Below are positions 1-64,000 of a stretch of 64,000 bases of DNA, piece after piece. The position numbers and the translations under genes are program-made. Origin of the DNA: an uncultured Chloroflexia bacterium. Lineage in GTDB: Bacteria > Chloroflexota > Limnocylindria > Limnocylindrales > CSP1-4. Every line of letters starts with the position of its first letter. The stretch's first letter is position 1. The notes under the pieces are model-generated. The model worked only from the letters and a program-made list of their open reading frames with translations, was not told where the DNA came from and made no database searches. The stretch is taken from positions 928,001 to 992,000 of the forward strand of contig CAWEYL010000001.1 of the NCBI GenBank assembly GCA_963813335.1, given 5' to 3'.

Positions 1-2
1 CG

Positions 3-863
3 TTCGCCTACCACGGCATCTCGGAAGCGATCTCGGCATTGACCCCCGAGACCTGGCCAGGCGGCCGGACGCCGGCGCACGTCTCGACCTGGCAACCCCC
101 GGACGCCCTCGCCGGCACGGACCTCGACGGCCGGGCCTTCCAGGACGCGCTCGACGTGCTCGACGCCCGCGGGACGCCGGCCGCCGCCGTGATCCTCGAC
201 GGCGTGCTGACGAGCGACGGCTACCCGACCCTCGATGCCGACCTCGCGGAGACCTGGCTCGCGGCGGCCCGTCGCGCCGGCGCGCTGTGGATCGCCGACG
301 AGGTCCAGGGCGGCCACGGCCGGACCGGCGACGCCATGTGGTCCTTCGGGCACCTGGGCCTGATCCCCGACATCGTCACCATCGGCAAGCCGATGGGCAA
401 CGGCCACCCCGTCGGCGCCGTGATCACGCGGCGCGAGATCGCCCAGGCCTTTGCGGACCAGACCGTGTTCTTCAGCACGTTCGGCGGGAACCCGGTGGCG
501 ATGGCCGCCGCACTTGCCGTGCTCGACGTCATCGAGGACGAGCGCGTCGTGCCCAGAACGGAGCGGGCCGGGGTCGCCCTGCGCCAGGCGCTCCGCGACG
601 CCGCGGCGGGCCACGACGCGGTCCGGGACGTCCGCGGGGTCGGGCTCGCCATCGGCGTGGCCTGTCGCGACGGGGCGACGGCGCGGGCGATCAAGGAGGC
701 GATGCGCTCGCACGGCGTGCTCGTCGGCTCGAGCGGGCGCCACGGCGACGTCCTGAAGATCCGGCCGCCGCTGGCCTTCACGACCGAGGAGGTCCCCATC
801 GTGGTGACCGCGTTCGCGGAGGCCCTCGACACGGTCGGGAACGGGACAGCGGCCGCGGGTTGA
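3..863 (+). CDS. Class-III PLP-dependent aminotransferase (5' end outside window)
   Basis: Frame open from the window edge (FAYHG); motifs DEVQGGHGRTG, TIGKPMGNG, FSTFGGNP, VLKIRPPL. Confidence 0.9.
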   Translation, partial: FAYHGISEAISALTPETWPGGRTPAHVSTWQPPDALAGTDLDGRAFQDALDVLDARGTPAAAVILDGVLTSDGYPTLDADLAETWLAAARRAGALWIADEVQGGHGRTGDAMWSFGHLGLIPDIVTIGKPMGNGHPVGAVITRREIAQAFADQTVFFSTFGGNPVAMAAALAVLDVIEDERVVPRTERAGVALRQALRDAAAGHDAVRDVRGVGLAIGVACRDGATARAIKEAMRSHGVLVGSSGRHGDVLKIRPPLAFTTEEVPIVVTAFAEALDTVGNGTAAAG

Positions 864-897
864 GCCGCAGCCGCTGTCGCTGATCGGGACGTATGGC

Positions 898-1842
898 CTA
901 GTCGAACTGGACGGAGTCGACGATCTGCTGGATCTCGTCGGAGACCTCGGGGCTGGTGCCCTTGTACGTCTCGGCCTCGATGAAGACCCGACCGGCGGGC
1001 GCGTCCACGATCCAGATGGCGATGGTCTGGCCAGCCTCGCTGGCATAGCGCCAGCACGGGCCGGTGTCACCGCCGCATCCCGGCGCGTTGGACTCGAACC
1101 AGAGGTTGAACTTGTCGGGTGCGCACCCGAGCGTGTCGGGGAGCCTGAGCACGAGGTGCTTCGCGGGACGCCCGCCCACGGTGACGTCCGACGGGCCGGT
1201 GACGACCGTGACCTTGGGGATCGCGGCCACGGCGGCCGCGAGATCGGCCGCCGACGATCCCGGCGCGGTCGCCAGCGCCGTCGTGGTGCAGGGCACGGCG
1301 TTCACGTTGTCGACGTCCCAGAGGATGAACCACGAACCGGTGAGGGGCCCGTCGGCGGCGGCGGCGCCCCGGTTCATCGTCGACGGCACCGCGCCGATCG
1401 TGGTCCAGCCGGGTGCCGGGACCGCGAGCGAGAGCGGGACGCCGTTGACGATCCAGGGGTACCTCGTCCCGACCTTGAGGTCGGTCTCGCGCGGATAGTC
1501 GTTGGCGACGGGCGTCGCGGCGGGGGTCGGGACGGGCGTCGGCGACGGCGTCGGGGCGGGCGTCGGCGATGCAGTGGGCACGGCGCCGCCCCCTCCGACC
1601 CCAGCGCTCGCCGGCATCAGGTTGATCCCGACGACCACGACGACGACCACGGCGGCCGCGGCGACCAGGAGCTTGGCGTAGGCATTCATGTCGGCGATCC
1701 TCCGCGCCGGCCACCAGGAGCGGCGCTGTGGGGTCGTGTCCAGCAGGGCGAGGACGTGTTCCAGGACGCGGTCCGCGGATTCGTGCTCGTCCGTGCGCAG
1801 CCACGACCGGACGACGCGCGTGATGTCGGGATCGGCGCTCAT
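898..1842 (-). CDS. Putative single-pass anti-sigma factor (cytoplasmic N-terminus, TM helix, Pro/Thr linker, extracytoplasmic domain)
   Basis: Start overlaps the stop of the ECF sigma gene; TM LLVAAAAVVVVVVVGINL; PT repeats; Cys residues in the C-terminal domain. Confidence 0.7.
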   Translation of the reverse strand: MSADPDITRVVRSWLRTDEHESADRVLEHVLALLDTTPQRRSWWPARRIADMNAYAKLLVAAAAVVVVVVVGINLMPASAGVGGGGAVPTASPTPAPTPSPTPVPTPAATPVANDYPRETDLKVGTRYPWIVNGVPLSLAVPAPGWTTIGAVPSTMNRGAAAADGPLTGSWFILWDVDNVNAVPCTTTALATAPGSSAADLAAAVAAIPKVTVVTGPSDVTVGGRPAKHLVLRLPDTLGCAPDKFNLWFESNAPGCGGDTGPCWRYASEAGQTIAIWIVDAPAGRVFIEAETYKGTSPEVSDEIQQIVDSVQFD

Positions 1843-2387
1843 CAGATGACCTCCCGTACGGGTGGCCGGGAATCGGCCTCGAGCGCCGCGCGCAGCGCGC
1901 GCATCGCGTGATGCAGTCGGGAATGGGCCGTCCCGACCGGGATGCCGAGGATGTCGGCGACCCGATCGAGGGGCAGGTCGAGGTAGTGATGCAGGACCAC
2001 CACGGTGCGGTGATCGAGGGAAAGGCGATGGAAGCCGCGGTCGAGCTGGTCCCGATCGACGACCGAGCTCAGGCCATCGTCCGCGACCACCTCGTCGCTC
2101 GGCAGGAGCCGGAGGTTGGGCGCCCAGCGTCGTTCCTTCCGGCCCTCGGCGTAGCAGGCGCGCACGAGGAGTCGGTACGACCAGGCCTCGAAGCGGGCCG
2201 CGTCGCCGAGTCGCGGAAGGTCCCGCCAGATGGCGAGCAGCGCCTGCTGCGTCGCGTCCTCGGCGAGATCGATGTCGCGCAGGATCCTCCGCGACACCGC
2301 GAGGAACCGGTCGGCGACCGCGGTGGCCAGGAGGGTGTAGGCCTCCTTGTCACCTCGCTGGGCACGGACGACGAGATCGGTATCCAC
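1842..2387 (-). CDS. ECF-type RNA polymerase sigma factor
   Basis: Region 2 (AEDATQQALLAIW, FEAWSYRL) and region 4 (VADILGIPVGTAHSRLHHA); GTG 2387 after GAAGGGA, alternative ATG 2399. Confidence 0.9.
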   Translation of the reverse strand: MDTDLVVRAQRGDKEAYTLLATAVADRFLAVSRRILRDIDLAEDATQQALLAIWRDLPRLGDAARFEAWSYRLLVRACYAEGRKERRWAPNLRLLPSDEVVADDGLSSVVDRDQLDRGFHRLSLDHRTVVVLHHYLDLPLDRVADILGIPVGTAHSRLHHAMRALRAALEADSRPPVREVI

Positions 2388-2518
2388 GGTCCCTTCCATC
2401 CGACGTCATCGGCTTCGTCCGATGCGCGTCACCTGGTATGGGTCGTCCGGGTGTCGTTCTTTGTCAATCTTCCGTCGGCGATCCCGCCTGCGGAGCGCCG
2501 TGCCTGCGGATCGTCCGC

Positions 2519-2755
2519 TCAGTCGTCCTCTTTGAGCGCCCGCAGCCGGACCTGGTATTCGGTGGGGTCGATCTCGCCGCGGGCCAGCCGCGACTTGAGC
2601 TCCGCGACGGCCGGGTCCTCGCTCGCGGGGGCGCTCCGCCGGATCGCCCACACGATCACGCCGATCACGACCCCGGTGATGACCAGCGGCAGGATGATCG
2701 TGACCGCCATCGTGGCCACGATGAAGCCGCCGACGTCGAAGGGCAGAGGGTCCAT
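2519..2755 (-). CDS. Small membrane protein with C-terminal SHOCT domain
   Basis: Hydrophobic N-terminus followed by ELKSRLARGEIDPTEY. Confidence 0.8.
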   Translation of the reverse strand: MDPLPFDVGGFIVATMAVTIILPLVITGVVIGVIVWAIRRSAPASEDPAVAELKSRLARGEIDPTEYQVRLRALKEDD

Positions 2756-2788
2756 GGCACGCCAGCCTAGCGGCCGGCCGGGGCGCTG

Positions 2789-4006
2789 TCAGCCCCCGAC
2801 GACCAGCACCTCGCGAGGGAACCGGGTCAGGCGCTCGACCCGCTGCGCCTCGACGTCGAGCAGGACGAGATCCTCGATGCGAACGCCGGTCTCGCCCTCC
2901 AGGTAGACACCCGGCTCGACCGAGAAGACCGTGGGGCTCGGGAGCGGGCTCTCGGACGCGGCCTTGCCGAGGCTCGGCGCCTCGTGGGTCGCGAGGCCGA
3001 TGCCGTGCCCGGTCCCATGGCCGAAGTGCTCGGCATGGCCGCCCGCGGCGATGACCGACCGGGCGATCGCGTCGGCGGCCCGGCCGCTGATGGTGGTGCC
3101 CCCGGCCACGGCCGCCTCGAGCGCCTCGATCGCCGCCGACTGCGCCCGCGCCACGAGCTCGTAGACCTCGAGGTCGCGCGCCGTGGGCTCGCCGACGAAC
3201 AGCGTGCGGGTCATGTCGCTCCGGTAGCCCTCGACCTGCGCTCCGAAATCGAACAGCAGGACCGCGCGATCGAGCACGGGTCGGTCGCCCGGCGACCCGT
3301 GCGGCAGCGCGGCCTCCGGTCCGGCGAGGCAGGCGACATCGAACGCCAGCGCCTCCGCCCCGCCGGTCCGGATCAGCCACTCCAGCCGGAGCGCGAGGCT
3401 GTGCTCGGTGACACCGGCGCGGATCTCGGGCAGCAGCGCGGCGAGCGCGCGGTCGGCGACGGCGCATGCCGCGGCGACGCGCTCGAGCTCGGCCGGCTCC
3501 TTCGTAGCGCGGTCGGCCTCCAGCCAGCCCTCGACCGGGACCAGTTCGACGTCCGGGGCGGCCGCCGCGAGGCGGGTCCAGGTCGCGTGGGAGACGAACC
3601 CGGCCTCGACCGCGACCCGGCGCGCGCCGATCGAGCCGACGAGGTCCGGCCAGCGCTGGTCGAGGTTGCCGTAGACGTCGGTGATGCGGGCGTCGGGTGC
3701 CTCGCGGCGGGCCTGGATCGCGTAGCGCGAATCGGCCAGGAGCACGACCTCGTCGGCACCCACGAGGAACTGGCCCGACGTGCCGGCCGACTTCTCCTCG
3801 CCCTCGCCGAAGGCCAGGCCGGTCAGGTAGCGGGCGTGCTCGGGCCGCACGCCGAAGTAGGCGTCGACGCCGGCCGCGGCCCAGCGAGCGCGCAAGCGGG
3901 CCAGCCGGGCGGGCCGGGCTGCGCGGTCAGCCGCCGCCCATCCGGCTCGTCGCGTCGCGTCCGGCGGCGGATCGAAGTCCGCGTGGACCGGCCACGAGCC
4001 GGTCAT
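2789..4006 (-). CDS. pepP: Xaa-Pro aminopeptidase/dipeptidase (M24 family)
   Basis: DFG..GYRSDMTRT, HGTGHGIGL..HEAP, EPGVY..GVRIED; ATGA overlap with the mltG stop. Confidence 0.9.
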   Translation of the reverse strand: MTGSWPVHADFDPPPDATRRAGWAAADRAARPARLARLRARWAAAGVDAYFGVRPEHARYLTGLAFGEGEEKSAGTSGQFLVGADEVVLLADSRYAIQARREAPDARITDVYGNLDQRWPDLVGSIGARRVAVEAGFVSHATWTRLAAAAPDVELVPVEGWLEADRATKEPAELERVAAACAVADRALAALLPEIRAGVTEHSLALRLEWLIRTGGAEALAFDVACLAGPEAALPHGSPGDRPVLDRAVLLFDFGAQVEGYRSDMTRTLFVGEPTARDLEVYELVARAQSAAIEALEAAVAGGTTISGRAADAIARSVIAAGGHAEHFGHGTGHGIGLATHEAPSLGKAASESPLPSPTVFSVEPGVYLEGETGVRIEDLVLLDVEAQRVERLTRFPREVLVVGG

Positions 4007-5379
4007 ATGTAGCCGTACTTCTTCAGCAGCTTCTGGAACGCGGCGTTGTCCTTGGCGAAGGCGTGCGTGCCACCGCCGTCCGGGATGGCCACGAAGTACA
4101 GGTTCTTGTCCTTCGTGTCGGGCTCGAGGGCCGCGTCGATCGACGGCAGCGTCGGCGTGGCGATCGGCCCCGGGACCAGCCCCGGGTTGAGGTAGGTCTG
4201 GTAGCCCTGCAGCTCGGGCGGCAGGACGACCTCCTTCATCGGCACGTCGGGCAGCGTCCAGAAGACGTACTTCTGCCACTGGTCGAAGTCGATCTTGCCG
4301 AGCTCGACCGTGTCGTTGGCGTAGATGACCGTCGGGTCGGCGTTGAGGATCTTGTTCTTGATGCCGGGCAGCCCGTCGATGCGGTTCTGGTAGACGCCGG
4401 CGATCAGCGCGCGCTCGTCGTCGAGGACGGCCTCGCGCTCGACGATGGAGGCCAGGGTCAGCACCCCGTAGAAGTCGAGGCCGCGCTCCTTCGGGACCGC
4501 GAGGCGCTCCGGGCCGACGTTCTTGATGAAGTTGTCCAGCATCAGCCGGACGAGCTCATCGGCGGTGGTGTCCGGGAGGACCTTGTACGAGGCGGGCCAG
4601 AGGAAGCCCTCGAGCGAGACGCCGGGATGGTCCTTGAGCACCGCCTTGAGCCACGGGTAGTCGTCCAGCAGCGCCTTGGGCGGCTTGGTGACCTCGTCGT
4701 AGAAGTCGTGCGGGTCCATCTGGAGCGGCAGCGTCTGGAGCTTGGCGGTCACCTGCTCGAGCCGGAGACCGGTCCGCAGCGCGATGTCGACGTACGGGAC
4801 CGCGGGCGGGTCGAGGAGCGCCGTGACGAGGTCGTTGGGGATCATGTTCTTGCGCAGCAGGAAGGTGCCGGCCTGCAGCGCGTTCTCCTTGCCGCGATCG
4901 CTCGCGAGGAGGACGAAGGCCCGCGCGTCGCGGAGGAGCCCGTCGTGCTGCAGCCGGGCCGCGATCGTCGAGGCCGTATCGCCCTGCTCGACGACGAACT
5001 CGACCTGCGCCGGGTCGCTGGCCGCCGGCTGGGTGAGGGCGGGACCGAGGTCGTCGCGCACGATGTCGTGGACGAACGGCAGCTCGAGCGCGGCGGGATT
5101 GTCGGCCGCCCAGCCCACGACCGCGCTGGTGACCAGCGGGCGGAGGGCGGTGATGGCGAGGATGAGCACGATCCCGGCGAGCACGAGGGCGAAGAGCAGG
5201 AAGCGCAGCAGGCCGCCGACGCCGTGGCCGCCGCCGGGGCCGCGATCGCGCCGGCCGCCGCCGCCGCGGGTCGGCTCGACCCAGGTCGGCTCATCGGCGG
5301 TGGCGTAGGCGTCGGGGTCATAGGGATGGGCCTGGGTGCCGCGGCCATCCCGGGGGCGTCCGCCGGAGCGGATCGTCAT
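4003..5379 (-). CDS. mltG: Endolytic transglycosylase MltG (YceG family)
   Basis: N-terminal TM; LEGFLWPASY, LASIVERE (catalytic Glu), NADPTVIY, GLVPGPIATP, LYFVA. Confidence 0.92.
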   Translation of the reverse strand: MTIRSGGRPRDGRGTQAHPYDPDAYATADEPTWVEPTRGGGGRRDRGPGGGHGVGGLLRFLLFALVLAGIVLILAITALRPLVTSAVVGWAADNPAALELPFVHDIVRDDLGPALTQPAASDPAQVEFVVEQGDTASTIAARLQHDGLLRDARAFVLLASDRGKENALQAGTFLLRKNMIPNDLVTALLDPPAVPYVDIALRTGLRLEQVTAKLQTLPLQMDPHDFYDEVTKPPKALLDDYPWLKAVLKDHPGVSLEGFLWPASYKVLPDTTADELVRLMLDNFIKNVGPERLAVPKERGLDFYGVLTLASIVEREAVLDDERALIAGVYQNRIDGLPGIKNKILNADPTVIYANDTVELGKIDFDQWQKYVFWTLPDVPMKEVVLPPELQGYQTYLNPGLVPGPIATPTLPSIDAALEPDTKDKNLYFVAIPDGGGTHAFAKDNAAFQKLLKKYGYI

Positions 5380-5876
5380 GTGCTGGTCTCCGGTGCGTCG
5401 TCGTGGGTGCGGGGCATGGACGAACGATGCCCTGCGCGTGTGTCGAGCTCGTCCTGGAGGATGATCGCCGCCGCTTCCCGATCCACCCGTGCCCGGTAGG
5501 CGTCGCGCTGGGTCTTCGAGGGCGGCCCGCCCGACCGTCCGCGCTGCATCGGACCGAGGCGGTCCTCCGCGAGCTGGCTCGTCAGGCGCTCGTCGCGAAA
5601 GGTTAGCGGCAATCGCAGATCCGCGGCGACGGCGTCGGCCCAGGCGATCGTGATCGCCGCCTGGCGGCCGGTCTCGCCGGAGGCCTCCAGCGGGAGGCCG
5701 ACGACCAGCTCGTCGATCCCGTGGGCATCCACGAGCGCCCGGAGCGCGGCCACGTCGCCGGCGAGGTCACGGGCACGGCGCACCGTCGTGAGCGGCCGTG
5801 CCGGCACGCCGTCGCCATCCGAGATGGCGATGCCGACACGGCGCTCCCCGAGGTCGACCCCCAGGAGCCGCGTCAC
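5376..5876 (-). CDS. ruvX: Holliday junction resolvase-like RuvX/YqgF (pre-16S rRNA nuclease)
   Basis: LGVDLGERRVGIA, VVGLP, DERLTS, VDREAAAIILQ. Confidence 0.92.
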   Translation of the reverse strand: MTRLLGVDLGERRVGIAISDGDGVPARPLTTVRRARDLAGDVAALRALVDAHGIDELVVGLPLEASGETGRQAAITIAWADAVAADLRLPLTFRDERLTSQLAEDRLGPMQRGRSGGPPSKTQRDAYRARVDREAAAIILQDELDTRAGHRSSMPRTHDDAPETST

Positions 5877-7735
5877 TGGCTGGGCGATGGCGACGGAGCC
5901 ACCACCTGGACCGGCTCGTTGATCGTCAGCTGGACCCGTCCCTCCATCGTCGGGATCGTCGTGACCCAGTCCGGCCAGGTCTCGATCGTGACCGTGCCGT
6001 AGGCCTCGAGCGTCGCTGTCGCCTGCTCGACGGACTGGCCGAGGACCATCGCCTTGAGCGCATCGGGGTCGAGGATCGCGATCTGCGTCGCGCTCGCCGT
6101 GGCCGGGAACGAGACCACGCCGTCCTTGACGACCGCCGGGGACACGTCCACCTTGATCGAGCCGTCGACCAGCTCGTGGTCCGCGTCGATCGTGGCCATC
6201 AGGTGCGCCTCGGCGACGGCCTCCACCGGCTCCTGGTTCACCGCGGTGGCGGTCCCGGTCGCGGTCAGGCCCAGCTCGAAGGTGTCGACCTCCTTGTTGA
6301 GCAGCGTCGCCGGGTCGACGGTCGGGGTCGCCGGGCCGAGCACGCCGGTCTCGGGGAAGACCGTGGCGCCGGCCGGCGCGATGGACGGATCGGACAGCTT
6401 CGCCGTGAACTCCGCCTGCAGCGCCGGCTGGAGGGCCGCCAGGGCGGCATCGATGTCCTTCTGCGTGACCTTGAGCGTCTCCACGTGGGTCCCACCGGTC
6501 GTGGCGTCGGGATTGAGGACGTCGAGGGCGATGGGGTCCTCGCCGCGCGGGATGACGGTGATGGTGTTCGGCTCGACGTTGCCCTGCGTCCCCTTCTCCA
6601 CGGCGGTCACCTTGACGGTCGCCGTCTTGGGGAAGACCGTCACCCCCACGATGTCCGCCCGGCCGACCGTGATCGTCTGGGCCGTCCGGAAGCGGACCCC
6701 GGACGGGGTGCTGACGATGCTGCCGCCCGGGATCGTGTTCGAGGACGTGAAGTCGCGGTTGCGGAACCGGACGGTCCCGGTCGCGGCGGTCTCCTCGACG
6801 CGCTTGCCGGTCGCCGGGAAGGTGTCGGTCGTCGTGACGTCGACGTCGATGATGTCGGCGGGCACGACGCCCTTGACCGGGTCGGGCGTCGTGACCGACG
6901 GGTCCGCCACGATCGTCATCGGGATGGGGCCGACCGCCTCGTGCTTCGGCGTGACCACGATGGTGGCCGAGGGCAGGAACAGGTAGGCCGCCACGCCCAG
7001 GACAAGGACGAGCAGCCCGATGACGAGCGCCCCGACGATGAGCGGCGTCCGCCCGCCGGGTCCGCCGCCGGCGGCGCTGACGGGGCGGGTCACGGTCGTC
7101 GGCGGGGGCGGCAGGCCCGCGGCCGGCGGGGCCGGCTCGCGTGGCGGCGCCGACCAGCCCGCCGGCGTGGCCTGGGTCCGGGCCTCGGCCTGGAGGGCCG
7201 CCGCGGCGGCCGCCAGCTCGGCCGCCTCGGCCTCGTCGAGCGTCTGCTGGAACGATGTCTGGGATGGCGGCGCGGCAGCGGGCTGCTTGCGCGGTCGCCC
7301 ACCGGCTCGCGGCGAGGTCGTGCCCGCGGGTGGGACCGGGACGGACGGCCCGGGACCGGCGGCTGCCGCGCCGAGGGCGGCCGCGCCAGCGGCCGCGGCC
7401 CCGGGGGCGGCGGCTCTCCCGCCCCCGCCATCGCCCGGCCCGGCCCGTGCGGCCGGCGCCTCCTGCGAGCCCTCGTATTCCGCGACGGTCGCGAAGACCG
7501 GCAGCCCGGCCGAAGCCGCGAGCGCCCGCGTGGCCGGATCGCCGGCGATCACCGACAGCCGCTTCTCGTGGGTCAGCGCGTCGCGGGCCAGGAGGCGGAA
7601 ATTGATCCGCGAGGTCGCCACCCGCGACCCGTGCGGCAGCACGACGGCGACGCGGCGGCCCTCCGCCGCGCGGACCCGCGCGGCTGCCGAGGTGATCTCG
7701 TCGTCGATGTCGAGGTAGATGACGCCGCTTGCCAT
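5873..7735 (-). CDS. Single-pass membrane protein with extracytoplasmic baseplate J/gp47-like domain
   Basis: N-terminal globular domain (IYLDIDDEITS), Ala/Pro linker, TM LIVGALVIGLLVLVLGVAAYLFL, then J-like pattern ATGTVRF..TIPGGSIV..GVRFRT..VTAVEKGTQGNV..NTIT..NPDATTGG; family call by motif recognition. Confidence 0.75.
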   Translation of the reverse strand: MASGVIYLDIDDEITSAAARVRAAEGRRVAVVLPHGSRVATSRINFRLLARDALTHEKRLSVIAGDPATRALAASAGLPVFATVAEYEGSQEAPAARAGPGDGGGGRAAAPGAAAAGAAALGAAAAGPGPSVPVPPAGTTSPRAGGRPRKQPAAAPPSQTSFQQTLDEAEAAELAAAAAALQAEARTQATPAGWSAPPREPAPPAAGLPPPPTTVTRPVSAAGGGPGGRTPLIVGALVIGLLVLVLGVAAYLFLPSATIVVTPKHEAVGPIPMTIVADPSVTTPDPVKGVVPADIIDVDVTTTDTFPATGKRVEETAATGTVRFRNRDFTSSNTIPGGSIVSTPSGVRFRTAQTITVGRADIVGVTVFPKTATVKVTAVEKGTQGNVEPNTITVIPRGEDPIALDVLNPDATTGGTHVETLKVTQKDIDAALAALQPALQAEFTAKLSDPSIAPAGATVFPETGVLGPATPTVDPATLLNKEVDTFELGLTATGTATAVNQEPVEAVAEAHLMATIDADHELVDGSIKVDVSPAVVKDGVVSFPATASATQIAILDPDALKAMVLGQSVEQATATLEAYGTVTIETWPDWVTTIPTMEGRVQLTINEPVQVVAPSPSPSQ

Positions 7736-7737
7736 CG

Positions 7738-9000
7738 TCAGACCTTCATCGCGCGGAGGACCCGGCGCAGCGCGGCATCGAGCGCGTCCTCGGTCGTCTG
7801 CAGCTCGATGGCCTGGTAGGCCAGCCCGAGCGGCGTGACGTCCTGCTGGTCGACCAGGAGGTGGGTCGCGTCGGAGATCGTCTCGATCTGGTCCGGCGCC
7901 ATCACGACCACCTCGGGCGGCCGCGCGAACGGCAGCCCCTTCCAGAACGCCTCCGCCCCGAGGGCGGCCTGGATCTCCGGCAGCCGCGAGCCGCCGCCGC
8001 ACAGGAAGATCCGATTGGGCAGCAGGTCGCCGCCAGACAGCTCCTCCATCACGAGCTCGACGCCCGCCGCCCACACGCGGACGTCGTCCCCGATGATCGA
8101 ACCGACCGTGTCGCGGTCCTCGACCGGCAGGCCGCGGGCGTAGTCGACCTTCAGCGCCTCGGCTCGCGGGAACGGCAGGTCGAGGCGGTCGGCGAGGCTC
8201 TTGGTGAACGCCCGGCCCCCGAGCGCGAACATGCGCGTGCCCTCGATCCCGCCCTGGCGGACGAGCGCCACGTCGGTCGTGCCGCCCCCGACGTCCACGA
8301 AGAGGGCGCCGGACTGGCGGATCTGGTCGTTGCCGAGGACGCGGGCCACGGCGTACGGCTCGGCGACGATCTCGAGCAGCTCGAGGTCCAGCTGGCTGGC
8401 GACGCTCTGGAGCGCCCCGAGGTGGACGAGCGGCGCGAACGCGTTGAAGATGCCGATCTTGACGTGACGGCCCTGGAACCCGACCGGGTTGGTCAGGGCG
8501 TAGCCGTCGATGGACGCGCCGGTCACCGCCGCGTGGACGAGGCGCACGTCGACCTGCGGCAGGCCGGTCTCCCAGGTGATGGCCCGCTCGGCCTCGCGCA
8601 GCGCCGCCCGCTGGACGTTGTCGATGAGCTTCTGCAGCTCGCTCTCGGTGATGGGCTGGTCCGGCTTCTTGCGCTCCTGGGCGTGGGTCGTGGTGAAGCC
8701 CTTCACCAGCTCGCCGGCGATGCCGATGACCACCTGGGTCGGCCGGAAGCCGGCCATCTCCTCGGCCTCCTGGAGCGCGACGGCGCAGTTGTCGACCACG
8801 GCGGCGATGTCGGCGACGGTGCCGGACTGCATGTGCGACAGGCCCTGCCGCTTGCGACCGACGCCGCGGACCGTGCCGTGGCCGCCGCTGTCGATGTCGA
8901 AGACGAGCGCCTTGGCGAACTCCGTCCCGACATCGAGCGCCGTGCAGGCGACGAGGCTCTCCTGGCCATCGCGCTGCCAGATGCGGCGCCAGAAGGCCAT
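7738..9000 (-). CDS. FtsA-like actin-superfamily ATPase (no ftsZ/dcw context)
   Basis: Phosphate-1 ALDVGTE, connect-1 AEPYA, phosphate-2 VDVGGGTTD, adenosine LCGGGSRLP; FtsA 1C-like segment (IDGYALTNPVGFQG). Confidence 0.85.
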   Translation of the reverse strand: MAFWRRIWQRDGQESLVACTALDVGTEFAKALVFDIDSGGHGTVRGVGRKRQGLSHMQSGTVADIAAVVDNCAVALQEAEEMAGFRPTQVVIGIAGELVKGFTTTHAQERKKPDQPITESELQKLIDNVQRAALREAERAITWETGLPQVDVRLVHAAVTGASIDGYALTNPVGFQGRHVKIGIFNAFAPLVHLGALQSVASQLDLELLEIVAEPYAVARVLGNDQIRQSGALFVDVGGGTTDVALVRQGGIEGTRMFALGGRAFTKSLADRLDLPFPRAEALKVDYARGLPVEDRDTVGSIIGDDVRVWAAGVELVMEELSGGDLLPNRIFLCGGGSRLPEIQAALGAEAFWKGLPFARPPEVVVMAPDQIETISDATHLLVDQQDVTPLGLAYQAIELQTTEDALDAALRRVLRAMKV

Positions 9001-11747
9001 CAGGCCTTCGCTTGGACGGCGGCGCGCACCGCGTCCAGGGCGGCCGGCAGCCCGTCGCGCCGGCGGCCCGCTCCCTGGGCCATCTCGGGACGCCCGCCGC
9101 CCCGGCCGTCGAGCGCCGGCATGGCGGCGCGCACGAGGTCGCCGGCGGCGATCCCGCGCGCGACCAGGTCGGACGACACGGTCACGAACAGCTGCGGCTC
9201 GTCCGCGTCAAGGGCGAGTGCGACGACGCCCGACCCGAGCGCCTTGCTGACCGAGCGCGCCGCGCCCTTGAGGGCCTCCATGGACTCGTACGGCGCGGCG
9301 TGCGCCACCACCCGGACGCCAGGCCCCACCTCGACGGCGTCCGCGGCGAGCTGCTCGGGTGCGGCGATGGCCGCCCCGCCGCCGGCCTTCAGCCGCTTCC
9401 TCGCCTCGCGAAGCTCGTCCTGCAGGCCGCCGATCCGCTCCGGGACCGCCTCGAGCGACTGGGCGCCGACCGCCTCGGCGGCCCGCTCGAGCGTGTCCAG
9501 GCGGGCGCGGATGAGCGCGTCCGCCCCAGCGCCGGTCACGGCCTCGATCCGCCTGGTGCCGGACCCGATGCTCCGCTCCGAAGTGATGACGAAGGCGCCG
9601 ATCTGGCCGCTCGCCCGGCAGTGGGTGCCGCCGCACAGCTCGAACGAGTAGTCCTGGACGCGGATGGTCCGGACGGTCTCGCCGTACTTCTCATCGAAGA
9701 AGGCGTCCGCGCCGCCTTCGATCGCCTCGGCCATGCTCATGAACGCGATGGAGACGGGCCGGTCCTCGCGGATGATGCGGCGGACCTCGTCCTCGATGGC
9801 GCGGCGCTCGTCGTCGGTCAGCGCCCGGTCGAACGGGAAGTCGAAGCGCAGGCCCTCCGGGGTGACGAGCGAGCCGGCCTGGCGGGCCCGCTCGCCCACC
9901 ACGTTGCGGAGCGCCCGGTGGAGCAGGTGCGTGCCCGTGTGGTTGCGCATCGTGTGCGCGCGCCGATCCGCGTCGACCTCGGCGCTCACGGTCTCGCCGA
10001 CGCGCAGCCGGCCGCGCAGGGTCCCCCGCTGGACGATGAGGCCGCCGAGGGGCTTCTGGGTGTCCTCGACGTCGAAGAGGACGCTGCCGCCGCCCGGCTC
10101 TCGCAGGACCCCGCGGTCGCCGACCTGCCCGCCGCCCTCGGCGTAGAAGGGCGTCCGGTCCAGGATCACCTCGACCGCGCCGTGGCCGGTCAGCTCGTCG
10201 AACTCGGTCCCGTCGCGCAGGATCGCGACCACGCGGCCGTCGGCGGTCGTGGTGTCGTAGCCGAGGAAGGCCGTGTCGCCGGCGCGGGCGTGGACGGCCT
10301 GGTAGATGGCGGTCAGGCCGGCATGCTTCGAGAGCTCGGCCTTCTTGCCCGAGCGCGAGCGGTCGCGCTGCTCGGCCAGCGCGGCATCGAACCCGGCGCG
10401 GTCCACGCCGACCCCGTGCTCGGCGGCCAGCTCGATGGTCAGGTCGATCGGGAACCCGAACGTGTCATGCAGCTTGAAGGCCACCTCGCCCGACAGCTGC
10501 GGCACTTCGGCTGGCAGGTCCTCGGGTCGCCGTCCCACGATCCGGTCGCTGGTCGTCAGGCCACCCAGCGCCTCCTCGAGCAGCCGCGAGCCCGCGCCGA
10601 GCGTCCGGGCGAACTGCGCCTCCTCGCGGGCGACGACCGAGAGGATCTCGTCCCGCCGCTCCACGAGATGCGGGTACGCCCCGCCCATGACGTCGATGAC
10701 GACCCCCGCGGTCTCGGCCATGAACGGCGCCTGGCGGCCGAGCAGCCGGCCGTGGCGGACGGCCCGGCGCAGGATCCGGCGCAGGACGTAGCCGCGCCCT
10801 TCGTTGGAGGGCAGGACGTCGTCGCCGATCAGGAAGGTCACGGCCCGGGAGTGGTCGGCGATCACCTGGAAGCTGAAGCGCTCGGCCTCGAACGCCTCCG
10901 GGTCATGGCCCAGCAGCTCGCGCATCCGCTCGTGGATCGGCGCGAAGAGGTCGGTGTCGTAGTTGGACGGGACCTGCTGGATGACGCTCGCGAGGCGCTC
11001 CAGGCCCATCCCGGTGTCGACGCTCGGGAACGGCAGCGGGACGCGGCCGTCGGGCCGCTGGTCGAACTCCATGAACACGAGGTTCCAGATCTCCAGCCAG
11101 CGCGGACAGGTCTCCGAGTGGTCGGGCACGCACTCGGGGCCTTCCGACAGATGCGCGCCGCGATCGAAGTGGATCTCGCTGCACGGGCCGCACGGGCCGG
11201 TCTCGGCCATCCGCCAGAAGTTGTGGTCGTCACCGCGGTCGACGTCGCCCCAGGCCGCCATCCGCTCGGGCGGGATGCCGATCTCGTCGCGCCAGATCGC
11301 CCGCGAAACCTCGTCGTCCGTGTAGGTCGTGACGGCGAGCCGATCGCCGGGGATGCCGAGGTCGCGGGTCAGGAAGTCCCAGGCGTACTGGATCGCCTCG
11401 CGCTTGAAGTAGTCGCCGAAGCTCCAGTTCCCCAGCATCTCGAAGAGCGTGTGGTGGCGCGGAGACCGGCCGATCTCCTCGAAGTCGTTGTGCTTGCCGG
11501 CGACGCGCAGGCAGCGCTGGTAATCGACGGCGCGGGTGTACGAGCGGGTCTCCGCCCCGGTGAAGACCTCCTTGAACTGGACCATCCCGGAGTTGGTGAA
11601 CAGCAGGGTCTGGTCGCCCGCCGGGACGAGGCTGGCGCTCGGGACGGCGGCATGCCCGCGCTCGGCGAAGAACTCCACGAACCGCCGACGGATCTCGGCG
11701 GCCGGCAGGGAGACGATCCGCGGATCTGGGGCCTCGGCGGGTGGCAT
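9000..11747 (-). CDS. alaS: Alanine--tRNA ligase
   Basis: LLFTNSGMVQFK, FEMLGNWSFGDYFK, GPCGPCSEI, HTGTHLLH, ELCGGTH, GGGRPEMAQG. Confidence 0.98.
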   Translation of the reverse strand: MPPAEAPDPRIVSLPAAEIRRRFVEFFAERGHAAVPSASLVPAGDQTLLFTNSGMVQFKEVFTGAETRSYTRAVDYQRCLRVAGKHNDFEEIGRSPRHHTLFEMLGNWSFGDYFKREAIQYAWDFLTRDLGIPGDRLAVTTYTDDEVSRAIWRDEIGIPPERMAAWGDVDRGDDHNFWRMAETGPCGPCSEIHFDRGAHLSEGPECVPDHSETCPRWLEIWNLVFMEFDQRPDGRVPLPFPSVDTGMGLERLASVIQQVPSNYDTDLFAPIHERMRELLGHDPEAFEAERFSFQVIADHSRAVTFLIGDDVLPSNEGRGYVLRRILRRAVRHGRLLGRQAPFMAETAGVVIDVMGGAYPHLVERRDEILSVVAREEAQFARTLGAGSRLLEEALGGLTTSDRIVGRRPEDLPAEVPQLSGEVAFKLHDTFGFPIDLTIELAAEHGVGVDRAGFDAALAEQRDRSRSGKKAELSKHAGLTAIYQAVHARAGDTAFLGYDTTTADGRVVAILRDGTEFDELTGHGAVEVILDRTPFYAEGGGQVGDRGVLREPGGGSVLFDVEDTQKPLGGLIVQRGTLRGRLRVGETVSAEVDADRRAHTMRNHTGTHLLHRALRNVVGERARQAGSLVTPEGLRFDFPFDRALTDDERRAIEDEVRRIIREDRPVSIAFMSMAEAIEGGADAFFDEKYGETVRTIRVQDYSFELCGGTHCRASGQIGAFVITSERSIGSGTRRIEAVTGAGADALIRARLDTLERAAEAVGAQSLEAVPERIGGLQDELREARKRLKAGGGAAIAAPEQLAADAVEVGPGVRVVAHAAPYESMEALKGAARSVSKALGSGVVALALDADEPQLFVTVSSDLVARGIAAGDLVRAAMPALDGRGGGRPEMAQGAGRRRDGLPAALDAVRAAVQAKA

Positions 11748-11784
11748 CGGGCGCAATGGTACCGAACGCAGCGCCCGCGGCGGC

Positions 11785-12498
11785 TCAGGTCGGCGGTATG
11801 GGCAGGAACGACATGTCCGCGCCGGCGGCGAGCTCGACCGGTTCCCGCCCGTGACGGAAGATCCGCACCGTCTCGGGGCCGAGATAGCGGACGGTGCGGT
11901 CGTCCACGCGGAACATCGTCCCCTCGCGGAGACCGGTGACGATCACCTCGGGATGCAGCTCCAGATACTCGAGGATCCGCATCTCGCGGGTCTCGCCCTC
12001 GAACCCCGGCGGGTTGCCGTGGACGTAGTGCGGATTGATCTGCCAGCCGATCAGGCGCAGGGCGTCCATCCCGCGCGGATCGCTGATCGGCATGTCGTTC
12101 GTCGTGCCGATCGTGGGACAGGCCACGTTCGCGCCGGCGCTCCAGCCGATGTACGGGACGCCGCCGAGGACCTGCTCGCGGATCACCGGGAGCAGGCCCG
12201 CCCCTCGGAGCGATCGGAGCAGCTCCCAGGTGTTGCCACCGCCCACGGCGATCGCGTCGGCGGCGCGGATCGCCGCGATCGGGTCACCGTCCTCGAGGAT
12301 CCCGCGGACCGATCGCCCGGCGCCGCCCAGGACCGGGGTCACCGCCTCCAGGTACGCGTCGTACCTGCGCAGCACGGCGGCGTACGGCACGAAGGCGACG
12401 GTCCTGGCGTCGGCGAGGACCTCGTCGATCTCGGCGCGTGCGTGCGCAAGCGGCGCCTGGCCGGCCTGCTGGCCGTTGCTCAGCAGCAGCAGGCGCAC
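11785..12498 (-). CDS. pepE: Dipeptidase E (S51 family)
   Basis: VGGGNT, YIGWSAGANV, QINPHY, GETREMRI. Confidence 0.92.
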   Translation of the reverse strand: MRLLLLSNGQQAGQAPLAHARAEIDEVLADARTVAFVPYAAVLRRYDAYLEAVTPVLGGAGRSVRGILEDGDPIAAIRAADAIAVGGGNTWELLRSLRGAGLLPVIREQVLGGVPYIGWSAGANVACPTIGTTNDMPISDPRGMDALRLIGWQINPHYVHGNPPGFEGETREMRILEYLELHPEVIVTGLREGTMFRVDDRTVRYLGPETVRIFRHGREPVELAAGADMSFLPIPPT

Positions 12499-12501
12499 CC
12501 G

Positions 12502-12780
12502 TCAGGCCTTGCGCTCGAAGGGGCCGAGCACGGCGAGGACGCTGACGATCGCGATGCCCGCCCACGACCCGATGAGCGCGGCCAGGAGGCGGAAGTCGCC
12601 GATCGAGAGCACCGTGATCCCGAGCCGGTCGCCGAGCGTGTCGCCGGCCCACGCCCCCAGGATCGCCGCCCCGACCAGCAGCGGCAGCCGTCCCCCCGCC
12701 GTGCCGCGGACGAGCACGTACAGGGCGACGTCGAAGACCCCGACCAGGACCCCGAGGATCAGCGCGGGATCGATGCTCAC
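12502..12780 (-). CDS. Small three-TM membrane protein
   Basis: 92 aa, strongly hydrophobic, GTGA overlap with the mnmA stop. Confidence 0.75.
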
Positions 12781-13874
12781 GCCGAGGCCGCGAGGACCGC
12801 CGGTCGGGCGATCCGGCCGCCGCCGAGCACCTCGTCGCCGTCGTACAGCACCGCGGCCTGGCCCGGCGACACGGCCCAGACCGGCGTGTCGGTCGTCACG
12901 GTCCAGCGCCGCTCGCCGGCCGGACGGACGCTGGCCCCGACCGGCGTGGCCCGGTGCCGGATCCGGATGCTCGCCCGGAACTCGCGATCAGGGGCCGCGC
13001 CGGCGACGAACGAGGCGCGTTCCAGCTCGACGGTCCTGGTCTCCAGGTCCTCGCGCCGGCCCAGTTGGATGGTGTTCGTGAGCGGATCGATGCGGCTGAC
13101 GTAGCGTGGCTGGCCGAGGGCGACGCCGAGGCCCTGGCGCTGGCCGACCGTGTAGCCCGCCGTCCCGCCGTGCTCCCCGACCCGCTCGCCGTCGACGTCG
13201 AGCAGCGGGCCGGGCTCCGGGCGCCAGCCGGCGCGGTCCCGCAGCGCGTCGCGGTAGTCGCCGCCCGGCACGAAGCAGATCTCCTGGCTCTCGGGCTTCT
13301 CCGCGGTCGCGAGGCCCAGGCGGCGCGCGATCGCGCGGACCTCGGGCTTGGTCAGCTCGCCGAGCGGGAAGCGGGCGTGGTCCAGCTGGTCCTGGCGCAG
13401 GCCGTACAGGAAGTAGGTCTGGTCCTTCTCCTCGTCGCGGGCGCGGCGCAGGCGGGCGCGGCCGTCCTCGCCGACGACACGGCGCGCATAGTGGCCGGTC
13501 GCCACCGCCTCGCACTCGTACAGGTGCCGGGCGCGGCCGAGCAGCGCCCCGAACTTCACGTACGTGTTGCAGTCGACGCACGGGCTCGGCGTGCGGCCGT
13601 CCAGGTACGCGTCGAGGAACGGCTGCAGGACGCCGGCATCGAACTCGCGCTCGAGGTTCATGACATAGAACGGGATGTCGAGCTGCGCGGCGACGCGCCG
13701 GGCGTCGTCGGCGGCGTCCAGCGAGCAGCAGCTCTTCTTGAACTCGGAGTAGGTGTCGGCCACGTCGTGGAGGCGCATCCACACGCCGACGACCTCGTGC
13801 CCCTCGTCGTGCAGGAGCGCCGCGGCCACCGAGCTGTCGACGCCGCCCGACATGGCGACGAGGATGCGACTCAC
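12777..13874 (-). CDS. mnmA: tRNA 2-thiouridine(34) synthase MnmA
   Basis: [56 protein letters not shown]. Confidence 0.97.
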
Positions 13875-15055
13875 GCGAGGACGCCCTGCCCGAGCGGGTC
13901 CGCGGCGACGGATGCGGCGCCGACGCGCATCGAGGCGATGACCCGCGGCACGACCTCGCTCGCGAGGGCGATCTCCTCCTCGGTCGTGGTCCGGCCGAGC
14001 GACAGGCGGAGCGCCCCGCGGGCCTCCTCCTCGGGGTAGCCCATCGCGGTGAGCACGTGGCTGACCTCGGTCGATCCGGTGGTGCAGGCGCTCCCCACCG
14101 AGGCGGCGATGCCCTCCAGGTCGAGCGCCAGCGCGACCGCGCTCCCGTCGGTGTCGCGCGCGATGACCGAGAGATGGCCGGGCAGGCGGTCCTTGGGGTG
14201 GCCGGTCATCTCCGTGCCGGCGACCGCGAGCACGGCCTTCCCGAGGCGGTCGCGCAGCCGCCGCAGCCGGGCGACCGTCGCGGGTCGCTCCTCGCAGGAC
14301 AGGTCGTAGGCCGCGGCCGTGCCCACGGCGCCGGCGACGTTCTCCGTCCCGGCGCGGCGGTGGCGCTCCTGGGTACCGCCCTGCTGCTGCGCGAGGATGT
14401 GGGTCCCGTGGCGGACATACAGCGCGCCGGCGCCCTTCGGGCCCTCGAACTTGTGCGCGCCGAGCGAGACAAGGTCGGCGCCGAGCGCCTCGACGTCGAG
14501 ATCGACGTGCGGGGCGGCCTGCACCGCGTCGACGTGCAGGAGGACCCCCTTGCGGCTGCGGACCCGCTCCGCGATGGCCGCGATCGGCTGGAACGTGCCG
14601 ACCTCGTTGTTGGCCAGCATCACCGACACCAGGATGGTCCGGTCGGTCAGGGCGGCCTCGAGCTGGTCCGGGTCGACCCGGCCATAGCGGTCGACCGGCA
14701 GCTCGAGGATCTCGAACCCGAACTTCTCGAGGTAGCGGAGCGTGTGGCCGACCGCGTGGTGCTCGACCGCGGACGTGACGATGCGATGGCCGCGCGCCTT
14801 GCCGGCCCAGGCGGCGCCCTTCAGCGCGAGGTTGTTGGCCTCGGTCCCGCCCGAGGTGAAGACGATCTCGCGCGCCTCGGCGTGGAGCCGCGCCGCGAGC
14901 CGCTCGTGGGCGTCGTCGAGGCCGGAGCGGGCGGCCCGACCGAAGGCATGGGCCGAGCTGGGGTTGCCGAAGGTGTCGGTGAGATAGGGCAGCATCGCGT
15001 CGAGGACCTCGCGGCGGAGTGGGGTCGTCGCCGCGTGGTCGAGGTAGATCGCCAT
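13871..15055 (-). CDS. iscS: Cysteine desulfurase (IscS/NifS type)
   Basis: [37 protein letters not shown]; coupled to mnmA. Confidence 0.95.
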
Positions 15056-15231
15056 GGCCTCGATCGTACACCCGGCGCCCCCACCCGACCCCTTCGCGCG
15101 ATCGCGCCGGCGCCGACGTTCGTCCATGCCCGACCCCGTCGTTGGCCGATGGGCCTCGTGCGGCCCGGGCGTCAAGGTCCGGGTCAGACAGACATGACGC
15201 GACCGCCGCGTCACACAGGAGACACTTCCCC

Positions 15232-15420
15232 ATGATCGAACTCATCACCGTCGTCGTCATCGCGGCCTTCGTCGCGTTCATCGTCGCGGTCGCGCGGCTC
15301 GGTGCCGACGAGGCCTTCGACGTTCCCGGCCTGTTCGGCCGGCCCGGCGTCATCGAGCGGGCCCGCGGCATCCAGGAGAACGACCTTCCGCCCTTCCAAT
15401 TCGGTCCACAGGGCGCCTGA
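15232..15420 (+). CDS. Small membrane-anchored hypothetical protein (62 aa)
   Basis: AGGAG Shine-Dalgarno upstream; N-terminal TM; fills an intergenic gap. Confidence 0.6.
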
Positions 15421-15451
15421 CATCCTCGGGCCGGTGTGGCACGATCGGGCC

Positions 15452-15940
15452 ATGCCGGACGCTCCCGACAACAAGCCCGTCGTCCATCGGCGCGACGCCG
15501 AGGGACGCATGCAGGTCGGCCCGGACTGGGAGACCTTGATCGAGCGCCAGGTCCGCGAGGCGATGCAGCAGGGCAAGTTCGACGGCCTGCCCTACCAGGG
15601 CGAGCCCCTGCCCGATGACGACAACCCGTACGCGGGGGACTGGGCGCTGGCGCTCCACATGCTCAAGTCCGCGGGGGTCGCGCCGCCGTGGATCGAAGCG
15701 GACAAGGAGGTCCGCGACCTCCTCGCGCGACGCGACGCGCTCGTGGCGCGCGCCGCGGCGGGACCCGCACCGACGTCGTATGCCAGCCGCCGGGACCGCG
15801 CCGCGCTCGAGGGGCTGGTCGTCCGCATCAACGCGGCCATCGCGAAGGTCAACGCCGAGGCGCCGACGACCCGCCAGCACCGCCGGCCCCTCGTCCTCGC
15901 CGACGAGATCGCGCGCTACGACGAGGCCTGCCGCCGATAG
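15452..15940 (+). CDS. DUF1992 (DnaJC28-like) domain protein
   Basis: [38 protein letters not shown]. Confidence 0.85.
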
Positions 15941-15949
15941 GCGGAGCGC

Positions 15950-17887
15950 TCAGGCCTGGTCGGCCGCGTCCCCGCGCTCGACGGCGCGCCGCAGGTCGTC
16001 CTCGCGACCCGCCGCCCGCCGACGGTCGTGCTGCGAGAGCAGCCGCTTGCGCAGCCTGATCGAGAGCGGGGTCACCTCGACGAGCTCGTCGTCGGCGATG
16101 AACTCGATCGCGGTCTCCAGCGTGATCTCGCGCGGCGGTGTCAGGCGCAACGATTCGTCGTGCGAGTGGGTCCGGATGTTGGTGAGCTTCTTCTCCTTGG
16201 TCGGGTTGACGTCCATGTCGCCCGACCGGCTGTTCTCGCCGACGATCATCCCCTCGTAGGTCTCGACCCCGGCGCCGATGAACAGCTCGGCGCGCTGCTC
16301 GAGGTTGAACAGGCCGTAGGCGTTGGACGTGCCGGCCCGGTCGCTGACCAGCACGCCGTTGGTCCGGTGCGTGACCTCGCCGGCCCACGGGCCGTACCCC
16401 TCGCCGATCTGGTGCAGCAGCGCCGTGCCGCGCGTCTCGGTCAGCAGCTGGCCGCGGTAGCCGATCAGGCCGCGGACCGGCAGCACGAACTCCATCCGGA
16501 CCCGTCCGTCGGTATCGGTCGACATCTGGTCGAGGCGGCCCTTCCGGCCGGCCATCGCGCTCTGGATCTCGCCGATGTACTCGGGCGGGATGTCGACGGT
16601 GATCCGCTCGTACGGCTCGTGGACCTCGCCGCCGACCTCGCGCAGGAGGACCTCCGGTCGCGATGCGGTGAGCTCGTAGCCCTCGCGGCGCATCTGCTCG
16701 ATGAGGACGGCCAGCTGGAGCTCGCCGCGGCCGCGGACCTCGAACGCCTCGCTCGACTCGGCCGGGCGGATCTCGATCGAGACGTTGCCGAGCACCTCCT
16801 TCTCGAGGCGGGCCTTGATCTGGCGGCTGGTGACGTACTTGCCCTCGCGGCCGGCCAGCGGCGAGGTGTTCACGCCGAACGTCATCCGCAGGGTCGGGGC
16901 GTCGACGTCGAGCCGGGGCAGCGGTCGCGGGTCGGCCGGCTCGGTCAGGGTGTCGCCGATGGTGACCTCGGGCAGGCCCGCCACGCTGACGATGTCGCCC
17001 GGGCCGGCCTCCTCGATGTCGATCCGCTCGATCCCGTGCGCCGTCTGCAGGCTGGTGACCGTCCCGGTCAGGGTGATGGTCCGGCCGGGCTCGACGGAGC
17101 CCGCCGTGTCGGCGGCCTCCTCGCGCACGATGGCGACGCGCTGGCCGGTGCGGATCGTGCCGTTCCAGATGCGCCCGACCGCCATCCGCCCGACGTAGTC
17201 GTTCGCGGACAGGTTCGTGACCAGGAGCTGGAGCGGATGGCCGGGCACGTACGACGGCGGCGGCGTGACCTCGATCAGCAGGTCGAGCAGCGGCCGCAGG
17301 TCCGTGCCCGGCACGGCCAGGTCGCGGGTCGCGGTGCCGGTCTTCGCGTTCGTGTAGACGATCGGGAACTCGATCTGGTGCTCGTCGGCGCCGAGGTCGA
17401 GGAAGAGCTCGTAGATGTCGTCGAGGACCGTGCCCGGGCGGGCGTCGCCGCGGTCGATCTTGTTGATCGCGACCACCACGGGGAGATGCCGCGCCATCGC
17501 CTTCTGGAGGACGTAGCGCGTCTGCGGGAGCGGCCCCTCGGCCGCGTCCACGAGGAGCAGCACCGAGTCGACCATCAGCAGCGAGCGCTCGACCTCGCCG
17601 CCGAAGTCCGCGTGTCCGGGCGTGTCGACGATGTTGAGGCGGTACCCGGCGTGGTCGACGGTGGTCTGCTTGGCGAGGATCGTGATGCCCTTCTCGCGCT
17701 CGAGGTCGCCCGAGTCCATGACCCGGTCGACGACCGCCTGGTTGGCGCGGAAGGTCCCGGTCTGGCGGAGCATCGCGTCGACGAGGGTGGTCTTGCCATG
17801 GTCGACATGGGCCACGATGGCGATGTTGCGCAGCTCGGCGCGGATCGCGCTGGGCATGGCGGCGCTGGCGACGGTGGTGTCGGTCAT
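15950..17887 (-). CDS. typA: Translational GTPase TypA/BipA
   Basis: [55 protein letters not shown]. Confidence 0.97.
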
Positions 17888-17958
17888 GGGGCGCGCAGTG
17901 TCGCATATCGCCGGACGGAGCGCCGCCGGGTCAACGGCTGCGGTAGCATCGCCGTCCG

Positions 17959-18630
17959 ATGACCGTCGCCGCCGTGATCCTGTCCGCCTCCGCCGAGGGG
18001 GCCCTCGCCGACGCCCAGGGCCAGGCGCGCGTCCGTCGCCTCGCCGACCTGGCCTGGTCGGGCGGTGCGCTGCCGATCGTGGTGGTCTCGCCCGACCCGG
18101 ATGGGGCCGTCGCGAAGGCGTTGCTCGACTCCGAGGCGGTCCACGGGTCGCCGGCACCCCAGGAGGCGGGGCCCGTGGGGCAGATGGTCCGCGGCATCGA
18201 GCTGGCCGCGGCGGAGGTCACGGACCTCGACGCGGCCCTCATCTGGCCGGCCCGCATGACCTGGGTCGGTCCCGAGACGGTCACCTCGCTCATCGAGGCG
18301 CACGGCACCGCGCGCGACACGGTCCTGCGTCCCGGGTGGCACGGCGACCCGGGCTGGCCGGTGCTCGTCCCGCTCGCCCATCTGGGGGTGCTGCGCGCCG
18401 TGGCGCCCGACCGGATGCCGCCCGACGTGATCGCCGACCTGGCGGCCGCCGCGCCGACGCGCATCGTGGAGCTGGGCGACCCCGGGGTCATCTTCGACAC
18501 CGACACGCCCGAGGCCGACCTGCCCGCCTACGAAGGCCCGCCCGATCCCCCGGCCGGGCACACCCACGAGTGGGGCGACGATGTCATCGCTGAGGCGCGG
18601 CTTCCCGACCCGGACGCCGCCGGCGGCTAG
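17959..18630 (+). CDS. MobA/MocA-like NTP-transferase-fold protein, degenerate motifs
   Basis: VAAVIL start, [14 protein letters not shown] resemble MocA/YgfJ; the glycine-rich loop is missing. Confidence 0.65.
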
Positions 18631-18642
18631 GCCGGGCCGGTC

Positions 18643-19569
18643 TCACCAGTCGCAGGGGGCGTCCCCGGACGGCTGCTCCCAGGCATCGAGATGCACGTAG
18701 GTGAAGCCGGCGTCGAGGTGGCCGTGTGCCGACGACCCGGGCTGCCGCACCAAAGTCACCACCACGTGGCCGTCGCGGTAGCGCTGCGTCGCCAGGTCGA
18801 TCCCGAGGACGACGCTCGGACCCTCGGCTTCGAGTGCCGCGGCGCGGGTCGCGGACGGGTCGGCGGAGCCGAACCAGATCCCCGGCCCCATCGCGATCGG
18901 CGGCGCCTCCGCCAGCATGAACGTCTCATCGCCCGACTCGTCGGGGCTGCTCCAGTGGATCACGACCGCGTCGTCGCCGCCGGGGAACCATTCGCTGCGG
19001 CTCCAGTGCCAGTCGGCGGTGATCGTGGCGCTCCCCTGCCCCGTGGCTGGGTCGTCTGCACAGGTCACGTGCACGTCCATCGCGATGTCGTCCGGGTGCA
19101 GGCCGAGCAGCGCGCCGGCGCCCGTGATGGCGGCGGCCGCCAGGGCCGGCCCGGCGAGGCCCAGCCCGAGGGCGAGGGTCACCGCCACGACGGGCCTGGT
19201 CAGGCTGATCCGCCGGCCGCCGACCGGCCGCGGGTCCGCGAGGAGCACGATCACCGCGCCGATGGCCGCGAGCGGGAACGTGATGGTCGCGTGCGTCAAG
19301 TCGTAGACGACGTCCACCACCCCGCTGACGATCAGCAGCCAGCAGGCGACGATCGTCGCCGGGACGGCCCACGGCCGGTCATGGTCCAGCCCGCGGACCA
19401 GGACTGCCGAGCCGGCGATGACGAGCCCGTATGCGGTGACGATGAACGCCCGGATCGGCCACGGCAGGTCGATCGCGAACACCAGCACGAGGCCGATCGC
19501 CGCGAGGAAGGCGAGCAGGACGAACAGGATCGTGGCGCGGTTGTGGAAGCGAACGGCGCGATCGTCCAT
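18643..19569 (-). CDS. Hypothetical multi-pass membrane protein with extracytoplasmic C-terminal domain
   Basis: About 5 hydrophobic segments then a soluble domain with two Cys; GAGGGG Shine-Dalgarno. Confidence 0.75.
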   Translation of the reverse strand: MDDRAVRFHNRATILFVLLAFLAAIGLVLVFAIDLPWPIRAFIVTAYGLVIAGSAVLVRGLDHDRPWAVPATIVACWLLIVSGVVDVVYDLTHATITFPLAAIGAVIVLLADPRPVGGRRISLTRPVVAVTLALGLGLAGPALAAAAITGAGALLGLHPDDIAMDVHVTCADDPATGQGSATITADWHWSRSEWFPGGDDAVVIHWSSPDESGDETFMLAEAPPIAMGPGIWFGSADPSATRAAALEAEGPSVVLGIDLATQRYRDGHVVVTLVRQPGSSAHGHLDAGFTYVHLDAWEQPSGDAPCDW

Positions 19570-19613
19570 CGGTTCCCCTCAGGCACGGCCGGGATGCCGC
19601 GCCCACGGGCATC

Positions 19614-20558
19614 CTACGCGGCCGTCCCCCCGGAGGCGAGGCCGCCCTGGAGGTTGTCGCGGACGCGGGCGATGGTGCCGGTGGCGAGCGCCAGCCCGAG
19701 CACGACGAGGCCGACGCCCGCGATCTGCCCGCCAGAGGGGGCTTCGCCCAGCAGGATGATCGCGAGGATCACCGTCATCACCGGCTGCGCGAGCAGGATC
19801 GCCGAGGTCAGCACGGCCGGCAGCCGCGGCAGCGAAACCTGGATCAGCAGGTAGCCGATCGACTGGCTCGAGATGCCGTACGCCAGCAGATAGGCGTGGG
19901 CCGGCAGCGACGGGACCAGGTCGAGGTCGCCGACGAGCGCGCCGAAGAGCCCGGCGGCGAGCGCGCACACGAGCGTCGCGACCGCGACCGGGCCGGCCGG
20001 CCGGAACGTGGGCGATGCCCGCCGGATCACCAGCAGGTAGCCGGCGTAGGACGTCGCGGTGATGAGCCCGATGGCTACGCCGAGCTGGGCGTTCACGCCG
20101 TAGGGGATGCCGCCGACGATGCCCGAGATCAGGACGACGCCGAACAGCATCAGCGGCAGGGCGACCATCACCTCCCGGCGCGGGCGCTCGCCCCACAGGA
20201 GCCACGCCGCGATGGCGACGATGACGACCTGGAGGTTGCCCATGATCGTGGCGAGGCCGGCGCCGATGTCGTCGACGACGTAGTGGAAGGTCAGGAGGTC
20301 GGCGGCGAAGAAGACCCCGGCGAGCGCCGACAGCCCGACCGTGCGCCGGCCCATCGGGCCGGCGGAGCGCCACTCCAGCCAGGCGGCCAGCGCCAGCAGC
20401 GGCAGGCCGTAGAGGCAGCGGAACACGACGCCGGTGGACGGCGACACCCCCGACCAGCGGTAGAAGATGCCCGAGAAGGCGATCGCGGTGGCACCGAGCA
20501 GCGCGGCGCTGCGCGGGAAGCGCCCGAGCCGATCGAGCGGGCCGTTGCCCTGGCTCAG
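19614..20558 (-). CDS. DMT/EamA family transporter
   Basis: About 10 TM, duplicated EamA pattern (AWLLWGERP; AIILLGEAP); homologous frame extends upstream of GTG 20447 to a CTG at 20558. Confidence 0.88.
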   Translation of the reverse strand: MSQGNGPLDRLGRFPRSAALLGATAIAFSGIFYRWSGVSPSTGVVFRCLYGLPLLALAAWLEWRSAGPMGRRTVGLSALAGVFFAADLLTFHYVVDDIGAGLATIMGNLQVVIVAIAAWLLWGERPRREVMVALPLMLFGVVLISGIVGGIPYGVNAQLGVAIGLITATSYAGYLLVIRRASPTFRPAGPVAVATLVCALAAGLFGALVGDLDLVPSLPAHAYLLAYGISSQSIGYLLIQVSLPRLPAVLTSAILLAQPVMTVILAIILLGEAPSGGQIAGVGLVVLGLALATGTIARVRDNLQGGLASGGTAA

Positions 20559-20568
20559 TGGATCGCGC

Positions 20569-22440
20569 CTACGACCGCTTCTCGGGGACGCCGACGAAGC
20601 GCAGGCCGAGCTCCTCGTACTGGCTCGGCTCGGGCGGCGACGGGGCCTCGAGCATCGGGTCCGTGCCGGACTGGGTCTTGGGGAAGGCCATGACCTCGCG
20701 GATATTGGTCTGGCCGGCGAAGATCATCGCCCAGCGGTCGATGCCGAGCGCGATACCGCCGTGGGGCGGCGCGCCGTAGTCGAAGGCGTCGAGGACGGCC
20801 CCGAACTTCTCGTGCATGCCCTCGACGGACTGGCCCTGGAGCCGGAAGCTGCGCTCCAGCAGGTCGCGCCGATGGATGCGGATCGAGCCGCCGCCGAGCT
20901 CCCAGCCGTTGAGCGCCAGGTCGTACTGCATCGCGCGGGCGCGTCCGGCCGGGTCGCCGGGGCTCGGCCGGTCGGGGTCGCCGGTGGTGGTCACGAGCAT
21001 CGCCTCGTCCTCCGGGACCACGCCGCTGAACGGGTTGTGGGTCGCATGCCAGCGTTCGTTCTCGGGATCCCACTCGTACATCGGGAAGCGATGGATCCAC
21101 GCGTACGAGAGCACGTCCGGATCCGCCAGCCCGAGCTGCTCGCCGAGCTCGACCCGCAGCCGCCCGAGCACGTCGCCGGTGACAGCGGCACTGTCGGCCA
21201 CGATCAGCAGCAGGTCGCCCTCCCCCGCCCCGCTCCGCTCGAGCAGCGCCCGCTTCGTGTCGTCGGACAGGAACTTGGCGATCGGTCCCTTGGCGTCGCC
21301 GTCGGCGCCGAACGCGAGATGCGCCAGCCCGCGGGCGCCGAAGCGCTTGGCGCGCTCGGTCAGCTCGTCGATCTCGCGCCGCGTCGCGCCGCCCATCCCG
21401 GGTGCCACGATGCCGCGCACCCGGCCACCGCCGGCAAGCGTGTCGTCGAAGACGCTGAAGCCCGAAGCCGGCGCCCCGTCGGGATCGACCAGCGCCGGGG
21501 CCAGGTCGACCAGCTCCATCCCGAAGCGCAGGTCCGGCTTGTCGGACCCGTAGCGCTCCATGACCTCGTCGTACGTGTACATCGGGAACGGGACCTGGGC
21601 GATCGGCCGGTCCGGGGCGGTCGCCTTCGACACCGCGATCGCCATCGATTCGACGAAGGCCATGACGGTCGCCTCGTCGACGAAGCTCATCTCGAGGTCG
21701 AGCTGCGTGAACTCCGGCTGGCGGTCGCCGCGCAGGTCCTCGTCGCGGTAGCAGCGGGCGATCTGGAAGTAGCGATCGATCCCGGCGACCATCAGCAGCT
21801 GCTTGAGCTGCTGCGGGCTCTGCGGCAGGGCGTAGACGGTGCCCGGCTGGAGGCGCGAGGGGACCACGAAGTCGCGCGCACCCTCGGGCGTGCTCTTGAT
21901 CAGGGTCGGCGTCTCGACCTCGACGAAGCCGTGCGCGTGATGGACCTCGCGGATGGCGTGGACCATGCGCGACCGGAGCAGGAGCCGGTCGGCCATCGGC
22001 TGGCGCCGGATGTCGAGATAGCGGTACTTGAGCCGCACGATCTCGTCGACCGGTGCGTCGGGCTCGTTGATGTAGAAGGGCGGCGTCTTCGCCTCCGACA
22101 GGATCTCGATGCCCGTCGCCTGCAGCTCGATCGCGCCCGTCGGCAGCCTCGGGTTCTCGGTCCCCGGCAGGCGCAGCGCGACGGTTCCGACCGCGCTGAC
22201 CACGAACTCCGGCCGGATCCGGTCCGCGTCGGCGTGGGCGGTCGGGGCGTCGGCCTTGTCGATCACGACCTGGGTGATGCCATGGCGGTCGCGCAGGTCC
22301 AGGAAGATCAGCTGGCCGTGGTCGCGACGGCGGTGCACCCAGCCCGACAGCCGGGCGCTGGCGCCGGCGTCCGCGGCGCGCAGCTCCCCGTTGGTGTGCG
22401 TGCGGTAGGGCGTGGCGAGGCTGGGTCGGGTGTCGGTCAT
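20569..22440 (-). CDS. aspS: Aspartate--tRNA ligase, probably non-discriminating (Asp/Asn)
   Basis: YRTH, RRRDHG, STPEGARDF, LPQSPQ, DRQPEFTQLD, GAPPHGGIALG, AFPKT. Confidence 0.98.
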   Translation of the reverse strand: MTDTRPSLATPYRTHTNGELRAADAGASARLSGWVHRRRDHGQLIFLDLRDRHGITQVVIDKADAPTAHADADRIRPEFVVSAVGTVALRLPGTENPRLPTGAIELQATGIEILSEAKTPPFYINEPDAPVDEIVRLKYRYLDIRRQPMADRLLLRSRMVHAIREVHHAHGFVEVETPTLIKSTPEGARDFVVPSRLQPGTVYALPQSPQQLKQLLMVAGIDRYFQIARCYRDEDLRGDRQPEFTQLDLEMSFVDEATVMAFVESMAIAVSKATAPDRPIAQVPFPMYTYDEVMERYGSDKPDLRFGMELVDLAPALVDPDGAPASGFSVFDDTLAGGGRVRGIVAPGMGGATRREIDELTERAKRFGARGLAHLAFGADGDAKGPIAKFLSDDTKRALLERSGAGEGDLLLIVADSAAVTGDVLGRLRVELGEQLGLADPDVLSYAWIHRFPMYEWDPENERWHATHNPFSGVVPEDEAMLVTTTGDPDRPSPGDPAGRARAMQYDLALNGWELGGGSIRIHRRDLLERSFRLQGQSVEGMHEKFGAVLDAFDYGAPPHGGIALGIDRWAMIFAGQTNIREVMAFPKTQSGTDPMLEAPSPPEPSQYEELGLRFVGVPEKRS

Positions 22441-22496
22441 GGCCGGCGTATCGTAGTCGACGCGGGGGGACCGGACCGGATCCCAGGAGGATCGAG

Positions 22497-22877
22497 ATGC
22501 TCGCCCAGCGACGGGCGCACACGGCGCTGCCGACCCACGATGTCGACGCGCTCCGACCCTTCTACGAGGACGTCCTCGGATTCACCCCTCGCGCGATCCG
22601 GACGGGCGCGGTCGTCTACGACGCCGGCGAGGGATCGCTGTTCGCGATCTCGAGGAGCGGCGCGCCGTCGACCTCGACCCACACGCAGATGGCCTTCACG
22701 GTCCCCGACATCGAGGCGGCGGTCGCCGCCCTGCAGGGGCGTGGCGTGGTCTTCGAGGCGTACGAGACGCCGAAGACCGAGGGCGGCATCGCGAGGATCG
22801 GTCCCGGGCGTGCCGCGTGGTTCAAGGACCCGCACGGCAACCTGCTCGCGCTCCTCGAGTTCGACGACCCCGTCTGA
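22497..22877 (+). CDS. VOC/glyoxalase family protein
   Basis: FYEDVLG, F.VPDIEA..L..RGV, AWFKDPHGN; AGGAGG Shine-Dalgarno. Confidence 0.88.
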   Translation: MLAQRRAHTALPTHDVDALRPFYEDVLGFTPRAIRTGAVVYDAGEGSLFAISRSGAPSTSTHTQMAFTVPDIEAAVAALQGRGVVFEAYETPKTEGGIARIGPGRAAWFKDPHGNLLALLEFDDPV

Positions 22878-22902
22878 CCGCGGTCTCGCCTGAACCGAGC
22901 GG

Positions 22903-23205
22903 TCAGGCGTCGCGGCCGCGCAGCAACGAGACGCGGAACGGGCGGAGCTCGCCACGCGCGTAGCCGCCGGCGATGACCGGGTCCTCCTCCATGAACCGGC
23001 GCGCAGCGTCCTCATCTGGCGCCTCGAAGATCGTGATGCCGGTGTTGACGCTGCCGAGCGTCGGCCCGACGAGGATCAGGATGCCGTCCGCCAGGGCCTG
23101 CTCGAACCGCTCGAAATGGACGCCCCAGACGGCCCCCTCCTCGTCGGTCATGGTCGCCGCGAAGTCGGCGCGGAGCGGGTGGATGAAGTAGATCCATTCG
23201 GCCAT
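22903..23205 (-). CDS. YciI family protein
   Basis: H......L...G.L...GP, IFEA.DE..A..FMEEDP pattern. Confidence 0.82.
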   Translation of the reverse strand: MAEWIYFIHPLRADFAATMTDEEGAVWGVHFERFEQALADGILILVGPTLGSVNTGITIFEAPDEDAARRFMEEDPVIAGGYARGELRPFRVSLLRGRDA

Positions 23206-23212
23206 GCGACGG

Positions 23213-23992
23213 TCACTCCTTCCGCAGGCGCCAGATCGACTCCGCCGGCCAGCGGCGCGCCCAGGCCACGTCCTCCGGATCCCGATACGAGCTGACGGCG
23301 CCCTCTGGCGGTCGCGGCTCGATGAGGTCCTCCACGATGAACCCGTTGTCCCGGAACAGCCGGATCCAGGTGCCGTACGGCAGGTTGAAGGTGATCTCGC
23401 CGTCATCCTCGATGCGGCGCAGGTCGAAGTAGTCGATGAGCAGGCGGTCGCCCATGTGCTCATCGCCGGCTGGCCACACCAGGTCGGCGATCGCCGACCC
23501 GTGGCTGAACGCGAACAAGCCACCGGAACGGAGCAGTCGTGCCGCCTCGGGCACGGTCCGGTACGGATCTGCGAAGGTCATCGCGCCGTGGTCGCAGAAG
23601 ACGATGTCGAAGCTGGCGTCGGGCAGCGGGACGCGCTCGGCGCTCGCGTGGACCAGCCGGACGTCCACGCCGGCGGCATCGACCAGCCGCCGGGCGTGCT
23701 CCAGCTGTCGCGCCGACAGGTCGATCCCGACGGTGCGCGCTCCACGCTTCGCGAGCGCGATCGACCACTGGGCCGCGCCGCAGCCGAACTCGAGGACGTC
23801 CTTGCCGGCGACGTCGCCCAGCACGTGGAGCTCTTCCTCGGGGATCTGGAACATGCCCCAGGCGTATCCGTCGTGGGTCGCCAGCTGGTCGCCGTGGAGG
23901 GCCTGGTACTCGTCCGAGTAGGCGTCCCACGACGCGCGGTTCTGCGCCTCGTGCTCGCGCAGGCTGTCGGTCGTCTCGGGGTCGTTGGTCAT
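23213..23992 (-). CDS. Class I SAM-dependent methyltransferase
   Basis: VLEFGCGAA, GIDLS, LPDASFDIV, LRSGG. Confidence 0.9.
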   Translation of the reverse strand: MTNDPETTDSLREHEAQNRASWDAYSDEYQALHGDQLATHDGYAWGMFQIPEEELHVLGDVAGKDVLEFGCGAAQWSIALAKRGARTVGIDLSARQLEHARRLVDAAGVDVRLVHASAERVPLPDASFDIVFCDHGAMTFADPYRTVPEAARLLRSGGLFAFSHGSAIADLVWPAGDEHMGDRLLIDYFDLRRIEDDGEITFNLPYGTWIRLFRDNGFIVEDLIEPRPPEGAVSSYRDPEDVAWARRWPAESIWRLRKE

Positions 23993-25302
23993 GCCACTCC
24001 TCCGCCCCTCCCATCGCCGTGGTGGTGCGCCCCATGCGCCCGGGCCACCTCGCGGCCAAGGTCCGCGAGCGGGACACCTTTCTGCGTGCCGGCCGGCAGG
24101 TCGCGCAGGAGCACCTCGCCGTCCGCAAGCTCGTCGCCGACGATCACCGCGAAATGCGCCCCGTCGCGGGCCGCCGCCTCGAGCTGCTTGCCGAGCTTGC
24201 GCCGCGAGAGCTCGGCGCGCGCCGCGATGCCGGCCGCGCGCAGCTCCGTGGCGATGACCAGGCGGGCCGACGTGTCGTCCGGATCGGCGCCCACGACCAC
24301 CGCGACCGGTGCGGCGGTGGCGTCCGTCACCGTGGCACCGGCCGCCGCCAGCGCGAGGACCACGCGGTCCAGCCCGATCCCGAAGCCGATCCCCGGCGTC
24401 GGCCGGCCGCCGAGCAGCTCCACCAGGCCGTCGTAGCGGCCGCCCCCGCCGACCGCCTGCTGCTGGCCCTCGCGCCCCGCGACGTAGAACTCGAACGCGG
24501 TCCGCGTGTAGTAGTCGAGGCCACGCACGAGGCCCGGCTCGAGGCGGACGCGGACACCGAGCGCGGCCAGGTGCGCCTGGACGGCCGTGAAATGCGCGGC
24601 GCAGGCAGCGCAGAGGTGGTCCGTGATGCGCGGCGCCGCCGCGTTGATCGCGACCATCGCGGGATCCTTCGAATCCAGCAGCCGCAGCGGGTTGCGCGCC
24701 AGGCGCTCGCGCTCGGCGGGCGGCAGGCGGTCGGCGTGCTCGCCGTAGTACGCGGTCAACGCCGCGAGGTACGCCGGTCGGCAGGCCGGATCGCCGATCG
24801 AGTTGAGCGAGACCTCCACGCCCTCGAGGCCGACCTCGCGGAAGTAGCGCGCCCCGAGCTCGATGATCTCGGCATCGACGGCCGGACCGGCATCGCCGAT
24901 GGCCTCCACGTCGAACTGCCAGAACTGGCGGTACCGCCCGGCCTGCGGCCGGTCGTAGCGGAACATCGGGCCGGTCTGGGTCAGCTTCACGGGCTGCGGC
25001 CAGGTCTGCATGCCGTGCTGCACGTAGGCTCGGACGATCCCCGCCGTGGGTTCCGGGCGGAGCGCCCAGGACTCGCCGTCCTCGGTCCGCGGCGCGAGCC
25101 GGAACAGCTCCTTCTCGACGACGTCGGTGACCTCGCCGATGCCGCGCTCGAAGACGTCGGCCTGCTCGAACAGCGGTGTCTCGATGCGCTGGTACCCGTA
25201 GCGCGCGGCGAGGTCGGCGGCGGTCCGCTCGAGGCGCGACCAGGTCGGCGTCTCGGTTGGCAGCAGGTCGCGCGTGCCGCGCGGGGCTCGGAAGGTCGGC
25301 AT
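23989..25302 (-). CDS. hisS: Histidine--tRNA ligase
   Basis: RGTRD, LRPEPTA, FRYDRPQAGRYRQF, VRGLDYY, GGGRYDGL. Confidence 0.98.
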   Translation of the reverse strand: MPTFRAPRGTRDLLPTETPTWSRLERTAADLAARYGYQRIETPLFEQADVFERGIGEVTDVVEKELFRLAPRTEDGESWALRPEPTAGIVRAYVQHGMQTWPQPVKLTQTGPMFRYDRPQAGRYRQFWQFDVEAIGDAGPAVDAEIIELGARYFREVGLEGVEVSLNSIGDPACRPAYLAALTAYYGEHADRLPPAERERLARNPLRLLDSKDPAMVAINAAAPRITDHLCAACAAHFTAVQAHLAALGVRVRLEPGLVRGLDYYTRTAFEFYVAGREGQQQAVGGGGRYDGLVELLGGRPTPGIGFGIGLDRVVLALAAAGATVTDATAAPVAVVVGADPDDTSARLVIATELRAAGIAARAELSRRKLGKQLEAAARDGAHFAVIVGDELADGEVLLRDLPAGTQKGVPLADLGREVARAHGAHHHGDGRGGGVA

Positions 25303-25353
25303 CGGGCCGAGTCTAGCGGCCGCGGACCGGCGCGGGCGAGGTCAGCCGACCCG

Positions 25354-27648
25354 TCAGCCGAGGTCGCGCTGGACGCTGATGACGTCCTTGAGGGTCTCGA
25401 TGCGGCTCATGAGGCGGGCCAGCTGGCTGACCGAGTGGACCTGCAGCGTCGCGGTGACGACCGCGGTGTGGTCCGGGGTAACGGCGACCTGGGCGGCGAC
25501 GATGTTGACCTTGTTCTCGGCCACCACCTGGGTGATATCCGAGAGCAGCCCTGTCCGGTCGTACGCCTCGACCCGGATCGCGATCGGGTAGCTCTGGGTG
25601 GGCTCGGCCTCCCACTCGGCCTCGATGAGCCGGCTGACCTCGCGCTCGTTGACCACGGTCGGGCAGGTCTGGAGGTGGACCGTGACGCCCTTGCCGCGGG
25701 TGATGAACCCGACGATCGGGTCGCCCGGGATCGGGTGGCAGCACTTGGCGAACCGGACGAGGAGGTCGCCGACGCCCTTGACCCGGACGCCGCCGGTGCG
25801 GACCAGCTGCTGCGGCGGCGCGATCGTCGGGAGGGACGTCTGCCCGTCGTCGACGACGCCGAGGCGCATGACCACCGACTGCGCGCCGACGGCGCCGTAG
25901 CCGATGGCCGCGTAGAAGTCATCGAGCGTCTCGTAGTTGTAGGCCTTGGCGACCTCGACGACGCGGTCGACGCCGACCGTGGCGATGGAGGTCCGGGCCA
26001 GCCGGCGCAGCTCGCGCTCGAGCGACTCGCGGCCGTGGACGATGTTCTCGTCGCGGTCCTTGCGCTTGAACCATTGGCGGATCTTCTCCCGCGCGTGGCT
26101 GGTCCGGACGACGTTCATCCAGTCGCGCGACGGCCCGTGCTCGCCCTTGGTCGTGACGATCTCGACGATGTCGCCGTTCTTGAGGCGATAGTCGAGCGGG
26201 ACCAGCCGGTTGTTGACCTTGGCGCCGATCGTGCGGTGGCCGACGTCGGTGTGGATGCGGTAGGCGAAGTCGAGCGGGGTCGCGCCGGCCGGCAGGTCCT
26301 TGATGTCGCCCTTCGGGGTGAACACGAAGACCTGGTCCTGGAAGATGTCGAGCTTGATGCCCTCGACGAACTCGGTGGCGTCGCTGACGTCGCGCTGCCA
26401 GTCCATCAGCTGGCGCAGCCAGGCGAGCTTGGCGTCGTACTCGCGGTCGGACTTGGTCCCCTCCTTGTAGCGCCAGTGGGCGGCGATGCCGACCTCGGAG
26501 ACCTGGTGCATCTGGTGCGTCCGGATCTGGATCTCGAGCGGCTTGCCGTCGAGCGCGATCACCGCGGTGTGCAGCGACTGGTAGAGGTTGTTCTTCGGGA
26601 CCGCGATGTAGTCGTCGAACTGGCCGGGGATGGGCCGCCAGATGGAGTGGACGATGCCGAGCGCCGCGTAGCAGTCGCGGACCTCGTCCACGAGCACGCG
26701 GATGGCGTACACGTCGTAGATCTCGCCGAACTCCGCGCTCTTGCGCTGCATCTTCTTCCAGATGCTGTAGATGTGCTTCGGGCGGCCCTCGATGTCGGCC
26801 TGGATGCCCGCCGCCTCGAGCTTCGGACGAAGGTCGGCGATGGCGCGCTCGATGTAGCTCTCGCGGCCCTTGCGCCGCGTGTCGAGGAGCTTGGCGAGCT
26901 CGCGGAAGGTCTCGGGCTCGAGCACCTTGAAGGCGAGGTCCTCGAGCTCCCACTTCATCTGCCAGATCCCGAGCCGCTCGGCCAGCGGCGCGTAGATCTC
27001 CATCGTCTGGCGGGCGATGCGCTGCTGCTTCTCCGACGGGAGGCCGTACAGGGTGCGCATGTTGTGCAGCCGGTCGGCCAGCTTGATGAGGACGACCCGG
27101 ATGTCCTCGGCCATCGCCAGCAGCATCTTGCGGATGTTCTCGGCCTGCTGCTGCTCGTGGCTATGGGTGCTGAACTTGGAGAGCTTGGTGACCCCGTCGA
27201 CGAGCTGGGCCACCTCGGGTCCGAAGCGTTCCTCGACGTCGGTGAGGCTGTACTCGGTGTCCTCGGGGACGTCGTGGAGGAGTGCCGCCTCGATGGCGAT
27301 CGGGTCGACGCCCAGGTCGGCGAGGATCTGCGCCGAGGCGATGGGGTGGGTGACGTACGGCTCGCCGGTGGCACGGCGCTGGCCCTTGTGGGCGTCGACG
27401 GCGACGTCGAAGGCCCGATCGACCGGCTCGAGGCTGGCATCCGGGTAGTGGCGGGCGATCTCGGTCTTCAGCGCCGTGCGCAGCGCCTCGAGGTCCGGCT
27501 CCCCGCCCGACGGCCCGCGGGCGATGGCCGGGGCGCGGCGCGGACCTCTCCGAGAGGCGGCGTCGACGGGAGCGGACGCGGCCTTGCCCGGGCCGGGAGC
27601 CGCCTTGGGCCCGGCGGGGGTCTTCGTGCGGGCGGAGCTGGTCGCCAT
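25354..27648 (-). CDS. rel: Bifunctional (p)ppGpp synthetase/hydrolase (long RSH)
   Basis: HD domain LLHDVPED, KLADRLHNMRT, GRPKHIYSI, YQSLHT, EIQIRT, TGS (DFAYRIHT), ZFD (KCCHP), ACT. Confidence 0.97.
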   Translation of the reverse strand: MATSSARTKTPAGPKAAPGPGKAASAPVDAASRRGPRRAPAIARGPSGGEPDLEALRTALKTEIARHYPDASLEPVDRAFDVAVDAHKGQRRATGEPYVTHPIASAQILADLGVDPIAIEAALLHDVPEDTEYSLTDVEERFGPEVAQLVDGVTKLSKFSTHSHEQQQAENIRKMLLAMAEDIRVVLIKLADRLHNMRTLYGLPSEKQQRIARQTMEIYAPLAERLGIWQMKWELEDLAFKVLEPETFRELAKLLDTRRKGRESYIERAIADLRPKLEAAGIQADIEGRPKHIYSIWKKMQRKSAEFGEIYDVYAIRVLVDEVRDCYAALGIVHSIWRPIPGQFDDYIAVPKNNLYQSLHTAVIALDGKPLEIQIRTHQMHQVSEVGIAAHWRYKEGTKSDREYDAKLAWLRQLMDWQRDVSDATEFVEGIKLDIFQDQVFVFTPKGDIKDLPAGATPLDFAYRIHTDVGHRTIGAKVNNRLVPLDYRLKNGDIVEIVTTKGEHGPSRDWMNVVRTSHAREKIRQWFKRKDRDENIVHGRESLERELRRLARTSIATVGVDRVVEVAKAYNYETLDDFYAAIGYGAVGAQSVVMRLGVVDDGQTSLPTIAPPQQLVRTGGVRVKGVGDLLVRFAKCCHPIPGDPIVGFITRGKGVTVHLQTCPTVVNEREVSRLIEAEWEAEPTQSYPIAIRVEAYDRTGLLSDITQVVAENKVNIVAAQVAVTPDHTAVVTATLQVHSVSQLARLMSRIETLKDVISVQRDLG

Positions 27649-29306
27649 GGGCCGCAAGGATAGCAGCGGGTCAGCCGGTATCCCATGTGACGAAGGGCTG
27701 CCTCCGCCTCGGCTCGTTCGTCCCAGGCCACGGGTCCGGAAGCGCCGATGATCGAGCGCTCGTGGCCCTTGCCCGCGAGCAGGACGACGTCGCCCGGGCG
27801 GGCCCGCTCGAACGCCGCCTCGATGGCGGCGCGACGGTCGGCGATCAGGAGCAGGTCGTGGCCGCGGCGCATGCCGCCGTGCTCGGCGCCCCGGGCGATC
27901 TCGTCGATGATGGCGTCGCGGTCCTCGCCGCGCGGATCCTCGTCGGTCACCACCACGAGCCGCGCCCGCTCGGCCGCGATCCGGCCCATCAGCGGCCGCT
28001 TGGCGGTGTCGCGCTCGCCCGCCGAGCCGAAGACCGCGATGACCCCGCCGCCCTGGGCCGCCGCGACCGGCGCGAGGAGGTCGAGCACGGTCTGGAGCGA
28101 GGCCGGGCTGTGGGCGTAGTCCACGATGACCCCGAACGGCTGCCCGAGCTCGAGGCGCTCCATCCGGCCCGGCACGCCCGCCAGCGCGGCGAGGCCCCCG
28201 CGGACCGCTTCCGCGTCGAGCCCGACCGCCTCGCCGAGGGCGACGACGGCGAGCGCGTTCGCCGCGTTGAAGCGGCCGGCAAGCTGGAGCTCGAGCGTCG
28301 CGCCACCGGACGGCGAGTCGTAGGCCACGCGCAGGCCGCGCGCGTCCTCCTCGATCCGTGTGGCGCGGACGTCTGCCGAGGCGTCCGTGCCGTACGTGAC
28401 GATCCGTGCGCCGGCCTCCTGGGCGACCCCGATGAACCGCCCGGCGAGCGCGTCGTCGGCGTTGACGATCGCGGTCTTCGGCCAGCCGACGCCCTCGGGC
28501 TTGGGGCCGCCTGCCGGCTCGCGGCCGAGTCGCTCGAAGAGCGACAGCTTGGCGTCGACATACGCCTCCCATGACCCGTGGAACTCGAGGTGCTCGTGGC
28601 TGACGTTGGTCAGGATCGCGATGTCGTAGCCCACGCCGCCGACGCGGTCGAGCGCCAGCCCATGCGAGGTCGTCTCGAGGACCGCGGCGCGGTCGCCAGC
28701 GGCGACCATCGCGCGGAGGCCGGCCTGCAGCCGGGCGGCGCCGGGCGTCGTCGCGTGCTCCTCGTTGGGCTCCTGCCGGCCGCCGATCCTGGTCGCGGCC
28801 GTGCCGATCATCCCGGTCCGCACCCCGGCCGCCTCGAGCGCGGCCGTCGCGAGGAAGGACGTCGTGGTCTTGCCGTCCGTCCCGGTGATCCCGACCACGG
28901 CCAGCTCGCGGCTCGGGTCGCCGTACCACCACGAGGCCGCGACCGCGACCGCGGGCTGACTCCGGTCCACGATGAGCTGCGGCAGCGCGACCTCGGGGAG
29001 CGGCCGCTCCACGATCGCCGCGGCCGCGCCCGCCGCCGCGGCCCGGGCGACGAACTCGTGGCCGTCCGCGTGGTCGCCGGCGATCGCGACGAACAGGCTC
29101 CCGCGGCCGACCGCCCGGGAATCGTCGGTGACGCCGCGGATTTCGAGGGACGCGAGGCCGCGAGGACCGATCGCCCGGCCGTCGAGGCGGGCGCCGCGCA
29201 GCCGGCCCTCGGCCGTGAGCCGGTCGATGAGACCGCTGAGGCGCGCCGGCTCGGTGGGCTCGGCACCGGCGATGCGCTGCACGATCGTGCGCTCGTCGGC
29301 GGTCAT
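27468..29306 (-). CDS. murE: UDP-MurNAc-L-Ala-D-Glu--diamino acid ligase MurE (true stop probably 27671; as sequenced the ORF runs into rel)
   Basis: GITGTDGKTTT, TTP, ETTSHGL, EHLEFH, GRME, DYAH, EDPR, AGKGHE. Confidence 0.93.
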   Translation of the reverse strand: MTADERTIVQRIAGAEPTEPARLSGLIDRLTAEGRLRGARLDGRAIGPRGLASLEIRGVTDDSRAVGRGSLFVAIAGDHADGHEFVARAAAAGAAAAIVERPLPEVALPQLIVDRSQPAVAVAASWWYGDPSRELAVVGITGTDGKTTTSFLATAALEAAGVRTGMIGTAATRIGGRQEPNEEHATTPGAARLQAGLRAMVAAGDRAAVLETTSHGLALDRVGGVGYDIAILTNVSHEHLEFHGSWEAYVDAKLSLFERLGREPAGGPKPEGVGWPKTAIVNADDALAGRFIGVAQEAGARIVTYGTDASADVRATRIEEDARGLRVAYDSPSGGATLELQLAGRFNAANALAVVALGEAVGLDAEAVRGGLAALAGVPGRMERLELGQPFGVIVDYAHSPASLQTVLDLLAPVAAAQGGGVIAVFGSAGERDTAKRPLMGRIAAERARLVVVTDEDPRGEDRDAIIDEIARGAEHGGMRRGHDLLLIADRRAAIEAAFERARPGDVVLLAGKGHERSIIGASGPVAWDERAEAEAALRHMGYRLTRCYPCGPWRPAPPARRPPPGPRRLPARARPRPLPSTPPLGEVRAAPRPSPAGRRAGSRTSRRCARR

Positions 29307-30409
29307 CGACGGACCGACGTCGTGAGGCGGCCGGTGAGCCGTCCGGCCGAGTAGCGCCACGAGCGCATCACCAGCTCGTGGGCGCCGGTCATCTCGACCC
29401 AGCGTGCCCCGAACGAGCGCTTGTGCTCGTAGAGGCCCGCCATCGGGTCGCCCGCGACCGGCTCGCGGTGATCCGGACCGGTGTCCACGCCGCCCAGGTC
29501 CATCTCGTCGCGGCCCTCGCGGATCGCGAGCTGGATCGCCCGCCAGCGGAGCAGGTGCATGACCCCCGGGTGGGCGTCGCGGACGCCCGGGCCGTCGGCG
29601 GAGTGGACGGTGGTCAGGCGGCGGCCGTGCCGGTACAGGACCAGCCCCGCGACCGCGGCGCCCCCGGCGTTCGCCTCGAGCAGGACGAGGTGGCCGCGGT
29701 CGTGGGCCATCCGCCACCAGGGCACGAACGCCGACCTCGGGCCGAACCGGAAGTGGCGACGGTCGCCGGTGGCCTCGAGCAGCGTGTAAAACGCGTCGAG
29801 CGCCTCGGGCAGCGTCCGAGCGGGCCGGTCGAAGCCGAGGTCATCCGCCGGCGCGCCGGCCGTGTCGTACCGGGCGATGCGCAGGGCGGAGCCCTCGGCC
29901 GCCGCGATCCGCTGCCGGGTGGACTTGCTGAACCCCGCGCGGACCGTGTCGTCGTCCGTGCCGGGGACCAGCGGCAGCGAGAGCCGGTGGCGCGACGGCT
30001 GGATCTCCGGGATCGGGTGGAATCCCGCGGCCCGTAGCGCCGGACCGTAGCTGGTGGCGGCCGGGATCTCGGCGTCGCTGGCGATGACGTCCACGCCGCG
30101 GTCGCCGAGCCAGCTCGCCACAGCCACGAGCCGCGCGGCCGCGGGCTCGCCGTCGTCGCCGGGATCGCCCGAGGTGACCGGGCCGCGCGGGACGTACGCC
30201 CCCGCCCCGCCGACCAGCGCCCACGGCCGGCTCAGGACCAGCGCAGGGTGCGTCCCGTCGGCGATGAGGTAGCGCGCCCGCCAGCCGGTGGCCGCGCGGT
30301 GCTCGGCCCAGGCCCGCGACTGGTAGACGTGGCCGGCGGCGCTCTCGACCGTCCGGCGGTCCCAGTCCACCAGTTCCGCGTCGGTCGCGTCGCGGACCTC
30401 GATGGTCAC
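29303..30409 (-). CDS. FemABX-family peptidoglycan bridge peptidyltransferase (copy 2)
   Basis: YQSRAW, YVPRGPV, FSKSTRQRI, HLLRWRAI, DLGG, GLYEHKRSFG. Confidence 0.85.
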   Translation of the reverse strand: MTIEVRDATDAELVDWDRRTVESAAGHVYQSRAWAEHRAATGWRARYLIADGTHPALVLSRPWALVGGAGAYVPRGPVTSGDPGDDGEPAAARLVAVASWLGDRGVDVIASDAEIPAATSYGPALRAAGFHPIPEIQPSRHRLSLPLVPGTDDDTVRAGFSKSTRQRIAAAEGSALRIARYDTAGAPADDLGFDRPARTLPEALDAFYTLLEATGDRRHFRFGPRSAFVPWWRMAHDRGHLVLLEANAGGAAVAGLVLYRHGRRLTTVHSADGPGVRDAHPGVMHLLRWRAIQLAIREGRDEMDLGGVDTGPDHREPVAGDPMAGLYEHKRSFGARWVEMTGAHELVMRSWRYSAGRLTGRLTTSVRR

Positions 30410-31473
30410 TGGTCGGCCCCGAATCCCGCCGCGGAGGCATTCCCGGCGATCCCGGCGCGCCGCCGCGCGATCCACGTGCGGCTCCGGCCAGCCGTCTCGT
30501 ACGCCTGGCGGCCGAGCGGGTCCAGCACGAGGTCCCACGCCCCGATGTAGCGGACCTCGCGGCCGCCGAACCCGGTCTTGAAGTGGGCGATACCGCCGGT
30601 CGCGAGGCCCCACAGGTCGTAGCTGGTCGCGCCCTGCTCGCGGGACGAGCGGATCGCCTCCCATTTGAGGAGGTAGTTCGCCCGCGACTCGCCGCCGGCC
30701 ACGGTCATGCCGCCGTACGGCTCCACGACCCGCGGGCCGCAGCGGACCAGGAAGAGCGTGGCCTGCGGCTCGCCCTCGGCGGTCTGGGCGAAGAGCAGCC
30801 GTGCCCGGCCGGCCGGCCGGTACGCCGTCCAGATGTCGCGGTAGGCGCTCTCGCTCCGGATCAGGAAGCCGGCCCGGTCGGCGGTCTCGCGGTAGATCCG
30901 GTAGAACTCGCCCAGGCGGTCGCCCTCGGCGTCGACGACCACGATCCCGGCGCCACGGGCCTTGTTGACGTACTGGCGCCACTTCTTGCGCAGGTCGCCG
31001 AGCAGGGTCGCCTCGTCGGCGTGGAGGTCGATGATCCGGGTCGACGCCGGCTGGATCGGCGCCGCCGGCCGCCAGCCGGCGGCCCGGAGCGCGGCCTGGG
31101 TCGCGCCGTCCGGGTCGAGCGGTCCCTCCGCCTCGATCTCCGGGTCGATGCGCAGGTGGCTCACCCGGGCGCCGGGGATCCCGCGCAGCGACGTCCGGGC
31201 AGCCTCCGTGAATGCCCCGAGTGCATCCGCCGACCAGTCGGTCGCCACGGGGCCGCGCGGCGCATAGGCGAACGACCATGGCATCGGCCGCGGCTTGCGG
31301 AGCAGCACCTGGGCGCCGACGCGTCCGTGGCCCCCGTCGGCCGCCACGCGGTGCGCTGTCCAGCCGTTGACGGCCTTCACGGTCGCCCAGGCCGCGAGCT
31401 GGAGGTACGAGCCCGGGTCACTCGACGCGACGAACGCGTCCCATGCCTCGTCCTCGGCGGCGCTCCCCGTCAC
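30406..31473 (-). CDS. FemABX-family peptidoglycan bridge peptidyltransferase (copy 1)
   Basis: YLQ..W..VK, YAPRGPV, LRIDP, KWRQYVNKA, YLLKWEAI, YDLWG, HFKTGFGG. Confidence 0.9.
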   Translation of the reverse strand: MTGSAAEDEAWDAFVASSDPGSYLQLAAWATVKAVNGWTAHRVAADGGHGRVGAQVLLRKPRPMPWSFAYAPRGPVATDWSADALGAFTEAARTSLRGIPGARVSHLRIDPEIEAEGPLDPDGATQAALRAAGWRPAAPIQPASTRIIDLHADEATLLGDLRKKWRQYVNKARGAGIVVVDAEGDRLGEFYRIYRETADRAGFLIRSESAYRDIWTAYRPAGRARLLFAQTAEGEPQATLFLVRCGPRVVEPYGGMTVAGGESRANYLLKWEAIRSSREQGATSYDLWGLATGGIAHFKTGFGGREVRYIGAWDLVLDPLGRQAYETAGRSRTWIARRRAGIAGNASAAGFGADQ

Positions 31474-33042
31474 GACCGTCGCGGGCGTCGCAGGACGTCG
31501 ACCATGACCCCGACGATAGACGGCAGTTCGGGGATCCGCAACACGAGCGAGACCCCAGCGTAGACCGCGGCGAAGACGACGCTCACGACGGCGATCTGGA
31601 CGATGAGCGCGATCCGGCCCGGCGACACCCCGAGCAGGTTCTGCATGACGGTCAGCGCCCCGATCCCGAAGGCGCTCGAGACGGCGGTCGCGGCCAGCGA
31701 CTCGATCCCGATGCCCGCCAGGCCGATGGCGCGGAAGTGTGGCAGCCGGCGGTCGAGGATCACGAGCAGCACGAGCGCCTCCAGCCAGGCGGCGATGGCG
31801 ATCGCCAGTGCGATGCCCGGCAGGCCGTACGGCCCGACGAGGACGATCGCCAGCGAGGTGTTGACGATGACCGCCCCGATCGCGGCGAGGACCGGCGTCA
31901 GCGTGTCCTGGCGGGCGTAGAAGGCGCGGGCGAGCACGGCGATCAGCGCGTGGGCGGCCAGGCCGACCAGGAAGCACAGCAATGTGTCCGCGGTCAGGGT
32001 CAGCGCCGCCTGGCCGTAGCGGTTCACGTCGAAGAGCAGGGCCACGCTCTGGACGCGCAGGATGGCCGCCAGGGCGCCGATCGGGACCATCACGTAGATG
32101 AGCAGGCGCAGCGCCCGGTCGAGCAGCGACGCGTACTCGGGCTCGCGGCCGACCGCCGCCTCGCGCGACAGCGACGGGAAGACGACGACCCCGAGCGGGA
32201 CCCCGATCACCCCGATGCGGGATCTGGAGCAGCGTGAACGCGACGTTGAAGGCCGTCACGGCGCCGACGCCGAGGTTCGTCGCGAGCGAGGTGACCACCA
32301 CGAACGTGATCTGGGTGGCGCCGAGGCCGATCGCCCGGGGCGCCATGAGGGTCAGCGCCTTGCGCGCCTGGGCGTCGCCGAGGTCGATCCGCGGCTCGAA
32401 GCGGAAGCCGAGCCGGGCGACCGGGCGGACCTGGACGAGCAGATGCGACAACGAGCCGAGGACGACCCCGACGGCCACTCCCGCGACACCGTAGGTCGGG
32501 GCCAGGATCAGCGCGGCCCCGATGATGGCGAGGTTGTAGACGATCGGCGCCAGCGCGGCGGCCGAGAACCGGCCCCCGGCGTTGAGGACGCTGGTCGCCA
32601 CCGCGCCGAGCGCGAGGAACATCGGGCTCAGCAGCATGATCCGGGTCAGCTCGACGGTGAGTGCCTGGTTGGCCTCGCTGAAGCCTGGGGTGATCGCGGG
32701 TACGAGCCAGGGTGCCGCCACGAAGACGATCCCGCCGAGCACGAACAGCCCGATGAGCATCAGGTTGATGACCGTCGATACGACCTTCCAGGCGCGCTCG
32801 GTGGCCCCGTTGGCCATGAGGCCGGACACGATCGGGATCAGCGCCGAGGAGAGCGCTCCGGCGGCGACCAGCTGGAAGATCAGGTCGGGGATGCGGAACG
32901 CGGCGAAGAAGGCGTCGAGGTCCGGGGTGACGCCGACTGCGTTGACGATCACGACCGTTCGGACCCAGCCGAGCAGCCGTGCCGCCAGGAACGCACCGGA
33001 CACGATCAGGCCCGCGCGGGCCAGCGCGCGGCCCGAGGTCAC
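31470..33042 (-). CDS. murJ: Lipid II flippase MurJ, interrupted by a single-base insertion near 32217
   Basis: RLLGWVR, DAFFAAFRIPD, GALSSALIP, PIVYNL, then (other frame) GVIGVPLG..FPSLS, RAFYARQDT.TP. Confidence 0.9.
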
Positions 33043-34034
33043 GGTCGTGGGTCGCGACGCGCCCGGGGGTGCGCCTCCCGATAGGCCGTGCGCAGCCGCG
33101 TCGGCGAGACGTGGGTGTAGATCTGGGTCGTGGCGAGGCTCTCGTGGCCGAGCAGCTCCTGGACGACCCGCAGGTCCGCCCCGCCTTCGAGGAGGTGCGT
33201 GGCGAAGGAGTGGCGCAGCGTATGGGGGGAGACGCCGACCGGGAGGCCCGCCTGCCGGCACAGCCGGTCGAGCCGGTAGCGCAGCCCGCGGACGCCGAGC
33301 GGGGCGCCGTGGTGGTTCAGGAAGACCTGGGCGGGCGGCGGCGCATCCTGCCGGGCGGCGCCACGCTGCGCGAGCAGGACCGGCCGACCGTCGGCGAGGT
33401 ATGCCTCGAGCGCCTCCAGGGCCGGCCGTCCGAGCAGCCCGATGCGCTCCTTGCGACCCTTGCCGAGCACGCGGACCTCGCCCCGGCGCAGGTCCAGTGC
33501 GCCCAGGTCGGCGGCGGCCAGCTCGCTGATGCGCAGCCCCGCGGCATACGCCGTCTCCACGATCGCCCGGTCACGCCAGGCGAGGGCGCTCAGCAGCGCT
33601 CGTCGCGCCGGGTTCCCGGCAGCCGCGGCCGCGGCCTGCTGGGCCGAGACGGCCCCGAGGAGCGCGTCGATCTCCTCGATCTCGAGCACCCGCGGCAGGC
33701 GGCCCGGCAGCCGCGGCGTGGCGATGGCCCCCCACGGGTCGCCGGGTGCCAGCCCGTCGCGCGCGGCCCAGCGGTGGAACGAGCGGATCGCGGCCAGGCG
33801 CTGGGCCACGGACGAGCGCGCCCGCCCTGCCCCGAGGACCGCGAGATAGGCGCGCAGGTCGGCCCGCGACGGCGCCCGCCAGTCGGTGCCGCGCTCGGCC
33901 AGCCACTCGAGGTAGGCGCCGATCGCGGTCGCGTAGGAGCGACGGGTGTGGGGCGAGGCGTCGCGCGCCGCGAGGGTCCGAAGGAAGCGGTCGAGAGCCG
34001 GGCTGGTCGCAGGGTCGAGTGCGACCCCGCTCAC
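33039..34034 (-). CDS. xerC: Chromosomal tyrosine recombinase XerC-like
   Basis: SPHTRRSY, LPRVL, RDRAIVE..Y..GLRISEL, GKGRKER, HTLRHSFATHLL, LLGH....TTQIY; downstream of topA. Confidence 0.9.
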   Translation of the reverse strand: MSGVALDPATSPALDRFLRTLAARDASPHTRRSYATAIGAYLEWLAERGTDWRAPSRADLRAYLAVLGAGRARSSVAQRLAAIRSFHRWAARDGLAPGDPWGAIATPRLPGRLPRVLEIEEIDALLGAVSAQQAAAAAAGNPARRALLSALAWRDRAIVETAYAAGLRISELAAADLGALDLRRGEVRVLGKGRKERIGLLGRPALEALEAYLADGRPVLLAQRGAARQDAPPPAQVFLNHHGAPLGVRGLRYRLDRLCRQAGLPVGVSPHTLRHSFATHLLEGGADLRVVQELLGHESLATTQIYTHVSPTRLRTAYREAHPRARRDPRP

Positions 34035-36473
34035 GCGTCCGCGGCCGGTTCGGCGGGTCGCGTCCGTCGGGCCGTCGACCGCGTGCCCGAGCGGGCCGGA
34101 CCGCGGCCACGGCCCCCGCCCTTGGCCGACCCACCGGCCGCGGACGGTCGCCGACCACGAGCCGGGCGGGCGATCGCCTCGGGATTCGCCGGTCCGCCCG
34201 CGTAGCGCTGGCCCGGGACGATCGAGTCCGGCGTCGCCTCGATGGCCGACCCGCACAGGAGGCAGATGGCCGCCTCGCCCTTGCGTGCCGATCGGGCCGT
34301 CGTCGGTGTCGTGCAGGCCGCCGAGCGGCTCGTCGTTCGAGGTGTAGTCGCAGCGCGGGTAGTTGGAGCATCCCCAGAAGACGTTCCCGGTGCGCCGGGC
34401 GCGACGCGGGACGAGGTGGCCGTCCTTGTTCCTCGGGCAGACGACCTCGAACGGCAGCGGGTCCGGCGGCGGCGGCCCGTCCTTCTTGATGTACTTGCAG
34501 TCCGGGTAGCGCGAGCAGCCGAGGAACGGTCCGAACCGGCCGCGCTTGCCGACCAGCGTCCCCTCGCCACACTCGGGGCAGACCTCGCCCGTCCCCTCCT
34601 GGGGCGGCGGCTCCTCACCGGGCAGCGGCCGGCTCTCCTTGTGCTCCGGGAACATCGAGCAGGCCAGGAATCGGCCGTTCCGGCCCAGCCGGATCACCAT
34701 CGGATGGCCTTCGGAGCAGACCTCGTCGGTCTCCTCGGTCGTGAAGTCGCGGCGCTTGAGCTCGCGACGCTTCTCGTCGACCCGGTCCCGGAGCGGCCCG
34801 TAGAAGGCGCGCAGGAGGGGCACCCATGCCCGCTCGCCGCGGGCGACCTCGTCGAGCTCCTCCTCCATCCGGGCGGTGAACCGGACATCGACGTAGTCGC
34901 CGAAGTGCTCGACGAGGAGGTCGGTCACCACCTCGGCCACGGGCTCCGGGTGCAGCCGTCGCTCCTCGACCCGGACGTAGCCGCGATCGACGATCGTGGA
35001 GATCGTGGCCGCGTACGTCGACGGCCGGCCGATGCCGTGTTCCTCGAGGGCCTTGATCAGGGTCGCCTCGGTGAAGCGCGGCGGCGGCTCCGTGAAGTGC
35101 TGCGTCGGGCTGACGCCGTCGACATCGGTGCGGTCGCCGTCGGCCAGGGCCGGCAGGCGGGCCTCCTGGTCGTCGTCCTCGCCGTCGTCGTCCCGACCCT
35201 CGGTGTAGACGCGCGAGAAACCGTCGAACAGCGTCCGCGTCGCCGACGCGCGCAGCTCGTACGGGCCGTCGGCGAGCTCGACCGAGGTCGTCTCGAGGTC
35301 CTTGGCCGCCATCTGCGAGGCGATCGCGCGCTGCCAGATGAGGCGGTAGAGCCGGAGCTCGTCGGCCTTGAGATGGGCCGCCACCGAATCGGGGTCGCGC
35401 CGGAAGCTGGTCGGGCGGATCGACTCGTGCGCCTCCTGGGCGCCCTTCGTCTTCGTCTTGTAGACGCGGCCCTTGGGCATCGTGTACGGCTCGCCGTAGC
35501 GCTCCGCGATGACCTCGCGCGCCTCGCCCATCGCCACCCCGGCGATCGCGGTGGAGTCGGTCCGCATGTAGGTGATCAGGCCGACCTGGCCGTCACCCGT
35601 GTCGATCCCCTCGTACAGGCGCTGCGCGACCGACATCGTCCGCTTGGGGCTGAAGCCCAGCCGCCGGCTGGCCTCCTGCTGCAGGGTCGAGGTGGTGAAC
35701 GGCGGCGCGGGCGAGCGCTTCTGGGTCCGGACCCCGACCTTGGTCACGACCGGATGGGCCGCCTCGAGGGCGGTCACGTGGGCGGCGGCGGCCGCCTCGT
35801 CCGCGATCTCGAGCGCCTGGCCGTCGATCCGGACGAGCTCCGCGGCGAAGCGCTCCCCCGCGGCCGTCCGCAGGATGGCCTCGATCGTCCAGTACTCGCG
35901 GGCGCTGAAGGCGCTGATCTCGCGCTCCCGCTCGACCACGAGGCGAACGGCGACGGACTGGACCCGCCCGGCCGACAGGCCGCCGCGGACCTTGCGCGAG
36001 AGGAGCGGGCTGAGCGTGTACCCCACCAGCCGGTCGACGATCCGCCGTGCCTGCTGGGCGTCGACGAGGTTCTGGTCGATCTGGCGCGGGTTCGCGAACG
36101 CCTCGAGGATCGCCGACTCGGTGATCTCGCTGAACGTCACCCGATGGGTCTTCCCGGCCGGGACGTGGGCCGCCTCGGCGACATGCCAGGCGATGGCCTC
36201 ACCCTCGCGGTCGAGGTCGGTGGCGAGGTAGACGGCGTCCGCGCCGCGGGCGGACTTCTCGATATCGCTGACCTGCTTGCGCCGGTCGTCCGAGATGACG
36301 TACTCGGGCTCGAAGTCGTGGTCGACATCGACGCCGAACTTGCCCTTGCCGGGGTTCTCCGGCAGGTCGCGCACGTGGCCATAGGAGGCGAGGACCCGGT
36401 AGTCGGGACCCAGATAGCGTTCGATCGTCCTCGCCTTGGCGGGCGATTCGACGATCACGAGGTTCTTTGGCAC
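34031..36473 (-). CDS. topA: DNA topoisomerase I, single-base insertion near 34290 close to the C-terminus
   Basis: LVIVESPAKA, ATDLDREGEAIAWH, SAGRVQS, LITYMRTDS, QEAHE.IRP, GIGRPSTYA, Zn-ribbon repeats. Confidence 0.96.
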
Positions 36474-36570
36474 GGCCGGGAGTGTAGCACCGGGTCCTGC
36501 ACGCGCCTGTGACGGCGAAGCCGCCGCACGTGCGCGCGCGCCATGCCGGACGCCGCGGCGGATCCGCGGG

Positions 36571-36918
36571 TCAGACCTCGCGGATGCGCCGCAGGAAGTC
36601 CTCGTCGATCTCGATGTCGGCGCCGTCGTCCGGCCCACCCAGCGCGGCGGGGACGACGATCTCGCCGTGGACCCCGGTGGCGACCGGCATCGGCCGATCG
36701 CCTGCCGCGAGCGACGCCGGCATGATCTCGAGGAAGCGGACGTTGAGATACGGGAAGAAGAAGACCGAGTGCATGTCATCGACGAAGACAGGCCGCTTGC
36801 CATTCATCTGCCGCATGTTGGTGCAGCGGATCGTGGCATCGCCCGGGGTCGGCATCTCGAACAGGTCCACGAGCAGCGGCTGCTCGCCGTTGATATGGAG
36901 CACGACGTTGTGGATCAC
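36571..36918 (-). CDS. Hypothetical cytoplasmic protein (115 aa)
   Basis: Normal protein composition, beta-rich N-domain plus acidic tail; fills the gap between the Ig/CAP gene and topA. Confidence 0.75.
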   Translation of the reverse strand: MIHNVVLHINGEQPLLVDLFEMPTPGDATIRCTNMRQMNGKRPVFVDDMHSVFFFPYLNVRFLEIMPASLAAGDRPMPVATGVHGEIVVPAALGGPDDGADIEIDEDFLRRIREV

Positions 36919-36969
36919 CGCCCCATCCTGCGGGGGCGACCCCGTCGTGTCAGCCGGACTTTGGTCCGG

Positions 36970-38643
36970 TCAGGGGTGGTAGAAGTCGATCACCAGGCGG
37001 ACCCGCCCGCCCGAGACCCAGACGCCGATCCCGACGCGGTCGTACTTCGAGTTCATCAGGTTGACGTAGTGGCCGCCGTTGGTCGACTTCTCGTTCTGGA
37101 AGAAGAGATGCGAGCCCAGGACGGCCGCCCGTGGGTTCCCGGAACGGCAGCCGAGGTTCTCGGCCCAGGTGTAGTTCGTGTAGCCGGCGGCCGACAGGCG
37201 GTTGCCCGGGTTGCCGCCGATGAAGTGGCTGCAGTCGCCGCCGACCGCCAGCTTCTTGGCATACGGCCGTGAGACCTTCGAGCTGATGCCGCTGTCGAGC
37301 TTGAGGGGCGCGACGCCCCGACCGCCGGGGCTGCTGCACGAGCCGCTCGAGGTCACCCAGCCGCCGGTCCGCGTGCAGTTCATCAGGCCGAGGTAATAGG
37401 TCTCGACCGAGGCCCACGAGCCGCCGCCGACCGCCCCGCCGCCACCGCCGCCACCGCCGCCCGTGCTGCCGCCGCTGGACCCGCCGCCGCTGGCCCGCTT
37501 CGCGGTCGGCTTGGCCACGGTCCTGAACGTCCCCGTCGCGGCCGCCCCGAGCGGGGCGCCGTCGCGGCTGTGCGCCGTCGCCGCGACGGCCATGACGACC
37601 TTGCTCCCGTACGGCAGGGCCTTGCTCGGCTCGAAGACCAGGACGGTGTCGTCCTCAGCGAACGCGACCTTGCCGGCGACGGGCGCGCTGCCCGCCCGGA
37701 CGCTGAAGGCCGCCGTCGTGGATGCCTCGTCCATCGGTTGCGTGAAGCGGACGGAGAGGGTGGCGCTGCGAACGACGTCCTTGGTGTCGGCCCGTGGCCG
37801 GAACCGGACGACCGCCGGCGAGACGCCCGTCCTGACCGACAGCGTGGCGGCGGGGACCGCGACGCCGTCGGCGTCGAGGACGCCGTCGAGGGTCAGGCGG
37901 TACCTCGTGTTCGGGATCAGCGGCTGGGCCGGGGTGAACGTCCAGGACGCGCCGGCGGTCGATGCGGCGGCGCTGGCGGCCCCGGTCGTGGCGGTCGAGC
38001 CCGTCGGCGCCAGCGTGCCCGGTGTCGCCGGGACGATCGAGAAGGCCGACGCGACCGTGGCGGGATCCACCGCGCGGTCGAAGGTGATGGTGAACGCGCT
38101 CCCGATGCCGATCCGCTTGCCGGCCGGCAGGGTCGCCGCGATCGCGGCCGCCGCGGCGTCGCGGGTCAGGAAGGCGGCCCGCGCCGGGCTGGCCATCGGC
38201 GCGCCGCTGGCGGCGAGGGCACCGGCGTCGACGGTCACGGTGTGATACGTGCCGGCCGCCCAGTGGCTCTTCGGCGAGACGGTCAGGACCGTCCCGGCGG
38301 GGTCCCAGGCGAGCGTGACGGGCGTCGCCGGGGTGACCGAGAGGGCGGAGCTGACCGAGGCCTCGTCCATCGGCACGCTGAACTCGATCGTGACCGGCTC
38401 GGCGAGATCGCGGCCAGTGGCGAGGACCGTCCGGAACGCCGCGGCCGGGAGCGGGACGTCGGCGAGCGGGGCCGTGGCGGCCGCCGGGATCGGACGGCCG
38501 ACGACGATGACGCCGAGCGCCACCACCATGCCGAGACCCACCGTGGACCCGATCCGGACCAGGGGCGAGCGACGCAGGGCGGTGCTCACATAGAGGACCG
38601 ACAGGATCGGGACGGCCAGCAGCGCGATGGCCAGCTTGCGCAA
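36970..38643 (-). CDS. Membrane-anchored protein with three bacterial Ig-like (Big_5-type) repeats and a C-terminal CAP/SCP domain
   Basis: Three repeats (IEFSVPMD, ITFDRAVD, VRFTQPMD), Gly-rich linker, CAP motifs AENLG and GHYVNLMNSKYDRVGIG; TTG start after GGAG. Confidence 0.8.
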   Translation of the reverse strand: MRKLAIALLAVPILSVLYVSTALRRSPLVRIGSTVGLGMVVALGVIVVGRPIPAAATAPLADVPLPAAAFRTVLATGRDLAEPVTIEFSVPMDEASVSSALSVTPATPVTLAWDPAGTVLTVSPKSHWAAGTYHTVTVDAGALAASGAPMASPARAAFLTRDAAAAAIAATLPAGKRIGIGSAFTITFDRAVDPATVASAFSIVPATPGTLAPTGSTATTGAASAAASTAGASWTFTPAQPLIPNTRYRLTLDGVLDADGVAVPAATLSVRTGVSPAVVRFRPRADTKDVVRSATLSVRFTQPMDEASTTAAFSVRAGSAPVAGKVAFAEDDTVLVFEPSKALPYGSKVVMAVAATAHSRDGAPLGAAATGTFRTVAKPTAKRASGGGSSGGSTGGGGGGGGGAVGGGSWASVETYYLGLMNCTRTGGWVTSSGSCSSPGGRGVAPLKLDSGISSKVSRPYAKKLAVGGDCSHFIGGNPGNRLSAAGYTNYTWAENLGCRSGNPRAAVLGSHLFFQNEKSTNGGHYVNLMNSKYDRVGIGVWVSGGRVRLVIDFYHP

Positions 38644-38769
38644 TAGACGACGCTCCAGGCTGGGGCGTGGGGCGATGCACCGTGGGGGCGCGTTGCCGGT
38701 CGGATTGGGGTCACGACCGAGGGGAGCGTAGCACCGGTCGTGCGAGACCGGCAACCGTCGGGCGGCTCG

Positions 38770-40008
38770 TCAGCGGTGTCGGCGGTGACGCGGCTGGGCC
38801 AGCGCGAGCGTGCCGACCGGTCGGAACCGCCCCACGACGCCCACCGCCAGACCGTTGCGCTCGAGCACCGTGAGGGTCGCGAGGACCGTCGCGACGGGCC
38901 AGCCGGTCACCGCCACCAGCTCATCGACGGTGGCCCGCCCGGCCACCAGCTCCGCCCCGATCCGGGCCGCCGTCTCGCCCAGGTCGAGCAGTGTCGCCCC
39001 GGCGAGCCGGGTGGCGCCGGCGCCGTTCGGTCGCGTCGCGAGGCCGAGGTCCTCGATGAGCTGCGGGACGCCGGCGACGATCCGTGCGCCACCCGGGAAT
39101 TCGCGCAGGAACGCGAGGCAGCCGGCGTGCGCGGGATCGTCGATCGGACCAGGGGCGAGGAAGCAGTCGCGGCCCTGCTCCAGCGCCCACGACGCGGTGA
39201 TGAGGGCGCCACTGCGAGCCGGGGCCTCGATCACGACCGTCGCGTCCGCGAGGCCGCTGATGATCCGGTTCCGGCGCGGGAACGTCCCGGTCGTCGGCGC
39301 GAGGTCGGGCGCCAGTTCCGAGACGACCGCACCGCCCCCGGCGGTGATCGCCTCGGCGAGCCGGGCGTGGGCCCGCGGGTACAGGCGCCCGTGGCCGCCG
39401 CCGATGACCGCCACCGTGCGACCGCCCGCATCGAGCGTCGCGGCATGCGCGGCGCCGTCGATCCCGATGGCCAGCCCTGAGACCACGCTCGCTCCGGCGG
39501 CCGTAAGGGCCGCGGCGACGCGCGATGCCAGCGCACGACCCGCGTTCGAGGCCCGGCGCGTCCCGACGACGGCGACCGCGTACTCCGGTTCGAGGGCCAT
39601 CGGGTCGCCATCGACGAACAGCAGGTGCGGCGGCAGGTCGATCGCGGCGAGACGCGACGGATAGGCCGGGTCATCGACCGTGACCACCCGCAAGCCCAGC
39701 GCCCGGATCCGCCCCAGCGTGCGGTCGGCATCCTGGGCCGCCCGGACGATCTCCTCGGCGACGTCCGGGGTCAGGGCCCGCCGGCCCGGTGCGCCGTCGG
39801 GGGCCTCCTCCTCCGACGCGGCGACCAGCCTGGCTGTGCCGCCGTCCGAGCCGGCGATCCGCAGGATGTCGCGGCCCGACCCGAGCCGCCGCAGCAGGTT
39901 CGCGAACCCGACCGGCCCCAGGCCGTGCGCGGAGGCCAGGACCGCCCACGCATCGCGTTCGGCGGCATGATCGGGAGCTTCGGGAGGCTCGGCCCCGACC
40001 CCCAGCAC
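38770..40008 (-). CDS. dprA: DNA-processing protein DprA
   Basis: YPSRL..I..PP, AVVGTR, VVSGLAIGIDGAAH, FPRRNRIISGL, SGALITA; C-terminal winged helix. Confidence 0.93.
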   Translation of the reverse strand: MLGVGAEPPEAPDHAAERDAWAVLASAHGLGPVGFANLLRRLGSGRDILRIAGSDGGTARLVAASEEEAPDGAPGRRALTPDVAEEIVRAAQDADRTLGRIRALGLRVVTVDDPAYPSRLAAIDLPPHLLFVDGDPMALEPEYAVAVVGTRRASNAGRALASRVAAALTAAGASVVSGLAIGIDGAAHAATLDAGGRTVAVIGGGHGRLYPRAHARLAEAITAGGGAVVSELAPDLAPTTGTFPRRNRIISGLADATVVIEAPARSGALITASWALEQGRDCFLAPGPIDDPAHAGCLAFLREFPGGARIVAGVPQLIEDLGLATRPNGAGATRLAGATLLDLGETAARIGAELVAGRATVDELVAVTGWPVATVLATLTVLERNGLAVGVVGRFRPVGTLALAQPRHRRHR

Positions 40009-40009
40009 G

Positions 40010-41590
40010 TCAGCGAGCCAGTGCCGCGGCGCGACGGGCGTCGGGCGCCCGGAACCAGGCGGCCTCGTCGAGATGTGGCTCGGCGACCACGGCATCGCCG
40101 GCGAGGTCGGCGATGGTCCGGGCGACGCGCAGCAGCCGTTCCGTCCCGCGTGCGCTCGCCTCTTCGAGCTCCGCCAGTCGCACGACGTGCCGTTCGGCCG
40201 CCGCGTCCAGGGCACAGGCCGCTCGGAGCGCCCGGCCCGTGAGGCGCCCGTTGAGCCGGACCCCGTCCGCTGGCGACAGGCGCGCGGCCGCGACGTCCCG
40301 GGCCGCGGCGATCCGCGCCGCGACCGTCGCCGAGCCCTCCGAGCCTGCCTCGCCGACGACCGCGCCGGGCGCGACGCGCGGCATCTCGACCCACAGGTCG
40401 ATCCGGTCGCGCAGCGGCCCCGACACCTTCCGCTGGTAGCGCTCGACGACCCCCTCCGGGCATGGACACCCGCGGTCCGAACCGAAGAAGCCGCACGGGC
40501 ACGGGTTCATCGCGGCGATGAGCTGGAACCGTGCAGGGAACGTCGTCGCGCGACCCGCCCGGGCGATCGCGACGCGGCCCTCCTCCAGCGGCTGCCGGAG
40601 CGACTCGAGGACGTCGCGGTCGAACTCGGGCAGCTCGTCGAGGAAGAGCACGCCGTGGTCCGCCCGCGTGATCTCGCCGGGCGACAGACGCGGCCCGCCG
40701 CCGACCATCGCCGCGTAGGACGTGGTGTGATGCGGGCTGCGGAACGGCGGCCGGCGGACCAGGCCGGTCATCGGCCCCTCGCCGGCGGCCGAGGCCACGA
40801 TGGTGACCGACAGCGCGGCCTCGTCGGCGAGAGGCGGCAGCAGGCTCGGTACGGTGCTCGCCAGGAGGGTCTTGCCGGAACCCGGCGGGCCGATGAGCAG
40901 CAGGCCGTGTCCGCCGGCGAGCGCGATCTCCAGGGCCCGCCTGCCCCCGGGCTGGCCGCGGACGTCGGCGAGGTCCGGAAGCCGCCTGGCGGCCGGTGGC
41001 GTGGCCGCGGCCGGGCCCGCGAACGGGCGCCCATCGCCCTCGAGCCCCACCCGCGGTGCGCTCGCCGGCACGGACCGCGACCGCGGCGAACGCACCAGCT
41101 CGACCACGTCGCTGAGCGTGTCGACCGGCAGGACCTCGACGCCGTCGACCAGCCCGGCCTCGACGGCCGCCGCGCGGGCGACCGCCACCTTGCGCACGCC
41201 GCGCCGGGCCATGGCCGCCACCATCGGCAGGATCCCTGGCACGGGCTGGACCTCGCCGCCGAGCGACAGCTCGCCCAGCAGCCCGATCCGGCCCCGGCCT
41301 GGCCGCACCTGCTCCGAGCCGAGCAGGATGCCGATGGCCATGGCGACATCGAGCGAGGCCCCCGCCTTGCGGAGGTCCGCCGGGGCCAGGTTGACCGTGA
41401 TCCGCCGCGGCGGGTAGCCGAACCCGGCGTTGCGGAGGGCTCCGCGGATGCGCTCGCGGGCCTCCTGCAGGGCGGCGTCGGCGAGGCCGACGATGGTGAA
41501 GCCGGGCAGGCCCGTGGCGACGTCGACCTCGACCCGGATGTATCGGCCGTCGATGCCGAGCAGGGTGGCGGACGGGACGGTCGCAAGCAC
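40010..41590 (-). CDS. comM: YifB/ComM family Mg-chelatase-like AAA+ ATPase
   Basis: ITVNLAPAD, GELSLGG, GPPGSGKT, PFRSPHH, LFLDELPEF, AAMNPCPCG, SGPLRDRID, RVARTIADL. Confidence 0.93.
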   Translation of the reverse strand: MLATVPSATLLGIDGRYIRVEVDVATGLPGFTIVGLADAALQEARERIRGALRNAGFGYPPRRITVNLAPADLRKAGASLDVAMAIGILLGSEQVRPGRGRIGLLGELSLGGEVQPVPGILPMVAAMARRGVRKVAVARAAAVEAGLVDGVEVLPVDTLSDVVELVRSPRSRSVPASAPRVGLEGDGRPFAGPAAATPPAARRLPDLADVRGQPGGRRALEIALAGGHGLLLIGPPGSGKTLLASTVPSLLPPLADEAALSVTIVASAAGEGPMTGLVRRPPFRSPHHTTSYAAMVGGGPRLSPGEITRADHGVLFLDELPEFDRDVLESLRQPLEEGRVAIARAGRATTFPARFQLIAAMNPCPCGFFGSDRGCPCPEGVVERYQRKVSGPLRDRIDLWVEMPRVAPGAVVGEAGSEGSATVAARIAAARDVAAARLSPADGVRLNGRLTGRALRAACALDAAAERHVVRLAELEEASARGTERLLRVARTIADLAGDAVVAEPHLDEAAWFRAPDARRAAALAR

Positions 41591-41612
41591 GCCGCCACCC
41601 TACGGAGCGGCG

Positions 41613-41651
41613 CTCACCGCCCGCTCACCCGGGTCTCACCCGCCGCTCATC
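41613..41651 (-). promoter_or_regulatory. Four direct repeats (G[GA]TGAG) at exact 11-bp period upstream of the comM -10 box
   Basis: CTCACC at 41613, 41624, 41635 and CTCATC at 41646 on the + strand; TAGGGT -10 at 41597-41602. Confidence 0.65.
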
Positions 41652-41669
41652 GGCGGCGCGGCAAGGGAT

Positions 41670-42842
41670 CTAGGCGCGCGCCGGCACCGCGCCCGTCGCC
41701 GGGACGCCCGCCGGCTTGTCCACCGCGCGGGCGAACTGCAGCAGCGACGAGCCCAGCGGCGAGTCCGCCTTCGTGAACATGAAGGGCGAGCCGGAGTTGA
41801 GCGCGCTGATCGCGCCGCGGTACTCGTTGACGACCTGGTGGTCGATGGTCCGCTTCAGGGCACCCTCGGCGTTCTTCACGGCGATGCCGGTGAACGCGTT
41901 CGAGCGGTTGAGGACGAGCTGCACCTTCGACGACGGGTAGCCGAGGTGGTCGACCGTCTCGAGGATCAGCCGGACGTTCTTGAGGCATGACAGGTCCGCG
42001 GTCATGACCACGAAGATCGTGTCGGTCACCTCGAAGACGCCGAGGTTGATGTCATCGAGCCGCTTGTCGATGTCGATGAGGATGTAGTCGTACGACATCT
42101 GGAGCTGCTCGGCGATGAACGGCAGGTGCTCCGGCCGGACGAGCTCCGCGGCCTCCGGGTTCGGCGGCGCGAGGAGGAGGTCGATGCCCGATTCGTGCTT
42201 GACCAGGATCTGCCTGATCAGGTCGCCGTCGATGGACGGGGCGCTCACGACGTCGACGACGCTCTTGCGGTCGAGCCCGAGGTCGAGGAAGACGCGGTGG
42301 TCGCCGAACTGCAGGTTGCCGTCGATGAGGCAGACCTTCCGCCCGAGCTCGCGGTGCAGCGCGATCGCCGAGTTGATCGCGATGGTGGTGGTGCCCACGC
42401 CGCCCTTGGCGCCGTAGAACGCCAGGATCCGCCCCAGCGGCGGCCGCGCCAGCAGGACGTCGCGCGGCGCGAACCGCGCCAGCAGGCTCTTGATGCGGGC
42501 CAGCAGCTCGGCCGGGTGGAACGGCTTGATCAGGTAGTCATCGGCGCCCGCGCGGAGGCCCTTGACCTTCTGCTCGACCTCGCGCTCGGCGGTCAGCATG
42601 ATGATGGGGACGTGGGCCGACTGGCCCTCCTCGGTCCGGATCTTCGTCGCGACCTGGTAGCCGTCCAGCTTGGGCAGCATCACGTCGAGCAGGATCAGGT
42701 CCGGCCCCTCGGCGCCCCACAGCCGGAACCCTTCCGCGCCGTCCGCCGCGACGACGACGTCGTAGCCCTCCTGCTTCAGGGTGTACTGCAGGAGCCGCTG
42801 GACATTCGGGTCGTCGTCGACGATGAGGATCTTGGCCGCCAT
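41670..42842 (-). CDS. Receiver domain + MinD/ParA-like ATPase (CpaE/TadZ-like pilus assembly protein)
   Basis: Intact REC (IVDDD, LLDVMLP, MLTA, KPF) fused to GAKGGVGTTT, D.NLQFGD, LVLNR; TATAAT promoter and GGAGG Shine-Dalgarno. Confidence 0.85.
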   Translation of the reverse strand: MAAKILIVDDDPNVQRLLQYTLKQEGYDVVVAADGAEGFRLWGAEGPDLILLDVMLPKLDGYQVATKIRTEEGQSAHVPIIMLTAEREVEQKVKGLRAGADDYLIKPFHPAELLARIKSLLARFAPRDVLLARPPLGRILAFYGAKGGVGTTTIAINSAIALHRELGRKVCLIDGNLQFGDHRVFLDLGLDRKSVVDVVSAPSIDGDLIRQILVKHESGIDLLLAPPNPEAAELVRPEHLPFIAEQLQMSYDYILIDIDKRLDDINLGVFEVTDTIFVVMTADLSCLKNVRLILETVDHLGYPSSKVQLVLNRSNAFTGIAVKNAEGALKRTIDHQVVNEYRGAISALNSGSPFMFTKADSPLGSSLLQFARAVDKPAGVPATGAVPARA

Positions 42843-42900
42843 CAGTCCTCCGAGCGTGTGGAGCGTTGCAGGTCCGCCGGCCTGGGACCCGGCGCCGCGA

Positions 42901-43503
42901 TTATAGGGCGCCGCCTCGGGCGACCGAGGGGACCCCATTCGTCAGGTGCTCGAACGCCAGTCGGCTCCAGGTCTCGAGCCGGTCGGCGACCGCGCGGACG
43001 TCCGCCTCGGGGACGAATCGGCCCTCGAGCTTGTCGGTCTCGCGGATGGCGACGGGTCGCCCGTCCGCGTCCCCGACGAAGACCGCGCCGAGGTGGACCG
43101 CCCCGACGTCGGTCGTGTCGTCGTTGAGCAGGGCGACCATCAGGAAGTCCGGCTCGAAGTCGGCGACGACCTCCTCGCCCCACTCGCGACGGAGCCCGCC
43201 GAGCAGGCCGCCGTCGCCCGGGTTGAGGTGGCCGCCGACGCCGATGCTGTAGCGGTCGTGGAGCCGCGCGTCGGCGCCTGCCCGGGTCCGCCGCATCAGG
43301 AACCAGTCGTCCCCGTCGCGCAGGACCAGGTACGGGATCACCTGCTTCCACGACGGGTCGACCTCCATCGCGGCCCGCGGCTGGTAGCGGCCCTCGCGCT
43401 CGACCAGCAGCTCGAAGCCGTCGAGGCCGGCCGTCGTCAGCCCGTACCAGGCGGCCCCGTCCGGCAGCGCCGAGCGCGGCAGCACGAGCACGAGCTCATC
43501 CAT
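42901..43503 (-). CDS. Predicted NUDIX-family phosphoesterase
   Basis: EVDPSWKQVIPY, SIGVGGHLN, GLRREWGEE, NDD...VGAVHLG, LETWS. Confidence 0.82.
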   Translation of the reverse strand: MDELVLVLPRSALPDGAAWYGLTTAGLDGFELLVEREGRYQPRAAMEVDPSWKQVIPYLVLRDGDDWFLMRRTRAGADARLHDRYSIGVGGHLNPGDGGLLGGLRREWGEEVVADFEPDFLMVALLNDDTTDVGAVHLGAVFVGDADGRPVAIRETDKLEGRFVPEADVRAVADRLETWSRLAFEHLTNGVPSVARGGAL

Positions 43504-44380
43504 CCGGCAGTTCCTCAAGGCGCTCGCGCGCGGCGCGCAGCCGTTCGGCGAGCGCCGCCTCGTCCGGGCCGCCGGGCCGCTCGAGGGCGGCCAGCCACTC
43601 GTCGATCGCGCCCCGCAGGTCGCGCAACCGGGCGGCGATCGCCGGACCGTTCGTGGCCAGGATGCCGGCGCCCATCGCGGCATCCCCACGGGCCAGCCGC
43701 GTCATGTCGCGCCAGCCACCGGCCGCCAGCGCGGCCGCGACCGGCCAGTCCGCCCGTGGCTCGCCGGCCGGCCCACCCACGGCCTCGACCAGCGCCGCGG
43801 CGAGGACCAGCGGCAGGTGGCTGACCGCGGCGACGGCCGCGTCGTGCGCGGCGGCGTCCATCACGACGGGTCGCGCGCCGCAGGACCGCGCGAGCGCGGC
43901 GACCGCCTCGGCGTCCCCGGCGCGGGCGCTCGCGCCCGGCACGATGACCCATGGCCGCTCGACGAACAGCCCGGGCGTCGATGCCTCGTAGCCGGCGGCT
44001 TCGAGACCCGCCATCGGGTGGCCGCCGACGAACCTGGACCCGAGCGCGTCGGCCCGTGCGACCAGCGCGACCTTGGTGCTTGCCACGTCGGTGATCAGGG
44101 CGTCGGGAGCCAGCGCTCCCGCCCACGGACCAGCCAGGCCGTCGAGCAGCTCCAGGCAGGCCGTGGCAGGGCCGCCGAGGACCACCAGGTCGGCGCCCTC
44201 GAGGGCGGTCGGCACGTCGGCAGCGGCCCGGTCGATCACGCCATCCGCCACGGCCCGGGCCGGCCCCCGGCCGGACGGGCTCCACGCGGCCTGCGTCCAG
44301 CCTGCCGCAGCGGGCGAGGCCCGCAGGGCGCGCGCCAGCGACCCGTTGATCAGCCCGAAGCCCAGGAAGGCGATCCGCAC
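43496..44380 (-). CDS. tyrA: Prephenate/arogenate dehydrogenase
   Basis: GFGLINGSLA, TDVASTK, FVGGHPMAG, HD...A.VSHLP, GWRDMTRLA. Confidence 0.9.
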   Translation of the reverse strand: MRIAFLGFGLINGSLARALRASPAAAGWTQAAWSPSGRGPARAVADGVIDRAAADVPTALEGADLVVLGGPATACLELLDGLAGPWAGALAPDALITDVASTKVALVARADALGSRFVGGHPMAGLEAAGYEASTPGLFVERPWVIVPGASARAGDAEAVAALARSCGARPVVMDAAAHDAAVAAVSHLPLVLAAALVEAVGGPAGEPRADWPVAAALAAGGWRDMTRLARGDAAMGAGILATNGPAIAARLRDLRGAIDEWLAALERPGGPDEAALAERLRAARERLEELPDG

Positions 44381-44399
44381 GGGGCCGACCGCGGCCGGG

Positions 44400-44687
44400 T
44401 CAGTCTTTCCAGCCGGTGTTGTCGGCCGTGGACGGACTCGTGGGACCGCCGCCCCGACGTCGATGCTTCCGACGGTCGCCCTCGCGCCGCTCCGCCTCGC
44501 CTTCGGGCGGGCCGGGGTCGTCTGGCGGGTTCTGGCGGCGGATCACCTTCCGTTGCTCGTTGTCGCGCCGTTCGTCACGGAGGTTGGCGCCGCAGCGCGG
44601 ACACCGCCGCTCCTCGGCGAACAGCGCCTCGAGCGGCGCTGTCGTGTAGATCTGCCGGCCGCACGACCAGCACGCGAGGCGTGGCAT
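44400..44687 (-). CDS. Small zinc-ribbon protein with Arg-rich ERR/DRR repeats
   Basis: CWSCG..CPRCG; ATG directly abuts the trpB2 stop. Confidence 0.75.
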   Translation of the reverse strand: MPRLACWSCGRQIYTTAPLEALFAEERRCPRCGANLRDERRDNEQRKVIRRQNPPDDPGPPEGEAERREGDRRKHRRRGGGPTSPSTADNTGWKD

Positions 44688-46058
44688 CTAGATGTTCGGC
44701 AGGCCGGCCAGCGCGGCCTTGACCTTCTCCATGGGGTACTCGTAGTCCTCCAGCGTCCCGTCGAGGTAGCGGGCGTAGGCCGACAGGTCGAAATGCCCGT
44801 GGCCGCACAGGTTGAACAGGATCACCCGGGCCTCGCCCGCTTCCCTCGCCGCGAGGGCCTCGTCGATCGCGACGCTGATCGCGTGGGTCGGTTCGGGCGC
44901 CGGGAGGATCCCCTCCGCGCGGGCGAACTGGACCCCGGCTTCGAATGTGCGCCGCTGGTGGACGCTGCGGGCCTCGATGAGGTCGTTCTCCTTGAGGAGG
45001 CTGACCAGCGGCGACATGCCGTGGTAGCGCAGCCCGCCGGCGTGGATCGGCTCGGGCATGAAGTCCGAGCCGAGGGTGTGCATCTTGACGATCGGCGCCA
45101 TCTTCCCGGTGTCGCCGAAGTCGTAGGCGTAAACGCCGCGGGTCAGGCTCGGCGCGGCCTCGGGCTCGGCGGCGATGACCCGGTACCTGGTTCCGTCGCG
45201 GAAGTTGCGACCGAGGAACGGGAAGGTCAGCCCGCCGAAGTTCGACCCGCCGCCGGTGCAGGCGATGACGACGTCGGGCTCCTCGCCGGCCATGCCCATC
45301 TGCTCCATGGCCTCCTGGCCGACCACCGTTTGGTGCAGCAGGACGTGGTTGAGCACGGACCCCAGGGCGTACTTCGTGTCGTCGCGGGTCGCGGCGTCCT
45401 CGACGGCCTCGCTGATGGCCATCCCGAGGGAGCCCGGGCTGTCGGGCGTCTCGTTGAGGACCGCGCGACCGTAGTTGGTCCCGAGCGACGGGCTGGCGAC
45501 GACCTCGGCGCCGTAGGTCTCCATCAGGATCCGGCGGTACGGCTTCTGGTCATAGGAGGCGCGCACCATGTAGACCTTGACCTCGAGGCCGAAGATCGCG
45601 CCGGCGAACGCCAGGGCGCTCCCCCACTGTCCCGCGCCGGTCTCGGTCGCCAGGCGCTTGACGCCCTCCTCCCGGTTGTAGAACGCCTGCGGGATCGCCG
45701 TGTTGGGCTTGTGGCTGCCGGCCGGGCTGCCGCCCTCGTACTTGTAGTAGATGTGTGCCGGCGTATCGAGGGCCCTCTCCAGCCGGTGGGCGCGGTACAT
45801 CGGGCTCGGGCGGTACAGGCGATACGCGTCGCGCACCTCGTCGGGGATCTCGATGTAGCGCTCCGCCGAGACCTCCTGGCCGATCAGCGCCATCGGGAAG
45901 AGCGGGGCGAGGTCGGCTGGTCCGAGCGGCTGGTGCGTGGCCGGGTGGAGCGGCGGGAAGGGTGCGACCGGGAGGTCGGCCGCGATGTTGTACCAGGCAC
46001 GCGGGATGCGCGACTCATCGAGCACGAACTTGGTCTGCCGCGGATCCGCTGGCGCCAT
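44688..46058 (-). CDS. trpB2: TrpB-like PLP enzyme (TrpB2)
   Basis: WYNI, YYKYEG.SPAGSHKPN, TETGAGQWG, GGGSN, HAGGLRYHG, CGHGHFD; AGGAGG Shine-Dalgarno. Confidence 0.95.
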   Translation of the reverse strand: MAPADPRQTKFVLDESRIPRAWYNIAADLPVAPFPPLHPATHQPLGPADLAPLFPMALIGQEVSAERYIEIPDEVRDAYRLYRPSPMYRAHRLERALDTPAHIYYKYEGGSPAGSHKPNTAIPQAFYNREEGVKRLATETGAGQWGSALAFAGAIFGLEVKVYMVRASYDQKPYRRILMETYGAEVVASPSLGTNYGRAVLNETPDSPGSLGMAISEAVEDAATRDDTKYALGSVLNHVLLHQTVVGQEAMEQMGMAGEEPDVVIACTGGGSNFGGLTFPFLGRNFRDGTRYRVIAAEPEAAPSLTRGVYAYDFGDTGKMAPIVKMHTLGSDFMPEPIHAGGLRYHGMSPLVSLLKENDLIEARSVHQRRTFEAGVQFARAEGILPAPEPTHAISVAIDEALAAREAGEARVILFNLCGHGHFDLSAYARYLDGTLEDYEYPMEKVKAALAGLPNI

Positions 46059-46185
46059 GTCGACCTCCTGGGTCCGGGACCGCGGCGGCGGGGAGACGGC
46101 GCGCCGGGACCGGGGGCCTGAGCCTAGCGTGCGCGATGGGCGTGGCGCAACCGGTCGGCGCAGTCTGCGTGGCGGGCGCGCGCCA

Positions 46186-46827
46186 TCAGCCGCCGAGCGC
46201 CACGATCGTGAGCGGTTCGTAGCGGGCCGGCCCGCCGCCGGTGAGGCTCTCGAAGAGGCCGATCCGCTCGACCTGGAAGCGGACGCGGAGCTCGGGGGCA
46301 CGCGCCATCAGCCGGCCCGCGATGGCCGCGCCGGCCGGGACGCCATCGGACCGGGCGAGGGTCAGGTGTGGCCGGAACGGCCGGTCGTCGGCGGCCCAGC
46401 CGCGCTCGACAAGGGCGGCGTCGACGGCGCGCGAGGCAGCTTCCATGCCGGCGACCCCCTCGTCCACGCCCAGCCACAGGGCACGAGGACGCTGCGGCGT
46501 CGGGAACGCGCCGGCCCCGTTGATGCCGACCTCGAACGGCTCGAGCGTCCGCGCCGCGGCCCGCACCGCGTCCTCGGCCGGCGCGACGCGCTCGGGTGGC
46601 GTCGGTCCGATGAAGCGCAGGGTCAGGTGCAGCCCGTCGAGGCGGACCCAGCGGACGTCGCGGCCGCCGCCCGGGACCCCGAGCGCCCGGACGGCGTCGA
46701 CGAGGGCGACCACCGGCTCCACGGCGGCATCCGGGAACGGGACCGCGATGAACAGGCGCCGGCCGGGCTCTCCCTCGCCGGGGTACCTCGGCCGGCGCGG
46801 CGCGGCCGTGCCGCCCTCGCCTGTCAC
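46186..46827 (-). CDS. thpR: RNA 2',3'-cyclic phosphodiesterase (2H family)
   Basis: RLFIAV and two HxT motifs (LHLTLRF, PHLTLAR). Confidence 0.9.
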   Translation of the reverse strand: MTGEGGTAAPRRPRYPGEGEPGRRLFIAVPFPDAAVEPVVALVDAVRALGVPGGGRDVRWVRLDGLHLTLRFIGPTPPERVAPAEDAVRAAARTLEPFEVGINGAGAFPTPQRPRALWLGVDEGVAGMEAASRAVDAALVERGWAADDRPFRPHLTLARSDGVPAGAAIAGRLMARAPELRVRFQVERIGLFESLTGGGPARYEPLTIVALGG

Positions 46828-47348
46828 GTCGACGGCGTCGCGGCGTGCTCGCGTTGCCAGGTCGCCCGGTCCGTGCGCAGGACCTCGAGCGCCCGCTCAC
46901 GCTCGCGCCAGCCGAGCATCTCGACGGTCTTGTCCTCGAGCGCCTTGTAGGTCTCGAAGAAGTGCTCGATCTCCACCAGGCGGTGCGGCCGGATCTGGTC
47001 GAGCCCCTCGATGTGCTGCTGGTGGGCATCGCCGATCGCCACGCACAGGACCTTGAAGTCGAAGCCCTTCTCGTCGCGCATCTCGAGGCCGCCCACGGGT
47101 CGGGCCCAGACGTGGCAGCCCGTGAACGTCGGCTCGTCGATGATCAGCAGCGCGTCCGTGTGGTCGCCGTCACCGGCGCGCGTGTCCTCGATGAAGCCGT
47201 AGTCGAAGTTGTAGAAGACCGCGCTCGAGAGGACGCGGTCCAGCCGGTAGACCCCGGCCTCCTCGTCGTACTCGTACTTGTTGCGCGACCCGCGCGGGAT
47301 CTCGACCACGATCTCGACGACGTCAGGGAACGCCCCAGGGCTCTTCAC
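46824..47348 (-). CDS. ppa: Inorganic pyrophosphatase (family I)
   Basis: EIPRGSRNKYE, LDRVL, YGFI..T..GDGD..D, HFFETYK. Confidence 0.93.
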   Translation of the reverse strand: MKSPGAFPDVVEIVVEIPRGSRNKYEYDEEAGVYRLDRVLSSAVFYNFDYGFIEDTRAGDGDHTDALLIIDEPTFTGCHVWARPVGGLEMRDEKGFDFKVLCVAIGDAHQQHIEGLDQIRPHRLVEIEHFFETYKALEDKTVEMLGWRERERALEVLRTDRATWQREHAATPST

Positions 47349-47450
47349 CCGCGCAGTCTATCCCGGGCGACCGCGACGGTCCGCGACGGCCCCAGGCCAG
47401 GATGATGGTTCGCGCTGGCGCGTCGTCTCGCGGCTCCGACGAACCGCCTC

Positions 47451-47570
47451 GCGGCGGCGGAGCCGGTGCGAGCGCAAGGCGGAGCAGGAGCACCGCAGCG
47501 AGCGCACCTGAAGGTGCGAGAGCGAGGAGCGCAGCCGACAACGCCGCGATCGCGCCGGATCAGCCGCCGC
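47451..47570. repeat. 120-bp symmetric REP/MITE-like intergenic element
   Basis: 21-bp imperfect terminal inverted repeats (18/21 match) and a central hairpin CGCACCT-GA-AGGTGCG exactly at the midpoint. Confidence 0.6.
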
Positions 47571-47587
47571 CGAAGATGGTGCCGCGA

Positions 47588-48673
47588 CTAGTCGTTGTAG
47601 AGCCGCTCTTCGATCAGCTTCTCCTGGACCGTGCGCCCATTCGGATCGAAGCACGAGTACTCGAAATGCTTCTCGTATTCGAGGTCCACGTTGTCCTGGC
47701 CGCCGCGGTTCTTCTCGACCGAGATCACGACCCAGTCGCGGAAGCGCTGCGCCTGGTACGGGTTGAACTCGATGTTGACCTTGGCGACGATGTGGTACTT
47801 CTCGTTGAGGATGACGATGATGTCCGCCTCGTAGTTGATCGCCGAGCTGCCGCGCAGGTGGAAGTTGCGCAGGCGCGAGGCCTTCAGCCCTTCCTTGTCG
47901 GCGGCGACGATGCTCACCATCGGCACGTCCTCGGCCAGGGCGATGTCCTTGAGGCCGTTGACGATGAACGTCACCTTCTCGGTCTCGTTCTCCGGCTCGG
48001 GGATCTGCGGGACCTTCTGGAGGTAGTCCACGAAGACCACCAGGCGGCGGTCGCCGGACAGCTCGCGGTGCTGCTGGACGAGCTTGCGCATGTTGTCGAT
48101 CGTGCCGGCGGTCTGGGAGCCGCGCATCAGGAACAGGTTCTGCCCGTAGCGGGCGATGCGGTCGAGCGAGGGGCGCAGGCGGGGGTTGTTGGCCAGCTGC
48201 GCGCCGCCGCCGCCCTCGGCCATCCACGTCCCGAGGATCTCCTTGCGGACGTCGACGATCTTGATGGCGCCGGTCTTGTGCGGGAGGTGCGCCAGCGCGG
48301 ACTCCATCGCGATCAGCCGGTTCAGCAGGTACGGCTCGTCGTGCTCGAAGCAGATGTACAGGACGTTCGCCTGCCCGCCCGAGGCGATGTTGCGGGCCAT
48401 CTGGAGCGCCATCGTGGTCTTGCCCGTGCCCTGGGCTCCGCCGATGAGCAGCAGTTCGCCGGCCCGCAGGCCGCCGCCGATGGTCTTGTCGAGCGGGGTG
48501 AACCCGAGCGGCACCGGCTGGTATTCCGCGACCGCGCCGCCGGTGACCTTGTCGTTCAGGTCGACGAGGACGTCAAGGGCGGAGCGGGGCGACAACTTCC
48601 CGTTGTCGGTGTCCAGGGTCCAGGTCGCCGCCTGCGCTGGAGCAAGGTTCGGATCGGCGGCTTCGGTGCTCAC
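47588..48673 (-). CDS. Stand-alone DnaB-like (SF4/RecA-fold) ATPase lacking the DnaB N-terminal domain
   Basis: GFTPLD...GGL..G.L, Walker A GAQGTGKT, Walker B VFVDYLQ, LRGSSAINYEAD, EKNRGG. Confidence 0.85.
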   Translation of the reverse strand: MSTEAADPNLAPAQAATWTLDTDNGKLSPRSALDVLVDLNDKVTGGAVAEYQPVPLGFTPLDKTIGGGLRAGELLLIGGAQGTGKTTMALQMARNIASGGQANVLYICFEHDEPYLLNRLIAMESALAHLPHKTGAIKIVDVRKEILGTWMAEGGGGAQLANNPRLRPSLDRIARYGQNLFLMRGSQTAGTIDNMRKLVQQHRELSGDRRLVVFVDYLQKVPQIPEPENETEKVTFIVNGLKDIALAEDVPMVSIVAADKEGLKASRLRNFHLRGSSAINYEADIIVILNEKYHIVAKVNIEFNPYQAQRFRDWVVISVEKNRGGQDNVDLEYEKHFEYSCFDPNGRTVQEKLIEERLYND

Positions 48674-48785
48674 GCGGTGCATACCTCCGGGATGGTGCGG
48701 TGGCGCACAGGGTAGCACTCGGAACCCCCCGATTCACCCACCCGGACCCCCCACGTCCGCACATGGGGCCGCGAACCGACCGCCC

Positions 48786-50171
48786 CTAGAGCGTGGTCGC
48801 GGCCAGCTCGTCGAAGGCCCGTACGACCGCCCGGATGGCCGTCTCGTAGTTGGCCAGGTCCATCCATTCGTTGGGGGCGTGGGCGTGGTCGTCGGGCTGG
48901 GTGAACCCGAGCAGCACGACCGGCAGCCCGAGGATCGTCTCGAAGCTGGCGCTGACCGGGATGCTGCCACCCTCCCGGATGAAGACCGGGGCCCGGCCGA
49001 AGGTCGCTTCGAGCGCCCGGGCGCAGGCCTGCGTCGCGGGATGGTCGATCGGCGTGAGGATCGGCCGCCCACCGCCGAGGTACGTGGCCGTGGTCGTCAC
49101 GCCCGGGGGCGCGATCGCCGCCACGTAGGCCTGGAACACCTCGAAGATCCGCGCGGGATCCTGGTCGGCGACGAGCCGGCAGCTGATCTTGGCGTGGGCG
49201 TGTGCCGGGATGATGGTCTTGGTGCCGTCTCCCTGGAACCCACCCCAGATGCCGTTGACGTCCAGCGTCGGGCGGGCGCCCTTCCGCTCGAGCACGGTGT
49301 ATCCCGCCTCGCCGACGAGGGCGGGCACGCCGATGGACGCCTGGTAGGCCGCCTCGTCGAACGGCAGGGCGGAAAGGGCCGTGCGGTCCGCGTCGGTCAA
49401 CGGCACCACGTCGTCGTAGAACCCCGGGACGAGGATCCGGCCATCCGGCCCCTTGAGGGCGGCGATGATGGTCGCGAGCGCGTTGACCGGGTTCTCGACG
49501 GCGCCCCCGAAGCTGCCCGAGTGCAGGTCGATCGGTCCGCCGACGACGTCGATCTGGGCGTACATGATCCCGCGCAGGCTGGCGGTGATCGACGGGATGT
49601 TGCCCTCGAAGAACCCGCTGTCGCTGATGACCGCGACGTCGGCGCTCAAGCGCTCCCGGTTGTCCTGGAGCCAGCGCTCGAGGTGGACCGACGACGACTC
49701 CTCCTCGCCCTCGAAGACGTAGCGGACGTTGAGCGGGAACCCGCCGCGCGTCGCCATCAGGGCCGCCGCGGCCATGACATGCAGGTGGATCTGGCCCTTG
49801 TCGTCGGCCGCCCCGCGGGCCAGCATCCGGCCGTCCACGACGACGGGCTCGAACGGCGGCGACGTCCACAGGTCCAGCGGATCGACCGGCTGCACGTCGT
49901 AATGCCCGTAGACCAGGACCGTCGGCGCGCCCTCGGCGTGGAGCCAGTCGCCGTAGACCACGGGATGTCCGCTGGTCTCCGCCACCTCGACGTGCTCGAT
50001 CCCGGCCGTCCGCATCGCGTCGGCGAGCCAGCCCGCGGCCCGGCGGCAGTCGTCGGCATGGGCCGGGATGCCGGAGATGCTCGGGATGCGCAGGAACGCC
50101 TGGTAGGAGGCCAGGCGCGCGTCGTGGGTGGCGTCGAGGTGGGCTTCGAGGGCGTCGTCGAGAGCGGTCAT
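48786..50171 (-). CDS. M20-family dipeptidase
   Basis: YGHYDVQP, RGAADDKGQ, EGEEESSS, DLHSG, GGSIP, HAPNE. Confidence 0.93.
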   Translation of the reverse strand: MTALDDALEAHLDATHDARLASYQAFLRIPSISGIPAHADDCRRAAGWLADAMRTAGIEHVEVAETSGHPVVYGDWLHAEGAPTVLVYGHYDVQPVDPLDLWTSPPFEPVVVDGRMLARGAADDKGQIHLHVMAAAALMATRGGFPLNVRYVFEGEEESSSVHLERWLQDNRERLSADVAVISDSGFFEGNIPSITASLRGIMYAQIDVVGGPIDLHSGSFGGAVENPVNALATIIAALKGPDGRILVPGFYDDVVPLTDADRTALSALPFDEAAYQASIGVPALVGEAGYTVLERKGARPTLDVNGIWGGFQGDGTKTIIPAHAHAKISCRLVADQDPARIFEVFQAYVAAIAPPGVTTTATYLGGGRPILTPIDHPATQACARALEATFGRAPVFIREGGSIPVSASFETILGLPVVLLGFTQPDDHAHAPNEWMDLANYETAIRAVVRAFDELAATTL

Positions 50172-50287
50172 CGGGTGGTCAGCACTCCGTCGGGGTTGTC
50201 GTCCGCGGCATTGTAGGGTCGGCGCGGGCGGCTAGGATGGGCGGCAGCATCGAGCGCCCCGTTCCGCAGCTGAGGTCCCGACCCGAC

Positions 50288-52480
50288 GTGGCTGTCACCC
50301 CACCCGTCCAGGCGCCGCCGCGCGAGATGGTCCCGAGCTGGCTCCACCGCCTCGCCGCGATCGGGTGGCGGGTGCTGGTCATCGTCGGCCTGGCCATCAT
50401 CGCGATCGCGCTCGCGATCAAGCTCGCGTCGGTCACCGCGTCGATCCTCGTCGCGCTGCTCATCTGCGCGACGTTCGGCCCCTACTCGGACCGGCTGCGC
50501 CGACGGGGCTGGTCCGGCACGAAGACCGCCGGCGTCGTGACGCTCGCCGTGATCGGGATCTTCGTGGGGGCGATCGTCCTGATCGTCCTGGCCATCCTCC
50601 CGGCCGTGTCCGACGTCCTCGCGGCGGTGGACCGGGGCATCAACATGATCGGGGCGTGGATGGTCTCCGTCGGGCTCTCGAGCGACCTGGCGACCACCAT
50701 CGAGCACCTCGACGAGCAGTTCGCCTCGTGGCTGTCCTCGAGCGCGCTCGGCCTGCTGAGCTCCGCCGCGTCGATCATCACCGTGGTGATGCTCGCCGGC
50801 TTCCTGACGTTCTACTTCCTCCAGGACGGCGAGAGCGCCGCGAACGTCCTCACGCAGAGCCTGCCGGAGGGCCGTCGCGGGCGCGCGCTCGACGCGGGCC
50901 GGGTCGCGATGTGGTCGGCTGGCGGCTACCTCCGGCGGACCGCCGTCCGGGCGACCATCCGCGGCGTCACGATGTTCGTCTTCCTCATCGTCCTCGGCGT
51001 CCCGCAGGCCAGTGCGCTTGCCGTGATCGTGTTCTTCGGCGGCTTCGTCCCCTATCTCGGCGCGATCTTCACCAGCATCATCGTGCTGCTCGCGGCCTAC
51101 GTGTCCGGCGGGCTGGGCACGGCGGTGCTGCTGGCCATCTTGATCGTGCTCGTCGTCCTGTTCGACGGGCGGATCCCGGCCCTGCGTGTGGACCCGAAGG
51201 GCGTGCGCCTGCACCCCGGCCTCGTGATCGTCGCGCTCCCGGCCGGCGCGGCACTGGCGGGCATCCCGGGCATGATCGTGGCCGTCCCGACGGTGGCGGT
51301 CGCCGTCGCCCTGGCCGGCACGGTCATCGAGGTCCTCAGCGGGCTGCCGCGCGGCGCCCCCCAGGTCCAGGTGGATGGCGAGGTCCCGATCTGGCTCGAT
51401 CGAGCGGCCCAGTGGAGCTGGCGGCTCCTGGTCGCGGCGGGCCTGCTCGGCCTGGTCCTCGCGGTCGGCTCGCTGATGCCCGGCATCATCGCCCCGATCC
51501 TCGTCGCCGTGACCCTCGCCGCGACCTTCGTGCCGGCAGTCCGGGCGCTCGAGCGACGCGGACTGACCCGCACGCGGTCGGCGGCGCTGATCAGCGTCGT
51601 CCTCTGGGTGGTCGTAGCCGTCGTGACGGTCCAGTCGCTGGCTGCCCTGGCCGGGCCCATGAGCGCGGCTCTCGCGGGGGCGGTCACCGGGAGCGGGCTG
51701 ATCGGCAGCCACCTCCCGCCCGACGTGTCCGGGACGCCGAGTGACGCCGCCTCCAGCGTCGCGGCGCCGATCCGCGAGGTGATCAGCGCGATCCTCGGAT
51801 CGGCCTTCGGCCTGTCCATCTTCCTGGTCCTGTCCGCGCTGCTCGCGTTCTACATGCTCAAGGACGGCGACGGCGCGTGGGCCGCCGCGATGTCGCGGGT
51901 CACCGGCTGGCGCCGCCGCGAGGTGGACATCGCGGCCCACGATTCGGTCACCAAGCTCGGCGGGTACATGATCGCCACCGGCTCCCTCGGCCTCTTCAAC
52001 GCCGTGACCGGCTACGTGATCATGATGCTGCTCGGCCTGCCGCTGGCGCTGCCCGTCGCGGTGCTGTCGTTCTTCGGCGGGTTCATCCCGTACATCGGCC
52101 AGTTCATCACGAGCCTCATCGGGTTCCTGATCGCGTTCGCCTTCGGATCGACCCAGGACATCATCATCATGGGCATCTACACGGCCGTCATGAACGTCGT
52201 CCAGGGCAGCGTCATCGCGCCGCTCGTCTACGGCCGGGCGGTCAGCCTCCATCCCGCGGTCGTGCTCGTGGCCATCCCCGCCGGGGGGTCGCTGGCCGGC
52301 ATCCTCGGGATGTTCCTCGCCGTCCCGCTCCTGGGCATCGCGGCCGGCGTCTGGCGCCACCTGCTGGCAGCCATCGGCTCCGAGGACCCCGCGCTCAAGG
52401 CGGCCGCGGCCCAGACCGCGACCCCGGCCGTCGCCGCGCCGATCCAGGCACCGATCCCGGGTCCCGCGCCCGGGACATGA
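50288..52480 (+). CDS. AI-2E family transporter with two tandem AI-2E units
   Basis: Two repeats of P.WL.R.A...WR.L, FY.L.DG, FFGGF[VI]PY.G, LHP.....P.G..LAGI.GM..AVP; start uncertain (50237/50288/50327). Confidence 0.88.
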   Translation: MAVTPPVQAPPREMVPSWLHRLAAIGWRVLVIVGLAIIAIALAIKLASVTASILVALLICATFGPYSDRLRRRGWSGTKTAGVVTLAVIGIFVGAIVLIVLAILPAVSDVLAAVDRGINMIGAWMVSVGLSSDLATTIEHLDEQFASWLSSSALGLLSSAASIITVVMLAGFLTFYFLQDGESAANVLTQSLPEGRRGRALDAGRVAMWSAGGYLRRTAVRATIRGVTMFVFLIVLGVPQASALAVIVFFGGFVPYLGAIFTSIIVLLAAYVSGGLGTAVLLAILIVLVVLFDGRIPALRVDPKGVRLHPGLVIVALPAGAALAGIPGMIVAVPTVAVAVALAGTVIEVLSGLPRGAPQVQVDGEVPIWLDRAAQWSWRLLVAAGLLGLVLAVGSLMPGIIAPILVAVTLAATFVPAVRALERRGLTRTRSAALISVVLWVVVAVVTVQSLAALAGPMSAALAGAVTGSGLIGSHLPPDVSGTPSDAASSVAAPIREVISAILGSAFGLSIFLVLSALLAFYMLKDGDGAWAAAMSRVTGWRRREVDIAAHDSVTKLGGYMIATGSLGLFNAVTGYVIMMLLGLPLALPVAVLSFFGGFIPYIGQFITSLIGFLIAFAFGSTQDIIIMGIYTAVMNVVQGSVIAPLVYGRAVSLHPAVVLVAIPAGGSLAGILGMFLAVPLLGIAAGVWRHLLAAIGSEDPALKAAAAQTATPAVAAPIQAPIPGPAPGT

Positions 52481-52481
52481 A

Positions 52482-52509
52482 ACGAGCGGGCCGTCACCGG
52501 CCCGCTCGT
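52482..52509. terminator. Perfect 12-bp hairpin between convergent AI-2E and ftsH genes
   Basis: ACGAGCGGGCCG-TCAC-CGGCCCGCTCGT; no clear U-tract. Confidence 0.6.
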
Positions 52510-52537
52510 CGCGCGGTCGTCCTGGTCCGTCAGCGGC

Positions 52538-54439
52538 TCACGCCGGCTGCGGGTTCGGCTCGGCTACCGGCTGTCCCGGGCCGAGGATCGTCGGCGCGCC
52601 GCGCAGCAGCTCCTTCGGGGGAAGGTCGCTGAACAGCGCCTCGAAGCCGTCGCTGTCGACGGTCTCCTCGGCGACCAGCTTCTCGGCGAGGGCGATCAGC
52701 TTGTCCTTGTGCGTGGTCAGGACCTCGGTCGCCCGCTCGTACGCCTTGTCGATGATGGCGCGCACTTCCTCGTCGATGGTCTTGGCGACCTCGTCGGAGT
52801 AGTTGCGCTGCTCGCCGATCTCGCGGCCCAGGAAGACGAGCTCGTCGCGCTTCCCGAACGAGAGCGGGCCGAGCTTGTCGCTCATCCCGAACTCGGTGAC
52901 CATCCGGCGGGCCAGGTCGGTCGCCTTCTCGATGTCGTTGCTGGCGCCCGTCGTCGTGTCGCCGAAGATCATCCGCTCGGCGACGTTGCCGCCCAGCAGG
53001 CCGGCGATCTTGTCCTCGAACTCGGACTTCGACTGGAGGTAGCGGTCCTCCTGCGGCAGTGCCATGGTGTAGCCGAGGGCCATGCCGCGGCTGATGATGG
53101 TGACCTTGGCCACCGGGTCGCACTTGGGGAGGATGCGCTGCACGACGGCGTGCCCGCCCTCGTGGTAGGCGATGATCGCCTTCTCCGCGTCGGAGATGAG
53201 CCGGGACTTGCGCTCCGGGCCGGCCACGATCCGCTCCAGGGCCTCCTGGAACTCGGACATGCCGATGACCTTCTTGTTGCGCCGGGCGGACAGGATGGCC
53301 GCCTCGTTGACGAGGTTGGCGAGGTCAGCGCCCGAGAACCCGGGCGACTGGCGCGCCACGCCTTCGACATCGACGCCCTTGTCGAGCGGCTTGCCCTTGG
53401 TGTGGACCCGCAGGATCTCGGTCCGGCCGCGCATGTCGGGCCGGTCGAGGATGACCTGGCGGTCGAAGCGGCCCGGGCGCAGCAGCGCCGGGTCGAGGAC
53501 GTCCGGCCGGTTGGTGGCCGCCACGACGATCACGTTGGTGTTCGTGTCGAAGCCGTCCATCTCGACGAGGATCTGGTTGAGCGTCTGCTCGCGCTCGTCG
53601 TGGCTGCCGCCGAGGCCGGCACCGCGCTGGCGGCCGACCGCGTCGATCTCGTCGACGAAGACGATGCATGGCGAGTTGCGCTTGGCCTGGTCGAACAGGT
53701 CGCGGACGCGGCTGGCGCCGACGCCGACGAACATCTCGACGAACTCGGAGCCCGAGATGCTGAAGAACGGGACGCCGGCCTCACCCGCGACCGCGCGGGC
53801 CATCAGGGTCTTGCCGGTGCCGGGGGGGCCGACGAGGAGCACGCCGCGCGGGATCCGGGCGCCGAGCGAGTTGAACTTCTCCGGGTACTTCAGGAACTCG
53901 ACGACTTCCTGGAGCTCGGTCTTCGCCTCGTCGACGCCGGCCACGTCGTTGAACGTGACGACGGTCTTGTTGCCGAGGAACATCCGGGCGCGGCTCTTGC
54001 CGAAGCTGAGGGCCTGGTTATTGGTCCCCTGGGCCTGACGCATCATGAAGAAGATGAAGCCGCCGATCACGAGCAGCGGGAGCAGCCCCGTGAGGAGCAG
54101 GCCGAGCCACGACGTGTCGGGGACCGGCTTCGCCTCGTAGATGTCAGATGGCAGGACCTTGGGAAGCGCGGCCGTGACCATGTCCGACCAGACGTTGGTG
54201 AGGCCGGCGACACCCGGGACGACGACGGTCACGGTCTTGCCGTCCTGGCCGGTCACGGTGAGCGTGTCGCTCTCCTGGGAGACGTGCTTGACCGAGCCGG
54301 CCGCGACGTCCGCGAGGAACTGGGAGTAGCCGACCGGGGTGGTCGGGGTGCTGGCCGTGATCCAGGTGAACAGCAGAGCGGCCGTGCCCAGCACGAGCAC
54401 GATCATCACGATGCCGTTCCGGAAGAACTTGGGGTTCAA
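52538..54439 (-). CDS. ftsH: ATP-dependent zinc metalloprotease FtsH
   Basis: Two [43 protein letters not shown]; TTG start 8 nt after GGAGG. Confidence 0.97.
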
Positions 54440-54602
54440 CGAGGGAGCCTCCGGGGGGTACGGACGACGCCGGTGCGCCGCCGCTCGGCCGAGTATAGCG
54501 CCGGGACGGCAGACCACCCTGGGACGGAGGTCCTGGCCCGAACATGGGTACGGACGGCCGCCACGGCCGGATGGTGGCGCGCCCCCACATGAAGGAATCG
54601 CA

Positions 54603-54627
54603 ACGGCCCTCCCGCTGGGAGGGCCGT
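54603..54627 (-). terminator. Terminator-like hairpin downstream of the tRNA
   Basis: ACGGCCCTCCC-GCT-GGGAGGGCCGT perfect 11-bp stem. Confidence 0.65.
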
Positions 54628-54643
54628 CGACCGGTGTCGGGGT

Positions 54644-54718
54644 TGGTAGCGGAGGGCGGATTTGAACCACCGACCAAGGGCTTATGAGTCCCCTGCTCTA
54701 CCACTGAGCTACTCCGCC
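54644..54718 (-). tRNA. tRNA with CAT anticodon, most likely elongator tRNA-Met (Ile2 not excluded)
   Basis: GGCGGAG TA GCTC AGTGGTA GAGC A GGGGA CTCATAA GCCCT TGGTC GGTGG TTCAAAT CCGCC CTCCGCT ACCA; TGC-TAGAAT promoter at 54729-54737; lacks initiator hallmarks. Confidence 0.93.
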
Positions 54719-54790
54719 AAGGCCACCGATTCTAGCAAACGAGGTCCAGACGAGCCATCGGTGGCCCGGCGGGCGGGCTGATGCCCGCGG

Positions 54791-55102
54791 TCAGATCCCG
54801 AGCAGCTTCGCCTTCGCCGCGGCGAATTCCTCGTCGCTGAGGACGCCGGAGGTGTGGAGGCCGGCCAGGTTCTGGAGCTGGGCCATGGTCGGGTCGACCG
54901 CCGGGGCTGCCGGGGCAGCCTGGGCCTGCTGCGCCTCGAGCGCCGCGATCTGCGCGCTCTGCTCGGCGTCCTGCTGGGCCGCCGCCTGCTGCTGCTGCTG
55001 GGCCGCGGCGCTCTTGTTGGCGCTCGAGGCGCCCACGTGCGCTGCGGTCCCCACGACCGCGGCCGTCATCAAGAGGCTGGGGCCTCGTCGTCGTCGCATC
55101 AT
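54791..55102 (-). CDS. SHOCT domain-containing protein
   Basis: C-terminal LQNLAGLHTSGVLSDEEFAAAKAKLL; CAGGAG Shine-Dalgarno. Confidence 0.85.
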   Translation of the reverse strand: MMRRRRGPSLLMTAAVVGTAAHVGASSANKSAAAQQQQQAAAQQDAEQSAQIAALEAQQAQAAPAAPAVDPTMAQLQNLAGLHTSGVLSDEEFAAAKAKLLGI

Positions 55103-55128
55103 CGTCGTCGTCTCCTGTCGTGTTGCGG

Positions 55129-55560
55129 TCAGGCCGGGATGGCGTCGAGCTCGGCGTTGAGCATCTCGAGCGCCTCGGGCGGGATGGTGCTGCGCGCCAC
55201 GAGGAAGCCGCCGGCGTTGCCGATGGCGTCCTTGATGCGCACCGCCCAGCGGTGCTCGAACAGCACGATGAGCGCCGAGGTGTCGGTCGGCAGCACATCG
55301 GCGATCTTCTCGATGTCCTCGGGCGTGAGCAGGCCCATCAGGTCGGACATCATCGGCGTGAAGCTGGCGAACCGCTCGTCAGCCTTGTTGTCGACCTCGA
55401 CGACGGCCACGTCGCCCGCGGTGTCCTTGGTCACGAAGACCAGGTCGACGAGGCGGATGACGCCGCTCTCGACGACCCGCTGGATCTCGTCGGCGATCCG
55501 GCCGGTGAAGTTGTTCCCCTCGAATCCGATCACGGTGTACTCGAGTGGTCCGAGTGTCAT
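55129..55560 (-). CDS. DUF6325/DUF1269-like protein
   Basis: LGPLEY.VIGF.GN.F.G.I, IRLVDLVFV.KD, LFEHRWA; GGAGG Shine-Dalgarno; paired with the SHOCT gene. Confidence 0.8.
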   Translation of the reverse strand: MTLGPLEYTVIGFEGNNFTGRIADEIQRVVESGVIRLVDLVFVTKDTAGDVAVVEVDNKADERFASFTPMMSDLMGLLTPEDIEKIADVLPTDTSALIVLFEHRWAVRIKDAIGNAGGFLVARSTIPPEALEMLNAELDAIPA

Positions 55561-55714
55561 TGGAGCCTCCATCTGGATGCGCCGGCAGCGACGAGCGTCG
55601 TCCCGACTGGGTCGGACTGGGAACCAGGTCCGGTGGCGGGTCCCCGGTCGTAGGTGTGCGGGCCCCCCACTATACGCTCGGCTGGGGGCGGACGATGCCC
55701 CGCAGCCGAGGTCG

Positions 55715-56236
55715 TCAGTCGCCCGGGCCGAACAGGAGTGTCAGCCAGCGGTCGAGCGGGCTGACCCGGCCGGCCGCGGAGCCGAGGCGGACGCTCGCCG
55801 ATCCGGGCGCATCGTCGGCGAGGGGCGGCGCGTCCGGGGCGAGCGCGAAGGCGATCTCCTTGCGCCCGCCGAGGCCGTAGGCGCGGGCCGCCTGCTGGAC
55901 GAAGCCCGGCTGCTGGATCTGCGAGAGCTCGCGCGACATCGCGTCGACCTGGGTCGTCAGGGCGGCGTTGTCGGTCGCCATCTGCTCCGCGCGCGCCGTC
56001 GCCGCCGACGCGGCTCCGACCTGGCGGGCGAAGACGACGATCACCCACACGGCCACGAGGGCGCCGAGCAGCGCCGCGGTCCGCCGGCGGGTCAGGCCGG
56101 CGATCGCGAGGGTCGAGAGGTCCGCGGGTGGGCGCTCGAGGTCCCCGGGATCCGTCGAGGGCGCCCCGCGGCGGGCGCTGTCGAGGGACTCCGCCTCGTC
56201 GTCGGCGGTCGTGGGGGCGTTCGGTCGGCGAACCAT
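55715..56236 (-). CDS. Septum formation initiator (FtsB/DivIC-like) protein
   Basis: One TM, coiled coil, then FVQQAARAYGLGGRKE.AF. Confidence 0.75.
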   Translation of the reverse strand: MVRRPNAPTTADDEAESLDSARRGAPSTDPGDLERPPADLSTLAIAGLTRRRTAALLGALVAVWVIVVFARQVGAASAATARAEQMATDNAALTTQVDAMSRELSQIQQPGFVQQAARAYGLGGRKEIAFALAPDAPPLADDAPGSASVRLGSAAGRVSPLDRWLTLLFGPGD

Positions 56237-56340
56237 CCGGGCGAGGGTAGACTAACCCGCAACGAGGCGTCAACCCGGGCCGGTGTGACAGCCGAGGTGG
56301 CACAGCCGAGTGGAACGGTGCTGCTAGACTGCCACGGATT

Positions 56341-56354
56341 CGAACATCTGTGCG
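56341..56354 (+). promoter_or_regulatory. Putative LexA (SOS) box just downstream of an extended -10 (TGC-TAGACT, 56322-56330)
   Basis: CGAAC-ATCT-GTGCG, one mismatch to CGAAC-N4-GTTCG, in front of DNA repair genes. Confidence 0.6.
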
Positions 56355-56368
56355 ATATGAGGTCCGGC

Positions 56369-58693
56369 ATGCGAACCTACGCCCCGGCTGCCGCCGACGA
56401 TGTCCTGGCCGATCTGCTCAGCGAACCGTCCATGGCCCGGGGCGTGGTCCACCACGAGACCATCCCGGCGCGGCCGGCCATCTTCGGCGACTTCCCCGCC
56501 TGGCTCGACCCGCGGATCGTGGCCGGGCTGGCGGCCCGCGGGGTCGAGCGACCGTACCTCCACCAGGCCGAGGCCATCGAGGCGGTCCATGCCGGCGAGG
56601 ACGTGGTGGTCGTCACGCCCACCGCGTCCGGCAAGACGCTGTGCTACACGCTCCCGGTCCTGCAGGCCATCGCGGACGACCCGTCGGCACGGGCCCTGTT
56701 CCTGTTCCCGACCAAGGCGCTCGGCCAGGACCAGGTGACCGAGTTCGGCGAGCTCTCGGCCGCGATCGGGATGACGATCTCGACATCGACGTACGACGGC
56801 GACACGCCGGCGCCGATCCGCTCGGCGATCCGCTCGGCCGGGCAGGTCGTCGTCACGAACCCGGACATGCTCCACTCCGCGATCCTGCCGCACCACACGA
56901 AGTGGTTCCAGCTGTTCGAGCAGCTGCAGGTGATCGTGATCGACGAGCTGCACACCTACCGGGGCGTCTTCGGCAGCCATGTCGCCAACGTGCTGCGACG
57001 GCTCCTCCGCATCTGCGCCCACTACGGCAGCCGGCCGGTGATCGTGTGCTGCTCGGCCACCATCGGCAACCCGGGCGAGCTGGCCAGGGCGCTCACCGGG
57101 CGCCCGGCCCGCCTGATCGACCGCAACGGGGCGCCGTCCGGCGAGCGGCATGTCCTCCTGGTGGACCCGCCGATCCTCCACCCGGCGAGCGGTGCCCGAG
57201 GGTCCGCGGAGACGCTCGCCCAGCGCTGGGCCCTCCCCTTCGTGCGGGCCGGACGGCAGACGATCGTGTTCGGCCGCTCGCGGGTCGCCGTGGAGATCCT
57301 GCTCACCGGCCTCCGCGAATCGCTGCGCGAGCACTACGGGCCGCGCAGCCGGGTCCGCGGCTATCGCGGCGGCTACCTGCCCACGGAGCGCCGCGCCATC
57401 GAGCGCGGCCTGCGCGACGGCGAGATCCTCGGGGTCGTCGCCACCAACGCCCTCGAGCTCGGCGTGGACATCGGCCGGCTCGACGTCTCCGTCCTGGCCG
57501 GCTATCCGGGCTCGGTCGCGGCGACGTGGCAGCAGATCGGACGCTCCGGCCGACGCCAGGGCACGAGCGTCGCGGTGCTGGTGGCGTCCGGCGCGCCCGT
57601 CGACCAGTACGTCGTCCACCACCCGTCGTTCCTCTTCGACGGGACGCCGGAGGAGGCCAGGCTCGACCCGGACAACCTCCACGTCATCCTCGCCCACCTG
57701 CGGGCTGCGACCTTCGAGCTACCGTTCGAACCAGGCGAGGTCTTCGGGCCGGCGCCGGTCGACGACCTGCTGGCGTTCCTCGCCGAGGAGGCCCACGTCC
57801 GCCAGGCGACCGACGGCCGCTGGTACTGGGCGAGCGAGAACTTCCCCGCCTCCGAGATCTCGCTGCGCGCCGCCGCCCCGGAGAACGTCGTGATCATCGA
57901 CACGACACCGGACCGCCCGCGGGTCCTCGGGGAGGTGGACCTGTTCAGCGCCCAGGTCCTGGTCCACGAGCGGGCGATCTACATCCACGAATCGATCCAG
58001 TACTACGTCGACCGCCTCGAATGGCACGAGCGCAAGGCCTACGTCCACCGCGTCGACGTCGACCACTACACGTACGCGAACCGGGCCGTGACGCTCAAGC
58101 CGCTGGAGGAATTCGCCAAGGCGCCGGCGGTCGGCGGGCAGCGCATCCACGGCGAGGTGATGGTCGCGAGCCTCGTGACGCTGTTCAAGAAGCTGAAGTT
58201 CATCACCGACGAGAACGTCGGCTGGGGCCCCATCGACCTGCCCGAGCTCGAGCTGCAGACCACGGCCTACTGGCTGACCGCGGACGAGGCCCGCGGCCGC
58301 TGGCGGCATGACGAGCTCGACATCGCCATGCTCGGGGCCGGGCGGGCCATCCAGACCGTCGCGGCGATCCTGCTGATGGTCGACCCGCGCGACCTCGGGC
58401 TGGTGACCCAGGTGCGCTCCCCGCATGCCGAGGCGCCGACCATCTACCTGTACGAGGCGGTCCCGGGCGGGATCGGGCTGTCCGAGCGCCTCTGGGAGCG
58501 TCACGAGGAGCTCCTCGACCTGGCCGCCGGCCTCATCGCCGGCTGCGACTGCGACGCCGGCTGTCCGGCCTGCACCGGACCGCGCCTCGAGCCGGGCGTC
58601 GATGCCCGACGGCTCGCGCTCCGGCTTCTTGGCGACCTGGGCGCCACCGCCGCCTCCGGCGCCCGCCCGGGCGCCGTGGCCGCCGCGGGATGA
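56369..58693 (+). CDS. DEAD/DEAH-box helicase with C-terminal DUF1998 (MrfA/YprA/Hrq1 family)
   Basis: TPTASGKT, PTKAL.QDQ, DELH, SATIGNP, YRGGY, TNALELGVD, Q..GRSGR, C-terminal CDCDAGCPAC; alternative start 56357. Confidence 0.92.
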   Translation: MRTYAPAAADDVLADLLSEPSMARGVVHHETIPARPAIFGDFPAWLDPRIVAGLAARGVERPYLHQAEAIEAVHAGEDVVVVTPTASGKTLCYTLPVLQAIADDPSARALFLFPTKALGQDQVTEFGELSAAIGMTISTSTYDGDTPAPIRSAIRSAGQVVVTNPDMLHSAILPHHTKWFQLFEQLQVIVIDELHTYRGVFGSHVANVLRRLLRICAHYGSRPVIVCCSATIGNPGELARALTGRPARLIDRNGAPSGERHVLLVDPPILHPASGARGSAETLAQRWALPFVRAGRQTIVFGRSRVAVEILLTGLRESLREHYGPRSRVRGYRGGYLPTERRAIERGLRDGEILGVVATNALELGVDIGRLDVSVLAGYPGSVAATWQQIGRSGRRQGTSVAVLVASGAPVDQYVVHHPSFLFDGTPEEARLDPDNLHVILAHLRAATFELPFEPGEVFGPAPVDDLLAFLAEEAHVRQATDGRWYWASENFPASEISLRAAAPENVVIIDTTPDRPRVLGEVDLFSAQVLVHERAIYIHESIQYYVDRLEWHERKAYVHRVDVDHYTYANRAVTLKPLEEFAKAPAVGGQRIHGEVMVASLVTLFKKLKFITDENVGWGPIDLPELELQTTAYWLTADEARGRWRHDELDIAMLGAGRAIQTVAAILLMVDPRDLGLVTQVRSPHAEAPTIYLYEAVPGGIGLSERLWERHEELLDLAAGLIAGCDCDAGCPACTGPRLEPGVDARRLALRLLGDLGATAASGARPGAVAAAG

Positions 58694-60096
58694 CCCTCCG
58701 GGCACCGACGGGCGACGAGCGGCTCGTCCGGCGGCTCGAGCGCTACCGGGCGGCGACGCGGGGATCGGCCCGGGACCTCGACCTCGACGAGCGCCGGCCG
58801 CTCCCGCACTCCCGGATCGACGGGCACGTCCTCGCAGAGCGGCTGGCCCGCGCCGTGGACGGCGAGGTCGTGCGAACGGCGCACGGGACCGTCGTTCGCT
58901 GCGAGGTCCCCGTCCGGACGATCGGGCTCGACCGGGGGCGGCTGGCATCGCTCCCCGGGCAGCCGCCCGCGGACGTGCCGCTGGTCTGCCTCGACACGGA
59001 GACGACAGGGCTGGCCACCGCGGCCGGGACCGTGGCGTTCCTCATCGGCCTCGGCTGGTGGGTCGGCGACACCTTCCGGCAGGTCCAGCTGCTGCTCCCC
59101 GACCACGGCGAGGAGCCGGCCCTGCTCGAGGCCATCGCGGCGCACCTGCCGCACGACGCCTGGCTGGTGACCTACAACGGTCGTGGCTTCGACTGGCCCC
59201 TGCTCGTGGCCCGCTACCGGATGCACGGCCGCCCCGCCCCGGTCCACGCCGGCCATCTCGACCTGCTCCCGACCGTCCGTCGGCTGTTCCGCCATCGCCT
59301 CGAGGACGCACGGCTGCGATCCGTGGAGGCGGGACTGCTCGGGATGCACCGCCACGGCGACGTCGAGGGCTGGGAGATCCCCGGCCGCTACCTCGGGTTC
59401 CTGCGTGGTGGCCCGGCCGAGCCGCTCGCGCCGGTCGTCCGCCACAACGACCAGGACGTCCGCTCGCTGGCGCGGCTGCTCGCCGTCCTCGACGCGGGGT
59501 ACGCCACCGAGGATGCCCGTCGGTCGGCGCCGGCGGGCGATCTCGCCGGCCTCGCCCGTGCCTTCGCCCGGGTAGGCCGGCTCGACGAGTCGCTCGGCTG
59601 CCTCGACGCCGCGCTGGCGGGCGCGCCGACCCACGCCGCACCCCGACCCGCCGCGCCGACACGGCCGACCGCCGCCGTCCGCGAGGAACCGTGGTGGTCC
59701 CCCAGCGTCGCGGCCGACTTCGGCGGGGCCAGGTCCGCGATCTCGTCGGGCCCCGCGAAGCCGCGCACCGCCGCCTTCGCCGCGCCCTGGTCGGACGAGC
59801 GCATCGCCGCCGAGCGCGCGCACCTCCTGCGGCGCCTCGGACGCTGGGACGAGGCCGCCGATGCCTGGTCCGCGCTCGCCGCGGGACCGGGGCGGACCGC
59901 GGTCGTCGCCGCGATCGAGCTGGCCAAGCTCCGCGAGCACCGCCTGCGCGATCCGCGCGGAGCGCTGTCGGCCGCCGCCGCGGGACTCGCGGCCACGGAC
60001 CGGCGGGCCCGGCTCGGACGGCCGGAACCGCGGCTCGAGGCGGACCTGCGCATCCGCGCCCGGCGATTGCGGCGGCGGCTGGCGTCGATCGGCTGA
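58690..60096 (+). CDS. YprB/MrfB-like RNase H-fold exonuclease with TPR-like C-terminus
   Basis: LDTETTGL..AGT.AFLIG, TYNGRGFD, HLDLL, HNDQDV; ATGA overlap with the helicase. Confidence 0.88.
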   Translation: MTLRAPTGDERLVRRLERYRAATRGSARDLDLDERRPLPHSRIDGHVLAERLARAVDGEVVRTAHGTVVRCEVPVRTIGLDRGRLASLPGQPPADVPLVCLDTETTGLATAAGTVAFLIGLGWWVGDTFRQVQLLLPDHGEEPALLEAIAAHLPHDAWLVTYNGRGFDWPLLVARYRMHGRPAPVHAGHLDLLPTVRRLFRHRLEDARLRSVEAGLLGMHRHGDVEGWEIPGRYLGFLRGGPAEPLAPVVRHNDQDVRSLARLLAVLDAGYATEDARRSAPAGDLAGLARAFARVGRLDESLGCLDAALAGAPTHAAPRPAAPTRPTAAVREEPWWSPSVAADFGGARSAISSGPAKPRTAAFAAPWSDERIAAERAHLLRRLGRWDEAADAWSALAAGPGRTAVVAAIELAKLREHRLRDPRGALSAAAAGLAATDRRARLGRPEPRLEADLRIRARRLRRRLASIG

Positions 60097-60137
60097 CGCG
60101 CGGGACGGCGGCGGCCGGGTCGCCGCCCCGGCGAGCC

Positions 60138-61106
60138 CTAGTCCGGGGGCTCGACCACGCCCACCTGGTCAGGGACGGTGGGCAGCACCGCCCGGCGGAT
60201 CCGCTCCCGCGCCCGGCGGACGAGGACTGCGGCGCGGTCCGGCACGCCGGCCAGGCCGTGCCCCTCGACGACCAGCGACCCGGCAGCGGCCGCGAACCGC
60301 AGGTCCACGCGGCGGCGTGCCCGCCGACGCCCGGCGATCGCCGGGCGCAGGGCGGTCGACTGGAGGGCCGCGAGAAAGGTGTCGCCGGCACCGGTCGGGT
60401 CGAGCTCGCCGCTCGTCGCGGTCGGCAGGTAGCGCACCGTCTCCCCCGGCCCGTCCGGCCCGACCGCCACGAGCAGCCCGCCGGACGCCCCGCGGGTGAT
60501 CAGCAGGTCGGCGCCCGGATGGAGCAGCGTGCACAGCGCTGCGACCGGCGTCTCGCGCGGCACGTCCTGGTGGCTCACGCCGACGAGGTCGGCTCGATGG
60601 AGGATCGGCGACGGCCGCGGCGCCCGGCGGACGACGCGCTGGCCCGCCCGCAGCTCCCGCAGGAATCCCTGCCACGCCACCGAGACGTAGGCGCCCTGGG
60701 GGATCACCGCCGCCCACGCGTCGGGGATCTCGTCCGCGACCGGCACGATCGACCACCCGGCGGCGGCCAGCCAGCCGACCGGGATCGACGGGATCGGGAG
60801 CGGCACCCCGCGCTGGATGCAGGTCTGCTCCCGCCCGGCCGGCGTCTCCACGTTGTGGAAGACGGGACCTTCATCGAGCGGCACGACGAGGACCTCGGCG
60901 CCGGCCTGGCGCAGGGTGTCCAGCTCGCTGGACCCGGCCGCCTCGGCATCGGCACCGACGATCGCCGCCGTACGCAGGCCGAGTCGCGCGGTCGTCAGCG
61001 CGGCGTAGGTGACGCCGCCGCCCAGCCGCCAGCCGCGGGGGTCCGAAGGGTCGATGTCGCGGCATGCGGAGCCGACGTGGACGATCTCGAGCGGCGGCCG
61101 GGCCAT
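60138..61106 (-). CDS. PfkB-family carbohydrate kinase
   Basis: GGGVTYAA, ITRGASG, DPTGAGDTF. Confidence 0.88.
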   Translation of the reverse strand: MARPPLEIVHVGSACRDIDPSDPRGWRLGGGVTYAALTTARLGLRTAAIVGADAEAAGSSELDTLRQAGAEVLVVPLDEGPVFHNVETPAGREQTCIQRGVPLPIPSIPVGWLAAAGWSIVPVADEIPDAWAAVIPQGAYVSVAWQGFLRELRAGQRVVRRAPRPSPILHRADLVGVSHQDVPRETPVAALCTLLHPGADLLITRGASGGLLVAVGPDGPGETVRYLPTATSGELDPTGAGDTFLAALQSTALRPAIAGRRRARRRVDLRFAAAAGSLVVEGHGLAGVPDRAAVLVRRARERIRRAVLPTVPDQVGVVEPPD

Positions 61107-61159
61107 CGCACCTCCGGGCGTATACTGCCGGCCCCAGAACCCGGAACCGGAGCTGCCAC

Positions 61160-61549
61160 GTGTTCTTCTTCGAACTGCATGAGGGTGACGACGAGGTCTA
61201 CTCGGACGTCCTCGTCGTCAGCGAATCGGAATGGGAGCCCCAGGAGTTCTTCCAGCTGGTCCAGCAGATCCGACGTCGCGTCCAGGACAGCCACGGCCAC
61301 GATACCCTCAGCGAGGCCATCGCGATGGAGCTCGAGCGCGAGCACGGCTTCATCTACGTGAGCGACGATTCGCTGTCCGCCGCCGTCAACGTGTCGACCG
61401 TGGACGAGGACAACTTCCTCGTCGACCTCGAGGTGGACCTCGCCGACGCGCAGGCCGACCTCGACGAGGACGAGATCGAGGACGACCCCGACGCGATCGG
61501 CTTTCGCTCGGTGCTCGTCGACTTCGATCCGGGCGGCCGGCTGAACTAG
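61160..61549 (+). CDS. Acidic hypothetical protein (129 aa)
   Basis: TATACT -10 at 61121-61126, GGAG Shine-Dalgarno, GTG start; very Asp/Glu rich. Confidence 0.75.
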   Translation: MFFFELHEGDDEVYSDVLVVSESEWEPQEFFQLVQQIRRRVQDSHGHDTLSEAIAMELEREHGFIYVSDDSLSAAVNVSTVDEDNFLVDLEVDLADAQADLDEDEIEDDPDAIGFRSVLVDFDPGGRLN

Positions 61550-61560
61550 GGGCCCCGGCG

Positions 61561-62664
61561 CTACTTGCTGAACAGGATCTCGACGACGTCCCCGTCGCGC
61601 ATCCGGTAGGTCTTGCCCTCCGAGCGCAGCTTGCCGTGCTTGCGCGCCTCGGCCATCGAACCGAGCGACAGCAGGTCGTCGTAGGACACGGTCTCGGCGC
61701 GGATGAACCCCCTGGCCAGGTCGGTGTGGATCGCGGCGGCCGCGTCGACCGCGTTGGAGCCGTCGGGGATCGGCCACGCGCGGACCTCGTCCGGTCCGGC
61801 GGTGAGGAACGAGATGAGCCCGAGCAGCGTGTACGACAGCGCGATCACGCGGTCGAGCCCCGATCCTGCGATCCCGAGCTCCTCCATGAAGACGGCGGCC
61901 TCGTCCGGCTCGAGCTCGCCGAGCTCCATCTCGATGCGGGCCGACAGCGCGTCGACCATCGCGTGGCGGTGGCCGTAGTCGGCAGCGATCGCGGCGACCT
62001 TGTCGCCCGCGCCGGCGAGGTCGGCCTCGCCGACGTTCAGCAGCACCAGGACCGGCTTCTCGGTGAGGAACCGGAACCCGCGGATCGCCTTCTGCTCGTC
62101 GCTGTCGAGCACGACGTCGCGGATCGGCGTCCCCGCCTCCAGCGCCTCGTGCAGGCGCCGCAGGATCACCTCCTCGCGCTCGTTCGACTCGCGCTCGGCC
62201 GGCGTCCCGTGCCGGCCGGTGCCGGCGAGCCGCTCCAGGCGGCGCCCGGTCATCGCGAGGTCGGCGAGGATGAACTCGAGGTCGAGATGCTCGAGGTCGC
62301 GGGCCGGGTCGACGCTGCCGTCGGGATGCGGGTGGGCCGGGTCCTCGAACGCGCGGACCACGTGGAGGAGCGCATCGGAGTCGCGCAGCCGCGCCAGGTG
62401 GTCGGCCGGCAGCTCCTCGGTCCCGACGTGCCCCTCGGTCGACGGCGGCGGCGCCGGCAGGTCGACGTAGGTGACGTCGGCATGCACGATCTTCTTCGGT
62501 TTGAAGATCTCGGCGAGGCGGTCGAGCCGCTCGTCGGGCACCTTGACGACGCCGACGTTGAGGGTGACGCCGCCGTAGCCGCCGGTCTCGGCGTGGCCGC
62601 GGGTGAGCGTGTTGAAGACGGTCGTCTTGCCAGATCCGGCAAGCCCGATGATGGCGATCTGCAT
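61561..62664 (-). CDS. ychF: YchF/OLA1-family ATPase
   Basis: VKVPDERLD.L, HVVRAF, LT.KP....NVGE, LISFLTAG..EV.AW, IHTDL.RGFIRAE, EGK.Y...DGD. Confidence 0.92.
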   Translation of the reverse strand: MQIAIIGLAGSGKTTVFNTLTRGHAETGGYGGVTLNVGVVKVPDERLDRLAEIFKPKKIVHADVTYVDLPAPPPSTEGHVGTEELPADHLARLRDSDALLHVVRAFEDPAHPHPDGSVDPARDLEHLDLEFILADLAMTGRRLERLAGTGRHGTPAERESNEREEVILRRLHEALEAGTPIRDVVLDSDEQKAIRGFRFLTEKPVLVLLNVGEADLAGAGDKVAAIAADYGHRHAMVDALSARIEMELGELEPDEAAVFMEELGIAGSGLDRVIALSYTLLGLISFLTAGPDEVRAWPIPDGSNAVDAAAAIHTDLARGFIRAETVSYDDLLSLGSMAEARKHGKLRSEGKTYRMRDGDVVEILFSK

Positions 62665-62717
62665 GCGGCCGATCGTAACCGCGACGGTCGGCCGGCGTCC
62701 GACGGCCGACCGGGCGC

Positions 62718-63812
62718 TCAGTACCCGGCGGTCGGGTCCACCACGTTGACCAGCGGCTCGCCCGCCGCGAAGCGCGTCAGGTTGTCGCAGAAGAGCTCGA
62801 CGCTGCGATCGAGCACCCGCCCGCTCGACCAGGCGGTATGCGGCGTCACGATGACGTTGGGCAGGTCGTAGAACGACGACATCGGCGGCAGCGGCTCGTC
62901 GTGGAACGTGTCGAGCACGGCGCCGCCCAGCGGCCCGTCGCGCAAGGCCCGCAGCAGTGCCCGCTCGTCCACGAGGCGGCCGCGGGCGACGTTGATCAGC
63001 CACGCCCCGGGCTTGAACAGGGCCAGCGTCTCGTCGTTGATCATCTCCTCGGTCTCGGGGGTCAGCGGCGCCGCGAGGACCACGAAATCAGACTCGGCGA
63101 GGAGCTCGGGCAGCGTCTCCGGGCCGCCGACACGGTCGAGCGGCAGCTCGCCGAACGGGCGGGCGTCCGCGTCGCCGAGCGCCACAGCCGCCGGGACCCG
63201 GGGCGCGCCGTGGATCGACCCGTCGGTCCGCCGCCGGACCGCGACCACGCGGCAGCCGAAGCCGGTCGCCAGCGACGCGACGGCGCGACCGATCGAGCCG
63301 AGACCGACGATCCCGACGGTGACGTCGCGGAGCTCCGCTCCCTCGAGCGGCTGCCACGTCCGCTCGCGCTGCAGTTCCAGAAGCTCCGGCAGCTTCCGGC
63401 TCACCGCCAGGATCATCATCATCACGTACTCGGCGATGGGCCGGCTGAAGACGCCGCGCGCGTTGGTCACGACCACGCCGCGCTGCCGCGCCGCCGGGGT
63501 CAAGGCCCGCTCCACGCCCGACGTCGCCGAGTGCACCCACGCCAGCCGCGGCGCCCGCGCCAGGATGCGGTCGAAGGCATCCGGCAGCAGCCAGCCGCGG
63601 AGCATCACCTCGACGTCCTCGAGCGGGCCGTCGGCGAGGCCTTCGATCGAGACGGTCACGATCCGGGCGCCGGGCGCCACCGCGCGGATGCGCTCCAGGT
63701 CCCGCTGGCGGTATCGCGCGGACAGGATCGGGCTCAGCGCGATCGCCGTCGGGGCGCCACCCGGCCCGCTCCCGGGGCCGGCCCGGTCGTTGATGGGGTG
63801 GTCGGCGCTCAT
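62718..63812 (-). CDS. D-2-hydroxyacid dehydrogenase family protein
   Basis: GLGSIG, PLTPET, INVARG.LVDE, LDTF..EPL, TPH. Confidence 0.9.
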   Translation of the reverse strand: MSADHPINDRAGPGSGPGGAPTAIALSPILSARYRQRDLERIRAVAPGARIVTVSIEGLADGPLEDVEVMLRGWLLPDAFDRILARAPRLAWVHSATSGVERALTPAARQRGVVVTNARGVFSRPIAEYVMMMILAVSRKLPELLELQRERTWQPLEGAELRDVTVGIVGLGSIGRAVASLATGFGCRVVAVRRRTDGSIHGAPRVPAAVALGDADARPFGELPLDRVGGPETLPELLAESDFVVLAAPLTPETEEMINDETLALFKPGAWLINVARGRLVDERALLRALRDGPLGGAVLDTFHDEPLPPMSSFYDLPNVIVTPHTAWSSGRVLDRSVELFCDNLTRFAAGEPLVNVVDPTAGY

Positions 63813-64000
63813 GCGGCACCCAGGACGCGCTCGATCCAGCGATCGGGCATGTCGATCTCGCCGTCGCGGGGCAGCGACTCCGGGCCTTCCCAGAGTCGGG
63901 TCAGGGCCACATGGCCGCGGGCGTCGGCGATGGCCCGCACGAACTTCTCGCCCTTCTTGTACTGCTCGAGCTTGAGGTCCATGCCGGTCAGCTTGAGCAT
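63809..64000 (-). CDS. C-terminus of a zinc-dependent metalloprotease-like (Zincin_2) protein; 5' end outside window
   Basis: GMDLKLEQY..GEKFV, W.GPESLP...EI..P..W..RV. Confidence 0.75.
   Translation of the reverse strand: MLKLTGMDLKLEQYKKGEKFVRAIADARGHVALTRLWEGPESLPRDGEIDMPDRWIERVLGAA

What the first reader, a model, noticed from the sequence alone, without database searches (positions are those of the whole stretch)
4003..9000. Candidate undescribed envelope system: orphan FtsA-like actin + membrane-anchored baseplate-J-like protein inside the alaS-ruvX-mltG operon
Seen: alaS -> actin ATPase (1-nt stop/start overlap at 9000) -> J-like protein (2-nt gap) -> ruvX (GTGA) -> mltG (ATGA) -> pepP (ATGA), i.e. 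one tightly coupled unit behind a single promoter. There is no ftsZ/dcw gene, no pilNOP and no other phage structural gene in the window. Known: alaS-ruvX-mltG is a conserved arrangement, and in Firmicutes the slot between alaS and ruvX holds IreB/ReoM, a peptidoglycan-synthesis regulator. Bacterial actins typically act through a bitopic partner (FtsA-FtsN, MreB-RodZ, PilM-PilN), and baseplate J/gp47 wedge proteins oligomerise into rings. Inference: the actin binds the cytoplasmic domain of the J-like protein and positions an extracytoplasmic ring or scaffold that works with the glycan terminase MltG, making this a phage-derived cytoskeleton/cell-wall module. I recall similar gene pairs in Chloroflexota and Patescibacteria but know of no functional characterisation.
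Basis: partly seen in the sequence, partly recalled or inferred. Interest (0 to 1): 0.88.

Follow-up and report, generated by a model that had tools for sequence, protein, structure and literature searches.

The report
Conserved Chloroflexota actin and membrane partner
Inside a housekeeping operon, this Chloroflexota bacterium carries an extra FtsA-like cytoskeletal ATPase followed by a membrane-spanning protein with one phage-baseplate-type domain; the pair is kept and lost together across several classes of the phylum, but its suggested cell-wall role is untested.

Summary
On the minus strand, alaS, a 420-aa FtsA-like ATPase, a 620-aa bitopic protein, ruvX, mltG and an M24 peptidase follow each other with the stated overlaps.

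- **The ATPase is an extra paralog.** The genome has a canonical ftsA-ftsZ pair and two mreB genes elsewhere.
- **The "J-like" label covers one domain.** Only about 100 residues resemble baseplate J. The rest is a conserved cytoplasmic N-domain, a disordered tether, one membrane helix and an unknown C-terminal part.
- **The bitopic gene is widespread.** It occurs in at least 173 of 301 sampled Chloroflexota genomes, usually just upstream of ruvX-mltG.
- **The ATPase is narrower.** Orthologs occur in 92 of 301 genomes, directly upstream of the bitopic gene in every case checked.
- **The two genes are lost together.** In two Limnocylindria lineages both are cleanly absent, while alaS-ruvX-mltG, FtsA and MreB remain.

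Best reading: an accessory filament-plus-adaptor pair, analogous to MreB-RodZ or FtsA-FtsN, acting on the envelope. I found no publication on it. It is a new variant of a known kind, of moderate to high interest.

The parts
9000..11756 (-). alaS (alanyl-tRNA synthetase), gene upstream of the cassette
   Evidence: 918-aa frame. Homologous alaS lies upstream of the cassette in 66 of 80 Limnocylindria loci showing the full gene order. Its stop shares base 9000 with the next start.
7738..9000 (-). FtsA-family actin-fold ATPase, 420 aa (P0002); an extra paralog, not the divisome FtsA
   Evidence: PF14450 50 bits; TIGR01174 104.9 bits, below the 175.85 cut-off. Best solved relative is FtsA 7q6f, E 2.4e-13, residues 20-292. 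Nucleotide-binding motifs are invariant in 40 orthologs: D23, G25, T26, K30, D236, G238, G335, G336. Canonical ftsA lies elsewhere.
7741..7785 (-). Extreme C-terminal amphipathic helix of the ATPase (residues 406-420), a candidate membrane-targeting or partner-binding helix
   Evidence: Best 11-mer helical hydrophobic moment has a median of 0.80 over 40 orthologs. Interior control windows give a median of 0.43 and a 95th percentile of 0.70. The pattern is conserved in alignment A2.
5873..7735 (-). Bitopic 'J-barrel' protein, 620 aa (P0001)
   Evidence: Translation. The start at 7735 agrees with 106 aligned homologs. The stop-to-stop frame runs on to 8074, but that extension is not conserved as protein.
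7460..7735 (-). JN: conserved cytoplasmic N-domain (residues 1-92), apparently alternating strands and helices, of no known family
   Evidence: Most conserved part of A1: S37, R43, N45, L49, A76 are invariant. Found by HMM in most loci. No PDB or Pfam relative: best PDB E 0.31; best Pfam E 0.005, in 1 of 43 members.
7043..7459 (-). Low-complexity cytoplasmic tether (residues 93-231; A 30%, P 19%, G 15%)
   Evidence: Composition. Length varies between lineages, reaching about 400 aa in Ktedonobacteria.
6974..7042 (-). Single transmembrane helix (residues 232-254)
   Evidence: Kyte-Doolittle 19-residue mean of 3.0, the only such segment. One helix at the same relative place in nearly all relatives.
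6473..6802 (-). Baseplate-J-type beta-barrel domain (residues 312-421), extracytoplasmic
   Evidence: Pfam Baseplate_J 32.1 bits, profile 17-115 of 255. phrog_6 'baseplate wedge subunit' E 1.6e-13, profile 145-237 of 548. The family profile's best PDB hits are gp47 9ki1_H (E 0.011), gp65 9g8s_C (0.019) and ORF62 9euf_C (0.063) over the same stretch.
5876..6472 (-). Extracytoplasmic C-terminal region (residues 422-620) of unknown fold
   Evidence: Conserved as a family (A4). No meaningful PDB hit. A PASTA-like motif was not confirmed: hhalign probability 21.6% over 31 columns.
5376..5876 (-). ruvX (YqgF), GTGA overlap with the J-barrel gene
   Evidence: PF03652 99 bits; TIGR00250 78.6 bits. Junction.
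4003..5379 (-). mltG (YceG endolytic transglycosylase)
   Evidence: PF02618 199 bits; TIGR00247 137.1 bits, cut-off 103.4. ATGA junction.
2789..4006 (-). Xaa-Pro/M24 peptidase, last gene with a start/stop overlap
   Evidence: Peptidase_M24 179.9 bits and Creatinase_N 71.5 bits. ATGA junction.

Best explanation
The two genes form one accessory cassette, specific to several Chloroflexota classes and inserted in the conserved alaS-ruvX-mltG operon.

The first product is an FtsA-family ATPase that keeps its nucleotide-binding motifs. It carries a conserved amphipathic helix at its extreme C-terminus. I infer that it binds the inner face of the membrane and polymerises, as FtsA and MreB do.

The second product is a bitopic protein. 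It has a small folded cytoplasmic N-domain on a long disordered tether, one membrane helix, and an outer part made of one baseplate-J-type barrel plus about 200 residues of unknown fold. I infer that it is the transmembrane adaptor of the ATPase, analogous to RodZ for MreB, FtsN for FtsA or PilN for PilM. It would pass the position or state of a cytoplasmic filament to the wall-facing side of the membrane.

Shown here: the gene anatomy, the paralog status, the family-wide architecture, strict adjacency, and joint loss.
Inferred only: polymerisation, membrane binding, direct ATPase/N-domain contact, and any action on peptidoglycan or on MltG.

My odds:
- The two genes are one functional unit: about 0.85.
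- They touch directly: about 0.5.
- The target process is cell-wall or envelope growth: about 0.5.
- MltG is a direct partner: about 0.25.

The confidence figure given for this explanation is for the whole picture: a filament-plus-adaptor pair acting on the envelope.
For: - **Paralog status.** Canonical ftsA (413.8 bits) sits next to ftsZ (413.6 bits) at G000:C1:466298-469098, and there are two MreB genes. In a quick ML tree the J-adjacent ATPases are split from canonical FtsA plus MreB by a branch of 1.98 with SH-aLRT 98.
- **Constraint.** Over 18 loci the ATPase is the slowest-evolving protein of the cluster. Mean pairwise p-distances are 0.446 for the ATPase, 0.485 for alaS, 0.602 for JN and 0.711 for the outer part. 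Orthologs in the top 120 hits are 86-94% identical to it. ATP motifs are invariant in 40 orthologs.
- **C-terminal helix.** Its hydrophobic moment has a median of 0.80, against 0.43 for interior controls.
- **Cassette behaviour.**
  - ATPase orthologs (150 bits or more; the next best score is 90.7) occur in 92 of 301 genomes.
  - In all 17 such genomes where the first search had missed the partner, the partner's N-domain lies directly downstream.
  - 72 of 72 evaluable Limnocylindria loci have the ATPase directly upstream.
  - In 33 of 33 loci the two genes share a strand, with gaps of -4 to 534 nt and a median of 98.
  - In G046, G106, G133 and G269, alaS abuts ruvX-mltG-pepP with about 50-nt gaps and both genes are missing. 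FtsA and two MreB are kept there.
- **Conserved architecture.** The order N-domain, tether, one membrane helix, J barrel is conserved across classes. 9 of 10 diverse members pass the Pfam Baseplate_J cut-off on the same part of the profile.
- **Envelope context.** ruvX or mltG follows directly in 73 of 73, 36 of 37 and 9 of 12 evaluable loci in the three locus sets. The gene was not found in the nine sampled genomes of the Dehalogenimonas family (f19), which also lack mltG. A paper passage says the related D. mccartyi lacks peptidoglycan.
Against: - **No binding test.** No structure or complex prediction could be run, so there is no test of binding at all.
- **Partner without the ATPase.** The partner gene occurs without any ATPase ortholog in the genome in whole families. 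Examples are f9 (Anaerolineales), f20, f36 and f15, where the best ATPase hits of about E 1e-13 to 1e-19 equal canonical FtsA. Most of these keep the N-domain, so the N-domain must have another role or another partner.
- **Co-evolution signal depends on the method.** The partial correlation of ATPase with JN, given alaS, is 0.48 with p-distance and Pearson. It falls to 0.26 with Kimura distances and ranks, lower than ATPase with mltG at 0.36.
- **No extra constraint on JN.** JN is not clearly more constrained where the ATPase is present: 0.72 against 0.72 at matched alaS distance.
- **No true fusion.** The one candidate, P0023, is a frameshift artefact.
- **Weak link to MltG.**
  - mltG is present in 264 of 301 genomes, including families with no J-barrel gene: f13 0 of 18 and f30 0 of 7.
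  - Four loci have the pair, or the J-barrel gene, without ruvX-mltG downstream: L122, L164, L168 and L171.
  - alaS-ruvX-mltG is a conserved arrangement in its own right, so adjacency may only reflect shared expression.
- **Dispensable.** The module was lost in two lineages.
Confidence: 0.45

Rival explanations
1. The J-barrel protein is the autonomous core: an envelope or cell-wall protein of Chloroflexota. Its N-domain binds something general, such as canonical FtsA, FtsZ, MreB, a nucleotide or a nucleic acid. The ATPase is a later, lineage-specific regulator or chaperone that need not touch it.
For: - The J-barrel gene is found in at least 173 of 301 genomes, the ATPase in 92 of 301.
- In 18 of 39 evaluable diverse loci alaS directly abuts the J-barrel gene.
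- The N-domain is retained in most ATPase-less lineages.
- The ATPase-JN co-variation signal is not robust.
Against: - The ATPase was never seen away from the J-barrel gene.
- Both genes were lost together.
- The ATPase is extremely conserved, which is unusual for a dispensable add-on.
Confidence: 0.25
2. The adjacency is operon hitch-hiking only. The two proteins act in processes unrelated to MltG or the wall, for example cell-cell junctions, sheath or S-layer anchoring, or a membrane-associated ATPase of another kind.
For: - alaS-ruvX-mltG stands alone in families f16 and f6 and in four Limnocylindria genomes.
- Some Ktedonobacteria have the pair without ruvX-mltG downstream: L164, L168 and L171.
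- No wall-binding or catalytic domain was detected in the outer part.
Against: - The gene sits in the same slot in all three locus sets: ruvX or mltG follows in 73 of 73, 36 of 37 and 9 of 12 evaluable loci.
- The outer part and MltG give the highest between-protein partial correlation in the 32-locus set, 0.41 against 0.05-0.25 for the other between-protein pairs. This measure is weak.
- The gene is not found in the sampled mltG-less families.
Confidence: 0.12
3. It is a PilM/PilN-like assembly platform for a pilus, pseudopilus or other surface fibre.
For: - It is an actin-fold ATPase followed by a bitopic protein, as in pilM-pilN.
- Weak PilM matches: PF11104 E 0.00092; TIGR01175 32.8 bits.
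- One public record names an ortholog PilM.
Against: - The TIGR01175 score is far below its cut-off of 133, and FtsA models score higher.
- There are no pilO/P/Q, pilin or secretion ATPase genes in the window.
- The partner has an 85-90-residue folded N-domain, not a short PilN-type N-terminal peptide. The PilN feature is recalled, not tested.
Confidence: 0.05
4. It is a domesticated phage-tail or contractile-injection remnant, and the J-like protein builds an extracytoplasmic ring as baseplate wedges do.
For: Significant profile matches to the baseplate wedge families: Pfam 32.1 bits; phrog_6 E 1.6e-13 to 1.8e-15 in 4 proteins.
Against: - The match covers one barrel domain only: profile 145-237 of 548, or 17-115 of 255.
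- tblastn against phages gives no match.
- The genome has a single Baseplate_J match and the window has no tail genes.
- The gene is inherited with housekeeping neighbours across classes.
Confidence: 0.05

Closest known systems
FtsA (divisome actin; TIGR01174, PF14450)
   Same: - It is the best family and best solved relative: 7q6f E 2.4e-13 over residues 20-292, an alignment that runs through the region of FtsA's 1C subdomain.
- ATP motifs are intact.
- It has an amphipathic helix at the extreme C-terminus, as in FtsA's membrane-targeting helix. That FtsA feature is recalled; the helix here was computed.
   Different: - It scores below the equivalog cut-off: 104.9 against 175.85 bits.
- It is not next to ftsZ, and the genome has a true ftsA-ftsZ pair.
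- It forms a separate clade from Chloroflexota FtsA.
- The last roughly 130 residues do not align to FtsA.
MreB-RodZ, FtsA-FtsN and PilM-PilN (actin-fold ATPase with a bitopic partner)
   Same: - A membrane-associated actin-fold ATPase is paired with a single-pass protein that has a cytoplasmic binding part and an outer domain.
- The two genes are adjacent.
- The RodZ layout (folded cytoplasmic domain, linker, membrane helix, beta-rich outer domain) is the nearest parallel. That layout is recalled.
   Different: - No RodZ, FtsN or PilN family signature was detected in the partner.
- The N-domain belongs to no known family.
- The outer part carries a phage-type barrel.
- No interaction was tested here.
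Baseplate J / gp47 / T4 gp6-type wedge proteins (PF04865, phrog_6)
   Same: There is one homologous barrel domain of about 100 residues, with a shared 'G..GNV' motif and a following 'GG'.
   Different: - The rest of the wedge protein is absent.
- It is membrane-anchored, with a cytoplasmic domain.
- It sits in a chromosomal housekeeping context, is vertically conserved, and has no tail neighbours.
IreB/ReoM in the alaS-ruvX slot of Firmicutes (recalled, not checked here)
   Same: A lineage-specific gene with a proposed cell-wall role occupies the same slot, between alaS and ruvX-mltG.
   Different: No sequence relation was detected: none of the 43 N-domains scanned hit an IreB family at E up to 1. 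The size, topology and domain content are entirely different.
ZipA-type tethered membrane anchors (recalled)
   Same: A folded cytoplasmic binding domain is held to a membrane helix by a long Pro/Ala-rich disordered linker.
   Different: The orientation is opposite, there is a large outer domain, and there is no sequence similarity.

Membership tests
FtsA (equivalog TIGR01174) | Score at or above the curated cut-off (175.85 bits) | tested here: not met
   104.9 bits for residues 20-289. The genome's canonical FtsA scores 413.8 bits.
FtsA (equivalog TIGR01174) | Encoded beside ftsZ or in the dcw cluster | tested here: not met
   ftsZ is at G000:C1:468145-469098, beside the canonical ftsA. The window has no ftsZ.
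FtsA (equivalog TIGR01174) | C-terminal amphipathic membrane-targeting helix (feature recalled) | tested here: met
   The C-terminal 11-mer has a median hydrophobic moment of 0.80 in 40 orthologs, against 0.43 for interior controls. This is a computed property only, and membrane binding is not shown.
FtsA (equivalog TIGR01174) | Actin-fold nucleotide-binding motifs | tested here: met
   D23, G25, T26, K30, D236, G238, G335 and G336 are invariant in A2.
FtsA (equivalog TIGR01174) | Binds the FtsZ C-terminal peptide | not testable with these tools
   No complex prediction was available.
Baseplate J / gp47 (PF04865; phrog_6) | Pfam gathering score reached | tested here: met
   32.1 bits against 21.1. 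9 of 10 diverse relatives also pass.
Baseplate J / gp47 (PF04865; phrog_6) | Match over most of the family profile | tested here: not met
   Only profile positions 17-115 of 255 (Pfam) and 145-237 of 548 (phrog_6) are matched.
Baseplate J / gp47 (PF04865; phrog_6) | Neighbouring tail or baseplate genes (prophage, tailocin, injection system) | tested here: not met
   None among the 42 window frames scanned. There is a single Baseplate_J match in the whole genome. tblastn against phages gives no match.
Baseplate J / gp47 (PF04865; phrog_6) | Wedge fold and ring-forming oligomer | not testable with these tools
PilM/PilN | PilM model cut-off (TIGR01175, 133 bits) and pilN/O/P neighbours | tested here: not met
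   32.8 bits. No pil genes in the window.
MreB | MreB model cut-off (TIGR00904, 365.75 bits) | tested here: not met
   25.3 bits. Two true MreB genes lie elsewhere, at 479.7 and 482.6 bits.
RodZ-like adaptor (by analogy only) | RodZ domains (cytoplasmic helix-turn-helix; C-terminal DUF4115; recalled) | tested here: not met
   No such Pfam family was reported for P0001, for 10 relatives or for 43 N-domains. Only the topology is alike.
Anti-phage defence systems (PADLOC) | Match to any PADLOC model | tested here: not met
   P0001 has none. P0002 has only PDC-M61B, E 0.0064, 13.2 bits.

The most novel reading that the evidence does not exclude
This is a third bacterial actin system beside FtsA and MreB. 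A strongly conserved, membrane-bound FtsA-family filament is coupled, through its own RodZ-like transmembrane adaptor with a phage-derived barrel domain, to the wall-facing side of the membrane. There it organises glycan-strand processing by MltG or envelope growth. It is present in Limnocylindria, Dormibacteria and Ktedonobacteria. The last are mycelial and are reported to lack mreBCD, so this could be their growth-zone cytoskeleton.
Probability: 0.2. Interest if true: 0.82.

Novelty: new variant of a known kind. Interest (0 to 1): 0.6.

Why it matters
- **A large uncharacterised family.** It has 5099 cluster representatives at E up to 0.001. It is present in at least 173 of 301 sampled genomes of a major, poorly understood phylum.
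- **An unannotated partner.** In Limnocylindria, Dormibacteria and Ktedonobacteria it comes with a dedicated FtsA-family ATPase. That ATPase evolves more slowly than alanyl-tRNA synthetase.
- **Open questions in Chloroflexota cell biology.** How these bacteria build and shape their envelope is unclear. Ktedonobacteria grow as mycelia, and a paper passage reports no mreBCD in them.
- **A testable entry point.** A filament-plus-adaptor pair in the mltG operon can be studied in cultured carriers. The identical partner proteins are on record for Thermogemmatispora carboxidivorans, Dictyobacter vulcani and Ardenticatena maritima.
- **Misleading database names.** Public records call the ATPase 'cell division protein FtsA', 'rod shape-determining protein', 'PilM' or 'glutamate mutase L'. 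They call the partner 'baseplate J/gp47 family protein'. These names can inflate divisome and prophage calls.

Tried and rejected
- The ESM Atlas did not hold the window's own protein. The stored homolog P0006 gave only Chloroflexota and two Saccharimonadota clusters. Nothing came up once PF04865 clusters were skipped.

Tests that gave nothing:
- **Fusions.** P0023 (980 aa, ATPase plus J domains) is a frameshift that slides into the upstream extension of the J frame. P0163 is also a frameshift. P0149 is the alaS tail joined to the ATPase by a gene call.
- **N-domain relatives.** None were found. The best PDB E is 0.31. Pfam gives scattered sub-threshold hits, for example PIN_4 in 2 of 43 at E 0.047.
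- **C-terminal 205 residues.** There is no meaningful PDB relative.
- **PASTA idea.** I thought its last 60 residues looked PASTA-like. hhalign against 35 PASTA domains from this class gave probability 21.6% over 31 columns, with controls at 0.8% and 0.1%. Rejected as unsupported.
- **Mirror-tree co-variation.** The result depends on the method. I do not use it as support.
- **Constraint on the N-domain with and without the ATPase.** Inconclusive.
- **Expression.** No RNA holder was listed.
- **Promoter and terminator scan.** 0 and 0 sites.
- **Rfam.** Only a tRNA was found.
- **tblastn against phages.** No match.
- **PADLOC.** Nothing of note.
- **Tree.** The careful tree search did not finish, so the tree is the quick one.

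Literature: seven full-text searches found no description of this pair. The terms were:
- 'baseplate J', FtsA, Chloroflexi
- 'baseplate J', mltG
- 'FtsA-like', Chloroflexota
- Ktedonobacter, FtsA
- 'baseplate J', actin-like, membrane, peptidoglycan
- PF04865
- ReoM, mltG, alaS

Of PMC10608941 I read only the passages returned by 'find'. Its Figure S14 and tables on dcw genes per class, which I could not see, may bear on the MreB statement.

Not tried: the third homologous-protein run, a metagenome scan, and any census outside Chloroflexota.

Full report
**What is there.** The window is G000:C1:928001-992000 of a 2.54-Mb, 81%-complete genome with about 73% G+C. Named homologs place it in Candidatus Limnocylindria, Chloroflexota. 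On the minus strand the genes run as follows:
- alaS (9000-11756)
- a 420-aa actin-fold ATPase (7738-9000)
- a 620-aa protein (5873-7735)
- ruvX (5376-5876)
- mltG (4003-5379)
- an M24 peptidase (2789-4006)

Family assignments of the flanking genes are firm.

**The rest of the window.** I picked 42 frames by third-position G+C. Pfam scans of them show housekeeping genes only: no phage structural gene, no ftsZ and no pilN/O/P. A Mur ligase and a MurJ frame lie about 20 kb away. The same-strand gene run continues upstream of alaS with a 28-nt gap, so a single promoter is not shown. The simple scan found no promoter-like or terminator-like sites.

**The ATPase.**
- It matches FtsA models best but stays below the equivalog cut-off: TIGR01174 104.9 against 175.85 bits. 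PilM and MreB models score far lower.
- Its best solved relative is FtsA 7q6f, E 2.4e-13 over residues 20-292.
- The genome has a canonical ftsA (413.8 bits) beside ftsZ (413.6 bits) at C1:466298-469098, and two MreB genes. This is therefore an additional paralog.
- In an alignment of 40 orthologs the phosphate-binding and adenosine motifs are invariant.
- The extreme C-terminus forms a conserved amphipathic helix. Its median hydrophobic moment is 0.80, against 0.43 for interior windows with a 95th percentile of 0.70. The N-terminus is basic and moderately amphipathic, at 0.57.
- In a quick maximum-likelihood tree of 31 sequences, the ATPases found next to the partner gene, including three divergent ones, are split from canonical Chloroflexota FtsA and MreB. 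The branch length is 1.98 with SH-aLRT 98. The careful search did not finish, and long branches are flagged.
- The protein is unusually constrained. The top 120 hits are 86-94% identical and nearly all 420 aa long. Over 18 loci from several classes its mean pairwise distance of 0.446 is lower than that of alaS at 0.485.

**The partner.** Its parts, in order, are:
- a conserved N-domain (residues 1-92)
- an Ala/Pro/Gly-rich stretch of 139 residues
- one strong hydrophobic helix (residues 232-254)
- about 365 further residues

There is no signal peptide and only one membrane helix. From this I infer that the N-domain is cytoplasmic and the large part lies outside.

Only residues 312-421 match known families:
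- Pfam Baseplate_J scores 32.1 bits, over profile positions 17-115 of 255.
- phrog_6 'baseplate wedge subunit' gives E 1.6e-13, over positions 145-237 of 548.
- A family profile picks gp47, a gp65 'triplex' protein and a baseplate component as its three best PDB hits, all on the same stretch, at E 0.011-0.063.

9 of 10 diverse relatives pass the Pfam cut-off on the same part of the profile, and no other family appears. The homology of this one barrel domain is therefore sound, but the protein as a whole is not a baseplate J protein. tblastn against 50,697 phage records finds nothing, and the genome has no second Baseplate_J match. The N-domain and the C-terminal 205 residues have no detectable relatives. 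A PASTA-like look of the last 60 residues was not confirmed.

**Distribution of the partner.**
- The family is large: 5099 representatives of 50%-identity clusters at E up to 0.001, and 321 at up to 1e-30.
- In 301 genomes sampled evenly from the phylum, a first search with a strict filter found it in 151.
- Targeted HMM rechecks added 17 of 17 genomes chosen because they had the ATPase but no partner hit.
- Rechecks also added 5 of 14 genomes chosen near their mltG. At least 173 of 301 genomes therefore carry it.
- The pattern is all-or-none by family.
- Using public names attached to identical proteins, it is present in these groups:
  - Limnocylindria
  - Candidatus Dormibacteraeota
  - Ktedonobacteria (Thermogemmatispora carboxidivorans, Dictyobacter vulcani)
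  - Anaerolineales
  - Ardenticatena maritima
- It was not found in the sampled families of Oscillochloris (0 of 18), Herpetosiphon (0 of 7) and Dehalogenimonas (0 of 9).
- mltG is in 264 of 301 genomes. It is absent from the small-genome families, including all nine genomes of the Dehalogenimonas family.
- The partner is thus nested within the mltG-positive genomes, but many mltG-positive families lack it.

**Gene order.**
- **80 Limnocylindria loci from species-representative genomes.** 66 show the full order alaS, ATPase, partner, ruvX, mltG, peptidase, and the other 14 show a shorter part of that order. Of 72 loci with enough upstream sequence, 72 have the ATPase directly upstream. Of 73 with enough downstream sequence, 73 have ruvX or mltG directly downstream.
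- **40 loci chosen for diversity.** 36 of 37 evaluable have ruvX or mltG downstream. Upstream, 16 of 39 have the ATPase, 18 have alaS directly, and 5 have something else.
- **17 ATPase-anchored loci.** 9 of 12 evaluable have ruvX or mltG downstream. The three exceptions are Ktedonobacteria.

The ATPase-partner link had no exception in what I examined. The partner-ruvX-mltG link is strong but not absolute.

**The ATPase across the phylum.**
- Scores are bimodal. 92 of 301 genomes have a hit of 150 bits or more. The next best is 90.7 bits, the level of canonical FtsA (my count from its table).
- Families with the partner but no ATPase ortholog anywhere in the genome include f9 (Anaerolineales), f20, f36 and f15.
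- Most of these keep the N-domain. It was not detected in f20, f42 and two f12 genomes.
- In the Ardenticatena locus and two other loci a divergent ATPase (28-31% identity by tblastn) sits in the same place.
- In Ktedonobacteria the cytoplasmic tether is about 400 residues long. One genome has extra partner paralogs elsewhere. In the two paralog loci I fetched, no ATPase was found.

**Joint loss.** Within Limnocylindria, two genomes of genus g12 (G046, G106) and two reduced genomes of 1.1-1.2 Mb in family f2 (G133, G269) have alaS abutting ruvX-mltG-peptidase, with gaps of about 50 nt. Both genes are missing. All four keep canonical FtsA and two MreB. The two genes therefore behave as one dispensable cassette that is not required for the neighbouring genes, for division or for MreB.

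**Tests of direct coupling.**
- The structure and complex predictors were closed, so no binding test exists.
- The one apparent fusion protein is a frameshift artefact.
- Co-variation of distance matrices, controlled for alaS, first looked as the model predicts. The partial correlations were ATPase with N-domain 0.48, outer part with MltG 0.82, ATPase with outer part 0.04, and ATPase with MltG 0.004.
- With corrected distances and ranks the specificity largely vanished: 0.26, 0.44, 0.14 and 0.36.
- Only the link between the outer part and MltG stayed highest among between-protein pairs in a 32-locus set (0.41).
- These loci are related to one another, so none of this is a probability. I treat it as a lead only.
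- The N-domain is not clearly more constrained where the ATPase is present.

**Reading.** The best-supported picture is an accessory pair. A membrane-associated, probably polymerising FtsA-family ATPase is encoded with its own single-pass partner. The partner holds a folded cytoplasmic domain on a flexible tether and presents a barrel-containing domain outside. This is the logic of MreB-RodZ, FtsA-FtsN and PilM-PilN, but neither protein is a member of those partner families. Its place in the mltG operon and its nesting within mltG-positive genomes point to the wall or envelope, and that is as far as the evidence goes. The idea that the N-domain exists to bind the ATPase is weakened by the many lineages that keep the N-domain without the ATPase.

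**Novelty.** Seven full-text searches found no description of this pair. Public records name the proteins only by family, and do so inconsistently. One paper, of which I read passages only, reports no mreBCD in any Ktedonobacteria genome and no peptidoglycan in Dehalococcoides mccartyi. I rate the pair a new variant of a known kind. Interest is moderate to high because the family is large, the ATPase is very strongly conserved, and cultured carriers exist for tests.

Noticed in passing
window 33039-36803 (-): One uninterrupted 1254-aa frame holds topoisomerase I domains (Toprim, Topoisom_bac, zinc ribbons) and then tyrosine-recombinase domains (Phage_int_SAM_1, Phage_integrase). It is either a real fusion or a lost stop. 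ARAGORN calls a tRNA-Arg at 35942-36035 inside it, which Rfam does not report.
   Followed up: no
window 27468-29717 (-) and 31470-32210 (-): There is a 749-aa Mur-ligase frame whose Mur domains start only at residue 192, and a frame matching the C-terminal half of MurJ.
   Followed up: no
L135, L146, L157-L160, L164-L173 (Ktedonobacteria loci); G217:C15, C244, C198: In Ktedonobacteria the partner is 870-1000 aa long, with a cytoplasmic linker of about 400 residues before the membrane helix. One genome has three further partner-like paralogs at other loci. No ATPase was found in the two paralog loci I fetched, L192 and L193.
   Followed up: partly
L118, L144, L145 (family f20), L141 (f42), L179, L180 (f12): In these lineages the partner has the outer part, but the conserved N-domain was not detected. 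In f20 only about 95 codons lie between alaS and the outer part.
   Followed up: partly
window 7736-8074 (-), frame of the partner gene: The partner's stop-to-stop frame runs 339 nt upstream into the 3' end of the ATPase gene. A single frameshift there yields the false 980-aa 'fusion' P0023 seen in a public collection.
   Followed up: yes
window 898-2399 (-): An ECF-type sigma factor (1842-2399) is followed, with a start/stop overlap, by a 314-aa protein of no Pfam family (898-1842). It is possibly its anti-sigma factor. Both lie on the same strand downstream of the peptidase gene.
   Followed up: no
G133 and G269 (family f2, same order as the window's genome): These are Limnocylindria relatives with genomes of only 1.1-1.2 Mb at 92-93% completeness. 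They lack the cassette but keep FtsA, two MreB, mltG and PASTA proteins.
   Followed up: partly
public names of ATPase orthologs (P0133, P0220, P0433, P0524 and others): The same ortholog group is named 'cell division protein FtsA', 'rod shape-determining protein', 'glutamate mutase L' or 'pilus assembly protein PilM' in different records.
   Followed up: no
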